NCBI GenBank assembly: GCA_965221125.1
Contig: CBDCRW010000004.1
Span: 960,001 to 1,024,000, forward strand
Length of the DNA stretch: 64,000 nt
Origin: Alphaproteobacteria bacterium
Lineage (GTDB): Bacteria > Pseudomonadota > Alphaproteobacteria > UBA828
Direction: 5' to 3'
Of the stretch, positions 1-64,000 are shown in pieces. Each line of letters opens with the position of its first letter. Within the stretch, counting starts at the first letter, position 1. Below the pieces are notes generated by a model. It was not told the DNA's origin and searched no databases. It saw nothing but the letters and a program-made list of their open reading frames with translations. The position numbers were made by a program, and so were the translations under genes.

Positions 1-434
1 GACGTGTCTTGAGGATGCGCGCCCGTAACTGCGGCTCGCGCACCGGCGCCCGCGCCGTGCTGCCGCTGGCCGATGACGGGGTCCGCGAGGCGGACGTCCT
101 CGACTGGTGGAAGCGCCAACCCTTCGATCTCGGCATTCCCTCCTACGCCGGAAACTGCACGCTCTGCATGGTGAAGGCTCGTTCCAAGCTGATCCGCCTC
201 ATCCGCGAGGACGCCACTCTCGCCGACTGGTGGATCGAACAGGAGGCCAGGGTGGCGAAGCGCACCGGCCCCGACGGACGCGCCTGCGAATCCATGAAGC
301 GCTTCCGCCTCGCCGAGACCTACGCCGAGCTCAAGGCCGCGGCGCTTGCCCACCGCGACCTGTTCGACGATGCGGCGGCATCCTCCGGCGAGAGCGCCGA
401 GTCGGACTCCTTCGACTGCCACTGCACCGACTGA
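1..434 (+). CDS. PAPS-reductase-family protein (phage/MGE type), 5'-truncated by the window edge
   Basis: C-terminal motifs typical of this family: PL...V..WW..QPFDL, GNCxxCxxK, WWIEQE and a terminal CxCTD. The start lies outside the window. Confidence 0.65.
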   Translation, partial: RVLRMRARNCGSRTGARAVLPLADDGVREADVLDWWKRQPFDLGIPSYAGNCTLCMVKARSKLIRLIREDATLADWWIEQEARVAKRTGPDGRACESMKRFRLAETYAELKAAALAHRDLFDDAAASSGESAESDSFDCHCTD

Positions 435-560
435 ATCTTTCCCACCTGCCCCCGCCGATTCGGCGACGAGTGTCCCGGTCAGCCCGGCCGCGTGGCGAGG
501 ATCGATTTCCGTGGAGGGAGTCGCTCCTCTCCCCATCCACGCATTCCCGGAGACCGTTTC

Positions 561-3149
561 ATGCACGACCCCGTCATCCGATCCATCCCGCTACACCGCC
601 TGGAGCTCTCGCCCGCCAACGTCCGCAGGACCGAGGCCGGCAAGACCGCCTTCGCCGAGCTCAAGGCATCCATCGCCGCCCACGGCCTGATCAAGAACCT
701 CGTGGCCCGCTCCATCGGTCCCGGCGAGGACGGCGGCGAGCGCTTCGCCGTCATCGCCGGAGCCCGGCGCCTGGCCGCGCTCAACGAGCTCGCCAGCAAG
801 GGCACCATCGCTTCCGACTTCCCCGTGCCCTGCCGCGTCATCGAGAACGGCGTGAGCGACACCGAGATCTCGCTCGCCGAGAACGTGCTCCACGTCGCAA
901 TGCACCCCGCAGACCAAGTCCAGGCCTTCGGCGCCCTGGCGCTCGCCGGCGCCACCGTCGCCGACATCGCCGCCCGCTTCGGCGTCTCCGAGCGCATCGT
1001 CGAGCAGCGCCTCCGCCTCGGCCACGCCGCGCCGGAGCTGCTCGACGCCTACCGGGAGAACGCCATCGACCTGGAGACGCTGAAGGCCTTCGCCGTCACC
1101 ACCGACACCGCGCGCCAGGTGGCGGTATGGGAGCAGGTCAGGGACCAGGGCTACCGACCCACCGGCTGGCAGATCAAGCGCATGCTCACCGAGGACCGCA
1201 TCCCCGCCGGCGCCGCGCTCGCCCGCTACGTCGGCATCGACGCCTACGAGGCGGCCGGGGGTCCGGTGTTGCGCGACCTCTTCGCCGACGAGCACGAGAA
1301 CGGCGTCTGGCTGGAGGACCCGGTGCTGCTGATGCAGCTCGCCATGGACCGGCTGAAGGTGGCGGCGGACGAGCTCGCGACGCGGTGGAAGTGGGCCGAA
1401 GCCCGTCTCGACGTCGAGTGGTCCGACCTCGCCCGCTTCGGGCGCGTGCGCCCCACGCCGGCCGAGCAGACCTGCGAGGAGCAGGCCGAGATCGAGCGGC
1501 TGCACACCCGACAGGGCGAGTTCGCCGAGTTGGACGACGACGAGTGGACCGAGACCCTGGCCGAGGAAGCCGAGGGCATCGACACCCGCCTCGCGGAGAT
1601 CGACGAGGCCATCAAGGCCCGCGCCGTCTTCAAGCCCGAGGATATCGCCATCGCCGGATGCATCGTCACAGTCGGCAACGACGGCACGCTGCAAGTCGTG
1701 CAGGGACTCGTGAAGCCCGAGGACATGCCGGCCGATCCCGACACCGCCACGTCGGACGCCGCCTCCCAGGACGGTGTCGGTCAGGACGACGGCCGACAGG
1801 TCGGCTCCGGCATCCAGTCCCCCGCCATCTCCGGCCCGGCCATGCCGCCCGCGCGGCCCGACCCGGATGCCGAGGCGCGCAAGGAGGCCGGTGTGGGTAT
1901 CGGTCTCGCCGAGGACCTCCGCGCTATCAGGACCACGCTGGTCAAGGCGCATCTCGCCGAGGACTTCGGGGCCGCCTTCGACCTCATGCTGTTCCAGATG
2001 GCACGCGCCGTGTTCACCCCAGGCTATCACGACCATGCGCTCGACATCGCCGTGCGCGAGACCCCGGACCGGCCGCCGCTCCGCGCCAACGACGACACGT
2101 TCCACGAGTCGAGCCCCGGCGAGGCCATGCTGGAAGATCGCTCCTCGCTCCCCTCCGACTGGCTGGAGATCGAGGACGGCGCGGAATCCTTCGCCGCGCT
2201 GAGGGCACTTGCCCCTAAGGACAAGAAGCGGCTGTTCGCCGCCTGCGTCGCGCGCACGCTCAAGGGCCAGCTCGCCTTCGAGGCCAATGCGCGGCCCGAG
2301 ACGGAAGCGACGGTGGCGCGGCTCGACATCGAGTTCGCGGACCACGTCCGGCCCGGCGCCGAAATGTTCTGGTCGCGCGTCCGCAAGGATCGGATGCTCA
2401 AGGTCGCCCGCGAGACCCTGGGCATCGAGTGGGCGCACACCCACCGCAAGGACAAGAAGGCGGCCCTCGCCACGGCAATGGAAACCGCCTTCGCCGCCGG
2501 AGACGCAGTGCCTCTGGGCGTCCCGAAAGAAGGACGCGCGGCTGCGCTGGCCTGGGTGCCGCCCGGCTTCGCCGCTTTCGACACAGGCCACGTCGACAGC
2601 GGCGACGCGGCGACGCCGGCCCAGGCCGAGGGCGCAGCGTCCGGTCAGACGGTGACAGAGCCCGCGCCCTGTGCGGCCGAGGCCGCCTCCGCGCAGGAGA
2701 CTTCACCTGTGGACGCGGAACCTTCGGACGACGCGCAGTCCGGTGGACAGCAGGAGGCCGCGGCGGAGCAGCCCGAACCGGACGCCGGCGGCGAGGCCCC
2801 CGAGAGCCGGGCGCTCGATACCGCCGATGCGGAACAGGCTGATCCGTCCGAACCGTCCAACGGGACCCCTGTGCCGGAGACCACCGGATCGCCCGGCGCA
2901 CCCGATGGGGAAACCGTCGCTCCTACCGGCCACGAGGCGATCGACGCCGTGAACGCCGTCCCCGTCGCGGGCGGCGGGCCCAGGGTGATCGTGAACACCG
3001 TGGGCTTCGAGAACGGAGATGACGGCGACGCCGATGCGTCCACCGAAGATGTCCCGCCCGCACCGCCTGTTCCCGGCAACGGCCACGATGCCGCCAGTGC
3101 GAGCGGCAGCGACGCGCTGGATATCCCCGCCTTCCTGCGCCGCACGTAG
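561..3149 (+). CDS. ParB/RepB/Spo0J-family protein (long ICE/plasmid type) with an acidic low-complexity C-terminal tail
   Basis: ParB N-domain motifs (NVR, ELKASIAAHGLIKNLV, VIAGARRLAAL, SLAENV..MHPADQ) and an HTH (IAARFGVSER.V.QRLRL). ATG 561 follows GGAG. Confidence 0.85.
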   Translation: MHDPVIRSIPLHRLELSPANVRRTEAGKTAFAELKASIAAHGLIKNLVARSIGPGEDGGERFAVIAGARRLAALNELASKGTIASDFPVPCRVIENGVSDTEISLAENVLHVAMHPADQVQAFGALALAGATVADIAARFGVSERIVEQRLRLGHAAPELLDAYRENAIDLETLKAFAVTTDTARQVAVWEQVRDQGYRPTGWQIKRMLTEDRIPAGAALARYVGIDAYEAAGGPVLRDLFADEHENGVWLEDPVLLMQLAMDRLKVAADELATRWKWAEARLDVEWSDLARFGRVRPTPAEQTCEEQAEIERLHTRQGEFAELDDDEWTETLAEEAEGIDTRLAEIDEAIKARAVFKPEDIAIAGCIVTVGNDGTLQVVQGLVKPEDMPADPDTATSDAASQDGVGQDDGRQVGSGIQSPAISGPAMPPARPDPDAEARKEAGVGIGLAEDLRAIRTTLVKAHLAEDFGAAFDLMLFQMARAVFTPGYHDHALDIAVRETPDRPPLRANDDTFHESSPGEAMLEDRSSLPSDWLEIEDGAESFAALRALAPKDKKRLFAACVARTLKGQLAFEANARPETEATVARLDIEFADHVRPGAEMFWSRVRKDRMLKVARETLGIEWAHTHRKDKKAALATAMETAFAAGDAVPLGVPKEGRAAALAWVPPGFAAFDTGHVDSGDAATPAQAEGAASGQTVTEPAPCAAEAASAQETSPVDAEPSDDAQSGGQQEAAAEQPEPDAGGEAPESRALDTADAEQADPSEPSNGTPVPETTGSPGAPDGETVAPTGHEAIDAVNAVPVAGGGPRVIVNTVGFENGDDGDADASTEDVPPAPPVPGNGHDAASASGSDALDIPAFLRRT

Positions 3150-3245
3150 GCGCCACGTTCCTTCCTTGCGCCCCGCCGGTCAGCGGCCTTCGGGCCGGCA
3201 GCCGACGGGGCGCCTTTCCATTCACCGCTTTCATTGGAGACCACC

Positions 3246-5000
3246 ATGACCGATCCTTTCCACCTGCCCGCCACGATCCGGGCCCGCGTTCACGAAGGCG
3301 CCATCGACCGGGTCTCGAGATTCTTCAACGCCTCCGTCGCGGACGCGGCGGCGGAGCTGATCCAGAACTCACGCCGCAGCGGCGCCACGCGGCTCGACGT
3401 TTCCACCGAGGACGTGCCCGAGGGCGGCACCGTCGTCACCGTCACCGACGACGGTTTCGGCATCGCCGACCCGGCCGTCCTCCTCTCCTTCGGCGAGAGC
3501 GGCTGGGACGCCGCCACGGCAAAGCGCGAAGACCCCGCCGGCATGGGCGTCTATGCGCTGTCCAAGCGCGGCTGTGTCATCTCATCGCGGCCGGGCACCG
3601 CCGGGCGCGCACCCATGCCCGGCTGGCGCGTCGAACTTACGCCCGACTGCTTCATCGGAAAGCAGGAAGCCCGGATCGTTTCCTGCGAAGATGCACCCCT
3701 GCCCAGCGGCACCGCGATCTCCTTCCGCGCGGACCAGAGCAGTGAGGGCATCCGCGCCGCCTTCGGCGTCGCGGCGCGCCACTGCCCGCTGGCTGTGGCC
3801 ATCAACGGCGAGGCCGTCGAGCGCACGTCCTTCCTGGACGGCGCCCTCCACGTCGAGCGCTGGCAGGGACTCTCCTTCGGCGTCTTCGACAGCAGGTTCC
3901 CCGGCTTCAACAACTCCGACCTCAACTTCCACGGGCTCACGTTCTCCGTATGCCTGCCCACGATGGACACCATCGACGGCGGCACTTGGTCGGTGTGCGC
4001 CGACGTCGACGCGTGCCCCGAGCTGGAGCTGGTGCTCCCCGCCCGCCGCGAGGCGGTGCAGACGCCCTTCCTGGACGAGATGCGCAAGGCGGCCCGTATC
4101 GCCATCTACCGGGCCATGCGCCGCGCCGACCGCACGCCTGCGCTCTCCCACGCCCGCTTCACCGCGGCCCGGAAGGCGGGCATCGACATGCCCATCGCGC
4201 CTGCCGTCCTGCGTCCCTGGCACCCGGCCATCGCCGACATCGACGACTGGCGCGACACACCGAACCGTGAGCCGGTCCGCCCCGGCACCCTGGTCATGGC
4301 GGTCGATCCCGAGACCCAGGACCAGCAGTGCCTCTGGCGGGCAGCGGAACGGGCAGGGATCGCCGGCCGCCTGTTCGAGGCCGACACGCGCCTGGAGGGC
4401 TACGCCTGGTACGACGCGCTGGCGCGGGTGGAGAGCGTGCGCATCGACGTCACCGAGGCGGACGTCACCCAATCGCTCGATGCCCTGCGCGGCACGGACG
4501 GGTCTTCTTCGCCGGATACCGTCACGGCGCCGGGCCTGCCGGACACGCTGGCGCGGCCCGAGGCCATCAACATTCACCTTGACGTGGTGCACAGGGACGG
4601 GCCGCCCGAGACCATCGCCATCCCCGCCGACGTCGCCTTCATCGGCGAGGAGGGGACCTGGGTCGAGGATGCGTATCCGCTCGTTACCAGGGACAGCGAC
4701 CTGCAGCCCCCGGCACTCTGCCAGCTCCTGCAGGCGGCGTATTTCTCGGTCTCCGACGACCCGGACGCGGACAGCCACGACACCCAGCGCCGCCGCTTTC
4801 GCGAGGACGCGACGCACATGGCGATCAAGCTGCTCGCCACGGAGGACGAAGCCAGGAAGCACACCATCGCGGAAGCCGTCTGGCGCGAGATCTTCTGGGT
4901 GATGCCGCGCGACCGCGAGGTCTCCATCAAGGTCAGCGGCGGCAAGGTCGCGGTGGAATTAGGGCCCGAGACCCCGGCGCCGGAGGGGGTGGCGGCATGA
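3246..5000 (+). CDS. GHKL/HATPase_c-type ATP-binding protein
   Basis: N-box ELIQNSRRSGA, G1 box VTDDGFGI, and SFGESGW / GMGVYAL G2-like motif. GGAG lies upstream of the ATG. Confidence 0.75.
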   Translation: MTDPFHLPATIRARVHEGAIDRVSRFFNASVADAAAELIQNSRRSGATRLDVSTEDVPEGGTVVTVTDDGFGIADPAVLLSFGESGWDAATAKREDPAGMGVYALSKRGCVISSRPGTAGRAPMPGWRVELTPDCFIGKQEARIVSCEDAPLPSGTAISFRADQSSEGIRAAFGVAARHCPLAVAINGEAVERTSFLDGALHVERWQGLSFGVFDSRFPGFNNSDLNFHGLTFSVCLPTMDTIDGGTWSVCADVDACPELELVLPARREAVQTPFLDEMRKAARIAIYRAMRRADRTPALSHARFTAARKAGIDMPIAPAVLRPWHPAIADIDDWRDTPNREPVRPGTLVMAVDPETQDQQCLWRAAERAGIAGRLFEADTRLEGYAWYDALARVESVRIDVTEADVTQSLDALRGTDGSSSPDTVTAPGLPDTLARPEAINIHLDVVHRDGPPETIAIPADVAFIGEEGTWVEDAYPLVTRDSDLQPPALCQLLQAAYFSVSDDPDADSHDTQRRRFREDATHMAIKLLATEDEARKHTIAEAVWREIFWVMPRDREVSIKVSGGKVAVELGPETPAPEGVAA

Positions 5001-5494
5001 AGAAGCAATTCACTGTGCAGTGCGGGTTCGCCGCCTACCACGCCAACACGGTCTCGGTCGAAGCCGACACCCTCGAGGAGGCGCTGGAGAAGGCCATCCA
5101 GGTGGCCAACCAGGACCCCAACTGGAAGTCGCAGGATCATTGTGGCCCGACTCACGTCCATGCGTGCTGCATGGGCCGGGACGAAGATCCGTGGGACGAC
5201 GGCAAGTCTCTGCCCGTCCCGGCCAGGTTTGCGGAGCTGGGCGAGCCCCCAGTCGTCACCCTCACCGGACCCCGCCCGCCCGGCGGCGTCGAGGTAACGG
5301 GCGGCGCGGTCCACATACGCTTCGTTGACCCTGCCGCCACCCTCACCACGGAGGTTTCCGATCCGCCTCCGCACCCCGGCAACAAGCCGATGGTCACGGT
5401 CCGGCCCCGCCCCGATCGCGCCCCTGAAGTGGAGGTCACCCGCGGCAAGGCCATCGTAAGGATCGAGGGCTGGGAGGGAGGCAACCATGCCTGA
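4997..5494 (+). CDS. Hypothetical protein
   Basis: ATGA overlap with the upstream gene, GGAGGGGG RBS, GC3-rich codons. Confidence 0.7.
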   Translation: MKKQFTVQCGFAAYHANTVSVEADTLEEALEKAIQVANQDPNWKSQDHCGPTHVHACCMGRDEDPWDDGKSLPVPARFAELGEPPVVTLTGPRPPGGVEVTGGAVHIRFVDPAATLTTEVSDPPPHPGNKPMVTVRPRPDRAPEVEVTRGKAIVRIEGWEGGNHA

Positions 5495-5903
5495 GCCCGG
5501 CAACGCCTCCGCATTGGATCCCGTGATCTCGGCCTACACCCGCGCCCAGGCGATCGAGGACGGCATTCTCGTCGACGTCTCCGACACCGCGCGCGAGGCG
5601 GGCTTCACCATCCCCGTCGCGCTCACGCGCTCGGTCTGGAACCGGCTCGTCGCCCTTCCCGAGGGGTACCGCGGTTTCCAGGACGAGCGCGGCCGGCTCT
5701 GGGACGTCCTCTGGATGGCGCGCCACTACGCGCTCCGCGCCTCCAACAGCGACCGCGTGACCATGTGCGTGCTGGTGCGCGACATCCGCAAGGATCTCCG
5801 CGACAGCCACCGGCCGCCCCGCAAGCACTTCCCCATCGTGGCGATCGGCGCCGGCGACGAGGGTCGGGCCGCAATCACCATCATGTTCCCCGAAGACGAC
5901 TGA
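5487..5903 (+). CDS. DUF6573-like MGE protein
   Basis: YTRAQAIEDGILVDVS ... QDERGRLWDVLWM ... ITIMFPED signature. GGAGG RBS. Confidence 0.7.
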   Translation: MPEPGNASALDPVISAYTRAQAIEDGILVDVSDTAREAGFTIPVALTRSVWNRLVALPEGYRGFQDERGRLWDVLWMARHYALRASNSDRVTMCVLVRDIRKDLRDSHRPPRKHFPIVAIGAGDEGRAAITIMFPEDD

Positions 5904-6077
5904 GCGCGCCTTCCCCCTGGTGTCTCCGGCACCACCAGGAGCGGAGGCCGGCTCCGGTCGGGCGAGCGGCGCGGAACCTGGAGGACTCCGGCGCCGCCTC
6001 CCGCTCTCCTTCGGCGCCCCGCCGCGGTCTGTCCTCCCGCGGCGGGGCGTTTCCATTCCCCGTCATGGAGCCGTGCC

Positions 6078-6422
6078 ATGTCTCATTCCAGCGCCGCCCT
6101 CGCGATCCCCGATCTGCCTCCCGCACCGCACCGGGCCATGCACCCCATGGACCCGCGCCGGGGCGAGAACCTCTCGCCGATGTTCGCCGCATTCCTGTGC
6201 TGGCTGCTGGTCCTGGAACCGATGACCGACCCCGCCATCACCGGCATCGCCGTCTCCGGCAACTCCGTTCTGGCGGCCACGACCGACGATCCGCTCTTCG
6301 ACGCCCATCTCGGGGCGCTGGAGGAATTCGAGCGCAACCTGCGTGGCTGGGGCCAGGTCTGCGGCGCCGACCCGCACATGATCGATGCGCTGGTGGCCAG
6401 ACTCCAGAGCGCCGGGCGATGA
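6078..6422 (+). CDS. Hypothetical protein
   Basis: GGAG RBS and ATGA overlap with radC. Confidence 0.6.
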   Translation: MSHSSAALAIPDLPPAPHRAMHPMDPRRGENLSPMFAAFLCWLLVLEPMTDPAITGIAVSGNSVLAATTDDPLFDAHLGALEEFERNLRGWGQVCGADPHMIDALVARLQSAGR

Positions 6423-7162
6423 GCCTCTCCGATGCGCCCGCTCCCGGCCTGCGCGACGTGACGCCGTTCCCCGCGCCCGCAGTGCAGCACCCCACCGGCA
6501 CCGGTCACGACGACCTGCAAGCGCGCCTCCTCCGCGCCGGGCGCGAGGCCGTCGACGACCGGGAGCTTCTCCAGCTCCTGCTCGCAGGGTCGCACCCCGC
6601 CGCCGAAGCCCGGGATCTCGCCGGGGTCCTGCTCGACACCTTCGGCTCGCCCGCGCGCGTCCTCGCCGCCAGGACCGACACGCTCCGCGCCGTGGCCGGA
6701 CTCGGCGAAGCCGGCATCGCCGCAATCAAGACCGCCGAAGCCCTCGGCATCGCGATGGCCAGGGCCGCGCTGCCCGAGAGATTCCATCCCCAGCTCGCGA
6801 CCTACGACAAGGTCGTCGAGTATTGCCGCACCCTGGCGGCGCACCGCGACGTCGAGGAGTTCCGCGCGTTGTACCTCGACACCAAGAACCGGCTGATTCG
6901 CGACGAGCTGCTGCAGACCGGCACGGTCAACCACACCCCCGTCTATCCCAGCCAGGTCTGCGTCCGCGCGCTGGAGGTCGGCGCGTCCGCCCTCGTCGTC
7001 TTGCACCCGCACCCGTCTCAGGATCCTACACCGTCCAGGGCGGACGTAGAGATGACCGCCCGCCTGCGCGACGCCCTCAAGACCATCGACGTCGATCTCC
7101 ACGACCATATCGTCGTCGCGCCGAGCGACGCCTTCAGCTTCCACACCAAAGGCCTGCTCTGA
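6419..7162 (+). CDS. radC: RadC-family JAB-domain protein
   Basis: ELLQLLL, HhH segment (VAGLGEA), E.F..LYLDTKNRLI, GTVNHTPVYP, JAB motif HPHPS...PS.AD and DHIVV. Confidence 0.9.
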   Translation: MSLSDAPAPGLRDVTPFPAPAVQHPTGTGHDDLQARLLRAGREAVDDRELLQLLLAGSHPAAEARDLAGVLLDTFGSPARVLAARTDTLRAVAGLGEAGIAAIKTAEALGIAMARAALPERFHPQLATYDKVVEYCRTLAAHRDVEEFRALYLDTKNRLIRDELLQTGTVNHTPVYPSQVCVRALEVGASALVVLHPHPSQDPTPSRADVEMTARLRDALKTIDVDLHDHIVVAPSDAFSFHTKGLL

Positions 7163-7419
7163 AGCGCCCCGGCCCCATCATCCGCCCGGCGCGCCGTCCG
7201 GGCGACCAGGCCGCAGCCCAGACCGCAGCCCTCCGACCGGCCCGCCCCTTCCTTCCCGAACCTGTCCACCCCACCCCGCTGCCAATCTGCTCCGCCGCCG
7301 CACCCCACCACGGAAGGAGGTCGGCCAGCCGGCCGGGGGCAGTCCGGCGGGGCGGGGCGGAGTGATGCTTCGCGTCCAGCCTGCGCCGGTTCCATGCAAT
7401 TCAAGCACGGAGCCTGCTC

Positions 7420-9584
7420 ATGCTCGACGCCCACCCGGCGCCGGATGCCCCCGCGCGTCCGCCCGCCCCCGTCCCCGCCATTGCCGAAGCCGCCGAACCG
7501 CAGCCCCCCTCCGCGCCTGCCGCGCTGCTGACCGCGGCCCGCACCATACTCCCGGTCCTGGAGACCGGTTGGGCGCTGGATGCCCGCACGATGCGCGAGG
7601 CGATGACCTCCGCTTTCGGCGCCTCCGACACGGACGGCGCCTGGATCTGGAAGGATTCCTACGAGGCGGCCGAGGCGGCGCTGGTGCTCTTCCTCCAGCG
7701 CTACGGCCGCGCCATGCGGCGCGAGGCCGGTGCAGGTCCGGCCGGACCCACCGCCATGCTGCGCATGCTGGAGATCCTGGCGGCCCTGGAGCCCTCGCAG
7801 ACCAGGCGCTCAGAGGAGCAGCTCAGGTATCAGCAGTTCTCGACGCCGCTGCCCCTGGCCTACGCGGCGCTGCAGGCCGCCATGATCCGGCCCGGCGACG
7901 TCGTGCTCGAACCCTCGGCCGGCACCGGCATGCTGGCCGTCATGGCGCAGCTTGCGCTCGGCAACGGAGCCGCCGGCGCGCTTCACCTCAACGAGATCAC
8001 CGCCACGCGCGCGGGCCTTCTCGCGGGCCTCTTCCCCGGCTGCACCGTCACCCGCCACAACGCCGAGTCCATCAGGGACCGGCTGCCCGAGCTGCGGCCC
8101 ACCGTGGTGCTGATGAACCCGCCCTTCTCGGCCAGCCCCGGCGTGGACCGCATTCGCCATCACGTCGATCTGCATCACATCCGCTCGGCCGTCTCGATGC
8201 TGCCGCCGGGCGGGCGGCTGGTGGCAATTTCTTCCTCGCACTGCGTCCCCGGCGATACCGCGTGGGCGGATGCCTTCGCATCGCTCGACCCGCCGGCCCA
8301 TGCGGTGTTCACCGCCCCCATCCACGGCCGCGCCTACGCACGGCGCGGCACCACCTTCGACACCCGCCTCACCGTCCTCGATCGGGGAGGCGAGAAGCCC
8401 GCGCGGGTCTATGCCGGCCACCCCGTGCGCGACGCCGGCCACCTGTTGCAGGCGGTCACCGGCACCGTGCCGGCGCGGCGCCCCATCGAGCCGGTGCCGG
8501 GCGCGGATCTATTCGGTCAGGCGCCGGCGCCGTCGAGACGGCCCCGGCCCACGCGAGCGAAACGGACCCGGACCGCCCCGGAAGAGGCGCGGCCCCACGA
8601 CTGGGGGGTTGTGTCCGAACTTGCCTACCAGGCGGTGCCGGCCGGCGCCGGTTCCGCCGGGGCCGCGCAGCCCTCCGGTCCCTACGCACGATGGCAAGCA
8701 TCCGGCATCCACGTGCCGGGCGCGGTCGAGCACCCGACGCCGCTGGTGCAGTCCGGCGCCATGGCGGCGGTGGCGCATCCCATGCCGTCCTACCGCCCCA
8801 TGCTGCCCGAGAAAGTGGTGGCCGAGGGGCTGCTGTCCGACGCCCAGCTCGAGAGCGCGGTCCTCGCCGGCCAGGCGCACGAGTGCCATCTCGCCGCCGA
8901 GTACCGCATCGGTGCCGGCTGGGAGACGGTGCAGCGCGTCGACGTCGACGCCGACGGCGACAGCGATGAATCCGCTTCCGCCTCCGAAGACGACGGCAAG
9001 ACCGTCGACCCCGACGAGCCGCTGTCCGAACCGGTCCGCTTTCGGCGCGGCTGGATGCTGGGCGACGGCACCGGATGCGGCAAGGGCAGGCAGGTCGCCG
9101 CCATCGTCCTCGACCAGTGGCTCCGAGGCCGGAAGCGGGCGCTCTGGCTCTCCCAGTCCGACAAGCTGCTGGAGGACGCGCGCCGGGACTGGTGCGCCGT
9201 CGGCGGGCGCGCCGAAGACGTCATCCCCCTCGGCAAGGTCCGCCAGGGGGCCGACATCCCGCATGCCCAAGGCATCCTGTTCGCCACCTATGCCACGCTG
9301 CGCTCCCCCGCCCGGCAGGGCAAGCCCTCGCGCCTCGACCAGATCGTGGCCTGGCTCGCGGACGGCGACGGCGAGCAAAAGCGCCACGCATACCAGGGCG
9401 TCATCGTCTTCGACGAAGCGCACGCGATGGCCAACGCGGCGGGGTCGAAGGGCTCGCGCGGCGAGGTGAAGCCCTCGCAGCAGGGACGTGCGGGCCTGCG
9501 GCTGCAGAACGCGCTGCCCGATGCCCGTATCCTCTACGTCTCCGCCACCGGGGCCACCACCGTCCCCGGCCTCGCCTACGCGCG
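7420..9584 (+). pseudogene. Methyltransferase + strawberry-notch SF2 helicase, 5' part (interrupted by the serine-recombinase element)
   Basis: QQFSTP, VLEPSAGTG and NPPFS (N6-MTase); LSDAQLE, LGDGTGCGKGRQ, DEAH and SATG (strawberry notch). Joining 7420-9584 to 12976-15331 gives 4521 nt, an open 1506-aa frame reading ...TTVPGLAYA-RRLGLWASGETPF... Confidence 0.9.
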
Positions 9585-9599
9585 AGAGTACGCTTCATA

Positions 9600-11675
9600 C
9601 TACACCTCATCTATTCCTGTGGGGGCAAGGTTGCAGCTCGGTTTGCGCAGAGACAGCTTTCGCCCCGGTTGTTTGGTCGGCGGAGGGTCGGGAATCTCGT
9701 ACAAGTAGTCGGATCCGCCGGTGTAGGCGTGTCCGCGCAAGAGCCCGGCCTTGCGCCATTGGTTGACTGTGCCGACGGAGACCGCGAGGCGCTCGGCGGC
9801 CTCGTTGACCGTCAACAGCCCGCGATCGCGCAGCCGTTCATAGCGTGGCTTGAGAGCGTAGTTCGCTCGCAGCACCCCCACCAACTTCGGGGTAAAGGCG
9901 TGGCCGTAACCGCTTCGGTATCCGCGCTCGTTGAGGATTTTGGCGATCTCGCCATAGTTGTGGTCGTTCAACAGGCTGTCGACCTCGGCGACGATCTCGG
10001 CCTTGGTCTTGAAGGTCTCACATCCGAGAGGATCCGGCGCCCAGGTGAGCTGGCGGGTCGCGCCGCCGCGCAGACGCACCCCCAGGCTCCGCGTGGCCCT
10101 GGTCAGCGTCACGTCCTCGATCAGCAGCCGCGCCATCCGCTTGCGCTCGCGGTGCGGCGTCGCAGGATCGTTCCACAGGCGGGGGAAGTCGCTGGCCAGC
10201 GCGAGGATTCGCTTGCGTTGCCCTTCGTCCAACCCCTGGCCCGGATCCGCGCGGCTGCGCTCGAGCTCTCGCTGCGCCTCGTCCAGCGTCCGAAGCTTCG
10301 CGTTCCACTCCGCCTCCAGCACGTCGGCTACTATCCGGTTGTCGGGATGGGTCTGCATGAACCTCTGCCGCGCCAGGTCCGCTTCCTCGCGGGCGCGCTG
10401 CACTCGCTGAGCGCGCCACAGATCGGCCTCCTCGGCGCGCGCGGTGAGTTCGTCCTGCACCTGCAACGCCACCTCCAGCGTCAACGGCGTCATCAGCTCC
10501 ACCAGCAACTCGCCGACCGCGCGGTCGATGGCAGCGCCGGGGATGCTCTGACACCAGGCGCTCGCCGTCTGCGCACCTTCATGGCTGCACAGGTAGTAGG
10601 GGTGCAGCTCCTTTGATTTTTGCTTGTAGTAGCGCACCCCCATGCTCCGGCCGCACACGCCGCAGACAGCCAGTCCCTGCAGCAGTGCCGGCCCCTCGCG
10701 TGGGGGAGGGCGGCGCTCCGCGCCGCGCGCTCGGGCAGCATTGTTGTCGCGAAGCTGGCTCTCGTTCTGTTCGAACCGCTCCCAGGTGATGTAGCCCGGG
10801 TGCGCATCGCGCAGCTCCACCATCCATTCCTCACGTGGCAGACGTTGGGTCTCGACACCGCCGCCGGGACGCCGCCGGCTGCGGCTGCGCCCGTACGCGT
10901 AAGCGCCGGCGTATCGCGGATTGCGCAGCACTCGCAGTGCCCGCGCGAACCTCAGCGGCTTCCAATGCAGCTCGCCCTTGTGCGGCCCGTGGAGAGGACG
11001 GTAGGGGAAAAGCAGGTTCTCGGCCCTGAAATACTTGACCGTGGCATTAGCCGAGCCGAGCCGGGTGAAGGTATCGAAGAACAGGCGCAGGCTATGCTGC
11101 ACTTGTTCGTCGGGGTCGAGCACCACGTTGCCGAGCGGGTCATAGACCAGTCCCACCGGCAGCGGCAACTTCAACTCCCCACGCTTGGCCGCGTTCAGCG
11201 TCCCACCGCGCAGCCGGGCGCGCATCATGTGCAGCTCCGCTTCCGACATGGTCCCTTTGAGCCCGAGCAGGAGCCTGTCGTTGAAGTCTCCTGGATTGTA
11301 GAGGCCGTCCTCGTCGAGGATCAGCGTCTCGCTCAGGTCACAGATCTCGACCAGCCGATGCCACTCGGTGGAATTGCGCGCGAGCCTTGACACCTCGAGC
11401 CCGAGCACGATCCCGGCCCGGCCCAAGCTGACGTCGGCGACCAGACGCTGGAAGCCTTCGCGGTCCTTGTCGGCGCCGGACAGGCCCTGATCGCAATCGA
11501 TCACGACGACGTTCTCGGTCGGCCAGCCCAGGGCCACGGCCCGCTCGCGCAGCGCGTACTGGCGGCGCGTGCTCTCGCCATGTTCGAACACCTGGCGCAC
11601 GGTGGACTGACGCACGTACAGGTAAGCATCGCGGCTCAGGTGGTTCGCGCTCACCTTCTGATAGGCAGTGCTCAT
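9600..11675 (-). CDS. Large serine recombinase (resolvase + recombinase + zinc-ribbon domains)
   Basis: AYLYVRQST catalytic Ser, D.G.SG, LEVSRLARN, NPRYAG, CGVCG...YLC Zn ribbon, coiled coil and C-terminal HTH. ATG 11675 follows GAAGGAGA. Confidence 0.95.
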   Translation of the reverse strand: MSTAYQKVSANHLSRDAYLYVRQSTVRQVFEHGESTRRQYALRERAVALGWPTENVVVIDCDQGLSGADKDREGFQRLVADVSLGRAGIVLGLEVSRLARNSTEWHRLVEICDLSETLILDEDGLYNPGDFNDRLLLGLKGTMSEAELHMMRARLRGGTLNAAKRGELKLPLPVGLVYDPLGNVVLDPDEQVQHSLRLFFDTFTRLGSANATVKYFRAENLLFPYRPLHGPHKGELHWKPLRFARALRVLRNPRYAGAYAYGRSRSRRRPGGGVETQRLPREEWMVELRDAHPGYITWERFEQNESQLRDNNAARARGAERRPPPREGPALLQGLAVCGVCGRSMGVRYYKQKSKELHPYYLCSHEGAQTASAWCQSIPGAAIDRAVGELLVELMTPLTLEVALQVQDELTARAEEADLWRAQRVQRAREEADLARQRFMQTHPDNRIVADVLEAEWNAKLRTLDEAQRELERSRADPGQGLDEGQRKRILALASDFPRLWNDPATPHRERKRMARLLIEDVTLTRATRSLGVRLRGGATRQLTWAPDPLGCETFKTKAEIVAEVDSLLNDHNYGEIAKILNERGYRSGYGHAFTPKLVGVLRANYALKPRYERLRDRGLLTVNEAAERLAVSVGTVNQWRKAGLLRGHAYTGGSDYLYEIPDPPPTKQPGRKLSLRKPSCNLAPTGIDEV

Positions 11676-11974
11676 GCCAACTCTCCTTCCATATGGCCCT
11701 TGAGCATCGCGAGAAGAATGTCGATCAGCGACTTCTCGACCCCGCCGGGCAGCGGCTCGGTCGAGGCGCCGGCGCAAACGGCGGCCGGCGGGGCGGGCAA
11801 CTCGGCCACGGCGTGCAGCCAGGCCGCGACGCCGCGCAACGCCACCACGGCAAGCCCGTGACGGTTGTGCTCTGTGCCGGGCTCGACCGCATGACGGCGC
11901 AGCCGCTCGTAGCCGTCCCCATAGGCGGAATGTTCCAGCGGGAGCAGCCCGGCGAGCGGCGGCCGGCACTTCAT
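11672..11974 (-). CDS. Small accessory protein of the recombinase element (~100 aa)
   Basis: YERLR...GLAVVALRGVAAW motif. It has ATGA overlaps with the HTH gene upstream and the recombinase downstream. Confidence 0.7.
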   Translation of the reverse strand: MKCRPPLAGLLPLEHSAYGDGYERLRRHAVEPGTEHNRHGLAVVALRGVAAWLHAVAELPAPPAAVCAGASTEPLPGGVEKSLIDILLAMLKGHMEGELA

Positions 11975-12432
11975 CGGCTTTTTTTTACCTGCGCGAGCAT
12001 GCGGCCGATGCTGCGGCGATGGATGGTGATGCCAAAGCGCGCGCGCACCAGATCGACCAGCGCGGCGGCGGTCAACTCCGGCTGTTCGCTCTTCGCCGCG
12101 AGCAGCGCCTCGACCACCTCGTCGCTGAGCTTGTGGCGTCGGCGGGGTCCCGGCTTCTCCGGCAGCAGGCCCGGCAGCCCGCCCGCATCGTAGGCGCGCT
12201 GCGCCTGGTACCAGGTGGGCCGCGAGACGCCGAAGCTGGCCGCGGCGTGGCTCACCGGCACGCCGTCCTCGCGCACACGGCGCAGCATCTCGTACCTGAC
12301 CTGGACCAGGTCGCGCGGGTCGAAGAACGCGTTGGACAGGAACAGCTCGTCGCGCACCGTCTCCGCGTTCGGGTTGAGGCAGCCGTGCTCCTTGAGGGAG
12401 CGGGTCTTGGCGTCGGCGGGGCGTCTGGCCAT
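11971..12432 (-). CDS. Helix-turn-helix protein (IS630-like HTH region) of the recombinase element
   Basis: FFDPRDLVQVRYEMLRRV, AAASFGVSRPTWYQ, GLPGLLPEKPGPRRRHKL. Confidence 0.85.
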   Translation of the reverse strand: MARRPADAKTRSLKEHGCLNPNAETVRDELFLSNAFFDPRDLVQVRYEMLRRVREDGVPVSHAAASFGVSRPTWYQAQRAYDAGGLPGLLPEKPGPRRRHKLSDEVVEALLAAKSEQPELTAAALVDLVRARFGITIHRRSIGRMLAQVKKSR

Positions 12433-12614
12433 TGCGTGGGCTCCGGCGGCGGAGGAATGTAAGTATATTTATGCACACCCCTGGCATCGCATCAAACCCT
12501 TTCTTGCCCCATATCGACGAAAACAGGCCGAAATACCGTGTATATTGGTCGATCATGACCGCCCTTCCAGTCCATACGACAACCTCCGACCGCCAGGTAT
12601 GGACAAAAACGCTC

Positions 12615-12923
12615 TTACACATGCGGCAAAATCTCCTTGACACCGCTCGCGCCGCCGGCCGCCTCCTTTCCAACCCTCTCGCCGCCGCCCAAGCCATCCA
12701 GCAACGCCGACAACGTCAGCAGATCCGAGACACGGAACGCCGACCGGCCCGCCGCTACCCGCGCAAACGGATCCACCGCTGCAACGCTGGTAAAAGCCTG
12801 ACGAATCGTGCGCAGCGTCCCGTCGTCAGCCGTGTAATGGACCAGCCCCACCCCAAGCATCGACGTGGTCTCGATCAGTTCGAACTCACGTCCGAGAAGA
12901 GGATGAAACGGGTGCGTCACCAC
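12615..12923 (-). CDS. DUF5372 (Y4bD/Y4pK-like) protein; its native 5' end appears to sit at the other end of the element
   Basis: VTHPFHPL.G.EFE ... DPF...GRSAFR..DLL.L signature. The only local start is GTG with no visible SD (see findings). Confidence 0.75.
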   Translation of the reverse strand: MVTHPFHPLLGREFELIETTSMLGVGLVHYTADDGTLRTIRQAFTSVAAVDPFARVAAGRSAFRVSDLLTLSALLDGLGGGERVGKEAAGGASGVKEILPHV

Positions 12924-12975
12924 AAAGCGTTGCTGCTCAACGCATGAACGACGTGCAGTTGAAAGCCTGGTGCCG

Positions 12976-15331
12976 GCGCCTCGGACTCTGGGCCTCCGGC
13001 GAGACCCCCTTCGAGACCCGAACGGCCTTCGTCGCCGCCATGGAGGCCGGCGGCGTGGCGGCGATGGAGGTGGTGGCCCGCGACCTCAAGGCTTTGGGTC
13101 TCTACCAGGCCCGGGCCTTGAGCTACGACGGAGTCGAGGTCGACATCCTGGAACATCCGCTCACGCCGGAGCAGCGGCGCATCTACGACTCCTATGCGGG
13201 CGCCTTCAAGATCATCCACGCCAACATCCAGGATGCGCTGAAGGCGACCGGCATCGTCGACGGAGAGGCCACCCTCAACAAGAACGCCAAGTCCGCCGCG
13301 ATTTCGGCCTTCGAGGGCGCCAAGCAGCGCTTCTTCGGCCATCTGCTGACCTCCATGAAGTGCCCCTCGCTGATCCGCGCCATCGAGGCGGACCTCGACG
13401 GCGGACGGTCGGCGGTGGTGCAGCTGGTCTCCACCGGCGAGGCGCTGATGGAGCGGCGCATCGCGGAGATACCGGCCTCCGAGTGGGACGACCTCTCCAT
13501 CGACCTGACGCCCCGCGAGTACGTGCTCGACTTTCTCGAGCACGCCTTTCCGGTGCAGCTGCAGGAGCCCTTCGAGGACGATGACGGCAACCTCATGTCG
13601 CGCCCCGTCTTCGATGCCGACAACAACCCGGTGCTATGCCAGGAAGCCCTGGCCAAGCGCGACGCCCTGATCCAGAAGCTCGGCGCTCTGCCGCCGGTGC
13701 AGTCGGCGCTGGACCAGATCGTTCACCGCTTCGGGCACGACGCCGTGGCCGAGATCACCGGGCGTTCGCGCCGGGTGCTGAGGATCGAGGACGCGAAGGG
13801 CGAGCGCCTCGCGCTCCGATCGCGGCCCGCCTCCGCGAACTTGGCCGAGACCGCCGCCTTCATGGACGGGAGCAAGAAGATCCTGGTGTTCTCGATGGCG
13901 GGCGGCATCGGGCGCAGCTACCACGCCGATCTCGGCTGTCCCAATACCGAGCGCCGCATCCACTACTTGCTGGAGCCCGGATGGCGGGCCGACCAGGCGA
14001 TCCAGGGGTTGGGCCGGACCCATCGCACGCACCAAGCGTTCGCGCCGCTCTTCCGTCCCGTCGCCACCGACGTGAAGGGCGAGCGCAGGTTCATCGCCAC
14101 CATCGCGCGCAGGCTGGACAGCCTGGGCGCCATCACGCGGGGACAACGGGATTCCCAGACCGCCATGGGGGGCGACGACACCGCGCTGTTCAGGGCCAGC
14201 GACAACCTGGAGAGCCTCTACGCCAAGTCGGCGCTCAGGCAGTTCTACATCGCGCTTTGGCGGGGCCACATCGCGGGCTGGTCACTCAAGGACTTCGAGG
14301 AGGCCACCGGGCTCAAGCTCACTTACGAGGGCAACCTCAAGGAGGACCTGCCGCCCATGCCGCAGTTCCTCAACCGCCTGCTGGCGCTTCCCATCGACGA
14401 GCAGAACCAGCTCTTCGCCGCGCTCGAGACCCGGATCGAGGCCAACATCGAGATCGCCATCGAGGCCGGCACCTTCGAGCGCGGCGTCGAGACCATCGTT
14501 GCCGACTCTCTCTCGGTCGCCAGCCGCGAGTCCGTCTTCACCCACGACGGCTCCGGCGCCGAGACCGAGATCGTCGAGATCGCGCGCAAGGACCGGCTGG
14601 AGCCTCTCGCCGCCGATGCCGCCATCGAGCTCCACGCGACCACCTCCAGCAACCCGCCGCTTCTCATCGTCAACGCCCAGTCGAAGCGTGCGGCGCTGGT
14701 CATGGACGCGCCCGCGCGCACGCTCGACGACGGGGACGTGCAGGAGCGCGTGCGCCTGGTGCGTCCCGCCGCCCGAGAGACCATGGCCAGGGCGGCGCTG
14801 GAGGCCTCGCAGTGGCGCGCCGCCGGCGAGCACCGCTGGCGGGCCCTCTGGGACGCGGAGATCGCGGGCCTGCCGGCGCACCGCGAGTCCCGCTTCTGGC
14901 TGGTCGCCGGCCTGCTGCTGCCGATCTGGGATCGCCTGCCCGAAGAGAGCATGCGGGTCCGCCGCCTCGTCTGCGACGACGGCGAGCACCTGATCGGCCG
15001 CGTGCTCGGTCCCGCCGAGGTCACCCAGTTTCGTGCCGCGCTCGGTCTCGACGGCGGCCCCGGCCTCACCGCCGCCGAGGTCCACGACGAGATCATGAAA
15101 TGCGGCGCTTCCTTCCATCTCTCCAATGGCTGGAAGCTCGCGCGCCGCCGCCTGATGGGGGCCAACCGTATCGAGATCGTGGGCCCCACGGACGGCGATA
15201 CCGACGCGCTCAAGCGCATGGGCTGCATCGCCGAGATCGTCTCGTGGCGCACCCGACTGTTCGCGCCCGACCGCGAAACCCTGGAGCGCATCGTGGACCG
15301 CTGGTCCATCGCGGCGCCCGAGACGTCCTGA
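12976..15331 (+). pseudogene. Strawberry-notch helicase, 3' part
   Basis: RLGLW, MEVVARDLK, VAEITGR, GRSYHAD, LEPGWRADQAIQGLGRTHRT and GERRFIATIARRLDSLGA. This continues the 7420 gene. Confidence 0.9.
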
Positions 15332-15424
15332 CATCCTGCCGCCGGCGCCGATCCGCCGCACGGCGCACGTTGCCGCCCGCATCCGCGCGGGCGGCTCCGC
15401 CCCACCGCAACAAGGACATATTCG

Positions 15425-15685
15425 ATGACCACGCACGAGCTACCCGAGGAGCCGGTCTACGCCTTCGCGCCCTCCTACGAGCTGCCCGACCAGCCGCAGC
15501 AGATCCGCATCGTCTTCGAGGGAATGGACGGCTACATCCCCACCGCGCTCGTAGCGCTCACTCTCGCCGATGCGGAGCGGCTGTGCGACAGGCTTAACCG
15601 GCGCCTCGGACTCGACCGCGACGCCTGGAGCCGGCTGGTCGCCCGATCCATGGCCACAGGTCCCCGCGACGAGACCCTGCACTGA
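15425..15685 (+). CDS. Hypothetical protein
   Basis: AAGGA RBS and GC3-rich codons. Confidence 0.6.
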   Translation: MTTHELPEEPVYAFAPSYELPDQPQQIRIVFEGMDGYIPTALVALTLADAERLCDRLNRRLGLDRDAWSRLVARSMATGPRDETLH

Positions 15686-15858
15686 GAATTCGATCGTGGC
15701 CCGTCGTGCGTCCGGTCATGGCCCCACGGGCAAGCGAAAGTGGATCGAGCCGACTGGACGCTGCCGCCCGACAGCCGCCGAAGTACCACCCGCTTGCCCG
15801 ATGTCATATGCAGAAGTAAAAATGTACGACATTCCAACTCATGCCGCGCGAGGACGCC

Positions 15859-16152
15859 ATGCCCCTGGTCACCGTCAAGTCGAAGTTCCAGGTCACCATT
15901 CCCGCCAGACTGCGAAAGGGCATCGATCTTCGTGAGGGCGACATCATGGAGGCGACCCTCGTCGGCGACGGCATCCTCTTCCGCCCCAAGCAGGTGGTGG
16001 ACCGCGACGCGGCCGCCGACCGCATCGCGGCCGCGCTCGCCTCAAGACCGCCCTTGCCCGAGGACATCGGACGCTCCGAAGACGAGATCATGCAGGACGT
16101 CATCGCCGATATCGACGAATCGCGCCGGGAACGCCGCAGCCGTGAGACATGA
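15859..16152 (+). CDS. AbrB/MazE-type antitoxin
   Basis: VKSKFQVTIPARLRKGIDLREGD...DGILFRP. GAGGA RBS before ATG 15859 and ATGA overlap with the PIN gene. Confidence 0.85.
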   Translation: MPLVTVKSKFQVTIPARLRKGIDLREGDIMEATLVGDGILFRPKQVVDRDAAADRIAAALASRPPLPEDIGRSEDEIMQDVIADIDESRRERRSRET

Positions 16153-16541
16153 CGGTCGTCCTCGACTGCAACGTCATCGTGTCGGCGGCGCGCATCGACG
16201 GCACCTGCCGGGCAGTCGTCGACAACGTGGTACGGAACCACGATATCGTCCTCTCCGAGCCCGTCCTGGCCGAGTACAAGTCCGTCGCCGCACGGCCCAA
16301 ACACGCTGCCTACCGCGATGACTTGAAAGCGATGATCGGCGACATCGAGCGTGTAGCCGTCATCGTCGAGCCCTCCGATATCGCGTTCGGACTGCGCGAT
16401 CCCGACGACGAGATCTATCTCGCCACCGCGATGGCCGGCGGCGCCGTTCTGATCACGGGCAACACGCGCGACTTCACCGAGCCGCGATACGCGACGGTCG
16501 AGGTGCTCTCTCCACGCGCCTTCCTCGATCGGACCGCGTGA
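16149..16541 (+). CDS. PIN-domain (VapC-like) toxin
   Basis: VVLDCNVIVSA, RDPDDEIYL, LITGNTRDF, SP..FL. Confidence 0.9.
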   Translation: MTVVLDCNVIVSAARIDGTCRAVVDNVVRNHDIVLSEPVLAEYKSVAARPKHAAYRDDLKAMIGDIERVAVIVEPSDIAFGLRDPDDEIYLATAMAGGAVLITGNTRDFTEPRYATVEVLSPRAFLDRTA

Positions 16542-16817
16542 ACGGCGCCGCTGCGGACTCACGCCCCCTCCCTGCCAGCCTCTGCCCGCCGCGCCCCTAC
16601 CGGCGCGCTCATCCCGCGCTTTGGCGGTCTCGTTCCTGCACGCAGGACACGCATTGCCGATCCGTGACCCGGCCGCGCCGCACCTGTCCCACCTGCCGGC
16701 GACGGCTGCTCCCCTCCCCGGCGATCCGACGAGCGCCGTCGCCGCTATCGCGGACCCGCGAGGAGAGTGGGTGACGAGCTTCCTTCGGGTGAAGCCATCC
16801 GAGGAGGGAGAGAACCC

Positions 16818-17363
16818 GTGACTCAGCTCGTCTATGCCGGCATCGGATCGCGCGCCACGCCATCGTCCGTGCTCGAAGTCATGACCACCATGGCCGCCTG
16901 GCTCGCACGCCGCGGCTGGCATCTGCATAGCGGCGGCGCGGCGGGGGCCGACACGGCCTTTGCGGCGGGAGCCCCGGCCGAGTGCCGTTCCGTGTTCCTG
17001 CCGTGGCCCGGATACCGCGGGAACGCGGGACCCGACTGCTGCACCCTCTCGCCCAACCGGATGCGCACCTGCCTCGCCATCGCCGCCGATCTGCATCCCG
17101 CATGGCACCGCTGCTCGCCCGCGGCGCGGAAGCTCCACGCCCGGAACGTGAGCATCCTCGCGGTGGACACCGACACGCCCGTCCATGCCGTGGTGGCGTG
17201 GACCGTCGGCGGAGCGGTGCGCGGCGGCACCGGGATGGGCATCCGCATCGCGCACGATCGCGGTATTCCCGTGTTGAACCTCGGCGTGCTCCACCCCCGT
17301 GCCGTGTGCGAGCGGTTGGAGGAGATCCGCGCCGCGGCATTCCCCGACACCCGCCGCGCCTGA
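16818..17363 (+). CDS. SLOG-superfamily (DprA-like) protein
   Basis: YAGIGSR.TP, SGGA.GADTAF, HPAW, LHARN and GGTG.GIRIA. GTG start after a GGAGGGAG RBS. Confidence 0.75.
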   Translation: MTQLVYAGIGSRATPSSVLEVMTTMAAWLARRGWHLHSGGAAGADTAFAAGAPAECRSVFLPWPGYRGNAGPDCCTLSPNRMRTCLAIAADLHPAWHRCSPAARKLHARNVSILAVDTDTPVHAVVAWTVGGAVRGGTGMGIRIAHDRGIPVLNLGVLHPRAVCERLEEIRAAAFPDTRRA

Positions 17364-17395
17364 TCCGGCCCCCCCCTGGAAGATGGGAGCATGCC

Positions 17396-18115
17396 ATGAT
17401 CCGTTTCACGCACGGCGATATCTTCGCCCAGCCTGTCGAGGCCATCGTCAATCCCATCAATTGCGTCGGCGTCGCAGGCGCCGGCCTCGCCCTCCAGTTC
17501 AGGCGCCGCCACCCCGACGCCTTCCTCGCCTACCGCCGCGCCTGCGCTGAGGACCGGCTGCGGCCGGGCCGCATGTTCGTGTTCGACACCGGCCGCGACA
17601 GCCCCCGGTGGATCGTCCACTTCCCCACCAAGCGTCACTGGCGCGACCGCAGCGCGATCGGCGACATCGAGGCCGGGCTGCGCGGCCTCGCCGCGGCCCT
17701 CGCCGGCCGCGGCATCCGCTCCATCGCCATCCCGCCACTCGGGTGCGGGCTGGGCGGTCTCGACTGGCGCGCTGTGCGCCCCCTCGTGACCGCCTGTCTC
17801 GCGGACCTGCCGGGCACGGTCATCGTTCTCGAGCCGGCGCCGGAGGCGGAGCCGCGCGCAGGTGCGGGCGTCCGCTTACGGGAGGAGAGAGAGCCCATGA
17901 CGCGCGATACCACGAGCATCTTCGACCACGGCGCCACGCTGGTGCCCGATATCATCACCGAGGCCGAGGAGGAGCGCATCCTGCTGCGCATCTCCCAGGC
18001 GCCCTGGATGACCGACCTCAGCCGCCGCGTTCAGCATTACGGCTACCGATACGACTACAGGGCGCCGGGCAACGGCCGCCACGCCCCGGCTCCGCCCTTC
18101 CCGCGGTGGGCCACT
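17396..18115 (+). pseudogene. Macrodomain (DarG-like) in frame with the 5' part of an AlkB-family 2OG-Fe(II) dioxygenase; interrupted by the RIT element
   Basis: Macro motifs GDIF, AIVNPINCVGVAGAGLALQF, FPTKRHWR and SIAIPPLGCGLGGLDW. There is no stop before the AlkB part (internal ATG 17897 with a GGAGGAG RBS; RRVQHYGYRYDY). Confidence 0.85.
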
Positions 18116-18196
18116 AATGTGCTGGTGGACCATATGTTGCGGTCAGCCCGGTACCCCCCGGCCAGCGCGGAGAGGCCCGGAATCACCGCAACATTA
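18114..18196. repeat. RIT left inverted repeat (83 bp)
   Basis: Perfect reverse complement of 21444-21526. Confidence 0.92.
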
Positions 18197-18254
18197 TTTT
18201 CTCGCCAATGCTACGTGAGCATGATTGTGAGACCTGCAACAGGGAGCCACAATC

Positions 18255-19505
18255 ATGTTCGAAGAACTCTTCTCAGTTCCTCACGTCATCGAGAGATACC
18301 GCGTAGCAGCACTTGTCGAAGACCGGCTGCGATATCTCCAGCATCTAAAGGACACAGGTTCCGGTCGAAGAACCTTGAGGGACAACGCAATCAACCAACT
18401 CAGCTTGGTGCGCCTTCTCGATTTGAAAGATGGCGATAGAGTAAGTGTCCGCGAAGTCGAGCTCGCGGCAGCGAAGTGGTCGCAACCGGGAGGGCGTAGA
18501 TGGAAACGGGCCGCTTCATCCAAGAGCAAGTCAAGGTTTACGCATCACGCGCTCCAATGGTTACGTTTTCTTGGCGCGCTCGACGAACCCGATAACGTGC
18601 GTCATCCCTATGGTGACGAGGTTGCGGTATATCAGCAGTGGATGCGCGAAGAGCGCGGATTGTCCGAACAGACAATCCGCACCCAACTATTCAACGTCAA
18701 GATCTTCTTCGATTGGTTGGCGGTCAGTGAAACACCACTAGCTTCTGTTAAGGTGACCGATATCGACTCTGCCATTGCGGCGAGGCATGCTCAGGGAACC
18801 TGCAATCGAAGGACGATACACGACTACGCCCGACATCTAAAAAGCTTCATTCGTTTCGCCGAGGACCGTAGCTGGTGCAGGCCAGGAATGGCCAAGGGCA
18901 TAAGGCCACTAAGGATGTATCCCGACGAGACAGTGCCGAAAGGGATTAGTCGAACAAATGTCCTGCGCTTGCTGGAGACCACCGAAGGTAACCGGCCAGT
19001 TGACAAGCGCGACCGCGCTATTCTGATGCTGTTGATCGCCTACGGGTTGCGGGCTGGTGAAGTTAGTGCCCTACGCCTCGATGACCTTGACTGGGAAAAG
19101 GAGACCTTGACGGTCCGGCGTTCGAAGTCGGGGCGAACAAATCTCTATCCCCTTTCCCGAGGCGTCGGACAAGCGACCCTCCGCTACATCCTCGAGGTCC
19201 GTCCCAAGCGTCCTGAACGCACCCTCTTCTTCACCCTTGTAGCCCCTATTCGACCGGTCACCCCGGGGGCGTTGTGGGAAATCGTCAGCAAACGTTTAGG
19301 GAGCCTGGGTATTGTAACTGGACCCCGGGGACCGCACGCTCTGCGGCATGCGGCGGCCCAGCATCTTCTTGACCAAGGCATGTCGATGAAGGTGATTGGA
19401 GATTTTCTGGGACACCGTGACCCTGACTCCACCGCAACCTACGCCAAAGTGAATCTTTCCGCCCTTCGGGAAGTGGCTGACTTCGACTTGGAGGGCCTGG
19501 CATGA
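18255..19505 (+). CDS. Tyrosine recombinase (RIT A)
   Basis: RDRAILMLLIAYGLRAGEV, HALRH, LGH and TYAK. Confidence 0.95.
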   Translation: MFEELFSVPHVIERYRVAALVEDRLRYLQHLKDTGSGRRTLRDNAINQLSLVRLLDLKDGDRVSVREVELAAAKWSQPGGRRWKRAASSKSKSRFTHHALQWLRFLGALDEPDNVRHPYGDEVAVYQQWMREERGLSEQTIRTQLFNVKIFFDWLAVSETPLASVKVTDIDSAIAARHAQGTCNRRTIHDYARHLKSFIRFAEDRSWCRPGMAKGIRPLRMYPDETVPKGISRTNVLRLLETTEGNRPVDKRDRAILMLLIAYGLRAGEVSALRLDDLDWEKETLTVRRSKSGRTNLYPLSRGVGQATLRYILEVRPKRPERTLFFTLVAPIRPVTPGALWEIVSKRLGSLGIVTGPRGPHALRHAAAQHLLDQGMSMKVIGDFLGHRDPDSTATYAKVNLSALREVADFDLEGLA

Positions 19506-20446
19506 AACTTCGGGACGCAATCTCTCAGTACATCGAATGGCGACGAGTCCACGGCGCCAAGTTCGAAACCGGTGCCATCACCCTCAACCTGTTTCTAAGG
19601 AGCGTCAATGCGGACATTGACTGTGACGCTGTCACGCGGGCGCAGATCTGCGCATTCCTTGCGGGCGATGGCCGACTTACCCGAAATCGGGAGAACAAGT
19701 ACGGCGCGCTAAATGGATTTTATCAGTTTGCGACTAGCCGCGGATACGCAAGTTCTTCGCCGCTGCCGGACAACGAACCGAGACCTCCAAAGTCAGCACG
19801 GTCTTACATCTTCTCTCGCGATGAGATTCGGCGCATGTTCGACGCTATAGAGTTTAGCCGGCGACATGCGCTGCAGTTAGATGCGGATACCTTCCGCACT
19901 CTGCTTCTGCTTCTTTACGGAACCGGTCTAAGGGGCCAGGAGGCCCGGAAGCTCACGGTGGCGGACGTTGACTTGTCGGCTGCAGTGCTCACCGTGCGTA
20001 ACACTAAGTTCTTCAAGAACCGCTTAGTACCAGTCGGACCGCAACTCAACGGTGCGTTGAAAACATATGCGGTGAAGCGTGCAACTCGATCGTTCCCGCA
20101 GGGGAGAGATTCCGCCTTTCTGGCAAATCGGGACGGAACGCCGCTGCATAAAGATACGATACAGTGCGCCTTTGCCGGGCTGCTTCGCACAGCAGGGATA
20201 CAGGGAACGGACGGTACATGCCGACCTCCGTGCCTTCATGCCTTCAGGCACACCTTCGCCGTACACAGGCTGACAGAGTGGTATCGGAAGGGCGCGGATG
20301 TGCAGCGGCTGTTGCCGTATCTCTCCACTTATCTCGGCCATTCAGAGCTGGCCTACACCCAAGTCTATCTTCCAATGACGCCGGAGCTTCTGCATGAAGC
20401 GGCGCTCCGCTTGGAACGCTATCTGCGGGGAGGGAACGATGAATAA
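19502..20446 (+). CDS. Tyrosine recombinase (RIT B)
   Basis: LLYGTGLR, TKFFKNRLVP, HAFRHTFAV and LSTYLGH...T.VYL. Confidence 0.95.
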   Translation: MKLRDAISQYIEWRRVHGAKFETGAITLNLFLRSVNADIDCDAVTRAQICAFLAGDGRLTRNRENKYGALNGFYQFATSRGYASSSPLPDNEPRPPKSARSYIFSRDEIRRMFDAIEFSRRHALQLDADTFRTLLLLLYGTGLRGQEARKLTVADVDLSAAVLTVRNTKFFKNRLVPVGPQLNGALKTYAVKRATRSFPQGRDSAFLANRDGTPLHKDTIQCAFAGLLRTAGIQGTDGTCRPPCLHAFRHTFAVHRLTEWYRKGADVQRLLPYLSTYLGHSELAYTQVYLPMTPELLHEAALRLERYLRGGNDE

Positions 20447-21434
20447 CAATCAAGTGCTGGGACCTTGGGTCCAACGCTTCTTCCAAGAATACCTTGTAAC
20501 TGAGCGCAATGTAGCTCAAACCACCTGGGAGAACTACCTCTGGACTTTCAAACTGTTTGTGCCGTTTCTCTGCACGACGCTCAAGAAGGCCGACTACAAG
20601 CTAGCTGTTCACGACATCACGTCAGAACTCCTTCTGAAATTCCTCGCTCACGTTGAGCAAGGTCGGAGCTGTTCTGTGCAGACTCGAAACCAACGGTTGA
20701 CAGCCATCCGAGGCTTTGCCCGCTTCGTCGGCGGCCGAGATCCTACACATGTCGGATGGTGCGGTCGAATTTGCAGCGTTCCTTTCAAGAAGGCGATACA
20801 ACAGCCGATAGTCGCGCTCAGCAAGGTTGATGCGGATGCCATGCTTGATGTTCCGGACCGGTCAACGGAGCGAGGCCGTATCGAATACGCCGTTCTTCAC
20901 CTTCTTCGACATGTCGGGGCACGCGTCTCCGAAGCCACTCAACTACGAGTGGGTGATGTGCAAGTCGGGCGCCGCGACGGGCGCCATGCTCTTGTGACGC
21001 TGCACGGAAAGGGCGGCAAGATACGTCAATGCCCGTTGGTGCCGGAAACCGAGCGCGCGTTGACGCCACTGGTCCAAGGTCGCGAGACAAGCAAGGCTGT
21101 CTTCCTCAGCAGGTATGGAAGGCCGTACACTCGGTTCGGAATCTATCGACTTGTCGAGCGTTGTGCCAGCCAAGTTCCTGCCTTGGTCGATAGGAAAGTA
21201 ACTCCTCACGTCTTGAGACACACCGCAGCCTGCGAAATGGTGCGTGCGAGAGTGGACCTCAACACGATTCGGGCAGTGCTGGGGCATGCCAGTCTCGACA
21301 CGACAAACGTCTATGCGGAGATCGATCTCGAACTCAAGGCGCAGGCGCTCGCACTATGCGATGCCGCCGAGCCGGGGCCGGACCGACCGTGGAAGGAGAA
21401 AAAGGGCCTGATGGCCTTTCTGAACTCGTTGTAG
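20439..21434 (+). CDS. Tyrosine recombinase (RIT C)
   Basis: TRNQRLTAIR.F, GARVSE, GKGGK.RQCPL, HVLRHT and LGHASLDTTNVYAE. Confidence 0.95.
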   Translation: MNNNQVLGPWVQRFFQEYLVTERNVAQTTWENYLWTFKLFVPFLCTTLKKADYKLAVHDITSELLLKFLAHVEQGRSCSVQTRNQRLTAIRGFARFVGGRDPTHVGWCGRICSVPFKKAIQQPIVALSKVDADAMLDVPDRSTERGRIEYAVLHLLRHVGARVSEATQLRVGDVQVGRRDGRHALVTLHGKGGKIRQCPLVPETERALTPLVQGRETSKAVFLSRYGRPYTRFGIYRLVERCASQVPALVDRKVTPHVLRHTAACEMVRARVDLNTIRAVLGHASLDTTNVYAEIDLELKAQALALCDAAEPGPDRPWKEKKGLMAFLNSL

Positions 21435-21443
21435 CCCAGAAAG

Positions 21444-21526
21444 TAATGTTGCGGTGATTCCGGGCCTCTCCGCGCTGGCCGGGGGGTACCGGGCTGACCG
21501 CAACATATGGTCCACCAGCACATTAG
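21444..21526. repeat. RIT right inverted repeat (83 bp)
   Basis: Perfect reverse complement of 18114-18196. Confidence 0.92.
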
Positions 21527-21528
21527 AA

Positions 21529-21554
21529 GCCAAATGTTGCGCGCAACATTTGGC
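21529..21554. repeat. 26-bp perfect palindrome at the RIT right end
   Basis: GCCAAATGTTGCGCGCAACATTTGGC is its own reverse complement and carries the same ATGTTGCG motif as the IRs. Confidence 0.9.
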
Positions 21555-21558
21555 CACT

Positions 21559-21915
21559 GTCATCGGCGATCGGCTGGCGCCGTACTTCGACGGGGCCATG
21601 CCCGAGCAGTGCATCGTCAACGAGTACCGCCCCGGCCAGGGCATCGGCATGCACGCCGATCACAGTTCGTTCGGCGACGTGGTGGTCTCGCTCTCGCTTG
21701 GCGACGCCTGGACGATGAACTTCCGGCCCCGTTCGGCCCGCCCCTACGTCCGCGAGGGGCTGGCGTCCGACGAGGTGGCGCTGCTTCCCCGCCGCTCCGC
21801 CCTTGTCCTGCGCGGACCCGCCAGGAGCGCCTTCATGCACGGGATCGATCCCGCCGCCAACGCCAGCCGCACCGAGACGCGCGTCTCTGCGACATTCCGG
21901 ACGCTCTCCCGGTGA
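21559..21915 (+). pseudogene. AlkB-family dioxygenase, 3' part
   Basis: QCIVNEY.PGQGIGMHAD (HxD), VVSLSLG, LPRRS.LVL.G.AR, HGI and RVSATFR. Confidence 0.9.
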
Positions 21916-22096
21916 TCACCACCGCCGTTTTCGTCCGTGCCGCAGGCAAGGTCGTCGGCCACCCGGCGGGCCTCGGAGCAGGCGGCAGACGAGAGTGAAG
22001 GGAGGCTTGGAGAAGGTGAGCAGGGCGGGGCCGAGGAGAGGCTCCAGCCCGCTCGTCAACCTTCGTCATCAACTCGAATCGCAAGGAGACACGATC

Positions 22097-22540
22097 ATGG
22101 CGTTCGGACTCAACTCCGCTCAGATCATCGGCCGGCTGGGCGCCGATGCGACCATCAGCAACCTCGCCTCCGGCGGCCGCGTCGCCAATATGTCGGTGGC
22201 GACCGACGAATCCTATATCGATCGCCAGAGCGGCGAGCGGGTGGATCGGACAGAGTGGCACAGGGTCGTCAGCTTCCAGAGCGGGCTGATCGACATGCTG
22301 GAGAAGCACGCGAAGAAGGGCCGGTTGGTCTACGTCGCGGGCAAGCTGCAGACCAGGAAGTGGCGCAAGGACGGCGAGGACAGCGACCGGTTCTCGACCG
22401 AGATCCTGCTCGTGCCCGGTGGCCGCGTGCAGTTCCTGGATCGCCCCGCCGGCACCAACGGCAACGGTGCCCAGACGCCCGACGGTGAGGCTGCGCCGGC
22501 CGCCGACGCCGATCCCGCTGACAGCACCATACCGTTCTGA
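22097..22540 (+). CDS. ssb: Single-stranded DNA-binding protein
   Basis: LN..QIIGRLGAD, TEWHRVV, KG.LVYVAGKLQTRKW and a C-terminal IPF. AAGGAG RBS. Confidence 0.95.
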   Translation: MAFGLNSAQIIGRLGADATISNLASGGRVANMSVATDESYIDRQSGERVDRTEWHRVVSFQSGLIDMLEKHAKKGRLVYVAGKLQTRKWRKDGEDSDRFSTEILLVPGGRVQFLDRPAGTNGNGAQTPDGEAAPAADADPADSTIPF

Positions 22541-22577
22541 GCGAAGGGTTTAGCGGGCTTCTCCCTTCCGCTGGCCT

Positions 22578-22619
22578 TGGCCGGACCCGCGTCCCTCCCG
22601 CGCGGGTCCGGCCATTTTT
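22578..22619 (+). terminator. Intrinsic terminator after ssb
   Basis: 14-bp stem TGGCCGGACCCGCG/CGCGGGTCCGGCCA followed by TTTTT. Confidence 0.75.
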
Positions 22620-22821
22620 GTGCAGCTTGTTCCGAGTCCCTCACGGGCCGGACGGTGGGGCTCGCGCTTCGCGCGCCGCCCGCCGTCCCGGCTCCCATAA
22701 GAGAAAGAGTGAGGCCGGGACCGGGGGCGTCCCACTCAGCGGTCAGCGAGGTCCCCATGCTCCCCATCACCGCCGACGGTCCCGGCTTCGCCGGGTCCCG
22801 TTCGATCCCGAAGAGTGCGCC

Positions 22822-23802
22822 ATGAACACGGCCGCCGTCGCCGCCGCACTCGCCGAGCGCGCCGAGGAGGTCTGCCGCCGATACCTGCCCTACGGACGCC
22901 GCCGGGGCAGGTACTGGGTCGCGGGCGACCTCGACGGCGGGCGCGGCCGATCCCTCTACGTCCGCCTCGCGCCTCCGGGTGCACCCGGAAAATTCACCGA
23001 TGCGGCCACGGCCGAGCATGGCGATCTGCTCGACATCATCCGTCACCGCATCAACGCGCCGACGCTTCGCGCGGCGCTCGACGAAGCGCGCGCCTTCCTC
23101 GCCCGGCCGGCTGCGCCGGCCCAGGGCGCGGGCGACGTCTACGACGCCACCGAGGCGGCACGCCGCCTATGGCGGCGTTGCCGCGCCATCGACGGCACCC
23201 ATGCCGAGGCCTACCTGCACGCCAGGGGGCTCGACCGCTGCCGCTTCGCCGCTCTGCGCTACCACCCTGCGTTGCTCTACAGGGGTGTCGGTGGCGCGCG
23301 CCGACTGCCCGCGCTGGTCGCCGCCGTCACCGGCTCCGATGAAGCCGTCTGCGGCGTGCTGCGAACGTGGTTGCACCCGACCAGGCCCGCCAAGGCGAAT
23401 CTCTCATCGCCGCGCAAGGCCCTCGGACGGATCTTCGGACATGCCGTCCGCTTCGGCGACCCCGCCGACGGAGCTTCGCTCCTCGTCGGCGAGGGCATAG
23501 AGACCGTGCTCTCGCTGGTGACCGCCGTGCCCTCGATCGCTGCCGCCGCGGCGCTCTCCGCCGGCAGCCTCGGCGCATTCGCGCCTCCGCCGGGCGTCGC
23601 CCGCCTCGTCATCGCCAGGGACAACGACGAAGAAGGCGAGCGCGCGGCTCTCCGTCTCGCCCGGCGCTGCGCGCGGGCGGGCTTCGCCACCACCGTCATC
23701 GTGCCTCGCGGCGCCGACTTCAACGAGGACTTGCTCACCTTCGGTCCCGCCGCGCTCGCCGCCTGGACGGCGGCCGCGCTCGGAGACCGGGAGCTCGGGT
23801 GA
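22822..23802 (+). CDS. Toprim-domain primase-like protein (plasmid/ICE type)
   Basis: N-terminal YLP.GRR.GRYW..GD...G.SL.V.L; GT.AEAYL..RG; Toprim motifs VGEGIET.LS, IARDND..G and DFNEDL. Confidence 0.85.
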   Translation: MNTAAVAAALAERAEEVCRRYLPYGRRRGRYWVAGDLDGGRGRSLYVRLAPPGAPGKFTDAATAEHGDLLDIIRHRINAPTLRAALDEARAFLARPAAPAQGAGDVYDATEAARRLWRRCRAIDGTHAEAYLHARGLDRCRFAALRYHPALLYRGVGGARRLPALVAAVTGSDEAVCGVLRTWLHPTRPAKANLSSPRKALGRIFGHAVRFGDPADGASLLVGEGIETVLSLVTAVPSIAAAAALSAGSLGAFAPPPGVARLVIARDNDEEGERAALRLARRCARAGFATTVIVPRGADFNEDLLTFGPAALAAWTAAALGDRELG

Positions 23803-23879
23803 GGGCAGCCAGGGGGCGAGCCGCACGGAGAGGAGAGAGAGTTCTCTCCGCGCCAGCATCACGCTACGGGGAGAGCACA

Positions 23880-24107
23880 ATGAGCAGCGACATCAGGTTC
23901 CGGCGGGTGGGCGAGAACGAGGCCCACATCTATCAGCACGGCGACCACGTTGGCGACCTCTATCGCCATGACGACATCCTCAACCGCGGCGAGGTGTTCT
24001 ACGTGGTGCATCTCAGCGAAGACCCCCGCGGTCCCGTCAGGGTGCACGAGCGCCATCGCGTCCGCGAGGTCGCCCGCCGCCTCCTCGACACCCACCCGAT
24101 GCTGTGA
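23880..24107 (+). CDS. Hypothetical protein
   Basis: GGAGAG RBS, 75-aa ORF with GC3-rich codons. Confidence 0.6.
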   Translation: MSSDIRFRRVGENEAHIYQHGDHVGDLYRHDDILNRGEVFYVVHLSEDPRGPVRVHERHRVREVARRLLDTHPML

Positions 24108-24761
24108 GCGGTGACGAGCGCCACCGGCGGTGTCATCGGCGGCACCGGGAGCGGCTCGCTCTCAATCCCCTTGCCCGGCCGGCGGCCGGCACCGTGCCTC
24201 CACTCGCCTCGACGGTGCCGCGCCGCTTGCAGGAAAAGAAACAAAGGGTCCGTCCGTCGTGTCCTTACATGATGTCACGCGTGCTCGCGGCAGCAACCCT
24301 GCGGGTGTTCCACCCTTCGGGTGCTTCGGTCGCTGCGCTCCCTGCGCCCTGGCCCAAGGAAGTCTAAGGCGGGCCGTGAAGTTCGGCGACCGTGAAGATG
24401 GCTTGCGTGTAATCACCAACCGCCTCGTCTTGCAGCGCGCCGGCCCCTCGCGCGGGGCCGCCGCGTCACGCTGCACCGCATCAAATCCATTCGCGGAACC
24501 ATTCGTCGCGGCGCCTAGACGCCGGGCAGGCCCAAGCGGGCCCGCCCAGCCCGGCGCCGTAATGACCACTGGAATGGATTTGCTGCGGAGCACCGTTTCC
24601 ATCGGCACGCCGGCGCCATCTTCCGCACCAACATCGCCGAACTTCCGCACCTAAACCCGCCCAAGACTTCCTAGGGCCAGGTGCTGCCACTGCGCGCGCG
24701 TGAATCACAAAGGACATCACGACGGGGCACAGGGTCCCGGAGGATGACAAGGGAGATCGTC

Positions 24762-25679
24762 ATGATCGATACTTCAAGCGCTACAGCGTCTGCAACTGCC
24801 ACCGTTTGCGAGAGCATGGCCCTCTACGGCGCAGCGCCCGAGCGCGGCGAGCTCGACAGCAGGGTCGTCTGGGACGAGGACGATGCCATCGACGCGCTGA
24901 ACGAAGCCATCCGCATCATCGTCGACGGCATCACCGTCGACGGCACTCAGATGGCCGACGAGCGCGAGCCCCTCATGTGGGGCCTGACCAACATGCTGCA
25001 CAGCCAGCTCACCCGCCTCGACCGCGCCGTCGATCGCATCGCGCCCGAGATGCGCGACCTCGAGAAGGCGCAGGATGGATCGGAGGTCAAGGCCTGGGAG
25101 CTGCAGACTATGACCGACCGCGCGCAGAGCCTCGGCGATCGCAGAGACGCCTTCGAGAAGCTCCGCGACCTCGCCGCCGACGCCTACCGCGTCGAGACCG
25201 GAGACACCTGGCGCCCGCGCCACGGCTCGCACGCGAGCCAGACCGGACAGCTCACCTCCGCCGCCATCGACGCACGCGACTTCCGCAGAGCACGCAAGGA
25301 CCGCGAGACCCGCGCGCACCTGCCCGAGGGCACCCTGGTCGCCATCACCGGCGGCAAGACCGTCAGCGATGCCGACGCGGTCTGGAGCACGCTCGACATG
25401 GCGCGCGCGAAGTACGGCGACATGGTCCTGCTACATGGCGGCGGGCCCGGCGTCGAGAAGATCGCCGCGAGCTGGGCCGAGGCCAGAGGCGTCAACCAGG
25501 TCGTCTGCCGCCCCGACTGGAGCGCGCACGGCAAGGCCGCGCCCTTCCGCCGCAACGACGAGCTGCTGAACTTCCTGCCCAAGTGCGTCATCGCCTTCCC
25601 CGGTAGCGGCATCACCGGCAACCTCGTCGACAAGGCGAAGACATTGGGCATACCGGTCATGCAGGTACAGGCCGCGTAG
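24762..25679 (+). CDS. DUF2493 / YspA-like SLOG protein
   Basis: LTSAAIDARDF, VAITGG, LLHGG.PG.E.IA..WA, PDW..HGKAAPFRRND and FPG.GIT.NL.DKA. Confidence 0.85.
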   Translation: MIDTSSATASATATVCESMALYGAAPERGELDSRVVWDEDDAIDALNEAIRIIVDGITVDGTQMADEREPLMWGLTNMLHSQLTRLDRAVDRIAPEMRDLEKAQDGSEVKAWELQTMTDRAQSLGDRRDAFEKLRDLAADAYRVETGDTWRPRHGSHASQTGQLTSAAIDARDFRRARKDRETRAHLPEGTLVAITGGKTVSDADAVWSTLDMARAKYGDMVLLHGGGPGVEKIAASWAEARGVNQVVCRPDWSAHGKAAPFRRNDELLNFLPKCVIAFPGSGITGNLVDKAKTLGIPVMQVQAA

Positions 25680-25696
25680 CAGCGCGCATCCACGAC

Positions 25697-25731
25697 AGCG
25701 GCCGATCCCCGATGCGGGATCGGCCGCTTTC
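25697..25731 (+). terminator. Likely intrinsic terminator after DUF2493
   Basis: 13-bp stem AGCGGCCGATCCC/GGGATCGGCCGCT with a short T tail. Confidence 0.6.
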
Positions 25732-26108
25732 GTCATGTTTCACCACGGGCGTCATCAGCGTCGGCCTGTGCGCCGGCACATCGGCATGCGCACCGGAAAA
25801 CCGAGTGCGTGCGCTCAGGCCGGTGCCGCCGCGCTTCGCGCCGGCGACGTCCGCGCTCTGTGCGCCGTCTGATCTTCTCTCGAGAAACTCCGCCGCCATG
25901 CGTCCGGCTCGGCGCGTGCGCGCCATCGCCGGACGCTCGCCTCGCAGCGGCGCGCGCATGGACAGCGCGCGCTCCCGCTTGTGCCGGTGACGATGATCGC
26001 GGCGATGAAGATGGCGAGGATGCAACCGGCGAGTACAGCCGCCGACATCGTGCCGCAAATCACCTTCGACCCATGGACTGCATCTCCCATGCGCGTGCTC
26101 GGCGTCAG

Positions 26109-26197
26109 CGCCGTCGCCGATGGCGACGAGCGCCACGACACCGCGCCCGACATCGCCGCCGCCGATGGCGACGAGCGCTACGACGCCTCGCCCGACA
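26109..26197. repeat. Two tandem ~45-bp imperfect direct repeats
   Basis: CGCCG(T/C)CGCCGATGGCGACGAGCGC(C/T)ACGAC...CGCCCGACA at 26109-26152 and 26154-26197. Confidence 0.8.
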
Positions 26198-26775
26198 CTG
26201 GTGCCGCCTCGCCTGAACGGCCCGGCGTCACCGAGCCCCGCACTCGTGACGATCATGGTGATCGGTCAACTGCGCCTGCCATGATCGCATGCCCGATCCG
26301 GTCGCGATGCACATCGTTGCGTGCCCGACCCGATCGCCCCTAAGCCCTGCGGACTCCGGTCTTATTCCTGCCGCAATTCAAAAGGGCTGGCCCTGACCGC
26401 TTCTATATCGAACTTGTGTCCCCCTCGACGCTTGCGCGCTTCTGTCCTCACACCCCACGCGCCTGAAGGCGCAAAGCTATTCTGAGGCGACATAGCCTGT
26501 CATGGCCGGACACGAGAGGACGGAATTGTAGCGAATCCACAGGCGGCGGCGTTGGAACGAGCGAATCACATTGAAATACGGCCCCTAGCCGCCTGATTGG
26601 ACGCATGTCTTGACAGGTAGAAATACATTGAAATACGAAGGCGCTTTGCGACTCTAACCGGTTCGTAGTTCTTTGAAACACGCGACTTGAAGGGCTGACA
26701 GGGCGACACATGTCCGCAATCCGGGGCGCGAAAGGGTGAACGCCCAGCAAGATTGCCTTGCGGGAGAGTGCTATC

Positions 26776-27159
26776 GTGACGAACAAGAGCAAGACAAGAC
26801 CCCGCCCCAAGACCCAAGTCGACGAAAAATCGACCGGGACTCGCTCGCCGCGGACCATCAGATTCACAGATGCCGAGTGGGCGAAGGTCCAGCGCGCCGC
26901 AGCAGCAGCCAACATTTCGACGGCCACCTTCGCGCGAAACGCCGTCCTGAACGCCTTAGTCGAACCCACGGAGGCCTCGGACGGCGCCCTTCCGCCCGGC
27001 CTGCTCGAGCTGGTCAAGCGCACTTATCGCAGCGCCTACATCCTTTCGACGCTCAAGCGGGACGACATGATCCGCGAAGGGCGGCAGGAACAACTCGAAC
27101 GTACGGTTCAGGCAGCCCGCGATGCCGAGGCTCACGTCCTGGGCGACGCGTCCGAGTAG
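26776..27159 (+). CDS. Ribbon-helix-helix (CopG/MobC-like) protein
   Basis: RTIRFTDAEWAKVQRAAAAANISTATFARNAVL is an RHH pattern. GTG start after GGGAGAG; the start is uncertain. Confidence 0.65.
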   Translation: MTNKSKTRPRPKTQVDEKSTGTRSPRTIRFTDAEWAKVQRAAAAANISTATFARNAVLNALVEPTEASDGALPPGLLELVKRTYRSAYILSTLKRDDMIREGRQEQLERTVQAARDAEAHVLGDASE

Positions 27160-27349
27160 GTCGTAGTACCCGCCACCTCAGCCTCTCGGCACGGCATTCA
27201 TCGGAGCGCTTGACGGCGGCAAGCGCACCGAGCAGATGTTCGTTGCCGACCGGCACGGCCATACGGCCGGAATGCACAGGCTATTCGCGATCCGGAGGAT
27301 ATCTTGAGCCCGGAGCATCATGGCTTGGGACAACTCGAAAGGACGCCGT

Positions 27350-27782
27350 CATAAGAGTCCGTGAGACAGCTTCCTTGGCGCTGTCGGCGCTGCCCGCTGC
27401 GGCGATGGCAACAGAGACGGTGCTGATCGATATCGGCGCATTGCCATCCCAAATAGGTCTACGCTGTCGCGGATATCATACCTCTGGCCGTTTCGCCGTC
27501 GAGCAAGCTGGCTGTTGTCTTGCTCGACCTTGAGGAAGGCGAGGTCTTGCCGCCTCATGCTACCGAGAGCGGTTTGCGCCTGCTGACGGTGATTTCGAGT
27601 ACGATGTCCTGGGGCGATGGCAGCGAGGTCGACGAGACGAAGGAAACCGTCTGTCCACCCGGAAGTGTGCTGACCATCCCCGCTAAGCTCGACCATTGGC
27701 TGGCCGCGCAGCGAACCGGTTCGCATTCAACTGATCTTGCTCGATGAAGAAGCCTTGGTTCCAGGAATACTGGAACAGATGA
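27350..27782 (+). pseudogene. Degraded secreted cupin-domain gene
   Basis: A signal-like segment (LALSALPAAAMA) and cupin motifs (VLPPH, LLTVIS..MSWGDG, PPGSVLTIPA..DHW) are spread over different frames. Confidence 0.45.
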
Positions 27783-27884
27783 AGGAAAGGCGGTCCCGCC
27801 GGCTCAGTATGGTCGCTGCTCGCCCAGGGTCGGCCTTGCGAGCAACGGCACATAGCAGCATCTCGCCTGATCGTCACTGATCGC

Positions 27885-28529
27885 CTATCGGCGATAGATG
27901 CTGATGAGCCGCGCAACCAGAAGGGCTATGTAAAGTACGCCGGCGACCGCCTCCAGAGACGTCCAAATCCGCGCCACAGCGGTCACCGGACGGATGTCGC
28001 CGTAGCCCAGGGTCGTCAACGTCGTGAGGCTGAAGTATAGGAAATCGTTCCAGCCGACCGACGCGCCCGTTCCCGTCAGATCGAATGAACCCGGCACAAG
28101 GGTCTCGATGAACCGATACGACACTCCCCACACGACGCCGATCAGCAGATAAACGGCCACCGCTCCGCAGAGCGTGTCGAAATCAGCCTCACTGACTGCG
28201 ATTATCCGACGAAGCATTGGGCCGAGCGCGTACATAAGGAGGCAGATCGCCAGACCGTCGGAGATCAGGACCGTGACATCTCCCGTGAACGGCCTAGCCC
28301 ATGTCACCACGGTCCACGCGACGGCCAACCCTGTCGCGGCGACCAGGCCGGCTTTGCGGTTGCTCGCCACATATGCCGAGGCGGCCAGAAGAAGAGAAAA
28401 CAGGGTCAGAAGGACTGCCCGGCCCACGGCGGCCTCCTCCGCTACAGGTCCGAGGATGACCAGAAGCAGCAGAGCTGCGAGCAACCCGGAGAAGCGAAAA
28501 CGTCCGAAAAGCCTATTGTTGATTCTCAT
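27885..28529 (-). CDS. Potassium-channel-family (Ion_trans_2) membrane protein
   Basis: Several TM segments and the pore motif YFSLTTLTTLGYGDI.P. The start could be 28541. Confidence 0.85.
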   Translation of the reverse strand: MRINNRLFGRFRFSGLLAALLLLVILGPVAEEAAVGRAVLLTLFSLLLAASAYVASNRKAGLVAATGLAVAWTVVTWARPFTGDVTVLISDGLAICLLMYALGPMLRRIIAVSEADFDTLCGAVAVYLLIGVVWGVSYRFIETLVPGSFDLTGTGASVGWNDFLYFSLTTLTTLGYGDIRPVTAVARIWTSLEAVAGVLYIALLVARLISIYRR

Positions 28530-28946
28530 CACCAAGACCATGCGAAGAGACGGGGAGTCAGACTGAGCAGCCTCGTCAAACGGCTCACGGCGCCGGTCAG
28601 CGGTTCCGGCCGCAACCGCCCATTGTCCCGTCGACCCCGACAGTCCCGGCAAAATAGACCGCTGTATGGATCACGGTCTTGAGCCGGTGCGTCGCACCTT
28701 CTGTCATTGTGAACAGTTTGAGGCCGATGAAGCCGCCGACGGCACCCGTCACTGCGGAAATGAAGCGCAGTACCTGCTTCTGCCTCAAGGGCAGATGTCT
28801 TCCGTGAAGAGGTTACGCCGTCAGCGCATCTGCTCATGGCGCGGCACTGTCGAGGGAATTGAAGCAAGTCGGATTGGATCTTCAAGGCTGTTCTGCGAAC
28901 GGGCTCATGCTACTGCACAGGCAGTGATACGGGCGAGAATTGCGGG

Positions 28947-30020
28947 CTAGGCTCTGGGCGGCAGACGTGGCTCGCTTTCGCCCCAGCCGACACGGCCGTC
29001 GGTGGACAGCATGACCGCAATGGGCCGCGTACGCGGGAAGTAAGCGAAGACGATCATCGTGATCACGGTGATGGGCACGCAGAGGAACATCCCCGGTATA
29101 CCCCAGATCGAGCCCCACACCGCGAGCGAGACCAGCGTCGCGAAGGGACTGATGTTGAGCGAGGAGCCCATCAGCATCGGCTCCAGGAAGTTACCGATGA
29201 AGACTTGGATCACGGCGAGGCTCGGGGTGACGATGAGGAAGGGCACGAAGGTGTCGAACTGCACCAGCGCCAACAGTGCTGGAAAGATGATGCCGAGCAG
29301 CGAGCCGATGGTCGGGATGTAGTTCAGCAGGAAGATGATGACCGCCCAGAAGCCGGCGAAGTCGACCCCGACGGCTGCCAGCACGACGTAACCAAGGCTC
29401 GCCGTGAGCGCACTGGTGAAGGTCTTGATCCAGAGGTAGTTCTGAATCTCACGGGTCATTTGGCTGAGGATGCTGCGCACCCGTTCCTCCCGCTCCCGGT
29501 TCGGGAAAAGCGCCTTCATCTTGCGGCCGAAGCTACCCTGCTCGACGAACAGGAAGAGCACGTAGATCAGGATCAACCCGGCTTCGCCGGCAATCTCGGT
29601 CAGCGTTGCAGCAATACTGCTGACCACGGCCCTGAAGTCGATGCGATCGAGGAGGTCAGTCAGATTTGGCGTCTTTTCGAGGCCGAAGCGTGCGGCCACC
29701 TCGCCGATCAGGCGCTGGAGATTGGCCTGATAGGTGGGGATAGCATCGACCACGGCACTGAAGTTGCCGCTCACCATTTCGGCCAGCGACATGACCGCCG
29801 CGACGACGGCCAGCACCGTGAGCGTGAGCGCGCCCCAGCGCGGCGGGTGAGCGCCGCGTATGCTGAGCCTCATTACCCCGCGCGCAATCGCGTTGATCAG
29901 GTACCAGGCCATGACGGCGATGGCGATCGGGATCAGGATGTTCCGCCCGGAGACGAGAAGGTAAATGGTGAGGGCGGCGATACCGGCCGAGGCGGCGAAG
30001 AGGATGGGTCTTGGCTGCAT
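28947..30020 (-). CDS. AI-2E family transporter
   Basis: Y..IKT.TS..T, FLLNYIPTIGS, GNFLEP.LMG.SLNISP and WG.IWGIPGMFL.VPIT. Confidence 0.9.
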   Translation of the reverse strand: MQPRPILFAASAGIAALTIYLLVSGRNILIPIAIAVMAWYLINAIARGVMRLSIRGAHPPRWGALTLTVLAVVAAVMSLAEMVSGNFSAVVDAIPTYQANLQRLIGEVAARFGLEKTPNLTDLLDRIDFRAVVSSIAATLTEIAGEAGLILIYVLFLFVEQGSFGRKMKALFPNREREERVRSILSQMTREIQNYLWIKTFTSALTASLGYVVLAAVGVDFAGFWAVIIFLLNYIPTIGSLLGIIFPALLALVQFDTFVPFLIVTPSLAVIQVFIGNFLEPMLMGSSLNISPFATLVSLAVWGSIWGIPGMFLCVPITVITMIVFAYFPRTRPIAVMLSTDGRVGWGESEPRLPPRA

Positions 30021-30831
30021 GGCGGCTGGACTTCCTGAGCGCTCCCGGCATTGTTGGGCCGGGCCGGACAACGGTCAACCAGCCGGAACTGGAATGGAAA
30101 CGCGCAGTCGGTGCATCCTCGTCCACGGTCTCGCCTCGTGGCCGTTCGTATAAACTCCGAACTGTTTCCCGAAATCCGTCCCGATGACACTCTTGCTCAC
30201 ATCGAAAAGGAGAGTTCCGAGGAGCTCGGCGAGGCCTCCCGCAAACGCACCGCGGAACTAACACGAGCGCGAGCGTGTTGAGCTGACAGTCGTTGCGCTT
30301 CCGCTTGGAGCGCCGGAACCCGAAAAGCGGCGAGGCGGTGTCGATCTTGGCGCGCTGTGTGGTTTTCCGGGCCTCGAAAGTTCTGAAGCCACGAGTCGCC
30401 TCGTCCATGCAGGACCTGGTTGGCAGCGGCCCGAGCACTCGGGACAGACCTTAGGCCGGGCAAGGCGGGTGAGAGCGGGGATTCCTAATCCGATGATGGG
30501 GCAACGCCGAAGATCGCGCAGGCGGTGCGGACGAGCGTGCTGCATCCCTGCGTAGGTGGAAGCCGATCAGCGGACGCACCTCGCTTGTAGGGTTGCCCTG
30601 CAACTATGACATTCCCGCTCGCGGGCTCCGTCCCGATAAGGTCCGGCACTATTCCGATGCCGCACGTCGGGTTGGGGCAACCACCCCGTTCACCGATCTC
30701 GAACACTGGCACGGGCTGGTGGATCACGACGTCAATCCCATGAGAAGGCGCAACCGAAAGATTGGTGCATGAGCACCAGATGCCGTTGCCTACCTCGCTG
30801 ATAATACCGGTCGCAGTCGCCTGCATCTTCG

Positions 30832-31926
30832 TCAGGTCCCCACGTCCACGATCGCCACCACGGGGCCGCCGCCCTGCGGCCCCTGGTGCATCGCATCGAC
30901 CGAGACGAACACGGCGGGATCGCCAATCGCCGCCGCCGCGACGCCGCCCACCGCGCCCTTGGAATGGCGGTGATGGTGAACGTCGGAATCGTCCAGCATA
31001 ATCTGGCGGCGGCCGCGCAGCCGCGCCGTGCGGTCGGCCTCGCACTTGATGAAGCAGTTCACCAGCCGGTCGCCGAGATCGGCGGCGCGCGGGCGCTCCG
31101 GCAGGTCGAGGCCGGCATTGCGAATGCCGTCGTAGATGCCGTCGATGTCGAGCGCGTCCTGCATCACGCCGTGGCCGATGCGGAAGCGACCGCCAGCCCC
31201 CGGCGCGTTGCCGAAGAGGACGATCTGCCCGCGTTCGAGCTCCACGCCTGACGAGCACGACGCGACCGAGGAGTAGAGATCGAGGTTGCGGCAAATGTCT
31301 TCGGCCCGGGGCATGCTCACCTCGCCGAGCGCGACGGCGATGCCGAGACCGGTGGTGCCGTTGGAGACCCCCATCGATTCATGGACCTCGCAGGCCACGG
31401 TCTCGCCGCGCCCGTGCGCCTCCCGCACCGTGTCGATGGTGAGCAGCGGAGTCTTGGTTTGTACGTAGTGGACGTCCGCCGGGTCGCTGATCCCCGCGTC
31501 AGCCATCGCCGTGCGGACGCCGTCCGCGATCTTCTCCACCATCGCAGGCCGACCGATATCCTCCGGCAGGATCGGCGCGCTCATGGCGGTGCCCATGGCG
31601 AGGCGAGCCGCGTCCGCGGGCCCGGTCTCGTCGTTGCTGGCGAAGACGGTCGCGTGGGGGGTGAGCACGCCGTCGCAGCCGCCCGACCAGACCATGGGGA
31701 TTTCGCCGACCTCGGCCTCGCTGCGCGTTCCGTGCTTGAGCAGGACGCCGCGGAAGGCGGTGTCCGACAGGATGCGGGTGAAGTCGTTGACCCCGCCGTT
31801 GCCCTCCGTCTTGCCGATCACGGCCACGACCTCATCCGCCGCCATGCGGCCCGACGCGATCAGCTCCTCCAGGCCGGAGGCGTCCGAGACCGACTTGATC
31901 TCGACCTTTGCAACGTCGATGGCCAT
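30832..31926 (-). CDS. bar: Ring-opening amidohydrolase (AtzD/barbiturase family), barbiturase type
   Basis: [37 protein letters not shown] (Asn as in barbiturase, not the Arg of cyanurate hydrolases), VASCSSGVE and FVSV..MHQGP.GGG. Confidence 0.85.
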
Positions 31927-31946
31927 ATCTCACTCCCTCGCGGCTC

Positions 31947-33200
31947 TCAGGCCCAGGCCGTGCTGCGTTGTGTCACGGTCTCGGCGACCACCCTGCCGCG
32001 CTTGATGACGTGGGTGCGGTCCGCCCGCCTGGTCAGCGCCTCCAGCGGATCGGCAGCGTCGATGATCGCCAGGTCGGCAACGCAGCCGGGCTCCGCGCCG
32101 TAGTCGTCGAGCCCCATGGTGCGGGCGGCGGCGCCGGTCTGCATGTCGAATACCGTCTCGATCTCGTGCGGGTGGCTCATGTGCGCGGCGTGGCTCGCGA
32201 GGAACATCACCTCCAGCGGATCGACGCGTCCGAAGGGGTAGAAGGTATCGCGGATACAGTCCTGCCCGCAGGAGACGTTGACCCCGGCCTCCAGCAGCTC
32301 CTTCACGCGTGTGATGCCACGCCGCTTGGGCTGGGCGTCGCCCCGCCCCTGCAGCATGAGGTTGGTCGCGGGGTTCACGATCATGTGGATGTCGGCCTCA
32401 CGCACGAGACCGATCACGCGGTTGGCGTAATCCTCCTCGTAGCCTGCGAGCGCGCAGGTGTGGCCGGCGGTGACGCGCCCTCGCCAGCCGTTCTCCATGG
32501 TCTGCTCGGCAAGCACTTCAAGCGTCTTCGCGTCGGGATCGTCGGTCTCGTCCACGTGCATGTCGATGTCGGCGTCGTGGTGCTTCGCGATCTCGAAAGC
32601 CAAAGCGATGTGCCGGGCGCTGTCGGCAGGCGAATCCTCGTTGAAGGGCATGCCGCCCACCAGATCGGCGCCCGCCTCCATCGCCTTCCACATCAGGTCG
32701 TCGGTGCCCTTGTCCTTGAAGATGCCTTCCTGCGGGAAGGCCACGATCTGCACGTCGGCGATGTCGCGGGTGCACTCGCGCGCTTCGACCACGCCCTCCA
32801 ACGGACGCAAACCGCCGATGCTGTCCACATCGACATGGCTGCGAAAGCGCGTGACCCCGCAGGCGACCGCCGTGCGGATGGTGCGCACCGCGCGCGCCGT
32901 GATTTCCTCCACCGTGTAGGCGCGCTTCCGGGCCCAGATGATCTCGATGGCCTCGTCGAGGGTGCCGGAGCGGTTGGGCCTGACATCGTCGTTGATCTGC
33001 GCCTTGTCGAGGTGGATGTGCGGCTCCAGGAAACCCGCCACGCAGAGGCGGCCGCCGGCATCGATGGTGCGCTCGGCCGCGGCCGCCCCGCCGGAGGGTG
33101 CGGGCACGAAGCGGCCGCCCTTGACGAAGAGGTCGCGCGGCGCGTCCTCCCGCCAGAGATGGGCGTTCGTGATCGCGAGGTCGACCCGGTCTTCCGTCAT
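31947..33200 (-). CDS. Cytosine-deaminase-like metal-dependent amidohydrolase
   Basis: EPHIHLDK, RSHVDVD, QIVAFPQEG, DMHVDETDD, AGH..AL, NP.TNL.LQGR and GQD..RD.FYPFG. Confidence 0.85.
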   Translation of the reverse strand: MTEDRVDLAITNAHLWREDAPRDLFVKGGRFVPAPSGGAAAAERTIDAGGRLCVAGFLEPHIHLDKAQINDDVRPNRSGTLDEAIEIIWARKRAYTVEEITARAVRTIRTAVACGVTRFRSHVDVDSIGGLRPLEGVVEARECTRDIADVQIVAFPQEGIFKDKGTDDLMWKAMEAGADLVGGMPFNEDSPADSARHIALAFEIAKHHDADIDMHVDETDDPDAKTLEVLAEQTMENGWRGRVTAGHTCALAGYEEDYANRVIGLVREADIHMIVNPATNLMLQGRGDAQPKRRGITRVKELLEAGVNVSCGQDCIRDTFYPFGRVDPLEVMFLASHAAHMSHPHEIETVFDMQTGAAARTMGLDDYGAEPGCVADLAIIDAADPLEALTRRADRTHVIKRGRVVAETVTQRSTAWA

Positions 33201-33521
33201 CCGTTCGCTCCTTCCTGAGCCCCCGGTGCCCGCAAGGCGCGCCAGCGTCCAGTCCCGGCCGAGCGCCGCCATGACGGCGAAGAATCCGGGCGACACGTGG
33301 AGGTCAGGCGCGCCGAATGAAACGGCCGGGTGACTGTGTTCAAGCAGACCTCTCCTCCAGGAGAAGCCACTATACCAATCCGGAACGGGCTTGTTTTGCC
33401 CTTCGAATACCAAGGCGCCTCGGATGTCGAAGCGCCCGATTGCCGGGCTATGTTCGTACCGCTACGGTCGCGCTGCACGGCACACCGCGCTCGGACCGAT
33501 CGCACCGGGAGACTCGACACC

Positions 33522-34839
33522 CATGAGGGCATCGCGCCTGAACCAGGTTCTGCACTCGGTGGCGGATGCTGGCCGCGAGTTGCTGCGACGCGGCGCGCCT
33601 GCGGCAAGGCCGCACAGACAATCGCCGCACGCGCTCTGCGAGGCCCTGCTGTCGACGCGGGGCGAGGCGTCGGGCACGGCGCTCGCCCGTGACGTCGCCG
33701 ATGCCTATCGCGCGATGAACCATGCGGAGAAGCGTGCCTTCTTCTCGATGCTCGCCGCCGACTACGGACCGGATCCGACGGCGATCCACGCAGCCGGCGA
33801 TGCCTACAGGGCGGCTCCCGGCTTCGAGACGCTTATGGAGCTGAGTGCTGCGATCGAGCCGCCGCGCCAGAAGCTGTTCCGCCGCATCAACATGGCACCG
33901 GAAGGAACGGCGACTGTCGTGGCCATGCGCAAGGACCTTCTCGAGCTGCTGCCGGACGATCCGCCGCTCAGGGCGGTGGATGCCGATCTCGTGCACCTGC
34001 TCGCCTCATGGTTCAACCGGGGCTTCCTCCGTCTCAGGCAGATCGACTGGGAGAGCCCTGCCGCGCTGCTGCAGAAGATCATGGCCTACGAGAGCGTGCA
34101 CGCGATGGCGGGCTGGGACGAGCTCAGGCGCCGTCTTGCCGGCGACCGGAGATGCTTCGCCTTCTTCCACCCGGCGCTTGCAGACGAGCCGCTGATATTC
34201 GTGGAGGTGGCGCTGACGCGTGGAATGGCAAGCGCCGTGCAGCCATTGCTTGCCAACGGCGGCGATGTCCTCGACCCGCGGGAGGCGGATACGGCGGTCT
34301 TCTACGCGATCAACAACTGCCAGGCGGGGCTTGTGGGGATCTCGTTCGGGAACTTCCTCATCAAGCAGGTCGTGGTCGAGCTCGCCTACGAGCTGCCCAA
34401 CCTCAAGACCTTCGCCACTCTCTCGCCCATACCCGGATTCCGCGCATGGCTCGCGTCGCTCGACAAGAGCGCCAACACGGCGGTCTCGACGGACGAGACC
34501 GAGGCGATGGAGCGTCTCTCGACCCCGGGCTGGCACCGGGACGAGGAGGTCGCGGGGCGCATGCGGGAGCCGCTGACGCGCCTGTGCGCACGTTATCTCC
34601 TGGAGACCGGCCCCGGCGGCCGCTCCCTGGACCCTGTCGCCCGCTTCCACTTGCGCAACGGCGCACGTCTCGAACGGATCAACTGGCTCGGCGACGTATC
34701 CGCCAAGGGGCTGTCGGATTCTGCGAGCCTGCTGGTCAACTACCTGTACGACCCCAGGACGATCGAGCGCAATCACGAGGGCTACGTGAAGGAGGGCGGG
34801 ATCGCGGCGTCTCCCGAAATCAGGCGTCTGCTCAGATAG
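33522..34839 (+). CDS. Malonyl-CoA decarboxylase
   Basis: GEASG, EPPRQ.LFRRINMAP.GT, SWFNRGFL, YESVH, DRRCFAFFHP...EPLIFVEVAL, GISFGNFLIKQVV, TLSPIPGF and DPVARFHL.NGARLER. Confidence 0.95.
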
Positions 34840-35046
34840 CCGTCGGCACGATTCTTGCAACCTCGCCGGCCACGGTCAGGAGTCCGACCGGTTGGCCTGT
34901 ACGCAGGTTGAGGCCGTGGGTCTGGAGATCTGTCGATGAATCGGGGTTGCGTCCTGCGCCTGAGCTTGCCGCAGGGTTGGCCTGCATAATCGTGATTTCC
35001 AGGTGCCGTGCACGTCGTCTCCGGCCCGTATCGGACCGAACATGGA

Positions 35047-35313
35047 TGCCGAAGTGCGGGTTATGAATCGCCGGTAATCTGCACGCCGAACGAACTGCTG
35101 GAGACCGACCAAGAAGACGCAGTCTGCTGATCCGGTCATCTCGGAGGTGAGGGTCATGCGCGACGCGCATGTGGCCGGCCTTGATTGCGACATCGCGGCG
35201 ATCTTCGGGGACATCCGGGCGATGCAGGAATATTCGGGACGAGAGTTCGTCCGCTATCCCTCTCGCCCGGTTGTCGCTACGGAGGTCGGGTTGGCGAGGC
35301 ATGTGCGAAATGA
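35047..35313 (+). pseudogene. Remnant of a PIN-toxin C-terminus plus its small partner gene
   Basis: CRSAGYESPVICTPNELLE matches the ...ICTPEEL end of a PIN family. It overlaps DPVISEVR..RDAH....D..AIF.DIR..QE.SGR, whose ATG appears mutated to AAG. Confidence 0.5.
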
Positions 35314-35386
35314 CTGATGCTGGAATTGGGCGCTCGTAACCTACAAACTGTTGAGAGTGTGCCTTGACTGCCAGCCCGGAGGCTCC

Positions 35387-36139
35387 ATGAGAAGGCTTGC
35401 CGCAGCGCTGACCCTGGTTCTGTTGCTTTCTGCGTCCGCGTTCGGTGATGACACGGCACGGGAGAGGCTCCGCATCGGCGTCGATCCCGCCTACCCGCCG
35501 TTCAGCGACATCGACGATGCGAACCGGCTCATCGGCTTCGATATCGACATCGCGCTTGCGCTCTGCGCGCACATGGAAGCCGAGTGCACGTTCGTCCACC
35601 AGGAATGGGAGGGGTTGATCCCGGAACTGCTGGCCGGCTCGTTCGACGCCATCGTCTCCAGCATGTCGATCACCGAGAAGCGCCGGGGCTTGGTGGCGTT
35701 TACCGAACGCTATTACAGCAGCGGCGTTCGCTTCGTGGTCCGGAAAGGCTCGGACTTCGATCCCGAAGACCCGGCAGGCAGGACCGTCGGCGCGATGCGC
35801 GCGACGATCGCCTCGGACTGGCTCGAAGACAACCGCTCGAGGTTTGCCGACATAAGACTGTACGCCGACCAGGAGGCACTCGATCGGGCGCTGATCGAAG
35901 GCCACGTTGACGCGGTGTTCGGAGACGCGCTCGGCTTCTGGAAGTGGCTCAACAGCCCCGAGGGCGCGGACTTCGCCTATGCGGGCGGTGCCTACCGCCT
36001 TGATGAAGGCATCGGGATTGCCGTGCGCAAGGAGGACGAGACGCTGCGGCAGGGTCTGAACCGGGCAATCCGGGCTATCCTTGCCGACGGAACCTACAAG
36101 AAGATCAACGCAAGGTATTTTCCGTTCTACATCTACTGA
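35387..36139 (+). CDS. Polar amino-acid ABC transporter substrate-binding protein (orphan)
   Basis: Signal peptide, YPPF, GFDIDIA.ALC, W.GLIP.L.AG.FDAI.SSMSITEKR, GIAVRK and GTY.KI..YF. Confidence 0.9.
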   Translation: MRRLAAALTLVLLLSASAFGDDTARERLRIGVDPAYPPFSDIDDANRLIGFDIDIALALCAHMEAECTFVHQEWEGLIPELLAGSFDAIVSSMSITEKRRGLVAFTERYYSSGVRFVVRKGSDFDPEDPAGRTVGAMRATIASDWLEDNRSRFADIRLYADQEALDRALIEGHVDAVFGDALGFWKWLNSPEGADFAYAGGAYRLDEGIGIAVRKEDETLRQGLNRAIRAILADGTYKKINARYFPFYIY

Positions 36140-36638
36140 GTGCTGCTCAAGGCAACCATGATTGCTCCGCGAGAGCGTCCTGAGCGGATTTCGGCGCCTC
36201 GGTCGCAGCAAGGGCATCATGGCGGCAGTGAAAATCCGCCGGCCGTCTTGGATCCGCGACGGAGCCGAAGCCGATCAAGCTCACCGGCGCGTTCGGTGAA
36301 CTCGGCAAAGCGTTGCAGGCCCGTTCCGAGTAGCGGTCGCGACAAGGAGCGGAGGTTCCGGCGAGGTTCGCGCTATTCCGGCTCACGGTATTGGAGGGAT
36401 TGTGGGGCCCTCGGGCGCAACCGCGAGGAATCGCGCCCGATGTAATGGAGGTGAATGGCGGCCAGACTCCCGCAGCAGCGACGGATACCCGGCTGCGCGA
36501 CCGCTACGAAGGGGACACGCTCGGCATCGTCGATTGCGGCGTTCAGCCGCGGGTCGACGCCGCGGCGAACCCCGGACGAAGCCAGCGAACGTGAGACGCT
36601 GTCCGGCGAGATGTAAGGGATGCGCCCACCTGGCGCGC

Positions 36639-39068
36639 TTACCGTGGGCGCAGGGTCAAGATGCCGAGGGCACCGTCCTCCAACCGGGCACGATCGGTGA
36701 GCATGGGCAAGTAGCGACCGTCGCGCCAGGGCTCGGCGAAGTCTTCGTAATGCGAGGACAGCGGGTTGCCCGACTGGCCCGTGCTGACGATGAACACCGA
36801 GCGCTCGAGGTCTCCAAGGTCGTACACCGCGCGGTAGCCGGCGCCGTGGTTCTGAGCGAAAGGCGCCTCCGGATCGCTCACGTCGAAGCCACCGGCCTTC
36901 ACCGTGTCCTTCTCTCCGCCGCTCGGCAGCTTCACCTCGAACCATGACCCGATGGCGGGAACCTCGCCGAGTATGCGGTGCTTCATGTGCACCGCGTGGG
37001 CCTCGCCCCAGCGCCACGCGCTCATGTCCCGGCCATGGTCCGCGGAAAGGAACGCCAGTGCCCCGTCAAGAGCTCCTGAGACGGCCTCCGCACAGCCCTC
37101 CCGTTCTTCGGTCGTCACCACGTCGCACCAAGCCTTGCGCAGGGTGAGCGCGCGGTGGATCGTCTCGGGCCGGATCTTCCAGTAGTCCTCGAACGCCTCG
37201 CCGAGCTCGTCGGCGAAGAGAACGCGCATCAGCGCGCGCAGCCATGCCATGTAGATCAATGGCTCGGGACGGTCGCGCGACATGACGCGATCCCACCCCT
37301 CCAGCATGGCGACGGCGAGGCGTGAGTGATCGCTCGACGGCTCGACCAGAGGAAGCAGGACCGGCAGCAGCCTCGCCGCCGAAAGCGAGTAGATGTCCTG
37401 CTGGATCGCGGCGAAGCTCGCCACGTCGTGCGAAGCCCGCGCGTCGAGCAATGCCTCGATCCGCTGCGCGCGGTACGGTGGAGCCCATACATCGGTCAGG
37501 TAATGCGGATAGTCGAGGGGAACGATCCGGTTGTTGGCGCTCACGACCCTGCCCGACTGCGGGTTGTAGGCGCGGGGGAGGTCCTCAAAGGGGACCCAGC
37601 CAACCCAGTCGTGTGCGCCGGTCCAGCCCGGCGCCGGCATGTGTCCCTGGCCGGAGGCCCGGATCGGCACACGTCCCGGTGCGATATAGCCGATATTGCC
37701 GTCCCGATCCGCGAACACGATGGTCTGCTGCGGAACAGTCACGTCCCGCAGAGCCTCGACGAAGCCGTCCCAATCCTCTGCGGCAGGCGCACGCACCAGC
37801 GCCTCGGCCGTACGGTCGTTCTCGGCCAGCGCCGTCCAGGCGAAGGCCAGCACATGTCCTTCCTCCAGAAACTGCGCGCTCTCCTCAACCACGTCGGAGA
37901 TCACCGGTCCGTGGCGCGTCTCGCGAACGACAAGCTCGACCGTGTCTTCGCCGCTGACGGCGATGCTCTCGGTGCGAACCTCGAAGGGCAAGCTCCCCTC
38001 AGGCGCGAGGTAACGGCTGCGATCGCCGGGGTCGAGCCGCTCTATGAAGAGATCCTGCACATCGGAGCCAGTGTTGGTGAAGCCCCAGGCGAAGTGCCGG
38101 TTGTGACCGAGCAGCGGGAATGGGAGGCCGGGAAGAGTGGCGCCGACGATCTCGAACTCGGGCGTCGAGACATGAGCCAGGTACCACACACCCGGTATCT
38201 CCAGACGCAGGTGCGGGTCGTTCGCCAGCAGCGGCTTGCCCGAGGCCGTGCGTTCGCCGGCGACGGCCCAGCTGTTGGAGCCGAAACCGGAGACCCGCGC
38301 GCCCGGTGTCGAAGCGATAAGCGCGCCGTAGTCGATATCGGCAGACACGGCGGCGCCGGGCATGGTGTACGGGCCCGGCGCAGGGTCGTCCGGGTGCTGG
38401 GCCCAGAGATCCTGCATCTGACCCGCGTCGAGCGTGCCGGCCAGTCTTGCACGCAGCAGCTCGTCCCGGAAATTGTCGCCGAGGTCCCAGGCCATGATCT
38501 TGAGCCAGACCAGACTGTCGGCCGGGCGCCAGAGCGCGGGCTCATGGCCGAGCAGCTGAAACTCAAGCGGCAGCAGCCCCGAACGTGTCTCCAGCCACGC
38601 GTTCACACCGGCGGCATACGCCTCGTAGATTGCCTGCACCTCCGGCGAGAGCGCCTCGAAGTTGCGCTCGGCCACCCGGTAGAGGCCCAGCGTGCGCAGG
38701 AACCTGTCGGTCTCCAGGCCCGGCTCGCCCACTACCTCGGCAAGCCGTGCAGAGCCGATCCTGCGCTGCATCTCAAGCTGCCAGAGCCGGTCCTGCGCGT
38801 GAACGTAGCCCATGGCAAAGGCGCCATCTCTCGGCGAGCGCGCGTAAATGTGTGGGATCGCATTCGCATCGCGCACGATCTCCACCGGGGCATCGAGGCC
38901 CGCAACGGTCTCGCTTCCGTCGTAGGACGGAAGGGAAAGCCACGAGCACGAACCGACGGCGAGCAGCACGGAAAGAAGCGCGAACGGCACGAGACCGCTG
39001 CCGATCGGCAAACCGCCTGGAAGCCGTGAACGCCAAACATCACCGGCATTGCGAGTCTCGCCGCTCAT
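36639..39068 (-). CDS. Penicillin acylase family Ntn hydrolase
   Basis: IPHIYA, GYVHAQDRLWQ, GSNSW (N-terminal nucleophile Ser), LLANDPHL and GQSGNPLS.HY.D. Confidence 0.93.
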   Translation of the reverse strand: MSGETRNAGDVWRSRLPGGLPIGSGLVPFALLSVLLAVGSCSWLSLPSYDGSETVAGLDAPVEIVRDANAIPHIYARSPRDGAFAMGYVHAQDRLWQLEMQRRIGSARLAEVVGEPGLETDRFLRTLGLYRVAERNFEALSPEVQAIYEAYAAGVNAWLETRSGLLPLEFQLLGHEPALWRPADSLVWLKIMAWDLGDNFRDELLRARLAGTLDAGQMQDLWAQHPDDPAPGPYTMPGAAVSADIDYGALIASTPGARVSGFGSNSWAVAGERTASGKPLLANDPHLRLEIPGVWYLAHVSTPEFEIVGATLPGLPFPLLGHNRHFAWGFTNTGSDVQDLFIERLDPGDRSRYLAPEGSLPFEVRTESIAVSGEDTVELVVRETRHGPVISDVVEESAQFLEEGHVLAFAWTALAENDRTAEALVRAPAAEDWDGFVEALRDVTVPQQTIVFADRDGNIGYIAPGRVPIRASGQGHMPAPGWTGAHDWVGWVPFEDLPRAYNPQSGRVVSANNRIVPLDYPHYLTDVWAPPYRAQRIEALLDARASHDVASFAAIQQDIYSLSAARLLPVLLPLVEPSSDHSRLAVAMLEGWDRVMSRDRPEPLIYMAWLRALMRVLFADELGEAFEDYWKIRPETIHRALTLRKAWCDVVTTEEREGCAEAVSGALDGALAFLSADHGRDMSAWRWGEAHAVHMKHRILGEVPAIGSWFEVKLPSGGEKDTVKAGGFDVSDPEAPFAQNHGAGYRAVYDLGDLERSVFIVSTGQSGNPLSSHYEDFAEPWRDGRYLPMLTDRARLEDGALGILTLRPR

Positions 39069-39155
39069 GATCGCCCCCTTGTAGCCTTCCCTTCTCAGAC
39101 AAGCGCCGCCTCGATCGAGGCGGCGCTCTCCGTCAATCGACAACAGACGCTAACA

Positions 39156-39362
39156 TTACTCTGCAGCGCACGGATTGCAGGGGTTGCAGGCGTCCCCGTC
39201 GTCATCGGCCGCACACGGGTTGCAGGGATTGCGCGGGTTGCAAGCCTCGTGCGAGGCCGCGACGACAAGCGGCGCGTCCGCAGCGGACACGGCCGAAGGC
39301 GCGAGCGCGGCACCGGCCGCCATGGTCACGACTGTCGTGGCAACGACGGTTTCCTTGAGCAC
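39156..39362 (-). CDS. Small secreted Cys-rich peptide with CNPC/NPCAA repeats (68 aa)
   Basis: GTG start after a GGAGGAG RBS, a hydrophobic signal-like N-terminus, then ACNPRNPCNPCAA-DDDGD-ACNPCNPCAAE. Confidence 0.6.
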   Translation of the reverse strand: MLKETVVATTVVTMAAGAALAPSAVSAADAPLVVAASHEACNPRNPCNPCAADDDGDACNPCNPCAAE

Positions 39363-39636
39363 TGCGTGCTCTCCTCCCCGCAGGTTCCCGTTGAGGCAGA
39401 GTCTTCCACAGCCGCTGCGGGCGCCGGACCGCGTGAAGCCCAAGCCATTTTCCAGGTAGGGTCGTGGTTGCAGGGCAGACGAGCGCTCCTGTGGCGATGT
39501 GCATCGTCGAATCTGCGGCCCGAGTTTCTCGAAGGCTTGCAGCGGCGCGAGCAGCCCGAACCGGCAAGGCCTTCGCCGACTGCGCTCGGCGCCCCGCCCG
39601 CCGAGCGAACGGCAGCGCAAGCCACTCTGGCGGCGG

Positions 39637-40680
<1,044 letters not shown>

Positions 40681-41100
40681 CTACGCCTCCCGAACGGCGA
40701 CGCGTCGCAGAAGCCGCGTCCGACGCCCACAGGCTCGAAGCTCCTGAGACCGTATCCGGGCTCCTAGACCGATTCGCAGCATGCTGGCAAGCAGTAGGGC
40801 TCATCTGCTCATCTCGGTCGGGCGGGTCACACGAGGATGCGCATCAAGATGGCGTCTCGATACTGGCTCTGCTGCAGGGCCTCCGCAAAGGAGACAGGTG
40901 ACGCTGCCCGTGTCGATTTACACCTTGGACAACGATCGCGGACGCCCAGATTCTCTCCCGCAGCCACCTGCGAACCGGGAGAGGAGGAATGTTCTTGCTT
41001 ATGGAGACGGTAACCGGCATGGAGGTGGAATCCGGTATCGACTGACGCTTGCGCTATGCCAGCGAGCGAGCACCGGTCCATATCCATTAGGAGGATGTTG

Positions 41101-41553
41101 ATGATTTCGATGAAGATCAACGGGGTCAGCCGCCAGTTCCACGGCGATCCCGACATGCCGCTTCTCTGGTATGTCCGGGACGAGCTCGGGCTGACAGGGA
41201 CGAAGTTCGGCTGCGGCGCAGCGCTCTGCGGCGCGTGTACGATTCACCTGGACGGCGAGGCCGTCCGCTCCTGCGTCACCCCGGTCTCGGAGGCCAACGG
41301 CAAGGACGTGACCACCATCGAGGGTCTCGACGCCGACGGCAACCACCCGGTGCAGCGTGCGTGGCGCGCGCACAACGTACCGCAATGCGGCTACTGCCAG
41401 TCCGGCCAGATCATGTCGGCGGCGGCGCTGCTCAACGAGAACCCCGACCCCAGCGATGAAGAGATCGTTGACGGCATGTCCGGCAACATCTGTCGCTGCG
41501 GCACCTACCAGCGGATCTTCTCTGCGGTCCGCACAGCGGCGCAGGAGGTCTGA
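41101..41553 (+). CDS. (2Fe-2S)-binding small subunit, isoquinoline-1-oxidoreductase alpha-like
   Basis: GTKFGCG...[13 protein letters not shown] and [17 protein letters not shown]. Confidence 0.92.
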
Positions 41554-41555
41554 TC

Positions 41556-43850
<2,295 letters not shown>

Positions 43851-43863
43851 CGCCTCGGACGAC

Positions 43864-43897
43864 GGGACGGCGAGGGATCCGAGATCCCCCGCCGTCC
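43864..43897 (+). terminator. GC-rich hairpin after the oxidoreductase operon
   Basis: GGGACGGCG.GGGATC...GATCCC.CGCCGTCCC stem. There is no clear U-tract. Confidence 0.45.
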
Positions 43898-44129
43898 CCG
43901 AGCCCGTTCACTCAAGCAGGCAGCGGCGTCCGCTGCCTCACTCGGCGCCGGTGGCTAGGCGATCAGATCCTGGTGGTCTTTCTCCCGCCTGCGCGACCCT
44001 GAACCTTGCCGGCGAACAAGCGACAGGCGATGCTTGCGCCGGTGCAGGCGGCCGTAGCGAGTACCGTCGAGACTGGTCTATTCCGCGCCAAGCCGTAGGC
44101 GCCGCCCACTTGCCGATGAGGTCGGGAGC

Positions 44130-44657
44130 ATGCAGCTCACGCGATACAGCGACTATGCGGTGCGGGTACTCATGTACCTGGCTCTCAACGGCCGCCGCCG
44201 CTGCACGACCCGGGAGATCGCCGACGCCTATGGCGTCTCTGAGAGCCACCTCACGAAGGTGATCCATCACCTGGGCGAAAGCGGCTTCATTACCACGATC
44301 AGAGGCGAGGGCGGCGGCCTGGAGATGGCTAGACCGGCAAGCAGGATCAACCTCGGCGACGTTTATCGCGAGTTCGAGCCCAACTTCGAGCTGGCGGAGT
44401 GCTTCGCGGGCAAAGAGAAGTGCGCCTGTCCGATCGCAGGATTCTGCGAGCTAACCCATGCGTTGGAATTGGCCCTGCAGGCGTTCCTCGACGTTCTGGA
44501 CCGGTACACGCTGGAGGACCTCCTGAAATCGGCGCCCGCACTGAAGGGAATATTGATCGACAATGATGAGGACGGGCCCCGGCGCGTCAGCGCTCGAGGA
44601 ACGCCAGCGCGTCGGCCCGTGTCGGGTGGATCTCCACGACCTTGTCGAATCCGCTGA
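44130..44657 (+). CDS. Rrf2-family regulator (NsrR-like, three Cys ligands)
   Basis: MQLTRYSDYAVRVLMYLA, HLTKV, RG.GGG, LAECF...C.I...C.L...L..A..AF..VLD.YTL.DL. Confidence 0.9.
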   Translation: MQLTRYSDYAVRVLMYLALNGRRRCTTREIADAYGVSESHLTKVIHHLGESGFITTIRGEGGGLEMARPASRINLGDVYREFEPNFELAECFAGKEKCACPIAGFCELTHALELALQAFLDVLDRYTLEDLLKSAPALKGILIDNDEDGPRRVSARGTPARRPVSGGSPRPCRIR

Positions 44658-44900
44658 TCTCGAAGACTTGCCGGACGGCGTTCGACGGCGCGCATGGCGA
44701 GAACGCAGCATCCTGCCGGAGGGCGAGTCTTTCCCGATCCGCGCCAGGTGATTCTTGAGGTGCGCCAGACCGACGCACGGATGAAGGCGCCCAGGAAACG
44801 CCTTGCCGGCGAGCGGGTTCGCACAGACCCGGACCGCTGCAGAAACCCCGATCCGCCTCAAGTGCCTCGACCGTCGCATTGGCCGCCGCGATACTCCCCG
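44587..44900 (-). pseudogene. Degraded STAS / anti-sigma-factor-antagonist gene
   Basis: The C-terminal AVRQVFEISGFDKVVEIHPTRADAL is intact; the upstream part is frameshifted. Confidence 0.5.
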
Positions 44901-44999
44901 GGCGCGCGCTGACAGGCGATACTGGGTGCAATCCGCGAGCGAACGCCGCCTGGCCACCTTGTGGTCAAGCTGTTGAGCAATCATCTTTGGCGCGCGCTC

Positions 45000-45225
45000 C
45001 GGGAGGAATGGATGAAGCACGCCTTGAACTGGTGCCCGTGGGTGCGGTCGTTGACCTATTCGCCCGACGCCGTGCCCCACTCCCCGGTCCCCACCATCGC
45101 GGCTCAGCTCACCACCGTGACAAGATCGCGATGGCCCCTGGCCTTCGTCCCGAGAACGCGAAAGCCGTTCTTGGAGGCGTGGTGGGTGACGCGCTCCGCC
45201 AGGCCAGCCAGGGCCTCCCGCTCCT
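45000..45225 (-). pseudogene. N-terminal fragment of a RecD2-like helicase
   Basis: The minus frame reads EALAGLAERVTHH..KNGF.VL..KARGHRDLVTVVS*AA...GEW.TASGE*VNDRTHGHQFKA, with two in-frame stops. Confidence 0.6.
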
Positions 45226-45344
45226 CGAACGGCCGCTGCCGGCCGGCGGTCAAGCCGCGCCGGGCGCGGATTGCGCCGCCCGCTCCCGGTTGCGCGAGGC
45301 GGGCATGCGCGTGTCGTGCGCTGCCGCTCCGGCGTCCCTGCGGT

Positions 45345-46031
45345 TCAGCACGACGCCAAGGTCACCATGACCTCGTTCCTGCGGAGCATCGGGATCGTCC
45401 AGGGCGGGTTGTAGCCCGCCATACGCCAGTCCCCCGCGTGCTCCAGATCGCGCGCTTCGATCCAGCGTTCAAGCCGCTGCCGCTCCGCCTCGCCCGCCTC
45501 GTTGTCCAGCATGCCGCTGAAGCGGATGCTCGCAACACAGCGCGCGCCTAAGTCCCTGACCGCAACGCCGCCGTCCTCCGGCACCGGCGCCGTCGCGGCC
45601 GTGTACCCGTCCGGCAGGACGAAGCCGATCCGCCAGCCGCCGATGTCGGGGCCGGCCAGCGCCTCCGGACTCTCCCCGTCATCGGCGCCGAGGTCCGGCT
45701 CCAGGACGGCCGCGCCGGCCTTCATCTCCGCCGGCGCGGTCAGCACCGGCGCGGTCATCGCGATATCTGAGCCGCCCGCATTGGCCCCCGTGATGTACTC
45801 GAACAGCCGCCGGAAGCCGGCGCCGACCGCCTCGTCGAACGAGCCCGCCGCAGCGGTCCACGCGATCGCATGGCCGTCGTATTCGCGGATCTCAATGTCG
45901 CCGTCGGCAAGCACGATACTGTATGCGGGTTCCTCGGCAGCCTTGCCACCAAACACGGAACAGGCGCTCAGGAAGAACGGCAGTGCAATGGCGACCAGTG
46001 CGCCTGTCAGCTTGGTTCGTATCGAAACCAC
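45345..46031 (-). CDS. SOUL heme-binding lipoprotein
   Basis: Lipobox LSAC, EEPAY, EIREY, FRRLFEYITGAN, IAMTAPV and YNPPWT.P.LRRNEV. The start is approximate. Confidence 0.9.
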   Translation of the reverse strand: MVSIRTKLTGALVAIALPFFLSACSVFGGKAAEEPAYSIVLADGDIEIREYDGHAIAWTAAAGSFDEAVGAGFRRLFEYITGANAGGSDIAMTAPVLTAPAEMKAGAAVLEPDLGADDGESPEALAGPDIGGWRIGFVLPDGYTAATAPVPEDGGVAVRDLGARCVASIRFSGMLDNEAGEAERQRLERWIEARDLEHAGDWRMAGYNPPWTIPMLRRNEVMVTLASC

Positions 46032-46213
46032 CCTCCGCACCGCGCCACCCACGCCTCCGCCCGCGCCGCAGCGATGCGCCTCAGTATACGGCCCCTCCGC
46101 AGAGTCGTCCTGTCCGTGCGTCTTCGGCAACAGGCAGCCGCCGGGCCCCGGATTGCGAACTGCGGGTGCCCGACCGTCGCGGTCCGTCGTCCGCGTCTTC
46201 GACCGCCAGATGC

Positions 46214-46724
46214 TCATGGTTCGGGCCAGCCCCCAACCCGGTGCTTCGCCGCCCCGCCGAAGAATGCGAGGCACGCACGGGCCAGTGGTCTTTGCCGTCC
46301 CTTTGCCTTGAGCGCTGCATGGAAGCACCGGCCGGTCTCGACAAATCCGCCGGCCTGCATGACCAGTGTGCCGGCCTCCACGTGCCATCCGATCAGGTGA
46401 CGCCAGCCGAGCGCGATGCCGCGACCGGCGACGGCGGCTTCCAGCGCATGGGCGTGGCTCTCGACGATCTTGTACTGCGGTCCCGCAGTCGGGCGGCCCG
46501 AGACCTCGAACCAGCGGTCCCAGGATGCCCCGGCCGCGTTGGGGCCCGTGAGAGCCAGAAGGGTCAGGCCGCCCCATTCCGCCACCGGCCCGTTCAGGAC
46601 CTGCGCATGAACTGCGGCGTACGCCGGTGAGCAGAAGGCGGCCAGCGCCTCCCTTGCGATCGCCACGCGGTGTTTGGAGGGGGCAATCTCGCCGTCACAG
46701 GTCAGGATCACGTCGGCGCAGGGC
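46214..46724 (-). pseudogene. LysR-family regulator, 3' part (interrupted by the transposon)
   Basis: Substrate-binding-domain motifs (CSPAY, W..WF, ALEAAVAGRGIALGW). Joined to 51351-51790 it gives an open 316-aa LysR (...SLPSEP-CADVILT...). Confidence 0.88.
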
Positions 46725-47093
46725 TGTTGTTTTCCGGTCTAGCCGGATAGAAGCACGGGTTTTTTTCTCACTTTGATTGGTTGGTGGATTTCCCGGGATG
46801 GTGGCCGAGTGCGGGAAGGACGCTGCCTGCGGCATTTTTTTGATCCTCAGCAGAATCCTCATTGCTGTTGAAGCTGTGGAGCGGTGGGCGCGAGATCGGC
46901 GAGTGTGGTCAGGCGGTGGGCAAGCGCCAGCTTGTCCACGGGCTGTCCACACGGTCCGCAGGACGCCGATCGGTCCGCAGGACGCGTCCACGGCTCCACA
47001 GCTTGGCGGCGGCGGGGAGCGTCCGTAATCTTGGCCTCTCACTGAACGACAAAGAGAGGCCCGGGGGACGGAACTCCCGCCGGGCCAGGGCCG

Positions 47094-47729
47094 GTGCAGC
47101 TTCGCTACGAAACGGGGCTCACCAGCGAGGAATACGTTAAGACCGAGGCGTGGCGCGACGCAAGGCTTGAGCGCTGCCCGAATCACCCGCACGGCGGATG
47201 TTCTGTGGCAAGCCACGGCACCTACGAGCGGAAGACCCCGCCCGGCGCAAGGGTTCCTCGCTGGTATTGCCGTGAGAGCCATACGACCATCGGCCTGCTG
47301 GCCGACTGTCTGGCGGCGCGGCTGCCGGGCACGCTCGATGCGCTGGAAGCGGTTGTTGTCGTGGCGGAGGAGGCCGGCAGCCTGGAGGAGGCAGCGGACG
47401 AGGTGCGCTGCCCCGAGGACGAGGACGCCATCGAGCTTCCCGGCGCCGTGCGTTGGATCCGCCGCAGGCTGAAGCTTGTGCACGACGCGCTTGTGCGCGT
47501 CATCGGCCTGATCCCCGACCTGCTCGCGGGCTGCGCGCCCACCATGAGCGCGGTGCGCGAGCGTCTGAAGAGCGACAGCGCGTTGATGGAACTGCGCGGC
47601 CTGGTCGCCGGGCAGCTCCGGACGCTACCCGCGCCTCTGGGCTTCCAACCCCACGGCATCGACGTGGGGAATCGCAAACCGCAGTTCCAACAACGGGCGG
47701 GGCCGGACCCGCCGCCGGAGAGTTCGTAG
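47094..47729 (+). CDS. Transposon accessory protein with a Cys/His (DUF6431-like) N-terminal domain
   Basis: CPNH...C....HGTYER......R(W)YC....T..LL.DCL pattern; first gene of the element. Confidence 0.6.
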   Translation: MQLRYETGLTSEEYVKTEAWRDARLERCPNHPHGGCSVASHGTYERKTPPGARVPRWYCRESHTTIGLLADCLAARLPGTLDALEAVVVVAEEAGSLEEAADEVRCPEDEDAIELPGAVRWIRRRLKLVHDALVRVIGLIPDLLAGCAPTMSAVRERLKSDSALMELRGLVAGQLRTLPAPLGFQPHGIDVGNRKPQFQQRAGPDPPPESS

Positions 47730-47774
47730 CGTGACGATCCCGGGGCCAGGGAGTCCCTGAACGAGGATCGCACC

Positions 47775-49103
47775 ATGAACAGCTCAGACGACGACCTTCG
47801 CCAACAGATCGCGCTCTTCCGATACGACGTCATCGCCGATCTGGTGCATCTGCCCGTGGGTGCACCGGGTGCCGGCGCGATGATGCGCGCCAAAGCCGAG
47901 AAGACCTACACGATCCCCGGAACCACCAGGACCCGGGTCGCCGCCGAGACCATGCGGCGCTGGATCAAGGACTACCGCTACGGCGGCTTCGACGCGCTCT
48001 ACCCCAAGCCCCGCACCGACCGGGGGAAGCCCCGGCGGCTGCCGCCCGAGGTCGCCGAGCGCCTCATCGCGCTGAAGACCGAGAACGACGCATTGTCGGT
48101 TCGCGCCATCATCCAGAAGGTCAAGGAGGAGGGTATCGACCACCCGCTCGCCTCGTCCACCGTGCACCGCCTCTTCAGCCGCGAGGGCCTGTTCGACAAG
48201 AAGCCGCCCGACGGGGCGGATCGCCGCCGCTTCGCCTTCCGGCATGCCGGCGAGATGTGGATGAGCGACGTCATGCACGGACCCAAGGTCCGGCACGGCC
48301 GAACCCGGCGCAAGACCTACCTGATCGCCTTCATCGACGACGCCACCCGCGTCATCCCGTTCGCCGCCTTCGCCATGGCGGAGAACACTGCGGCGTTCCT
48401 GCCGGTGTTCAAGGACGCGCTGATCCGGCGCGGCCTCCCGGCCCGCTTGTACGTCGACAACGGAAGCGCCTACCGCTCCCGTCATCTCTCCCTGGTCTGC
48501 GCCAGGCTCGGCGTTGCGTTGATTCACGCAAGGGCGTTCCAGCCAGCGGGAAAGGGTAAGATCGAGCGCTTCTTCCGCACCCTCCGGGCCGGCTGGCTCC
48601 GCCACCTCGGCGATGACGTCGACAGCCTGGAGGCGCTCAACCGCAGCCTCTGGGCCTGGATCGAGGGGGAGTATCACAACAGCCCGCATCGTGGCCTCGA
48701 CGAGGGGCGCACCCCGCTTGAGCAGTGGGCGCTGGCCTCGGCCGGCGTGCGCTATCCCGACGCCACCATGGACCTCGACGATCTGTTCCTCTTCGAGGCC
48801 AGGCGCCGTGTCTACAAGGACCGCACCGTTAGTCTGAACGGCCGCGTCTACGAGGTCGACGCCCTCCTGGTGGGTCAGAACGTCATCCTGCGCTACGACC
48901 CGGCCGCGCCGCCCTCGCGCCCTCTCGACGTGGTCCATGACGGCAAGCCGGCCGGCAAGGCCAGCCCTCTCGACGCCTACGCCAATACCGCCGTCAGGCG
49001 CACCTACCCGGCCAGGGAGATCGAGGCCGAAGATCCGGCGCCCGAGCCTCCGCCCTCGCCGCTGGCCATGCGCAACCTCAAGGACAAGAAGGAGGACGAG
49101 TGA
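47775..49103 (+). CDS. DDE transposase/integrase (rve core + Mu-transposase C-terminal domain)
   Basis: HTH, WMSDVMHG, FIDDATR, LYVDNGSAY, GKIERFFRT, YHNSPH and R.V.KD.TVSL.G..YEV. Confidence 0.93.
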   Translation: MNSSDDDLRQQIALFRYDVIADLVHLPVGAPGAGAMMRAKAEKTYTIPGTTRTRVAAETMRRWIKDYRYGGFDALYPKPRTDRGKPRRLPPEVAERLIALKTENDALSVRAIIQKVKEEGIDHPLASSTVHRLFSREGLFDKKPPDGADRRRFAFRHAGEMWMSDVMHGPKVRHGRTRRKTYLIAFIDDATRVIPFAAFAMAENTAAFLPVFKDALIRRGLPARLYVDNGSAYRSRHLSLVCARLGVALIHARAFQPAGKGKIERFFRTLRAGWLRHLGDDVDSLEALNRSLWAWIEGEYHNSPHRGLDEGRTPLEQWALASAGVRYPDATMDLDDLFLFEARRRVYKDRTVSLNGRVYEVDALLVGQNVILRYDPAAPPSRPLDVVHDGKPAGKASPLDAYANTAVRRTYPAREIEAEDPAPEPPPSPLAMRNLKDKKEDE

Positions 49104-49903
49104 TGTACCTGCGCCACTTCGCCTTCACCCGCCTGCCCTTCGAGACCCCGGCAGAGACCGACGAGCTGTTCGAGTCCAACGCGCGCCGCGAGGCCGAGGC
49201 CAGGCTCGGCCACCTCATCGACCTGCGCGGCATCGGCCTGCTCACCGGCGAGGTGGGCTCCGGCAAGACCACCGTGTGCCGGCATCTGACCGCGCAGCTT
49301 CATCCAGGCCTCTACCGGGTCCACTACGTCTCGCTGACCACGGGCAACGTGCTCGACATGTACAAGGCGATCGCGTGGGAGATCGGCCTGCCCATCGAGC
49401 GCTCCCGCGCCTCGGCCTATCAGGCCATCCGAAACGAGATCTCCCGCCTCGTCACCGAGGCCAAGCAGCTGCCGGTCCTCGTCATCGACGAGGCCCATCA
49501 TCTGCGCAACGACGTCCTTGAGGACCTGCGCCTGCTCACCAACTTCGCCATGGATGCAGAGCAGCGCCTGTGCCTCGTCCTCGTCGGTCTGACCGAGCTC
49601 AGGCGCCGCCTGGCCATGGCCATGCACGAATCCCTCAGCCAGCGCCTCGTCGTCCGCCACCACCTGAGCGGTCTCGACCGCGACGAGGTCGACGCTTACA
49701 TCAAGCACCGCCTCAGGCTCGCGGGATGCGAACTGCCGCTGTTCGAAGAGCCCGCCGTCGAGGCCCTGTTCCAGGGCGCGCGCGGCCTGCCGCGCCAGAT
49801 CAACCGCATCGCCCACTACGCGCTCTCCGCCGCCGCTCTCGACGAGGCGAGGACCGTCAGTGCCGACCACCTGCAGCACGCGCTCGAGGAACTGCGGCCA
49901 TGA
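49103..49903 (+). CDS. ExeA/TnsC-like AAA+ ATPase
   Basis: Walker A GEVGSGKTT, Walker B VIDEAH and G.PR.IN. TGATG overlap with the transposase. Confidence 0.9.
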   Translation: MYLRHFAFTRLPFETPAETDELFESNARREAEARLGHLIDLRGIGLLTGEVGSGKTTVCRHLTAQLHPGLYRVHYVSLTTGNVLDMYKAIAWEIGLPIERSRASAYQAIRNEISRLVTEAKQLPVLVIDEAHHLRNDVLEDLRLLTNFAMDAEQRLCLVLVGLTELRRRLAMAMHESLSQRLVVRHHLSGLDRDEVDAYIKHRLRLAGCELPLFEEPAVEALFQGARGLPRQINRIAHYALSAAALDEARTVSADHLQHALEELRP

Positions 49904-50940
49904 CCGGCTTCCCGACCCGCGCCCCGATCGAGCTGGAGGAGCGGCCGCGCGAGCAGCAATGGCTGGTGGACACGCTATGGGGCGAGCAGGCCGTCGGCAT
50001 CGTCGGCGGCGAGCCGAAGTGCGGCAAGTCCATCCTGGCGCTGGACCTCGCGGTCGCAGTCGCCGCCGGCGTCCCATGCCTGCGGCACTTCGCCCCGGCC
50101 CGGCCTGGCCCGGTCCTGCTGTTCGCCGCAGAAGACGCCGGCCACCTCGTGCGCAAGCGCCTGCAGGGGATCGCCCGCGCCGCAGGCGCCCGCTTCGAGA
50201 CCCTCGACATCGCCGTCATCGACGTGCCCACACTGCGCCTCGACCATCTCGACGACCGCCGCCGCCTGCAGCAGACCGTGGAGCGCATCGCACCGCGCCT
50301 CGTGGTCCTCGACCCCCTGGTCCGCCTGCACGGCGTGGACGAGAACACGGTTGCGGACGTCGCCCCGATCCTCGGCTTCCTGCGCGACCTGCAACGCCGC
50401 TTCGAGACCGCCGTCCTCCTCGTCCACCACGCCCGCAAGAGCGGGGCCACGAGGCCGGGGCAGGCCCTGCGGGGCAGCAGTGAGCTGCACGCCTGGGGGG
50501 ACTCGAACCTCTACCTGCGCCGCCGGGACCGGCAGACCCTCATGACCGTCGAGCATCGCGCCGCACGCGGTCTCGACGACATCGAGATCGAGCTCAAGGA
50601 AGACGGAGAGGAGCCCTCCTTCCGGCTGCGCCAGCCGCCCACGGCCGGCGGCGGGGCGCCTCAGCCCGAAACACCCGAATGCCGCGTTCTCAAGGCGCTC
50701 GCCGACGCCGGGGCGCCGCTCTCGCAACGCCAGATCCGGGAACGCGCCGCGACCCGGCACAAGACCGTCGGCGTAATCTTGCAAAAGCTCGTCCAGGAGG
50801 GTCGCGTCGCGCGCAACGCCGAGGGCGGCTACAGCGTCGTCGCAGGCGCAGCGGACAAGCGGGCGGCGGCCGCCGCCGCCAACGGCAGCAGTCGGCCGCA
50901 GGCCCCGCGGTTCCCGGAGCCCGGTTCCGCCAACGCCTAG
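49900..50940 (+). CDS. AAA_25 / RepA-like (RecA-fold SF4) helicase with a C-terminal winged helix
   Basis: WLVD.LW, GEPKCGKS..ALDLAVAVA.G, VLLFAAED, LVVLDPL, VHHARK and LRGSS. C-terminal PLSQRQIRE...KTV..ILQKLV.EGRV. ATGA overlap with the ATPase. Confidence 0.85.
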   Translation: MTGFPTRAPIELEERPREQQWLVDTLWGEQAVGIVGGEPKCGKSILALDLAVAVAAGVPCLRHFAPARPGPVLLFAAEDAGHLVRKRLQGIARAAGARFETLDIAVIDVPTLRLDHLDDRRRLQQTVERIAPRLVVLDPLVRLHGVDENTVADVAPILGFLRDLQRRFETAVLLVHHARKSGATRPGQALRGSSELHAWGDSNLYLRRRDRQTLMTVEHRAARGLDDIEIELKEDGEEPSFRLRQPPTAGGGAPQPETPECRVLKALADAGAPLSQRQIRERAATRHKTVGVILQKLVQEGRVARNAEGGYSVVAGAADKRAAAAAANGSSRPQAPRFPEPGSANA

Positions 50941-51345
50941 GGGTTCGAGCCGGAACCGCCGTCGGGAACCACCCTTCCCCAACGGTCCGGAAGGCGCTGC
51001 GCCTCCACCGGGATACTACGTCAGGTGAGCGGCCAGTCCGTGGCCGGAAGCTTGCTTCAGGCCATGGCAGCACTTCGTCGTGTGGACGGTGGCGAGTCAC
51101 CCGAAGGGCCGAAGCGAAGCGCAGGAGCGGCGCAGCCGCTTGACGCGCCGACGGCCGCGCGACACCTCGTCAGCTCTCCTCAAGCACCAGTCCAAACCTC
51201 AATCAGACAGCGACCCCGGACCGCCCGCAGAGACCATGAGCTCCTACGCTTCGATCCGGAAAAGACCGAGCAATCTGGGAAATCAGGGCAGCGATCACGT
51301 CAAATAATCTGGGAGATTCGGCGTCAAATAACGTGCGAAACAACA

Positions 51346-51790
51346 CGGGCTCGGACGGAAGGGAGGCCGGGGCCTCTGCGTGGGCGAGAATACGGACCCG
51401 GACCCGCTCCCCGAGCGCGGCCTTCAGTGCATCGTACCGCTGCATCACGAAGAGATGCGAAACCTCCTCCGGGCAGGCGATCGTCACCTCCGGCGGGCCG
51501 CTGCCCGAGAGAGCACCTACTTCCTCGGTCCCGTCGTGTAGGGCCGCGAGGCCGACAACGACGGCCGCGTGAAAGCGCCGCCCCGCCTCGGTCAGGGTCA
51601 CGCCCGTGCGGGAGCGCTCGAAAAGCCGCACCGAGAGGTCCGTTTCGAGCCTCGCGATGTATCGGCTCATCGCCGATTGCGAGGTCCCCAGCTCCAACCC
51701 TGCCTGCGAGAAGTTGCCGAGCCGCGCGGCGCTCTCGAACGCAAGCAGGATGCTGGTGGATGGAATGCGGTAACGCCCGCGATCCTTCAT
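51346..51790 (-). pseudogene. LysR-family regulator, 5' part
   Basis: LLAFESAARLGNFSQAG.ELGTSQSAMSRYIARLE..L..RLFER...GV.LTEAG. Confidence 0.9.
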
Positions 51791-51819
51791 GGATACTGCG
51801 TTAGGCGTGTCCTGGCCGG

Positions 51820-52110
51820 CGATCAAGAGCAATTCGGTGGTACCCTTGGCGCAGACAAGTTGATGCACTCCCTCGACAAGGCGCTGGCCCATGCCAGCAG
51901 CGGAGGCTCGGCTGTCGTTCGTGGGCACGTGAGCCCTCGGGAGGCCCGCAAGCGGGCGAAACTCACGCCGGCGCAGATGGAACCGCCGATGGACATGAAC
52001 CCGGACCGCTGCTGGAAGCGGGTGCAAGGAATGTGGTGGGTCAGTGACCCGGCGGCGATACTGCTGCGGGCGATCCCGATGGAGGCGGAATTTGGCGAGC
52101 CTTACCGTCT
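51820..52110 (+). pseudogene. Degenerate XRE/HigA-like HTH gene
   Basis: L..SL..ALAHA.....PRE.RKRAKLT.AQM...M......K..QG...VS.PAA.LLR resembles a decayed XRE antitoxin. Confidence 0.4.
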
Positions 52111-52131
52111 CCGTGAGCGGTGGTTTGGCCG

Positions 52132-52407
52132 ATGAGATCCCTTCCTGTCGCTGTCCGGCCTTACCGGCGTACCCCGGAGTTCACAGAGGAGACGGTGCCG
52201 TCGGCCCTCACGAGATCGCATCGCACGAGAGCAGGAACCTGGGGCCGGATCGTGGTTCTCGAGGGAAGGCTTCTCTATCGTATCCTCCAGCCGTCGGCGG
52301 AGGCGCTGATCCTGGACACCGACCATCCCGGCATCGTCGAGCCGGAGGTCGAGCACGAGGTCGAGCCGATCGGGAAGGTGCGGTTCTACGTCGAGTTCTA
52401 CCGCTGA
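52132..52407 (+). CDS. DUF1971 (YeaR / TehB N-terminal-like) protein
   Basis: YRRTPEFTEETVP.AL...H.T.AGTWGRIVVLEG.L.Y ... P...H.VEP.G.VRFYVEFY. Confidence 0.85.
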   Translation: MRSLPVAVRPYRRTPEFTEETVPSALTRSHRTRAGTWGRIVVLEGRLLYRILQPSAEALILDTDHPGIVEPEVEHEVEPIGKVRFYVEFYR

Positions 52408-52462
52408 CCGGCGCGGCGAGGGAGGCGTTGAACGTCATGACAAACGAATGGGAGATCCTACG

Positions 52463-54940
52463 ATGCGAATAGTCCTCGCAGTGCTCGCCGTGGCCGCCGT
52501 GCTCGCGGCGGGTGAGGTTCGTGCCGGCGCGCTGGCACCCACCCCGCAGATCATCGCCGAGTACGACCGCAGCTTCATTGAGCGCTCAGGCGCCCAGACG
52601 TTCGGCGAGATGCTCGACACGGGCATCATCCGCTACTTCTTCACCGGAGGGCGCGACCTGCTCATCATGGTGAACGGGCGGCCCTATGCAACGACCGCGC
52701 ACAATCTGGACACCCTCCCGCTTTCGGCGGTCGAGCGCATCGAGGTGCTGAGAGCCGAGAGCCTGGGGACGATCGGCGGCCACGCCGCGGTACGTGGCGC
52801 ATTCAACCTTGTGCTGAGGAAGGATCTGGACGGCTTCGACGTGCGCACCGTCGCCCGGATGCCGAGCCGCGACGGCGGCGACGCGCGCCAGGGCAGCGTC
52901 GTATGGGGCGGCGAAATCGGCACCGACGGGCACATGACCATCGGCGTTGACGTTCTCGACCGCGAGGAGATCGCCGGCAGTACCCGCGAGCACAGCAGTT
53001 CGGAGTGGACGGAGGGCGGGACCTTCGCCGAGGCGAGGAACGTGAGCGTTGGCGGCAACACCGTCTACATCTTCGACACGAGCGCGGAAGAGCTGAGAGC
53101 CGTGGCGCTCGGCGCGTGCGACCCGACGCACGGCTACACCGGCCCGCTCAGCGACCCGCCGGGGATCGATTCGGGCGACAAGGGCTGCGGGTTTCGCTAT
53201 GGCGACTTCTGGTGGGACACCGAGCGCTACGACCAGAGGAACGCAATCCTGAACCTCGACCACCCGCTTGGAGCGAGCGCTGAGCTCCACGTCGACGCCA
53301 ACGCCACGCTCGGACGCTCGGCGTTCCGCTACGCACCGTCGATCGACATCTTCGCCGTCACCCCGGGCGTCACGCTGCTTGACGCAATCAATGAGGCGGC
53401 GCGCAGCGCTGATCCTGAGTTCGAGGCGACGACAGAGGACGTGTTTTCGGTCGGGCACCGCTTCATCGGACACGGCAACCGGGACTGGAGGACGAGCGCC
53501 GAAGAGTACGACGTCTCGGCGAGCGTCGAAGGCCGGCTCGCCGACGGCCTGGGCTACGACGCGGAGGTCAGCGCCTGGAAGCTCGACGGCTCGGTAGAGG
53601 GCGATACTTTCGTGGATGCCGAGATCATCAGCGAGGAGATCGAAGCGGAAAGGTACGACCTGACCGATCCACTGTCGACGGACCCAGAGCACCTTCGAGC
53701 CATCGAGAGGAGCAGCCTGCGCCAGGAGAACGACTTCGGCGGACGGTATCTGGGTGCTCGTTTCGCGCTTGAAGGCGCAGGTCCGGAAATCGGGGGGCGA
53801 AGCTCGGCATGGACCGCGGGTGCCGAGCTCGCCGAAGTGGAGGCTCACAGCCTTCTCGCCTTCCGGTCGAGCGACGGGCGCATCCGCGACGTCAACGCGG
53901 TGCTTGGATCAGGAGGCACGAGCTATGCGGGCAAGCGCGAAACGGCAGGGGTTTTCGCCGAGGCGTCGATGCCATTCGCCGAGACGGTGGAGGTGAGAGC
54001 GGGCGCCCGGGCCGACGAATACGATGACGTCGGCGCGCTACGCGCATGGCGGCTCGGGGCCGAGTACCGCCCGAACGACATCGTGGCGCTGCGCGGGTCA
54101 TGGAGTGCAGGCGACGACGCACCGTCGATGCACCACCTGCACAGCACCGCGGCGCAGGACCACCCCTACGTGCGCTGCGTACCGCAAAGCGGCCCTGCGC
54201 CTCGCACCTGCGACGCCTCGAACTACCGGCAAGTGACGCGCGAGACCAGCGGCAATCCCGAGCTCGAGCCCTCGCGATCGCACCGTCGCTCGATCGGGGC
54301 GGAGGCTCGCAGGGGGCCGTTCTACCTCGTCGCCGACTGGTACTGGCTCACGACCTCCGATCTGCCGGGTCGGCGAGACGCAACCTGGGCGATGCTGAAC
54401 CACCCCGAGTGCCCACCGGGCGGCGGCAGTAGCTGCATCGAGCGCGCGGCCGGTGACATCACCATCCACGAGAGCTTCGCGAACATCCTGGAGACCGAAG
54501 TCTCGGGAGTGAACACCCGGTTCGGAGCCCGCGCGGAGACCGGCTGGGGCTTCGTCGCATTGCGCGGGTTTTGGCGCTACGTCACCAACAGCGAGGAGCG
54601 CATCGCAGGCGAGGAGCGGCCCAACCCGCTCCCGCGCAACGCCGTGCGCATCGTGACCTCGGCCGGGCGCGGCGACCTTACCGCCTTCTGGGCCGTCAAC
54701 TACCGCGACGAGATCGAGAACCGGCAGGGCGATGGACGGTTCAAGTCCTGGACCGGCCACGACCTGACGCTAGACTGGAGACAGCCGCTAGGGCTCAAGA
54801 GCACGCGGATATCCGCGGGCGTGTACAATGTCACCGACGCGAAGCTCTCCACGAACACCGCGAACCCCTCCGCGACCGACGGGCCCACCGCAGCTGGCTG
54901 GGGACGCACCTTCTTCCTCACTCTCAATATGCGGTTCTGA
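52463..54940 (+). CDS. TonB-dependent receptor
   Basis: Signal peptide, plug motif LIMVNGR...NLDTLPLSAVERIEVLR, GNPELEP, GVYNVTD and a C-terminal GRTFFLTLNMRF. Confidence 0.9.
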   Translation: MRIVLAVLAVAAVLAAGEVRAGALAPTPQIIAEYDRSFIERSGAQTFGEMLDTGIIRYFFTGGRDLLIMVNGRPYATTAHNLDTLPLSAVERIEVLRAESLGTIGGHAAVRGAFNLVLRKDLDGFDVRTVARMPSRDGGDARQGSVVWGGEIGTDGHMTIGVDVLDREEIAGSTREHSSSEWTEGGTFAEARNVSVGGNTVYIFDTSAEELRAVALGACDPTHGYTGPLSDPPGIDSGDKGCGFRYGDFWWDTERYDQRNAILNLDHPLGASAELHVDANATLGRSAFRYAPSIDIFAVTPGVTLLDAINEAARSADPEFEATTEDVFSVGHRFIGHGNRDWRTSAEEYDVSASVEGRLADGLGYDAEVSAWKLDGSVEGDTFVDAEIISEEIEAERYDLTDPLSTDPEHLRAIERSSLRQENDFGGRYLGARFALEGAGPEIGGRSSAWTAGAELAEVEAHSLLAFRSSDGRIRDVNAVLGSGGTSYAGKRETAGVFAEASMPFAETVEVRAGARADEYDDVGALRAWRLGAEYRPNDIVALRGSWSAGDDAPSMHHLHSTAAQDHPYVRCVPQSGPAPRTCDASNYRQVTRETSGNPELEPSRSHRRSIGAEARRGPFYLVADWYWLTTSDLPGRRDATWAMLNHPECPPGGGSSCIERAAGDITIHESFANILETEVSGVNTRFGARAETGWGFVALRGFWRYVTNSEERIAGEERPNPLPRNAVRIVTSAGRGDLTAFWAVNYRDEIENRQGDGRFKSWTGHDLTLDWRQPLGLKSTRISAGVYNVTDAKLSTNTANPSATDGPTAAGWGRTFFLTLNMRF

Positions 54941-55372
54941 GGCGTTGACCGAAGGGGAGGTAGCCGTGCCGTTGAGGCCCCCCCAACAGATGAGTGAGTG
55001 TTTGCGAGTCGATTGTTGGCCCTGGTCGCTGTCCGAATCGTTCGGTCCCCTGGTTCGTTGACAGGCACACGGCGGCAGCGGCGTCCCCTCCTCGGGGACA
55101 CCCGCCCACCGCCCCGCTCAAGACAAGCTCTGACTATTCGAGGCGCATCGGCACGGGCACGAAATGTGAGATACGGAAAAACGGCGGGGAGCGAAGTCGC
55201 TGCCTGACGGTGCGCCCTCGCCGGAACGCTTAACCGCCGCCCCTTGTCACGGCCGAGCTCGCCCTCTCCACGACGCCAAGCAGGGTCTGGGGTGACGGTG
55301 GCGAGAAACTGCATTTGACGGGCGCTCTTCGTGCCGTATCGTGATCCGGCGTGGGCGAAGGAGCTATTGGCG

Positions 55373-55675
55373 ATGGCTACCTTGACGCGGGCGGATCTGG
55401 CGAAGGTTGTCAGCAAGGAGACGGGGTGGACGCAGCGCGACGGCAGGGCGTTCGTCGACGCGGCATTCGAAGAGATTATGGCGCGGCTTGAGGTCGGGGA
55501 GCCGGTAAAGCTCAGCGGCTTCGGCAGTTTCACTCTGCGTGACAAGACGGCGCGTCTCGGTCGCAACCCCCGTACGCTGGAGATGGCGCCGATAGCGCCG
55601 CGCCTCGCGGTGGTCTTTCGTGCTTCCCATGTTCTGAAGAGGCGGATCGACAACGGGATGTCGGTCTGCGAATAG
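55373..55675 (+). CDS. ihfA: Integration host factor alpha-like protein
   Basis: TLTRADLA, VKLSGFGSF.LRDK.AR.GRNP.T, I.PR..VVFRAS..LK. Confidence 0.85.
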   Translation: MATLTRADLAKVVSKETGWTQRDGRAFVDAAFEEIMARLEVGEPVKLSGFGSFTLRDKTARLGRNPRTLEMAPIAPRLAVVFRASHVLKRRIDNGMSVCE

Positions 55676-55753
55676 GGCAGTTAGGAATTTGCAAGCGGTA
55701 CTGCTACAAGTGTGTGTGCTGCAGCTTCACTGGCTACGAGAAAGACTGCGATC

Positions 55754-56041
55754 ATGGACCAGGAAAAAACGACTTTGGTCGACCAAAGTACTCTCTCCAA
55801 GGGAGAGATTCGCAAGCTTAACGCGTTGCGCAAGTCCGTAGGCAATGAGATCGGCGACAAGGCATTCGCCGAATGGTTGACATCACATTCAGACAGGTCG
55901 AACGAGAGAGACCATAACGCCGACAAGATCATCGACATGCTGTGGCCTCTGGTTGAGGCAGGAGCAGTGAGGATTCCGCGCGGCGGCTACCTGCTCAGGC
56001 GCGGCCGCGGCAGGATAATCGTCGAGCCTCTGAAGGCATAG
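55754..56041 (+). CDS. Small hypothetical protein
   Basis: Clean 95-aa ORF (LSKGEIRKLNALRKSVG...GY..RRGRGRIIVE). Confidence 0.6.
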   Translation: MDQEKTTLVDQSTLSKGEIRKLNALRKSVGNEIGDKAFAEWLTSHSDRSNERDHNADKIIDMLWPLVEAGAVRIPRGGYLLRRGRGRIIVEPLKA

Positions 56042-56049
56042 CTCGTCTG

Positions 56050-56484
56050 GCCCCTGGCCTTAGAGCGCCGGCATTGCTCTCCACTGACTACGGATGGAAC
56101 ATGAGCGAGCGGCGCTGGGGCGAGGCCCAAGCGGTGCATATGAAGCACCGCTTACTCGGCGAGGTTCCCGCCACTGGATCGTGGCTTGAGTTGAGGCTGC
56201 CAAGCGGTGGCGAGAGAGACACGGTGAAGGCCGGTGGCTTCGACATGAGCGATCCGGAGGCGCCCTTCACTCGGAACCACGGAGCCGGCTACCGCGCGGT
56301 ATACGACCTGGGAGATCCCGAGCGCTCGGTGTTCAGCGCCAGCACGGGCAAGTCGGGCAACCCGCTGTCCTCGCATTGCGAGGACTTCGCCGAGCCCTGG
56401 CGTGACGGTCGCTATCTGCCCATGCTCACCGATCATGCCCGCCTTGAGGATGCCATTGGCACTCTGAATCTTCGTCCCCGGTAA
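56050..56484 (+). pseudogene. Diverged inverted partial copy of the 3' end of the penicillin acylase gene
   Basis: Encodes RWGEA.AVHMKHR.LGEVPA...HGAGYRAVYDLGD...LRPR, closely matching 36639-37060 (-) through the stop codon. Confidence 0.9.
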
Positions 56485-56630
56485 CGTCGCGGAGCAGGTG
56501 TGCGATGTGCGATGTGCCTCGCGCGGAGCAGCGGCCGCTGGTTCCGTCCGAGATTCGCCGCGGCGGCCACCCATATGTTCGACGATCCCTTCGAACCAGC
56601 ACGCGACGCAGGAGGAATGCGGTCAGCCTC

Positions 56631-57785
56631 CTACTCGTCGGGGACAGCCTCGCCGCGGAAGTCCATGTGCTCCAGCACCGCGTGACCCTTGGCAGTTACG
56701 CGCCGGCCCTCGTGATCGAGGTCGATCTCGAGCCCGGAGGCGAAGCGCGTGTACCACCAGTGGTAGTTCGCGTCGCTGTCGAAAATGAAGGACGAGATCG
56801 CCTTCTCGCCGGCAAAGCGCACTGATCCCTTGTCTTCGACGGTGAAAACGATGTCGCTTCCGATCGTCTTGCCGGTGTCGGGCTGCGCCGCCGTCGCCAG
56901 CTCCTGAAACCCGACCGCCGGGCCCAGCTCGGCGACCAGAACCCCCGTCTCGTCCGCCACGTAGACGTTCCGCAAGTCAACGCCGTTGTTGAGCCGCACC
57001 GACGCGGCGACGGCAGTGTAGCCGCCGGCCTCGCCCCGCGCCCAGTGCCAGTCCTTCACCAGCACCGACATCGGCACGTTGCCCCAGTTGTGGTCGTGAT
57101 AGCCCGCGCCCGCCACTTCGTGTGTCACCGAGTCGACCGTCACCGTGCCGCTCAGAGCGCCATTGGGGACCGCACACAACCAGCGGAAGTAGGGCCCATC
57201 GGGGTTGCTTCCGTCATCGGGTCCGGGGCTGTAGCTCGGCACCTTGCGGTCCAGTTGAAGGTGAAGGCCGTAGCCGCCGTTGGTCTTGGGGTCGATGAAG
57301 AGCTCGTAGCGGTTCAACCCGTCCAGCGAGCGGATGAAGTGCCGGCCGATCCCGACGTCGCAGATCGCGCGACTGTATCGCGTTTGCGAGGCCTCGAACC
57401 GAATCTTGCGGTCGAGGAGCACTTCGTCGTCCGTGGCGAAGTTGACAGTGATGTAGGGCTGGAGCACGCCATTCCCGTCGAGTTCCAGATGCCAGGAGGC
57501 GACGAAGGTCACGCCGTTCGAGAGATGTCCGTCCGCGTACCACCATTCGAACTGGCCAGGGGCGAACTTCTCCGGATCCAGCCTGAGCGCATCGGCCCAG
57601 GCTTGCGGATCGCCGGGCTCGCTGCCGTAAAAAGTGAAGCCCGGCGGCATATCCTGAGCGAGCCCGATGCTCGGCGGAAAGAGCATCGAACATGCGACCG
57701 CGGCGGTGAATCCACGTCTGGTCAAGGTAAAGGGCGCAGTAGATGGTGCCGAGACAGCGGTCTTCATTTCTTGTGCATTCCTCAT
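56631..57785 (-). CDS. Tat-exported CrtC/AttH-like (lipocalin-like hydratase/cyclase fold) protein
   Basis: TRRGFT Tat motif, FEWWYAD, WLCAVP.G and GYHDHNWG...W.WARG. The start is uncertain. Confidence 0.65.
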   Translation of the reverse strand: MRNAQEMKTAVSAPSTAPFTLTRRGFTAAVACSMLFPPSIGLAQDMPPGFTFYGSEPGDPQAWADALRLDPEKFAPGQFEWWYADGHLSNGVTFVASWHLELDGNGVLQPYITVNFATDDEVLLDRKIRFEASQTRYSRAICDVGIGRHFIRSLDGLNRYELFIDPKTNGGYGLHLQLDRKVPSYSPGPDDGSNPDGPYFRWLCAVPNGALSGTVTVDSVTHEVAGAGYHDHNWGNVPMSVLVKDWHWARGEAGGYTAVAASVRLNNGVDLRNVYVADETGVLVAELGPAVGFQELATAAQPDTGKTIGSDIVFTVEDKGSVRFAGEKAISSFIFDSDANYHWWYTRFASGLEIDLDHEGRRVTAKGHAVLEHMDFRGEAVPDE

Positions 57786-58197
57786 CGTCCAATTGCGAGT
57801 CAGGTCCCCACGTCAAGGACGGGACAGGGGCATGTGATGGGCTCGTATCAGCAAGTCAGAAGGCCAACAAGAGCAGTCTCCCGAAGCCTTGTGCGGGGCG
57901 GCCCCGTATCGTCGGGCGAATCCCGAATCCACGAACTCCTGCCCTGAAACTTCGACCCGGCGTCAAGCTGAAAACCAAGATGGTGCTCTCGCACCGGTCT
58001 TACCGAGTATCCGGTGCCGAGCGAGAAGCGGAACGCCGTCACCGAACCCACCGACGCAAACATGAAGAGCCGCTGCCGGCAGGGGCCGTTTCCCGTCGAG
58101 GCGCAAACCCCGTACGCTTGCGGTCCAACGGTTCCGTGTCGGCCCAGTGCTTCAACCCCTTGGGCACCCGCGGCACGACCGAATCCCCGAGTTTCGC

Positions 58198-59112
58198 TCA
58201 GGTAGAATCGGAGGCGGATGCGCCTCGTGGGAAACACTCGTCGACTTCGTCCTGCAGCCAGGCACGGAAGGCGGCAACCCCAGGTTGGCGGAGCCGAGAC
58301 CTGGGCACCCGCAGCCAGTACCCGCAGCCGTTCTGCATGCTCCCCGCAATCGGGCGCACCAGGCGACCGCTGGCCAGATCATCATGGGCGACGGCAGTGT
58401 TGGTGAGCAGCAGCCCCTTCCCGTTGCGTGCGGCCTCCAGGATGAGCGCCGTCGAGAGGTGCAGGCCCTGCATGTCGTCGAAGGCGCTGTTCAGCTTCAC
58501 CGCCGCTGCAAAGCTCTTCCAACCCGGCCAGTGCGCGGTTTCCGGGATGCCCTTGCGGTGCAGAAGCGTGACTTCGGCGAGACTGCAGCCCTGCGCGATG
58601 CGCTGGCCCAGCTCCGGACTGCACACCGGAAATATCTCCTCGTCCGTGAGCTTCTCGACGACGAAGCCCTCGGCGGGCGTGGGTCGACCGTAGTCGATGC
58701 TCAGGTCCGCCGAAGGCGGAGACACGTCGCCGCACGTCCACTTGTCCTCAATGGTCACTTCGGACTGAAGACCGAAACGGTCGATGCGAGGAATCAGCCA
58801 GGCCGACGCGAACATCGGCGGACAGAAGATACTCAGCCGGTCGCGTGGGCGCCTCTTGCCCAGGCCCTCGACAGTCTTGGCGATTTGGGAAAATGCGGCC
58901 TGCAGTTCTCGTTGAAGACGCTCACCGGCATCGGTCGGATGCACACCACGATGGTCCCGGGTTAGCAGGGCGGTATCCAGTTCGACCTCGAGGCTCTTGA
59001 TCTGGCGGCTGACGGCGCCGGGTGTGACGCGCAGCTCGCAGGCCGCCGCAGCTATGGAGCCCTTGCGAACCGCAGTCTCGAAGCTGCGTAACAAATTGAG
59101 CGACGTTCTCAT
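58198..59112 (-). CDS. LysR-family regulator (GcvA-like)
   Basis: SLNLLRSFE..VR.GSI.AAA.EL.VTPGAVSRQIKSLE, EEIFPVCSP and DDLASGRLVRP. Confidence 0.92.
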   Translation of the reverse strand: MRTSLNLLRSFETAVRKGSIAAAACELRVTPGAVSRQIKSLEVELDTALLTRDHRGVHPTDAGERLQRELQAAFSQIAKTVEGLGKRRPRDRLSIFCPPMFASAWLIPRIDRFGLQSEVTIEDKWTCGDVSPPSADLSIDYGRPTPAEGFVVEKLTDEEIFPVCSPELGQRIAQGCSLAEVTLLHRKGIPETAHWPGWKSFAAAVKLNSAFDDMQGLHLSTALILEAARNGKGLLLTNTAVAHDDLASGRLVRPIAGSMQNGCGYWLRVPRSRLRQPGVAAFRAWLQDEVDECFPRGASASDST

Positions 59113-59389
59113 CACCGATCTCGCGAAGTGGCACTGGCATGGGCAGACTCCACCAAGGCTCACCACAGTTCAAGTGAGCAAACAGTGAACATGTCGGATG
59201 GCTGCGCTTGCCTATGGCGCATTCTTCGGCAGTTGCCGATCCCAACGATCACCGCAAGGGTGGAGCTCGGTCTACATGGTCGGCGGCACAGAGCGCGTCG
59301 AATGAAGTTTGGCCGGCACGCGACCACCCGGAGCGACACTCGAACCGAGGCCTGCGAGGTGCGGTGCCGGTGATCGCTGGCATATGGGA

Positions 59390-59464
59390 TTGAGTTTTTC
59401 TCAACGATGTTCGACATTTTCTCAATAATTGAGTATTTCTCAGGTGTTGTTGAGTTTAATTCGC
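59390..59464. promoter_or_regulatory. Array of four TTGAG-N5-CTCAA-like boxes (putative LysR operators)
   Basis: Boxes start at 59390, 59411, 59429 and 59450 in the AT-rich gap between divergent LysR and tadG-like genes. T-N11-A core. Confidence 0.6.
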
Positions 59465-59592
59465 TTGCAACTTTGCCCCGCTCGTGTATTTGGTGAGCCC
59501 TGCACATAAATATCGGGGCACCTTACGACATGGTTGCGGGCTGCCTTCGCCGCGTCACGCGAACGAGCGCTGTCATCATCCAGCCGGCCGGC

Positions 59593-61224
59593 ATGCGCTT
59601 GCGAATCTCGAACTTCCTTCGCGATATCCGGGGCGGAGCCACGTCGTTCGCTGCGATCTTTATCGCCGTGATGACGGTTGGCGCAGCTGCACTTATCGTC
59701 GACCACAACTGGCTCGTCGATCAGCGCGACACGTTGAAGTACGCCTCGGACGCCGCGGCGATCGCGGCAACCATTGAGATGACGCGGCCGGGGGTCCAGA
59801 GCAAGAACGATATCGAGTTGAAAGCTCATCTCAGACAGGTCGCCGAGGGCCATGCGTTGCTTAACCTTTCGCACTTGTCCGGGGACCGGCTCAAGACGGC
59901 GAAGGACAGCTTGGACGTGAAGGTCGAGCCGTATCGCGACTCGAACACCGTGGACGTAACCGTCTCGGCGGATCTCGGCGGCACGCTCTTCTCGCGCCAC
60001 CTTCCGATCATGGGCAATAGCAAGGGGCCCGAGAAGGTCCGGGTGGACGCCAGGGTGGAGGGCACGAGCGATCCCGTCGAAGTGGTGCTCGCCATCGATA
60101 TCAGCAAGTCCATGCAGTGGACGTTGGACGCGAAGCGACCCAAAGCAGGCGAGAGCGCCAGTCGTATGGAAATCGTGAAGGGGGCGGCAAAGTCACTGGT
60201 GGATATCCTGGGCCCCAACGCTGAGAACCGGATAGCCGTGGGCCTGGTCCCCTGGCAGGCCCAAGTGCGTCTCGACAGCGCCACCCGGGTCAAGTGGTCG
60301 ACTGAGGGTTGGGCGGCGCGCCCGATTAGTCGCTACTACGGTGCAAAATATGGCTGCAAACCTCTGGGAACTTGTCGCGCGCAGAAGGAGACCCGGGTCC
60401 TGCCGCGCGCACCTCAAACAGAAGAGTGGAGTGGTTGCCTGGACGAGCACCGTGTCGACGGTGGACTCGCGAATCTGCCAGCCAAGACTGACTACAAGAC
60501 TGACCTTATAAGCCTCCCCGGAAAAAGTGCGTTTGCTCAGGGAATCTACGCTTCGCATTACGCCTACGGCATCGATTGCCCGCAGCGTCCCCTGCCGCAG
60601 GATTTCAACTGGCAATACTGTTATGGCACCAGCACGATAACTGGAGACGACGCCTGGAATATTATCCCAGTTGGTCCCCAGTATCTCTGTGAGAACGACC
60701 CTGGGTCCATTCTCCCGCTGACTACGGATGCATCGGGCCTCGTGTCCGCAATCGAAAACCTCAAGCCGGTCGGATCCGGCACCTACTCTGCGTTGGGCTT
60801 GCTGTGGGGGCAACGGCTTCTCACCCACAGCTGGAAAGACGTCTGGGGCGATAGCGTCCATCCTGTGGATCCGGAAGCGGAGGGGAGCACCGGCGCGCGC
60901 AAGGCGATCGTGCTTCTTACTGACGGCGAGGACTCCCAGTGTAGCCTACGTGATCCGACATGCGACAAGACTGACGTCGGCATCGCCCGAGAGGACGCGT
61001 GCGAGCATGTGAAGGCTGCCGGGATCGAAATCTTCGTCATCGCCGCAATGCAACCGGACAAGGTGTCTGAAACGCTGGGAAAGTCGTTGAGCGCTTGCTC
61101 GAGCCAGAAGCCCGACGACCCCAACAGCAAGTATGTGTTCCTTAACAACACGACCCCTGAAGACTTGGAAACAGCGTTCGCAGATATCGCGAACCAGCTC
61201 AAGGTATTCCGGCGCGTCTACTGA
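59593..61224 (+). CDS. TadG-like pilus-associated protein with a vWA domain
   Basis: Prepilin-like FLRD.RG-GAT plus a TM helix, L..ASDAAAIAA, MIDAS motif DISKSM, T...GL.WG.RLL and IVLLTDGED. The start could be 59530. Confidence 0.88.
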   Translation: MRLRISNFLRDIRGGATSFAAIFIAVMTVGAAALIVDHNWLVDQRDTLKYASDAAAIAATIEMTRPGVQSKNDIELKAHLRQVAEGHALLNLSHLSGDRLKTAKDSLDVKVEPYRDSNTVDVTVSADLGGTLFSRHLPIMGNSKGPEKVRVDARVEGTSDPVEVVLAIDISKSMQWTLDAKRPKAGESASRMEIVKGAAKSLVDILGPNAENRIAVGLVPWQAQVRLDSATRVKWSTEGWAARPISRYYGAKYGCKPLGTCRAQKETRVLPRAPQTEEWSGCLDEHRVDGGLANLPAKTDYKTDLISLPGKSAFAQGIYASHYAYGIDCPQRPLPQDFNWQYCYGTSTITGDDAWNIIPVGPQYLCENDPGSILPLTTDASGLVSAIENLKPVGSGTYSALGLLWGQRLLTHSWKDVWGDSVHPVDPEAEGSTGARKAIVLLTDGEDSQCSLRDPTCDKTDVGIAREDACEHVKAAGIEIFVIAAMQPDKVSETLGKSLSACSSQKPDDPNSKYVFLNNTTPEDLETAFADIANQLKVFRRVY

Positions 61225-61332
61225 ACTCCGGCCGGGTTGCGGCACCGACGGCCGCACCCACAATCGACGTATGCTACAAGTGCCGGTGCCGGTGCGATTT
61301 CCGGCAAGGAGACGGAAACGCCGGTGCCTCGA

Positions 61333-62538
61333 TCAGTCCGGAATCCGGCCCAGTTGCGAGAGATCCGGAGGCCGTTCGACCAGGTATTCGTAGACGGCCA
61401 TGCTGCAGGTCGCCCACCAGCCGCCCTCCGCACCCGTGGCGCGGCTTGCGGCCACCTCTACCCCACGGTTCAAACCCTCCTCTACGGTCTCCTTGATTGC
61501 AGCCATGTAGGAGGGCGCCAACGCGAGAGGGCCGGCCACCACCACCATCTCGGGCCTCACGAAGTTTCCGTACTGTACGACGAGGCGGCCGAGCTCGCGT
61601 CCGGCGCGGGTCATCTGCGCAGCGACCGGCGGGTCTCCCGCCCGGTCACGCTCGATGGTATCGCCGAGGGCGTCATTGAGTGCCGAGAGCGGCAATCGAG
61701 CCAGGCTGCCGCCTTGCAGACGGCGAAGGATGCCAAGGCCGCTGGCATGATCGTCCAGTGTCCCTTCGGTGCCGTCCTCTCCGATCACCGTCATCATGCC
61801 AATCCCGCCGGTAGGAAAGCCGCTGCTGTCGACCACGCGCCCGTCAATCAGCACCGCCGCACCGATTCCCGATCCGCACAGCAGCCCGAGCACATTGCGC
61901 CGCCCCCGTGCCACACCGAAAAGCATCTCCACCCGGGCGACGCTGTCCGTAAACATTCGCACCTGCATCGGCACATTGAGCAGATCGGCAAGCTGTGCCC
62001 GTATCGGCACGGGCCCCCATCCGAGATAGGGACAGTGCGTGATGCTTCCTCGCGCGGAATCCAGCACGGCCGTAACCATGAGGAGGCCGCCGAAAAGACG
62101 GCTGCGATCCTCAAGATGCACGCCGATCATGCGCCGGCTCTCCTGCGCAATCTTCCGGATGACCCTGTCTGGGTCCTCAATGGGCTCGATGGTGAACTCG
62201 GAGCCGGCGATGATGTTCCCCCCGATGTCCGACAGCGCCACGGTCTGGATCACTGGCGTGATGGCGATACCGAGCACCTGCCCGCCTTGCGGGTCGATCT
62301 TCAGGGGTTGGAAGCGCCGGCCTCTCGTCGATGGCCGCGCGCCAGGCGCTTCCATTTCCTCCTGCGCCAGACCGGAGTCGATCAGCGCACGGGCTGTGCG
62401 CGAAATCGTCGACGGGTCCATCTCAAGCCGGGACGCGATGCGCCTTCGTGTTACCGGTCCCGTCAGCAGGACTTCCCTGAGGGTCGCTCGCAAGGCCCCG
62501 CCGACCGTACCGCCGGGGTTCGGTTGTTCATCCGCCAT
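61333..62538 (-). CDS. ROK-family transcriptional regulator
   Basis: N-terminal wHTH (GP.TR..IA..L.M..STISR....LI..GL) and a degenerate ROK domain (G.GIGAAV.IDG, G.IG). Confidence 0.85.
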   Translation of the reverse strand: MADEQPNPGGTVGGALRATLREVLLTGPVTRRRIASRLEMDPSTISRTARALIDSGLAQEEMEAPGARPSTRGRRFQPLKIDPQGGQVLGIAITPVIQTVALSDIGGNIIAGSEFTIEPIEDPDRVIRKIAQESRRMIGVHLEDRSRLFGGLLMVTAVLDSARGSITHCPYLGWGPVPIRAQLADLLNVPMQVRMFTDSVARVEMLFGVARGRRNVLGLLCGSGIGAAVLIDGRVVDSSGFPTGGIGMMTVIGEDGTEGTLDDHASGLGILRRLQGGSLARLPLSALNDALGDTIERDRAGDPPVAAQMTRAGRELGRLVVQYGNFVRPEMVVVAGPLALAPSYMAAIKETVEEGLNRGVEVAASRATGAEGGWWATCSMAVYEYLVERPPDLSQLGRIPD

Positions 62539-63484
62539 GTGAAAGGTTCCTACCGGCGCGGCCGCTTATCCGCGTGACTCTGCCCCCCCCCCCCCCCCGA
62601 GGGAAGCAGGCTGCGAACTCGCCCTTGATCCATTCGCGGAATGCCTGGACTTCGGGCCGATTGTGAGCGGCTCTGTCCATCAACAGACCGTAGCTTTCCT
62701 CGACCCTCATGCTCTCGGCAATCGGGCGCACGAGCCGGCCCGAGGCGAGGTCGTCAAGAGCCATCGCGTCGTTGGCGAGCATGACGCCCTTGCCTCTGCG
62801 TACGGCATCGAGCAGCAAGGCGGGGGTCAGACGAGGGCCGTCTCTCAACTCTGAGCTGTCCAGGCCCACGGCCTCGATGAACTCCGGCCAGCCGGGCCAT
62901 CCCCAAGAATTCCCGACGGTCTCATAGTGCAGAAGGGTAGCCCCGGCCAGACCGTCGCGTCCACAGATTCCGGGGCAGCAAACGGGAAACACCTTCTCGG
63001 CGGCACTTAGGCGCTCGGCGATCACGCTCGGACCCTCTTCCAGACGTCCCCACGAGATGACGAGGTCGATGCTCCTTGTCGTGCCCATCTTCTCGGCCGA
63101 ATCGATGAGAATGATCTCGGTGTCCGGTCTCTGCTCGCTGAACCTGTCGAGTCGCGGCAGCAGCCAGCAAGAAGCGAACATCGGTGGCACCATGGCGCGC
63201 AGCCTGGCACCGCGCGCCGGCCGCTTGAGGCGGTCGATGGCCTCGTCGATGCAGGAAAAGACATCCTCAAGCCCTTTTTCGAGCTCTCTGCCGTCCGCGG
63301 TGAGTCGCATGCAGCGTCCGTCCCGGACAAGGAGGGCCAGGCCGACGTTCTCCTCGAGGCTCTTGATCTGGCGGCTGACGGCGCCGGGCGTAACGCCGAG
63401 CTCGCGGGCTGCGGCGGTTACGGAGAGGGTTTGCGCGACGGCGTGGAAGGCTCTGAGGGCGTTGAGCGAGGTCGTCGTCGTCAT
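62528..63484 (-). CDS. LysR-family regulator (GcvA-like), paralog of 58198-59112
   Basis: SLNALRAF.AVA..LSV.AAA.ELGVTPGAVSRQIKSLE and DDLASGRLVRPIA. A G16 tract lies near the 3' end. Confidence 0.92.
   Translation of the reverse strand: MTTTTSLNALRAFHAVAQTLSVTAAARELGVTPGAVSRQIKSLEENVGLALLVRDGRCMRLTADGRELEKGLEDVFSCIDEAIDRLKRPARGARLRAMVPPMFASCWLLPRLDRFSEQRPDTEIILIDSAEKMGTTRSIDLVISWGRLEEGPSVIAERLSAAEKVFPVCCPGICGRDGLAGATLLHYETVGNSWGWPGWPEFIEAVGLDSSELRDGPRLTPALLLDAVRRGKGVMLANDAMALDDLASGRLVRPIAESMRVEESYGLLMDRAAHNRPEVQAFREWIKGEFAACFPRGGGGGRVTRISGRAGRNLSHGG
62583..62598. repeat. C16 homopolymer (G16 on the LysR coding strand)
   Basis: 16 consecutive C. Confidence 0.9.
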
Positions 63485-63500
63485 GGTTGCCCGCCGATCG

Positions 63501-63617
63501 TTGAGTTTTTGTAAACATGTTCTTGAGAATTTCTCAACCTTTGAGCCCAGATCAATGCCATGTTGAGTTTTTCTCCAGTATTGACTTTATATCAATGCCT
63601 TATTGAGAATTATTCGT
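63501..63617. promoter_or_regulatory. Array of six TTGAG-N5-CTCAA-like boxes (putative LysR operators)
   Basis: Boxes start at 63501, 63523, 63541, 63563, 63581 and 63603 (spacings 22/18/22/18/22). Confidence 0.65.
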
Positions 63618-63684
63618 TTGTGTTTCGCTGCGACTTGCGGCATTTGGGTTCACCACGCACCGCAAGCTGTAGCATGAGCACAGC

Positions 63685-64000
63685 ATGAACGCCAGTCCAG
63701 TCGACAGTCTCCGGGAGACCGGTGGGAACGCCAAGGTAAGGCGGACCGCAGCCGAGTCTGCCTGTTCACGGCTGCATTTTCATGCGCCTGCGGGTCTGCT
63801 GCGGAGCCTGCATTCCTTTCTTTGCGCGCGCGGCGGTGGCGGCGCCATCGAGTCGGCGATCGCGATTGCGGTGCTGGTCACGGTCTTCGCCGGCCTCATG
63901 GCGATCGCTCATGCCGCCTACGAGGACGACAGGATGGGCCGTGCGGCGCGTGCGGCCGCCCGCGCCGTAGCCCTTGTGACCGATACCACGGCGTCCCAGC
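63685..64000 (+). CDS. TadE-like pseudopilin, 3'-truncated by the window edge
   Basis: The frame is open from ATG 63685: ...FL.ARGG-GGAIESAIAIAVLVTVFAGLM.....AARAAARAVAL, a prepilin G|xxxxE site followed by a TM helix and AAR..AR. Confidence 0.75.
   Translation, partial: MNASPVDSLRETGGNAKVRRTAAESACSRLHFHAPAGLLRSLHSFLCARGGGGAIESAIAIAVLVTVFAGLMAIAHAAYEDDRMGRAARAAARAVALVTDTTASQ

Follow-up and report, generated by a model that had tools for sequence, protein, structure and literature searches.

In this study, we describe a mobile element of 3391 bp that divides one of its own genes between its two ends: a start codon preceded by a Shine-Dalgarno (SD)-like motif lies at one end, and the start-less body of a DUF5372 gene lies at the other. 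This anatomy and its conservation in related elements, which number dozens and are spread over many bacterial phyla, are shown here; expression from the excised circle, binding of the product to the recombinase, which rests on a model only, and the function of the protein are inferred. On balance, and without circle, transcript or protein data, we favor the view that DUF5372 is a recombinase cofactor made only in the circle, its expression depending on the state of the element.

The element lies in a stretch of 64,000 nucleotides from an Alphaproteobacteria bacterium (hereafter the window), at positions 9583-12975, with one CG at each end. Besides a large serine recombinase (LSR), it contains DUF5372, an HTH gene and a 100-aa ORF (Table 1). 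It interrupts a gene for a Strawberry-notch-like helicase. The first-pass annotation of the window had claimed that removing the element restores the helicase frame, and this holds when 3391 nt are deleted and one CG is kept, which yields a single ORF of 1506 aa, but not when 9583-12975 is deleted literally, as these 3393 nt include both CGs and their loss breaks the frame (stop at codon 923). The AAA_34 match is truncated at profile position 234 of 306 in the 5' part of the host gene and covers positions 236-305 in the 3' part, which also matches Helicase_C_4 (E 3.8e-89), and in the restored ORF, as in relatives on contigs that lack the interruption, two residues separate the AYA motif from LGLW. 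The source genome holds three copies of the element, 100% identical and inserted in three different targets with unrelated flanks, the constant sequence starting and ending with CG in all of them, which gives independent support for the element boundaries. That the element is IS-like and is moved by its LSR through an excised circle belongs to the reading as a whole, and we consider it the more probable interpretation, again in the absence of circle data.

Table 1. Features of the element and of the interrupted host gene (positions counted from the first nucleotide of the window)
Feature	Position	Strand	Remarks
Host gene, 5' part: methyltransferase-like N-terminus and AAA_34 P-loop	7420..9582	+	AAA_34 E 7.5e-78
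Crossover dinucleotide CG, left copy	9583..9584	none	Constant in 3 genome copies, flanks differ
P' arm of attachment site	9585..9610	-	Core GTGTAGT 9605-9599; GAGGTG 9608-9603; ATG 9598-9596
Large serine recombinase, 691 aa	9600..11675	-	Resolvase, Recombinase, Zn_ribbon_recom and C-terminal HTH_17
100-aa ORF, unknown family	11672..11974	-	Position conserved in close relatives
HTH protein, 153 aa	11971..12432	-	HTH_32, HTH_23, HTH_28, HTH_29
AT-richer intergenic gap	12433..12614	-	53% G+C, against 66% for the element
DUF5372 body	12615..12973	-	PF17342 E 4.4e-21; frame open from crossover to stop
P arm of attachment site	12948..12973	-	Mirrored core ACTGCAC 12959-12953; read as codons of the N-terminal extension
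Crossover dinucleotide CG, right copy	12974..12975	none	3 genome copies; dinucleotide match in related loci
Host gene, 3' part: rest of AAA_34 and Strawberry-notch C-terminal helicase domain	12976..15331	+	Profile matches

Read on the minus strand, the left end consists of GAGGTG, the recombinase stop TAG (9602-9600), a single T (9599) and the ATG, with 11 bases between the latter and the CG at 9584-9583. At the right end, the DUF5372 frame is open from the CG (12975-12974) down to a stop at 12615. When the two ends are joined across one CG, the result is a 3391-bp circle with an uninterrupted ORF of 124 aa, in which the GAGGTG and ATG (9608-9596) are in frame with the DUF5372 body; the crossover separates codon 5 from codon 6, and attP is thus inside coding sequence. 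The core of the P arm stands 14 nt from the crossover and 42 nt ahead of the Thr codon of a THPFHP motif. The sequence features described in the first-pass annotation were all present, and its junction peptide was reproduced exactly. Its statement that integrated DUF5372 has only a GTG without SD sequence held for the window copy, whose sole internal starts are two consecutive codons, GTG GTG (12923-12918); as read off the sequence, the region 5-12 nt ahead of them lacks a purine-rich stretch.

The arrangement is conserved well beyond the window. We surveyed 79 related loci together with the three copies of the source genome; in 56 (53 of the 79, plus the three) the recombinase reaches its 3' end, and 55 of these 56 carry the conserved end motif, giving 40 distinct end pairs. 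Their geometry is fixed: core motif, start codon, 11 nt, crossover, 14 nt and mirrored core motif. The fixed-position codon is ATG in 36 distinct elements and GTG in four, nothing else being found there, and in 40 out of 40 the joined frame runs in frame and without a stop up to the invariant THPFHP, while the two alternative frames contain a stop in 34/38 and 37/38 elements. The same holds for seven out of seven elements on plasmids of isolates (Sinorhizobium NGR234, Rhodococcus, Streptomyces, Aromatoleum, Chlorohelix, Bradyrhizobium and Burkholderia), one of which is a two-gene variant with DUF5372 and recombinase only. The crossover dinucleotide matches at both predicted ends in 53/55 loci; counted over distinct insertions, it is the same in 49/51, whereas none of 48 shifted pairings, used as a control, gave more than 19. 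P core and THPFHP are 42 or 39 nt apart in 74/81 loci and 45 nt apart in two isolate plasmids, the spacing being a multiple of three in every case. The proposal that the ATG is in frame with DUF5372 across the crossover therefore held, and the check suggested with it, joining the ends of related elements in silico and looking for an in-frame start near the recombinase stop, was passed. These 40 elements are not 40 independent trials, since the shared frame follows from an attachment-site geometry that all of them inherited.

An SD-like GAGG or GGAG is found at -12 to -5 in 35 of the 40 distinct elements. The three positions of GAG at -10 to -8 are conserved in 34/38, 32/38 and 36/38 P' arms, but only in 18/38, 19/38 and 20/38 at the mirrored positions of the P arm; the purine-TG is, like GAGG, specific to the P' arm, whereas the core GTGCAGT is common to both. 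Relative to the ATG, the position of the recombinase stop varies between -20 and +146 nt, so recombinase coding does not explain the start-site motif, and the claim of translational coupling to this stop proved not to be general. Being inside an arm bound by the recombinase, the ATG and GAGG of the P' arm could partly owe their conservation to DNA binding by this protein, a possibility we cannot discard.

Translation of DUF5372 from its internal GTG in the integrated state would, as the first-pass annotation had recognized, speak against the switch. Codon conservation argues that such a start is not general. The Val codon before THPFHP is GTG in 23 elements, GTC in 11, GTA in five and GTT in one, its first two positions being invariant and the third free; thus 17/40 have no GTG there, and two isolate plasmids have ATC. 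Two codons upstream of this Val there is always Phe, Val or Ile, again with a free third position, and this residue falls in strand 1 of the AF2 model, a strand that begins upstream of the GTG. Coding constraint thus extends upstream of the internal GTG, although linker codons 14-21 display no clear three-base periodicity. No ATG, GTG or TTG occurs between crossover and THPFHP in 15/40 elements; some such codon is present in the other 25, in 20 only at Val codons, that is, after a conserved residue, and in five upstream of the conserved Phe. Given the conserved upstream codons and the 15 elements without any internal start, translation is likely to begin upstream of the annotated GTG, and the internal start is no general alternative. 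We cannot rule out that a short DUF5372 is made at low level from integrated copies, the window copy having its GTG GTG.

The DUF5372 body is a clear member of PF17342 (75.2 bits against a gathering cut-off of 25; profile positions 1-77 of 78), with the domain starting at the Val codon 12920-12918. Its predicted fold is a small beta-barrel with two helices, the barrel being weakly SH3/KOW-like (E about 5e-3). The recombinase, whose ORF is uninterrupted in the integrated copy, has the domain order of a large serine recombinase (PF00239, PF07508, PF13408) and, according to NCBIfam, an excisionase-type HTH at residues 620-654; in its AF2 model, the strands of the zinc ribbon span 336-379 and are followed by a helical hairpin (397-441, 447-475) that forms a coiled coil (397-475). 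The 153-aa HTH protein, present in 73/79 related loci, is similar to the N-terminal, DNA-binding region of IS630/IS481 transposases, as judged from sub-threshold hits to this part of the IS630 and IS481 models. Pfam and NCBIfam searches with the 100-aa ORF gave no match; its NGR234 counterpart is annotated "transposase". The gap upstream of the HTH gene had been described as AT-rich and promoter-like, which is borne out in part: its composition differs as listed in Table 1, but a simple promoter scan of the integrated sequence flagged no sigma-70-type site, and its role as promoter region of the HTH-ORF-recombinase operon is presumed.

A pointer to function comes from complex prediction. The DUF5372-LSR model scored 0.71, against 0.01 for the best control, a mark attained by 58/80 solved complexes and 2/110 mismatched pairs; three runs had at least 81% of contacts in common, with a partner pLDDT of at least 66. 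This score is a model confidence, computed with our own alignments. The predicted interface involves recombinase residues 337-344, 394-413 and 482-540, corresponding in the AF2 model to zinc ribbon, base of coiled-coil helix 1 and the secondary-structure elements (helices, strands) past the coiled coil, and DUF5372 residues 21-26, 57-61 and 68-96, none of them from the N-terminal extension, so a protein started at the GTG would be predicted to retain it. DUF5372 is thus placed, by the model and without binding data, at the junction of zinc ribbon and coiled coil; the junction of DNA-binding domain 2 and coiled coil is the directionality-factor hotspot of serine integrases (PMC11795197; PMC11722253). 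SPbeta integrase-factor complexes are present in the PDB, and the score may profit from resemblance to a type of complex already solved.

All together, we propose the following model. The attP would lie within the 5' end of the DUF5372 gene, the P' arm, just past the recombinase gene, contributing ribosome-binding site, start codon and first five codons, and the other end of the element, behind the P arm, the remaining 119. In the integrated state, the DUF5372 body would have neither promoter nor ribosome-binding site nor, in most relatives, a usable start codon. Excision would unite the arms and make DUF5372 the last, translated gene of the HTH-ORF-recombinase operon, and integration would sever it again. 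Its modeled binding at the directionality-factor spot leads us to regard DUF5372 as a directionality cofactor that would be present or absent strictly according to the topological state of the element; as it would be made only when attP exists, its job would most likely be to bias the recombinase toward insertion into new targets, or against the back reaction. The suggestion of a circle-specific factor that promotes re-integration, blocks excision or captures targets thus remains an inference, to which the complex model adds its pointer. The sign of the effect is pure inference, and excision is what a canonical directionality factor would favor from this spot.

The y4bA-y4bD and y4pH-y4pK repeats of pNGR234a (Sinorhizobium fredii NGR234), a resemblance already suspected in the first-pass annotation, do have the same four genes on one strand, in the order DUF5372, HTH, small ORF and recombinase, and one plasmid homologue is annotated "Y4bD/Y4pK family protein". 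The y4bA-D copy shares the terminal arm motifs, has TT at both ends and an open joined frame, and shows GTG followed by ATG at the fixed place, overlapping the recombinase stop; it differs in its proteins (about 45% identity), in a P core 45 rather than 42 nt before THPFHP and in its TT crossover. No paper on these genes was found in the literature searched. In the SSV1-type "suicidal" integrases of archaeal viruses, attP also lies inside a gene that is whole only in the circle and split on integration (PMC8371274), but that gene is a tyrosine recombinase cut into two large pieces, whereas the gene split here is accessory to a serine-recombinase element and has just its ribosome-binding site and five codons set apart from the body. 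In the IS621/IS110 bridge-RNA elements, ICEclc (Pcir) and ICEKp1, the joining of ends activates expression of a recombination component, which makes this expression an indicator of whether the element is excised or integrated (PMC11208158, PMC13023037), and Tn4451/Tn4453 (TnpX) is reported to be a further case of a circle-junction promoter. What is assembled or repositioned in these systems is a promoter, acting on transcription of recombinase or guide RNA; in the present element, the junction supplies an ORF body with its translation start, and this ORF encodes a small protein of its own. Tn4451 and Tn5397 (TnpX, TndX) are small elements with a circular excised form, and the sites at which they insert have a central dinucleotide in common with the joint; they are Firmicute elements with cargo genes and without DUF5372, and their state switch is the junction promoter. 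The directionality factors of phiC31 (gp3), Bxb1 (gp47), TG1 (RDF) and SPbeta (SprB) resemble DUF5372 in being small and in the binding site predicted for it, although no sequence match to known factors was found. Their genes are intact in the integrated prophage and drive excision, whereas DUF5372, with start and ribosome-binding site at the other end, does not meet this criterion and is complete only after excision.

Three other readings have to be considered, all of which we regard as unlikely. In the first, DUF5372 is a canonical directionality factor that promotes excision and blocks integration, the integrated copy being locked by the split; excision would require the factor in trans from an incoming or excised copy, with positive feedback among the copies of a genome. 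The modeled binding site at the known hotspot (PMC11795197), the multiple copies per genome that would allow trans action (three here, five or more in some related genomes) and the parallel with integrases split by integration (PMC8371274) speak for it. Against it, a circle-only blocker of attP x target recombination, co-transcribed with the recombinase, would hinder insertion of the element itself, the first excision in a single-copy host is unexplained, and the two-gene variant exists, though only as a single copy. In the second, the split is merely apparent, integrated copies translating DUF5372 from the internal GTG or a near-cognate codon, and the P'-arm motifs serve recombinase binding alone. 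In its favor, the Val codon is GTG in 23/40, gene callers usually pick this GTG (proteins of about 101 aa), the modeled interface uses no residue upstream of it, and GTGCAGT, present in both arms, is clearly a protein-binding motif. However, this reading has to face the elements without GTG or any canonical start, the wobble-varying conserved codons upstream, the confinement of GAGG and purine-TG to the P' arm, and the lack of a promoter or ribosome-binding site upstream of the body inside the element, with flanks that vary between copies. The third, a circle-specific protein that is not a recombinase cofactor but a promoter repressor, a circle-maintenance factor or a target-capturing DNA-binding protein, can appeal to the weak SH3/KOW likeness, a shape common in nucleic-acid binders, and to the basic, disordered N-terminal extension, but is opposed by the wide margin of the complex model over its controls and by the occurrence of DUF5372 only beside this recombinase clade (68/79 related loci), with no match in 50,697 phage records.

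The reading we prefer thus remains that of a circle-only cofactor, and the DUF5372 split would, with expression inferred, rather probably represent a new variant of state-dependent expression. The element has the start of a gene at one end and its body at the other and, if this is true, would make the full protein only after it has excised itself.

The mobile element at positions 9583-12975 of the window carries four genes on the minus strand and separates the two halves of a host gene for a Strawberry-notch-like methyltransferase/helicase, whose AAA_34 domain is interrupted at profile position 234-236 and whose Helicase_C_4 domain lies downstream (Pfam). Three copies with 100% identity are found in the same genome, in unrelated flanks, and the part that is invariant among them has a CG at its start and a CG at its end. 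This makes the element 3391 nt long, with one CG duplicated, and the range proposed by the first-pass annotation, 9583-12975, encloses precisely that. Deletion of the 3391 nt yields a single host ORF of 1506 aa, and uninterrupted helicase relatives in assembled contigs show identical spacing at the interrupted motif. A first boundary model, 9583-12976 (3394 nt, with a shared GCG), also restored the host frame and left the joined ORF in frame; it was ruled out by the third genome copy, which differs at the last base, and only the CG crossover fits the three copies.

Coordinates and annotation of the element's features
Feature	Position	Strand	Remarks
DUF5372 ORF from GTG	12615-12923	minus	PF17342, E 4.4e-21
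Intergenic gap, richer in A+T	12433-12614	minus	53% G+C vs 66%
HTH protein	11971-12432	minus	
100-aa ORF, no family	11672-11974	minus	
Large serine recombinase, 691 aa	9600-11675	minus	Resolvase, Recombinase, zinc ribbon, C-terminal HTH

When the integrated region was scanned for promoters and terminators, no promoter-like site emerged, and the intergenic gap gave nothing of use. Residues ~620-654 of the recombinase (window 9620-9810) correspond to an excisionase-type HTH (HTH_17; TIGR01764-like, below cut-off), which might be a built-in directionality or DNA-binding module. The helicase gene itself lies among genes of mobile-element type (window 5765-25679), encoding a RadC-like JAB protein, a Macro-domain protein, two tyrosine integrases, a DUF7146-Toprim protein and a YspA-type SLOG protein.

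The DUF5372 gene appears in the window as two parts, one at each end of the element. On the minus strand, the left end reads GAGGTG (9608-9603), the recombinase stop (9602-9600), one base, ATG (9598-9596), 11 bases and CG, and beyond the second CG the DUF5372 frame is open as far as its own stop. Fusion of the ends across one CG, as in an excised circle, gives an ORF of 124 aa, and this in-silico joining reproduces the junction peptide that had been proposed before. In the integrated copy, the earliest possible start of DUF5372 is GTG GTG (12923-12918), no purine-rich stretch precedes it, and the DNA further upstream of the gene body is host sequence, different in each copy.

With the extended DUF5372 translation as query, 242 of 375 candidate proteins were matched with E ≤ 0.001. 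Most of them are called at ~101 or 81 aa, lengths which indicate that gene callers choose the Val codon or an internal Met, and the few that are called longer have a conserved upstream stretch in common. A scan of species-representative genomes confirmed 226 relatives, from which 79 distinct loci were retained, with hosts in Alpha-, Beta- and Gammaproteobacteria, Chloroflexota, Acidobacteriota, Planctomycetota, Gemmatimonadota, Actinomycetota and others. The HTH gene is present in 73 of the 79 and the recombinase lies downstream on the same strand in 68, loci without one or the other being truncated by contig ends or decayed. Left out of the counts were 26 of the 79 loci, in which the 3' end of the recombinase is disrupted, missing or beyond the contig edge, as well as L079, which has no end motif and whose recombinase match ends at residue 652 and is displaced by ~3 kb, and L028, whose motif is cut by the contig. 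In L018, L027, L059, L079 and L082 the recombinase match is split, or displaced 2.5-3.5 kb from the other genes; insertions inside the element, perhaps nested copies, are a possible explanation.

The ends of these elements share a common geometry. A motif resembling GAGGTGCAGT, followed by ATG, is found near the recombinase 3' end in almost all loci (the P' arm), and the mirrored core ACTGCAC lies 42 nt upstream of the invariant THPFHP motif of DUF5372 (the P arm), the distance being 42 or 39 nt in 74/81 loci. As each core is 14 nt from the CG in the window, the crossover of the other elements was predicted from this 14-nt spacing, the identity of the dinucleotide not being used for site choice; the P' arm was sought near the recombinase stop, with the picks for L012 and L067 taken from a separate analysis. 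The recombinase reaches its C-terminus in 56 loci, 55 of which have the end motif (the exception is L079), and in 53 of these 55 the predicted dinucleotide is the same at both ends. Counted per distinct insertion, it matches in 49 of 51, and none of 48 shifted pairings exceeded 19. In the set of 40 distinct end pairs, the dinucleotide is TT in 28, CG in 6, TG in 2, and TC, AG, CT or TA in one each, and L031 is a contig of 3333 nt whose start and end fall exactly at the dinucleotide. A choice of P' arms that gave credit for identical dinucleotides was discarded, as it missed real sites and made spurious picks in seven loci (L013, L015, L018, L029, L035, L043 and L067). The two exceptions to the matching ends, L007 and L009, belong to one genome (OZ241969.1), have ends TT/CG and CT/CG, and lie in repeated contexts, with one flank common to each other or to L008 and L041; the mismatch looks like the outcome of copies recombining with each other or of insertion into a repeated target.

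The first-pass annotation had claimed that the start codon of the P' arm rejoins the start-less DUF5372 body only in the circle, and had proposed that the ends of DUF5372-recombinase elements be joined and the frame examined. This was done here and the result was supportive in 40/40 distinct end pairs: the start at the fixed position is ATG in 36 and GTG in 4, and the joined frame is stop-free up to THPFHP in all of them, while the two alternative frames contain a stop in 34/38 and 37/38. The start is preceded by GAGG or GGAG at -12 to -5 in 35/40. The GAG at -10 to -8 is matched, position by position, in 34, 32 and 36 of 38 P' arms and in 18, 19 and 20 of 38 at the mirrored P-arm positions; the core GTGCAGT is common to both arms. 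The position of the ATG relative to the recombinase stop varies from 20 nt before it to 146 nt after it, and recombinase coding therefore does not account for the motif. For the same range (-20 to +146 nt), strict translational coupling of DUF5372 to the recombinase stop, which had also been suggested, is not general. The distance from the start to the mirrored core is 30 nt, and that from the core to THPFHP is 42, 39 or 45 nt. Since the spacing is fixed, the frame relation represents one inherited architecture rather than 40 independent coincidences; the informative points are that all length variants are multiples of three, that no stop has arisen, and that the start changes only between ATG and GTG.

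Could DUF5372 be translated from the internal GTG instead? The Val codon before THPFHP is invariant at positions 1-2 and free at position 3 (GTG 23, GTC 11, GTA 5, GTT 1), and in two isolate plasmids ATC takes its place. Two codons upstream of it there is always Phe, Val or Ile, again with a free third base; this codon, ~50 nt from the crossover, is beyond a normal half-site, and the AF2 model (mean pLDDT 75) places it in the first beta strand. Between the crossover and THPFHP, no ATG, GTG or TTG exists in 15 of the 40 elements; these codons occur solely at the Val codons in 20 and further upstream in 5. On the other side, no clear three-base periodicity was seen at linker codons 14-21, which counts against a start upstream of the GTG.

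The same arrangement is found in plasmids of isolates. Of 103 plasmid records matched by tblastn, chiefly of rhizobia and Burkholderiaceae, 66 are conjugative plasmids, and one homologue is annotated as a 'Y4bD/Y4pK family protein'. Cultured hosts of related elements include Sinorhizobium fredii NGR234, Aromatoleum aromaticum EbN1 and isolates of Paraburkholderia or Caballeronia. In the seven isolate elements examined, the joined frame is in frame and stop-free without exception. Plasmid pNGR234a has the same four genes; at the fixed place GTG is followed by ATG, in an overlap with the recombinase stop, and each end has TT. In pRHL1 of Rhodococcus jostii RHA1 (L088), the standard spacing gives CG versus TT at the ends, and a P arm longer by 6 nt, a multiple of three, gives TT at both ends together with a 6-base direct repeat; the joined frame is open under either. 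A Chlorohelix plasmid (NZ_CP128402.1; L091, 4464-6890 of the locus) carries a two-gene variant of ~2.4 kb, with DUF5372 and the recombinase only. Its arm motifs are the same, TT is present at each end, and no further copy was found on this plasmid or elsewhere in the plasmid collection. These two genes may thus be the core of the family, although this is a single copy of unknown activity. According to record coordinates, the annotated start of DUF5372 is GTG in pNGR234a and Bradyrhizobium, an internal ATG in Burkholderia, an ATC codon in Aromatoleum, and in Chlorohelix a TTG formed partly by the crossover.

Some observations concern the targets. The identical copy L003 (contig 4 of the same genome, ~1.074-1.078 Mb) has split a TrwC-type relaxase gene within the conserved histidine motif, and its flank matches PF08751 (E 1.7e-39) as far as profile position 285 of 286; with the helicase, two of the three copies thus lie in conserved motifs of conjugation-type genes. 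For the third copy (L001, contig 6), no Pfam match was obtained in the target. In several TT-type relatives (L040, L043, L051, L056, L057, L062, L068 and others), the reconstructed empty sites show a target stretch that resembles the conserved Asn-Gly-Lys-x-Glu-Arg region of DDE transposases. By Pfam, an rve domain ends at the insertion in the L057 and L068 flanks; the remaining flanks gave HTH domains only (L043, L051), a ParA-type ATPase (L056), DUF772 (L062) or no match (L040). The 26-nt TT-type target sites have TCG in common ~12 nt before the crossover, and the HTH protein of the element resembles the DNA-binding N-terminus of transposases of this DDE kind.

No read, transcript or peptide evidence exists for the circle or its junction; the anatomy and its conservation are what the sequences show, and the remainder is inferred. 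Logan contigs of four runs (X1, X5, X6, X8) contain joints that skip ~3393-3396 nt and correspond to uninterrupted helicase genes. Some of them have other letters at the site, for instance two A's where the window has G and C, and they are likely to be uninterrupted paralogous helicase genes without the CG crossover rather than excision products. No left-end-to-right-end joint appeared among the contig joints examined, and contigs cannot show absence; in metagenomes, a search for both arm cores set at the spacing of the junction returned three matches, none related to any of the four proteins. In the open-access literature, subscription journals and supplements being outside the scope, we found nothing on DUF5372, the y4b/y4p genes or this element family, nor any description of a translation start joined to a recombinase-cofactor gene body across attP. 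Genes are also split by integration in SSV1-type integrases (PMC8371274), and the joining of ends leads to state-dependent expression in IS621/IS110 (PMC11208158) and in ICEKp1 and ICEclc (PMC13023037), where it acts through promoter assembly or switching, as it does in Tn4451 (title in the reference list of PMC13023037).

The DUF5372 protein is modeled as a small barrel with two helices. Foldseek against the PDB returned weak matches only, to the KOW/SH3-like barrel of ribosomal protein eS4 (E ~5e-3), a resemblance that provides no functional lead, and no DUF5372 match was found among 50,697 phage records. A complex model of the recombinase with DUF5372 passed, with 0.01 for the best control and a score of 0.71, a mark reached by 58/80 solved complexes and 2/110 mismatched pairs. 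As our own alignments were supplied (28 sequences for the recombinase, 44 for DUF5372), these benchmark counts are only roughly valid, and, since SPbeta integrase-factor complexes are present in the PDB, part of the score may be owed to similarity with a complex of a known type. The runs agreed in at least 81% of contacts, with partner pLDDT of at least 66. Recombinase residues 337-344, 394-413 and 482-540 form the modeled contact, which in the AF2 model correspond to the zinc ribbon, the base of coiled-coil helix 1 and elements after the coiled coil. On the DUF5372 side, it includes THPFHP and the GRSAFRV-helix region and excludes the N-terminal extension. That same domain junction is the hotspot for directionality factors of serine integrases (PMC11795197; PMC11722253).

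Serine integrases are one-way enzymes whose direction depends on small cofactors, unrelated to one another and difficult to identify. In the proposed mechanism, operon transcripts in the circle would cross the joint into DUF5372, the strong Shine-Dalgarno sequence and start of the P' arm would direct its translation, the protein is predicted by the model to bind the recombinase, and insertion would cut the gene again. If a factor is produced solely in the circle, only reactions of the circle stage are open to it, and we therefore favor, by inference, a role of DUF5372 as an inverse directionality factor that promotes insertion or prevents the back reaction, the direction of the effect not having been shown. 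The main rival, less favored, is that DUF5372 is a canonical excision factor supplied in trans. A bolder form of the inverse-directionality reading, which we judge less likely than not, adds a topology-sensing gene: excision would proceed without DUF5372, the recombinase acting unaided or with help from its own excisionase-like C-terminal domain, from the HTH protein or from the small protein, only the circle would make DUF5372, and insertion would reset the system.

If the inverse-directionality reading is true, a complete two-state transposition cycle would be governed by a gene split across attP, with the attachment site doubling as first codons and the presence of the cofactor tied to the physical state of the DNA rather than to a regulatory circuit. 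It would provide a natural, self-limiting 'integrate-only' cofactor for serine integrases, with a new cofactor fold, and a candidate self-extinguishing integration helper for genome engineers. It would also explain the disagreement of annotation pipelines over DUF5372 gene starts, as well as how so minimal an element, with the same operon always expressed, first leaves and then re-enters DNA, and a widespread protein family whose function is unknown would acquire a named one.

What the first reader, a model, noticed from the sequence alone, without database searches (positions are those of the whole stretch)
46725..51345. TnsB/TnsC-like transposon with a translationally coupled RepA-like helicase in place of TniQ
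Seen: TGT...ACA ends, a 5-bp TSD (one mismatch), and the gene order Cys/His accessory protein, DDE transposase, AAA ATPase, AAA_25 helicase-wHTH. The last three are linked by TGATG/ATGA overlaps, so the helicase looks like core machinery, not cargo. Established: Tn7/Tn5053-type elements pair TnsB and TnsC with a TniQ/TnsD/TnsE/Cas target selector; none is present here. Inference: the helicase-wHTH may act as a new target selector, unwind DNA during replicative transposition, or replicate an excised form.
Basis: partly seen in the sequence, partly recalled or inferred. Interest (0 to 1): 0.7.

Follow-up and report, generated by a model that had tools for sequence, protein, structure and literature searches.

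The report
Multicopy transposon carrying a helicase module
A 4.6-kb jumping gene present in 20 identical copies carries, besides its transposase machinery, a RepA-like helicase with its own DNA repeat site, and the same helicase module also sits in several unrelated transposon families.

Summary
Window 46725-51345 is a 4621-bp transposon with TGTTGTTT...AAACAACA ends. It has 20 near-identical copies in its genome, and 15 of 20 have perfect 5-bp target duplications. This copy splits a LysR gene, and contigs of three public runs still carry the empty site.

The core is a Cys/His protein, a Mu/IS481-like DDE transposase and a MuB-like AAA_22 ATPase. This trio occurs in essentially all 78 related loci. 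Most lack the helicase yet are multicopy with the same 5-bp duplications, so the helicase does not replace TniQ and is not needed for family transposition.

It is not random cargo either. Of 64 metagenomic helicase homologues with enough upstream DNA, all 64 sit directly after a transposase-helper ATPase gene (56 AAA_22, 8 IstB of IS21). The helicase tree mixes these backbones. A 4-nt stop/start overlap is kept in 57 of 68 W- and D-type elements, and dN/dS matches the transposase.

The gene travels with an inverted array of GGAAC/GGAAAC hexamers, here at 50909-50970. None of 14 helicase-less relatives has it.

Best reading, inferred: an exchangeable initiator-helicase plus cognate site that aids replication of the element during transposition. 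I found no publication describing it.

The parts
46720..46724 (.). Left copy of the target duplication (AGGGC).
   Evidence: The empty-site joint 46720->51347 with 5 shared letters is seen in runs X1, X7 and X10.
46725..47093 (+). Left end of the element, non-coding. It starts with the terminal repeat TGTTGTTT (46725-46732) and holds an inverted repeat 46871-46892 / 46983-47004.
   Evidence: Boundary from 20 genome copies. Inverted repeat I6: 22 nt, 91% complementary. RNA-library contigs of run X18 lie on 46725-47336; this is a weak hint only.
47094..47729 (+). orfA: 211-aa Cys/His protein. It is the constant first gene of the family and is distantly DUF6431-like.
   Evidence: Conserved C28, H31, C36, C59, H63 and C72 in 28 relatives. 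No Pfam or NCBIfam hit for the window protein. 4 of 28 relatives weakly match DUF6431. 28 of 30 ESM Atlas hits are clusters bearing DUF6431. AF2 pLDDT 80 with no PDB fold match. Present upstream of the transposase gene in nearly all 78 related loci.
47775..49103 (+). DDE transposase, 442 aa: HTH_32, rve and the Mu transposase C-terminal domain.
   Evidence: Pfam. Best NCBIfam model is IS481, 201.9 bits, below its cut-off of 224. PADLOC TnsB_V-K E 2.6e-7. Twenty identical genomic copies.
49103..49903 (+). AAA+ helper ATPase, 266 aa, MuB/TniB/TnsC-like. Its ATG overlaps the transposase stop codon (TGATG).
   Evidence: AAA_22 E 5.7e-27; TniB E 2.9e-4, below cut-off. PHROG 296 'DNA transposition protein' E 1.4e-29. 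TnsC_V-K E 9.5e-4. Overlap read.
49900..50940 (+). hel: 346-aa RepA-like RecA-fold ATPase (residues about 30-250) plus a C-terminal winged helix (about 259-313). Its ATG overlaps the ATPase stop codon (ATGA).
   Evidence: AAA_25 E 1.7e-36 and MarR_2 E 3.8e-5. The profile hits RSF1010 RepA 1g8y at E 2.8e-13. Top Foldseek hit is RepA 1nlf_A at 8e-10. GEPKCGKS, VLDP, DEN, HHARK, LRGS and WGDSNLYL are invariant down to a 46% homologue; I call the first two Walker A and B from recall. Overlap read.
50909..50970 (.). Inverted array of hexamer repeats straddling the hel stop codon: GGTTCC-N8-GGTTCC (50909-50928), an inner GGTTC, then GGAACC-N7-GGAACC (50952-50970). It is the candidate binding or loading site of hel.
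   Evidence: Occurs once in the element. Occurs 20 times in the genome, once per copy. Equivalent TTCC/GGAA hexamer arrays follow hel in D-, T-, IS21- and window-type elements. Absent from 14 of 14 helicase-less relatives.
50941..51345 (+). Right end of the element, non-coding. It holds subterminal repeats (TTATTTGACG twice, CCCAGATT twice, read on the reverse strand) and the terminal AAACAACA (51338-51345).
   Evidence: Sequence read. Boundary from 20 copies. Related elements show comparable repeats in their right ends.
51346..51350 (.). Right copy of the target duplication (CGGGC).
46214..46724 (-). C-terminal fragment of the interrupted LysR-family gene.
   Evidence: LysR_substrate E 6.8e-8. 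An uninterrupted form is seen in run contigs.
51346..51787 (-). N-terminal fragment of the interrupted LysR-family gene. The start coordinate is approximate.
   Evidence: HTH_1 E 7.6e-19 in the ORF 51203-52027 on the minus strand.

Best explanation
SHOWN: the element. It is a non-site-specific, recently expanding transposon. Its core is three genes: a Cys/His (distantly DUF6431-like) protein, a Mu/IS481-like DDE transposase, and a MuB/TnsC-like AAA+ ATPase. It has TGT...ACA ends and makes 5-bp target duplications.

SHOWN: the fourth gene. It encodes a RepA(RSF1010)-like RecA-fold ATPase fused to a winged helix. It is an optional, exchangeable accessory module, neither a TniQ substitute nor ordinary cargo. 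Across at least four different DDE-plus-AAA+ backbones, including IS21, the gene always sits directly after the helper-ATPase gene. It carries an inverted array of GGAAC/GGAAAC hexamers at its 3' end.

INFERRED: the mechanism. The winged helix binds this array. The ATPase assembles there as a ring helicase and opens the element's DNA. A replication fork can then cross the element without the host's helicase-loading pathway. This would act at the branched strand-transfer intermediate or during the copy-out step. The result would be more efficient, host-independent replicative transposition.

ODDS. About 0.9 for the anatomy and the module status. About 0.35 for the replication-helper mechanism.
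For: ELEMENT AND ACTIVITY.
- 20 copies at 99.85-100% identity with exact shared boundaries.
- 15 of 20 perfect 5-bp duplications.
- A polymorphic empty site in three runs.
- One inverted pair 40 kb apart has reciprocally swapped flanks. This fits intramolecular replicative transposition, but equally homologous recombination.

CORE VERSUS ACCESSORY.
- orfA-tnp-atp is present in essentially all 78 loci. hel follows atp in 13 of them.
- All window-type hel elements fall in one clade of 16 rows (SH-aLRT 100). The clade also holds 3 helicase-less and 3 undecidable rows.
- In the helicase-less L028, homology to the window stops at the ATPase stop codon and resumes in the last 95 bp.

MODULE STATUS.
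- From the helicase side, 64 of 64 metagenomic loci with at least 900 bp upstream have a helper-ATPase gene directly upstream: 56 AAA_22-type and 8 IstB.
- L170 and L174 are two copies of a 4102-bp IS21-type element with hel inside.
- In a separate sample of 400 genomes of the phylum, 3 of 3 strong full-length hits are tnp-atp-hel. None of 25 remote AAA_25 hits is.
- On the hel tree, starred branches force at least 3 placements of IS21-type elements and 2 of window-type elements. L104 has a window-type backbone with a D-type hel.
- A stop/start overlap of 4 nt or 1 nt occurs in 12 of 14 window-type and 45 of 54 D-type elements.
- dN/dS: hel 0.22-0.31, transposase 0.17-0.33.
- ATPase motifs are invariant.

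HELICASE NATURE.
- RepA 1g8y at E 2.8e-13.
- Foldseek top hit RepA, then RadA, KaiC, DnaB.
- PHROGs primase/helicase families.

CIS SITE.
- Hexamer arrays follow hel in all backbone types.
- The palindromic form occurs in 33 of 72 unique downstream regions versus 77 of 2880 control windows. Tandem GGAA units occur in 46 of 72 versus 148 of 2880.
- 0 of 14 helicase-less relatives have it.
- In the own genome the array occurs exactly once per copy.

FROM PAPERS.
- IS21 and IS3-like elements are thought to pass through a replicative copy-out step (bioRxiv 10.1101/2023.06.07.543989, passages read).
- IstB is a paralogue of the helicase loader DnaC (PMC11208146, passages read).
Against: - The helicase is dispensable for the family. 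Three-gene relatives reach at least 10-13 copies per genome. Three helicase-less lineages sit inside the helicase clade.
- No primase or polymerase is encoded.
- No circle junction or abutted ends were found in the genome assembly or in the loci. No go-back joint was listed from run contigs, though contigs cannot show rare forms.
- Word depth of the element in run X1 is about 11 times that of the flanks, below the 20 assembled copies. There is thus no sign of extra replicating copies.
- The array's hairpin energy is not unusual (z -0.53).
- Helicase activity and binding to the hexamers are untested.
- The 80 metagenomic loci are the best 80 of 563 relatives, so they are not a random sample.
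Confidence: 0.4

Rival explanations
1. Minimal replicon module. hel plus its hexamer array act as initiator-helicase and origin. An excised or copied-out circular form of the transposon would then replicate for a time as an episome, amplifying the transposition intermediate.
For: - A winged helix fused to a ring-helicase-type ATPase, with adjacent iteron-like repeats, is the layout of initiator-helicases (recalled from phage P4 alpha and viral E1/LTag; not tested here).
- The array is specific to hel-bearing elements.
- The backbones that carry hel include IS21. A review lists IS21 among families with circular intermediates (10.1101/2023.06.07.543989, passages read).
Against: - No circle junction in the assembly or loci, and none listed in run contigs.
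- Element depth is about 11 times the flank depth in X1, against 20 chromosomal copies, so there is no excess.
- No primase gene.
- None of the 80 metagenomic contigs has terminal overlaps indicating a circle.
Confidence: 0.2
2. Target selector. The helicase-winged-helix protein would replace TniQ/TnsD/TnsE and direct insertion to particular DNA, such as replication forks or a sequence.
For: - It has a DNA-binding domain and is co-translated with the TnsC-like ATPase.
- No TniQ family match in the element. None in the genome either, but the control genomes of that search did not ring, so it is not conclusive.
Against: - The 20 insertion sites are dispersed over 6 contigs, with only a weak CCNGG-like bias (at most 0.40 bit) and no orientation bias against GC skew (9 same, 11 opposite).
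- Helicase-less relatives give the same 5-bp duplications and the same weak C..GG bias (23 perfect duplications of 40 copies).
- The module moves between backbones with unrelated ATPases, AAA_22 and IstB.
- Its conserved DNA motif lies inside the element, not at targets.
Confidence: 0.08
3. Regulator or selfish passenger. The protein binds its array near the right end to control transposition (copy-number control or immunity), or to control expression. Alternatively it gives a benefit unrelated to transposition and merely rides on these elements.
For: - Winged-helix proteins with palindromic repeat sites are typical repressors.
- hel is dispensable, and it was lost or gained within the window-type helicase clade.
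- IS481-type elements are known to carry passenger genes (PMC6794481 and PMC10045372, passages read).
Against: - A plain repressor does not need a conserved RecA-fold ATPase with invariant catalytic motifs.
- No match to known defence-system models in PADLOC.
- Exclusive linkage to a fixed position after the helper ATPase across four backbones, with conserved translational coupling. This is not what unrelated cargo shows.
Confidence: 0.2

Closest known systems
Tn552 / ISBli29-ISArsp14 group (Mu-family transposase, ATP-binding protein, resolvase; filed under ISNCY in ISfinder)
   Same: - A DDE transposase with the Mu C-terminal domain is followed by an overlapping AAA+ ATPase gene.
- The Methylobacterium plasmid relative (28.8% identity) has exactly this pair flanked by recombinase genes.
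[quoted passage not shown]
   Different: - Only 21-29% transposase identity.
- The window element has no resolvase gene.
- It has an upstream Cys/His gene and a downstream helicase.
Tn5053/Tn402 and Tn7-like elements (TniA/TnsB, TniB/TnsC, TniQ/TnsD/TnsE/Cas)
   Same: - rve plus Mu-transpos_C transposase and an AAA+ partner.
- 5-bp duplication and TGT termini with subterminal repeats.
- Weak matches to TnsB and TnsC models.
- The similarity of the terminal TGTTGTTTTC to the Tn402 repeat is recalled, not tested.
   Different: - No TniQ/TnsD/TnsE, no TnsA, no resolvase.
- No attachment-site specificity.
- The transposase is much smaller (442 aa) and scores best with the IS481 model.
Phage Mu MuA/MuB
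   Same: - The ATPase's best PHROG is the 'DNA transposition protein' family, E 1.4e-29.
- 5-bp duplication and near-random targets.
- Replicative outcome: 20 identical copies.
   Different: - It is not a phage.
- Mu relies on host restart proteins to load DnaB (recalled). Here a helicase is encoded by the element itself.
IS21 (IstA/IstB)
   Same: - A two-component DDE transposase plus AAA+ regulator.
- Eight of the sampled hel homologues sit directly after IstB inside IS21-type elements.
   Different: - The window's own transposase and ATPase are not IS21 members: NF033546 scores 43 bits against a cut-off of 160, and the ATPase is AAA_22, not IstB.
- The papers I read on IS21 describe two genes only (PMC11208146 and PMC3281130, passages read).
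IS481 family
   Same: - Best-scoring transposase model.
- TGT...CA ends.
- Members can carry passenger genes (PMC6794481, passages read).
   Different: - The score is below the family cut-off (201.9 versus 224).
- It has an extra Mu C-terminal domain and needs, or at least always has, an AAA+ partner and a Cys/His protein.
RSF1010 RepA hexameric helicase and phage/plasmid primase-helicases (Pfam AAA_25)
   Same: - Closest solved relative by sequence profile (E 2.8e-13) and by fold.
- Conserved GEPKCGKS and VLDP motifs (Walker A/B naming recalled).
   Different: - About 20% identity.
- It has a C-terminal winged helix and cognate hexamer repeats.
- It is encoded in transposons, not replicons. 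tblastn found no match in 72,556 plasmids at E 1e-5.
IEE (insertion sequence excision enhancer, a PrimPol-helicase protein)
   Same: A replication-type enzyme proposed to act on the replicative copy-out step of IS elements (10.1101/2023.06.07.543989, passages read).
   Different: - As I recall, IEE is encoded outside the IS elements it acts on; the passages I read do not say where it is encoded.
- IEE has a different fold family.
- IEE promotes excision. Here the gene is part of the transposon itself.

Membership tests
Tn7/Tn5053-type (TnsB-TnsC-target selector) transposons | DDE transposase with an rve core and the Mu/TnsB C-terminal beta-barrel domain. | tested here: met
   rve 41.9 bits (cut-off 32.6) and Mu-transpos_C 31.6 bits (cut-off 21.7). 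TnsB_V-K E 2.6e-7.
Tn7/Tn5053-type (TnsB-TnsC-target selector) transposons | TnsC/TniB-type AAA+ ATPase encoded next to the transposase. | tested here: inconclusive
   AAA_22 95 bits. The TniB model scores only 20.8 bits (cut-off 22.4) and TnsC_V-K E 9.5e-4. The best phage family is MuB-like.
Tn7/Tn5053-type (TnsB-TnsC-target selector) transposons | Dedicated target selector (TniQ/TnsD/TnsE or Cas) and site- or structure-specific insertion. | tested here: not met
   No TniQ family hit in the element. None in the genome either, but the control of that search did not ring. Insertion sites are dispersed with only a weak bias.
Tn7/Tn5053-type (TnsB-TnsC-target selector) transposons | 5-bp target duplication and TGT...ACA termini. 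| tested here: met
   15 of 20 perfect 5-bp duplications, with TGTTGTTT/AAACAACA ends.
Tn5053 / Tn552 | Serine resolvase (TniR/BinL) for cointegrate resolution. | tested here: not met
   None of the four proteins matches a recombinase family. One search lists many further overlapping frames of 50 aa or more, as expected at about 69% G+C; I did not test them.
IS481 family | Transposase reaches the NCBIfam NF033577 cut-off. | tested here: not met
   201.9 bits against a cut-off of 224.
IS21 family | IstA transposase and IstB (PF01695) ATPase. | tested here: not met
   NF033546 43.1 bits against a cut-off of 160. No IstB_IS21 hit for the ATPase.
AAA_25 / RepA-like RecA-fold helicases | Pfam PF13481 above its gathering score, with intact Walker A and B motifs. 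| tested here: met
   126.2 bits (cut-off 27). GEPKCGKS and VLDP are invariant in 19 sequences; I call these Walker A and B from recall. RepA 1g8y E 2.8e-13.
AAA_25 / RepA-like RecA-fold helicases | Hexamer formation and DNA unwinding. | not testable with these tools
   Six copies exceed the size limit of the complex tool. Needs biochemistry.
DUF6431 (PF20020) | Match to the Pfam model above its cut-off. | tested here: not met
   The window protein has no hit even at E 10. 4 of 28 relatives match weakly, best E 0.027. The ESM Atlas gives a lead only: 28 of 30 hits. The Cupriavidus positional counterpart does reach the cut-off, 28.5 against 26.6 bits.

The most novel reading that the evidence does not exclude
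A clade of RepA-like helicases fused to a winged helix, together with its own iteron-like hexamer palindrome, is a portable replication cassette. Unrelated DDE-plus-AAA+ transposons (IS21 and at least three Mu/IS481-like lineages) have repeatedly exchanged it. The element-encoded initiator-helicase loads at its site inside the transposon. Either it drives the replicative step of transposition, or it replicates the circular intermediate. Either way the transposon becomes independent of the host's helicase-loading and restart machinery. That could help explain its presence in MAGs labelled as many phyla.
Probability: 0.3. Interest if true: 0.85.

Novelty: new variant of a known kind. Interest (0 to 1): 0.74.

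Why it matters
All well-studied transposons that pair a DDE transposase with an AAA+ partner (Mu, Tn7, Tn5053, Tn552, IS21) are described as depending on host replication or repair to finish transposition.

A transposon-borne replicative-type helicase with a cognate DNA site would be a new kind of accessory function. Here it is conserved, under selection, and swapped between families.

It would also give a direct experimental handle on the poorly understood hand-over from transpososome to replisome, or on the copy-out step.

In practice, it defines a large, essentially unannotated element family: 478 helicase clusters at E 1e-30 or better, annotated only as 'AAA family ATPase'. The family expands massively in environmental and sponge-associated bacteria and disrupts genes, here a LysR regulator.

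It also shows that the constant third protein of the family is an uncharacterised Cys/His protein. That protein is the better candidate for a TniQ-like role.

Tried and rejected
CHECKS THAT GAVE NOTHING USABLE

- Complex prediction of ATPase with helicase: no verdict (score 0.00). It counts neither way.
- Fold search of the orfA model against the PDB: no match at E 0.001 or better, and nothing resembling TniQ among the rows.
- Profile comparison of window-type orfA with the first gene of D-type elements: probability 3%. I therefore treat them as positional counterparts only. The D-type gene has a Cys cluster plus HTH_23 in 18 of 20 members.
- tblastn of the helicase against 72,556 plasmids: no match.
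- Sampling 300 genomes of the class with the transposase: 2 of 301 genomes including the window's own. Too rare for that approach.
- Search for abutted ends and circular contigs: none in the own genome. The few CAACA...TGTTG hits in loci look like chance or nested copies.
- Run contigs: no go-back joint was listed, and 7 joints were not shown. The internal 'skips' are single low-depth contigs with short sides, and I do not interpret them. Contigs cannot exclude rare circles.
- RNA-library contigs of X18 lie mainly on 46725-47336 and 51150-51346. No DNA control stretch was laid, so this is only a hint of transcription from the ends.
- Runs labelled sponge or marine metagenome hold half or more of the sampled words. 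I use this only as a habitat lead.
- Hairpin energy of the hexamer array: z -0.53, not special.
- Rfam and sigma-70 promoter scan: nothing.
- Orientation versus GC skew: 9 to 11, no bias.
- TniQ family search in the own genome: no match, but no control genome rang either, so it is inconclusive.
- Long helicase-family representatives of 549-658 aa: no second domain, probably upstream ORF extensions. Only P0124 is an ATPase-helicase fusion. It is a single sequence and may be a frameshift.

LITERATURE

Eight searches found no paper describing this element family or a helicase in IS21 or Mu-like transposons. Their terms included DUF6431, AAA_25/TniB, Tn5053/TniQ/helicase, IS21/IstB/passenger/RepA, RepA-like, sponge symbiont/transposase, ISArsp14/ISBli29, and IS21 family/passenger genes.

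The library lacks most subscription journals and ISfinder/TnPedia pages. Supplements were closed.

REJECTED IDEA

TnRErm46 of Rhodococcus as a relative. It is an ordinary IS481 element with a 333-aa transposase and a CTAG target (PMC6794481, passages read).

Full report
1. WHAT IS THERE

The element spans window 46725-51345 (4621 bp). It begins TGTTGTTTTCC and ends GAAACAACA.

The window is part of contig C4 of a 4.58-Mb, 7-contig genome. blastn of the element plus 300-bp flanks finds 20 full-length copies at 99.85-100% identity. Their similarity to the window begins and ends at these coordinates within a few bases.

I extracted the flanks of all 20 copies.
- 15 have a perfect 5-bp direct repeat.
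- 3 share only 4 bp. The window copy is one of them (AGGGC versus CGGGC).
- 2 have reciprocally swapped flanks, CCCTC|E|CGGGG and CGGGG|E|CCCTC. These are C4:716887-721507 on the plus strand and C4:671960-676580 on the minus strand.

This swapped pattern is what homologous recombination between two inverted copies gives. A single intramolecular replicative transposition gives it equally. I cannot tell the two apart.

Three copies carry a 1453-bp IS256-type insertion.

The window copy interrupts a LysR-family gene on the minus strand. The HTH_1 part lies to the right and the substrate-binding part to the left.

Contigs of three public runs join 46720 directly to 51347 with 5 shared letters.
- In X1 the empty form has depth 9.7, against about 33-41 for the occupied flanks.
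- In X7 it has depth 15.1, against 14-17.

The insertion is therefore polymorphic and recent.

2. THE GENES

- orfA (47094-47729) has no Pfam or NCBIfam match.
- The transposase (47775-49103) has HTH_32, rve and Mu-transpos_C. Its best NCBIfam model is IS481, at 201.9 bits, below the cut-off of 224. It weakly matches TnsB of type V-K elements.
- The ATPase (49103-49903) is AAA_22. It matches TniB only below the cut-off. Its best phage family is the 'DNA transposition protein' family, E 1.4e-29.
- hel (49900-50940) is AAA_25 plus a MarR-like winged helix.
- The TGATG and ATGA overlaps are in the sequence.
- A profile of hel relatives hits the RSF1010 RepA helicase at E 2.8e-13. The AF2 model (pLDDT 62) has RepA as its top Foldseek hit, followed by RadA, KaiC, DnaB and Rad51.
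- No defence-system model matches hel.

3. CORE VERSUS ACCESSORY, SEEN FROM THE TRANSPOSASE SIDE

A scan of one genome per species with a transposase alignment returned 78 loci at 60-98% identity. They come from MAGs labelled Alpha- and Gammaproteobacteria, Spirochaetia, Dehalococcoidia, Poribacteria, Acidobacteria and others, and many are multicopy.

tblastn with the four window proteins shows orfA-tnp-atp in essentially every locus. hel follows the ATPase in only 13 loci, all with 78% or higher transposase identity.

On a transposase tree of 46 rows, all window-type hel elements lie in one clade of 16 rows with SH-aLRT 100. That clade holds 10 hel rows, 3 helicase-less rows and 3 undecidable rows. 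The other clades are helicase-less wherever this can be decided.

Helicase-less elements are 3.3-3.6 kb, have TGTTG termini and make 5-bp duplications. Of their 40 copies with both ends, 23 have a perfect duplication in register.

In the helicase-less L028, homology to the window stops at the ATPase stop codon and resumes in the terminal 95 bp.

A 39.6% relative on a Cupriavidus plasmid has a DUF6431 protein, the transposase and the ATPase, and no helicase.

So the helicase is not required for this family to transpose, and it does not stand in for a missing third component. orfA is the constant partner.
- It has conserved C28, H31, C36, C59, H63 and C72.
- 4 of 28 relatives give faint DUF6431 matches.
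- 28 of 30 ESM Atlas neighbours are clusters that bear DUF6431.
- It has no solved structural neighbour.

4. THE SAME QUESTION FROM THE HELICASE SIDE

One locus, L087, held a second, very distant element with the same gene order: transposase 27%, ATPase 32%, helicase 45% identity.

A metagenome scan seeded with that distant helicase returned 80 loci. Of these, 64 have at least 900 bp upstream of the helicase gene.
- 56 have an AAA_22-type ATPase gene directly upstream. Of these, 34 show the full four-gene order, 20 show tnp-atp-hel, and 2 show atp only.
- The remaining 8 are IS21-family elements. They have IstA with rve and Mu-transpos_C_2, IstB at E 1e-61 to 1e-77, and then the helicase.
- L170 and L174 are two copies of one 4102-bp IS21-type element in different contexts. 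The helicase lies inside, 67 bp from the right end.

These 80 are the best of 563 relatives, not a random sample. I therefore also searched 400 evenly drawn genomes of the phylum with the helicase profile.
- The only strong full-length hits were in 3 genomes, plus one fragment. All 3 are tnp-atp-hel.
- None of 25 remote, ATPase-domain-only AAA_25 hits is.

phmmer against 1.84 billion representatives gives 478 clusters at E 1e-30 or better.

5. THE HELICASE IS AN EXCHANGEABLE MODULE

On a tree of 76 distinct helicases, backbone types are interleaved. Starred branches force at least 3 placements of IS21-type elements and 2 of window-type elements. Seven window-type sequences form one clade nested among D-type ones. 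L104 combines a window-type backbone (transposase 63%, ATPase 79%) with a D-type helicase.

Despite these exchanges the gene always follows the helper-ATPase gene. The stop/start overlap of 4 nt (1 nt in one D-type element) is kept in 12 of 14 window-type and 45 of 54 D-type elements. It is kept in 1 of 9 T-type and 0 of 9 IS21-type elements.

dN/dS against the window copy:
- hel 0.22-0.31;
- transposase 0.17-0.33;
- ATPase 0.07-0.22;
- orfA 0.28-0.31.

The ATPase motifs are invariant down to 46% identity.

6. A CIS ELEMENT TRAVELS WITH THE HELICASE

The DNA just after the helicase stop codon shows inverted arrays of 2-3 tandem hexamers. The pattern is GTTTCC or GGTTCC repeats, then a CTATAG/CTACAG-like centre, then GGAAAC or GGAACC repeats. 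It appears in D-, T-, IS21- and window-type elements.

With a deliberately strict pattern:
- the palindromic form occurs in 33 of 72 unique downstream regions, against 77 of 2880 random windows from the same loci;
- at least two tandem GGAA units occur in 46 of 72, against 148 of 2880.

None of 14 helicase-less relatives has it between the ATPase gene and the right end.

In the window the array is 50909-50970 and straddles the stop codon. It reads GGTTCC-N8-GGTTCC, an inner GGTTC, then GGAACC-N7-GGAACC.
- It occurs once in the element.
- It occurs exactly 20 times in the genome, once per copy.
- Its predicted hairpin energy is unremarkable. The signal is therefore the repeated sequence, which points to protein binding rather than to a mere stem-loop.

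7. TARGET CHOICE

The 20 sites lie on 6 contigs.
- Information content peaks at 0.40 bit, with a weak C-C-N-G-G bias within the duplication.
- Orientation relative to local GC skew is 9 same to 11 opposite.
- The helicase-less relatives show the same weak C..GG bias.

I see no evidence that the helicase selects targets.

8. HOW IT MOST LIKELY WORKS

Shown: a DDE transposase and MuB-like ATPase system with a Cys/His partner. It makes 5-bp staggered insertions at nearly random sites and has multiplied to 20 identical copies.

There is no TnsA-like nuclease and no resolvase. The element must therefore either transpose replicatively or use a copy-out route. This rests on established knowledge of Mu/Tn7-type and IS3/IS21-type pathways, and on the review passages read.

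Inferred: the helicase binds its hexamer array through the winged helix and assembles as a ring, as RSF1010 RepA does (recalled). It then opens the element's DNA, so that a fork can traverse the element without host helicase loading.

It is suggestive that the module attaches to backbones whose helper ATPases are relatives of helicase loaders. IstB is a DnaC paralogue (PMC11208146, passages read). This is no proof, and the one complex prediction I ran gave no verdict.

Against a strong form of the idea:
- the helicase is optional;
- there is no primase;
- I found no circle junctions;
- there is no depth excess. The element is at about 11 times flank depth in X1, against 20 assembled copies.

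9. COMPARISON WITH WHAT IS KNOWN, AND NOVELTY

The core resembles Tn552/ISBli29-type and Tn5053-type elements, phage Mu and IS481. It fails defining features of each: no resolvase, no TniQ, and a score below the IS481 cut-off (see the membership table).

Eight literature searches found nothing on this family or on a helicase gene in IS21 or Mu-like transposons. The library is incomplete, ISfinder/TnPedia pages are not in it, and supplements were closed. I therefore claim only that I found no description.

I rate it a new variant of a known kind: a Mu/IS481-like transposon family with a previously undescribed, portable helicase-plus-site module.

Interest is 0.74. The association is solid and unexpected, and it makes the replication step of DDE transposition directly testable. 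The mechanism itself remains inferred.

Noticed in passing
Own genome C5:758404-759855, C6:194951-196404 and C7:276233-277685 (not in the window); part lies in L015.: A 1453-bp IS256-type insertion sequence with a 409-aa Mutator-like transposase has 14 copies in the genome. Three of them are inserted into copies of the four-gene element.
   Followed up: partly
Own genome C4:671960-676580 (minus strand) and C4:716887-721507 (plus strand).: Two inverted copies about 40 kb apart have reciprocally swapped 5-bp flanks (CCCTC/CGGGG). This means the segment between them is inverted. The cause is either homologous recombination or one intramolecular replicative transposition event.
   Followed up: partly
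window 46725-47336 and 51150-51346: Contigs from a sponge metatranscriptome library (run X18) lie mostly on the two non-coding ends of the element, and two begin exactly at 46725. This may reflect a leader or a small RNA. Strand is unknown and DNA carry-over is not excluded.
   Followed up: no
window 46871-47004: The left end holds a 22-nt inverted repeat (46871-46892 / 46983-47004, 91% complementary). Next to it is a direct repeat of GGTCCGCAGGACGC. Their function is unknown.
   Followed up: no
L030:10120-14135: A window-type element whose helicase gene looks broken (two overlapping frames). About 300 bp downstream lies a different three-gene element with 53% transposase identity. These are nested or adjacent insertions.
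   Followed up: no
Protein P0124 (597 aa, one metagenome contig).: A single ORF fuses the AAA_22 ATPase and the AAA_25 helicase. It is either a natural fusion at the ATGA overlap or a sequencing frameshift.
   Followed up: partly
L023-L100 record titles and runs X5-X16.: Near-identical to 60%-identical elements sit in MAGs labelled as many different phyla. Sponge and marine metagenome runs hold half or more of the element's sampled words. This suggests wide horizontal spread in sponge-associated communities. MAG binning errors could inflate the host range.
   Followed up: no
hel C-terminus, window 50900-50937.: The conserved but disordered C-terminal tail 'RFPxPGS' of window-type helicases is encoded by the left arm of the hexamer array. 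Its conservation may reflect the DNA site rather than the protein.
   Followed up: no
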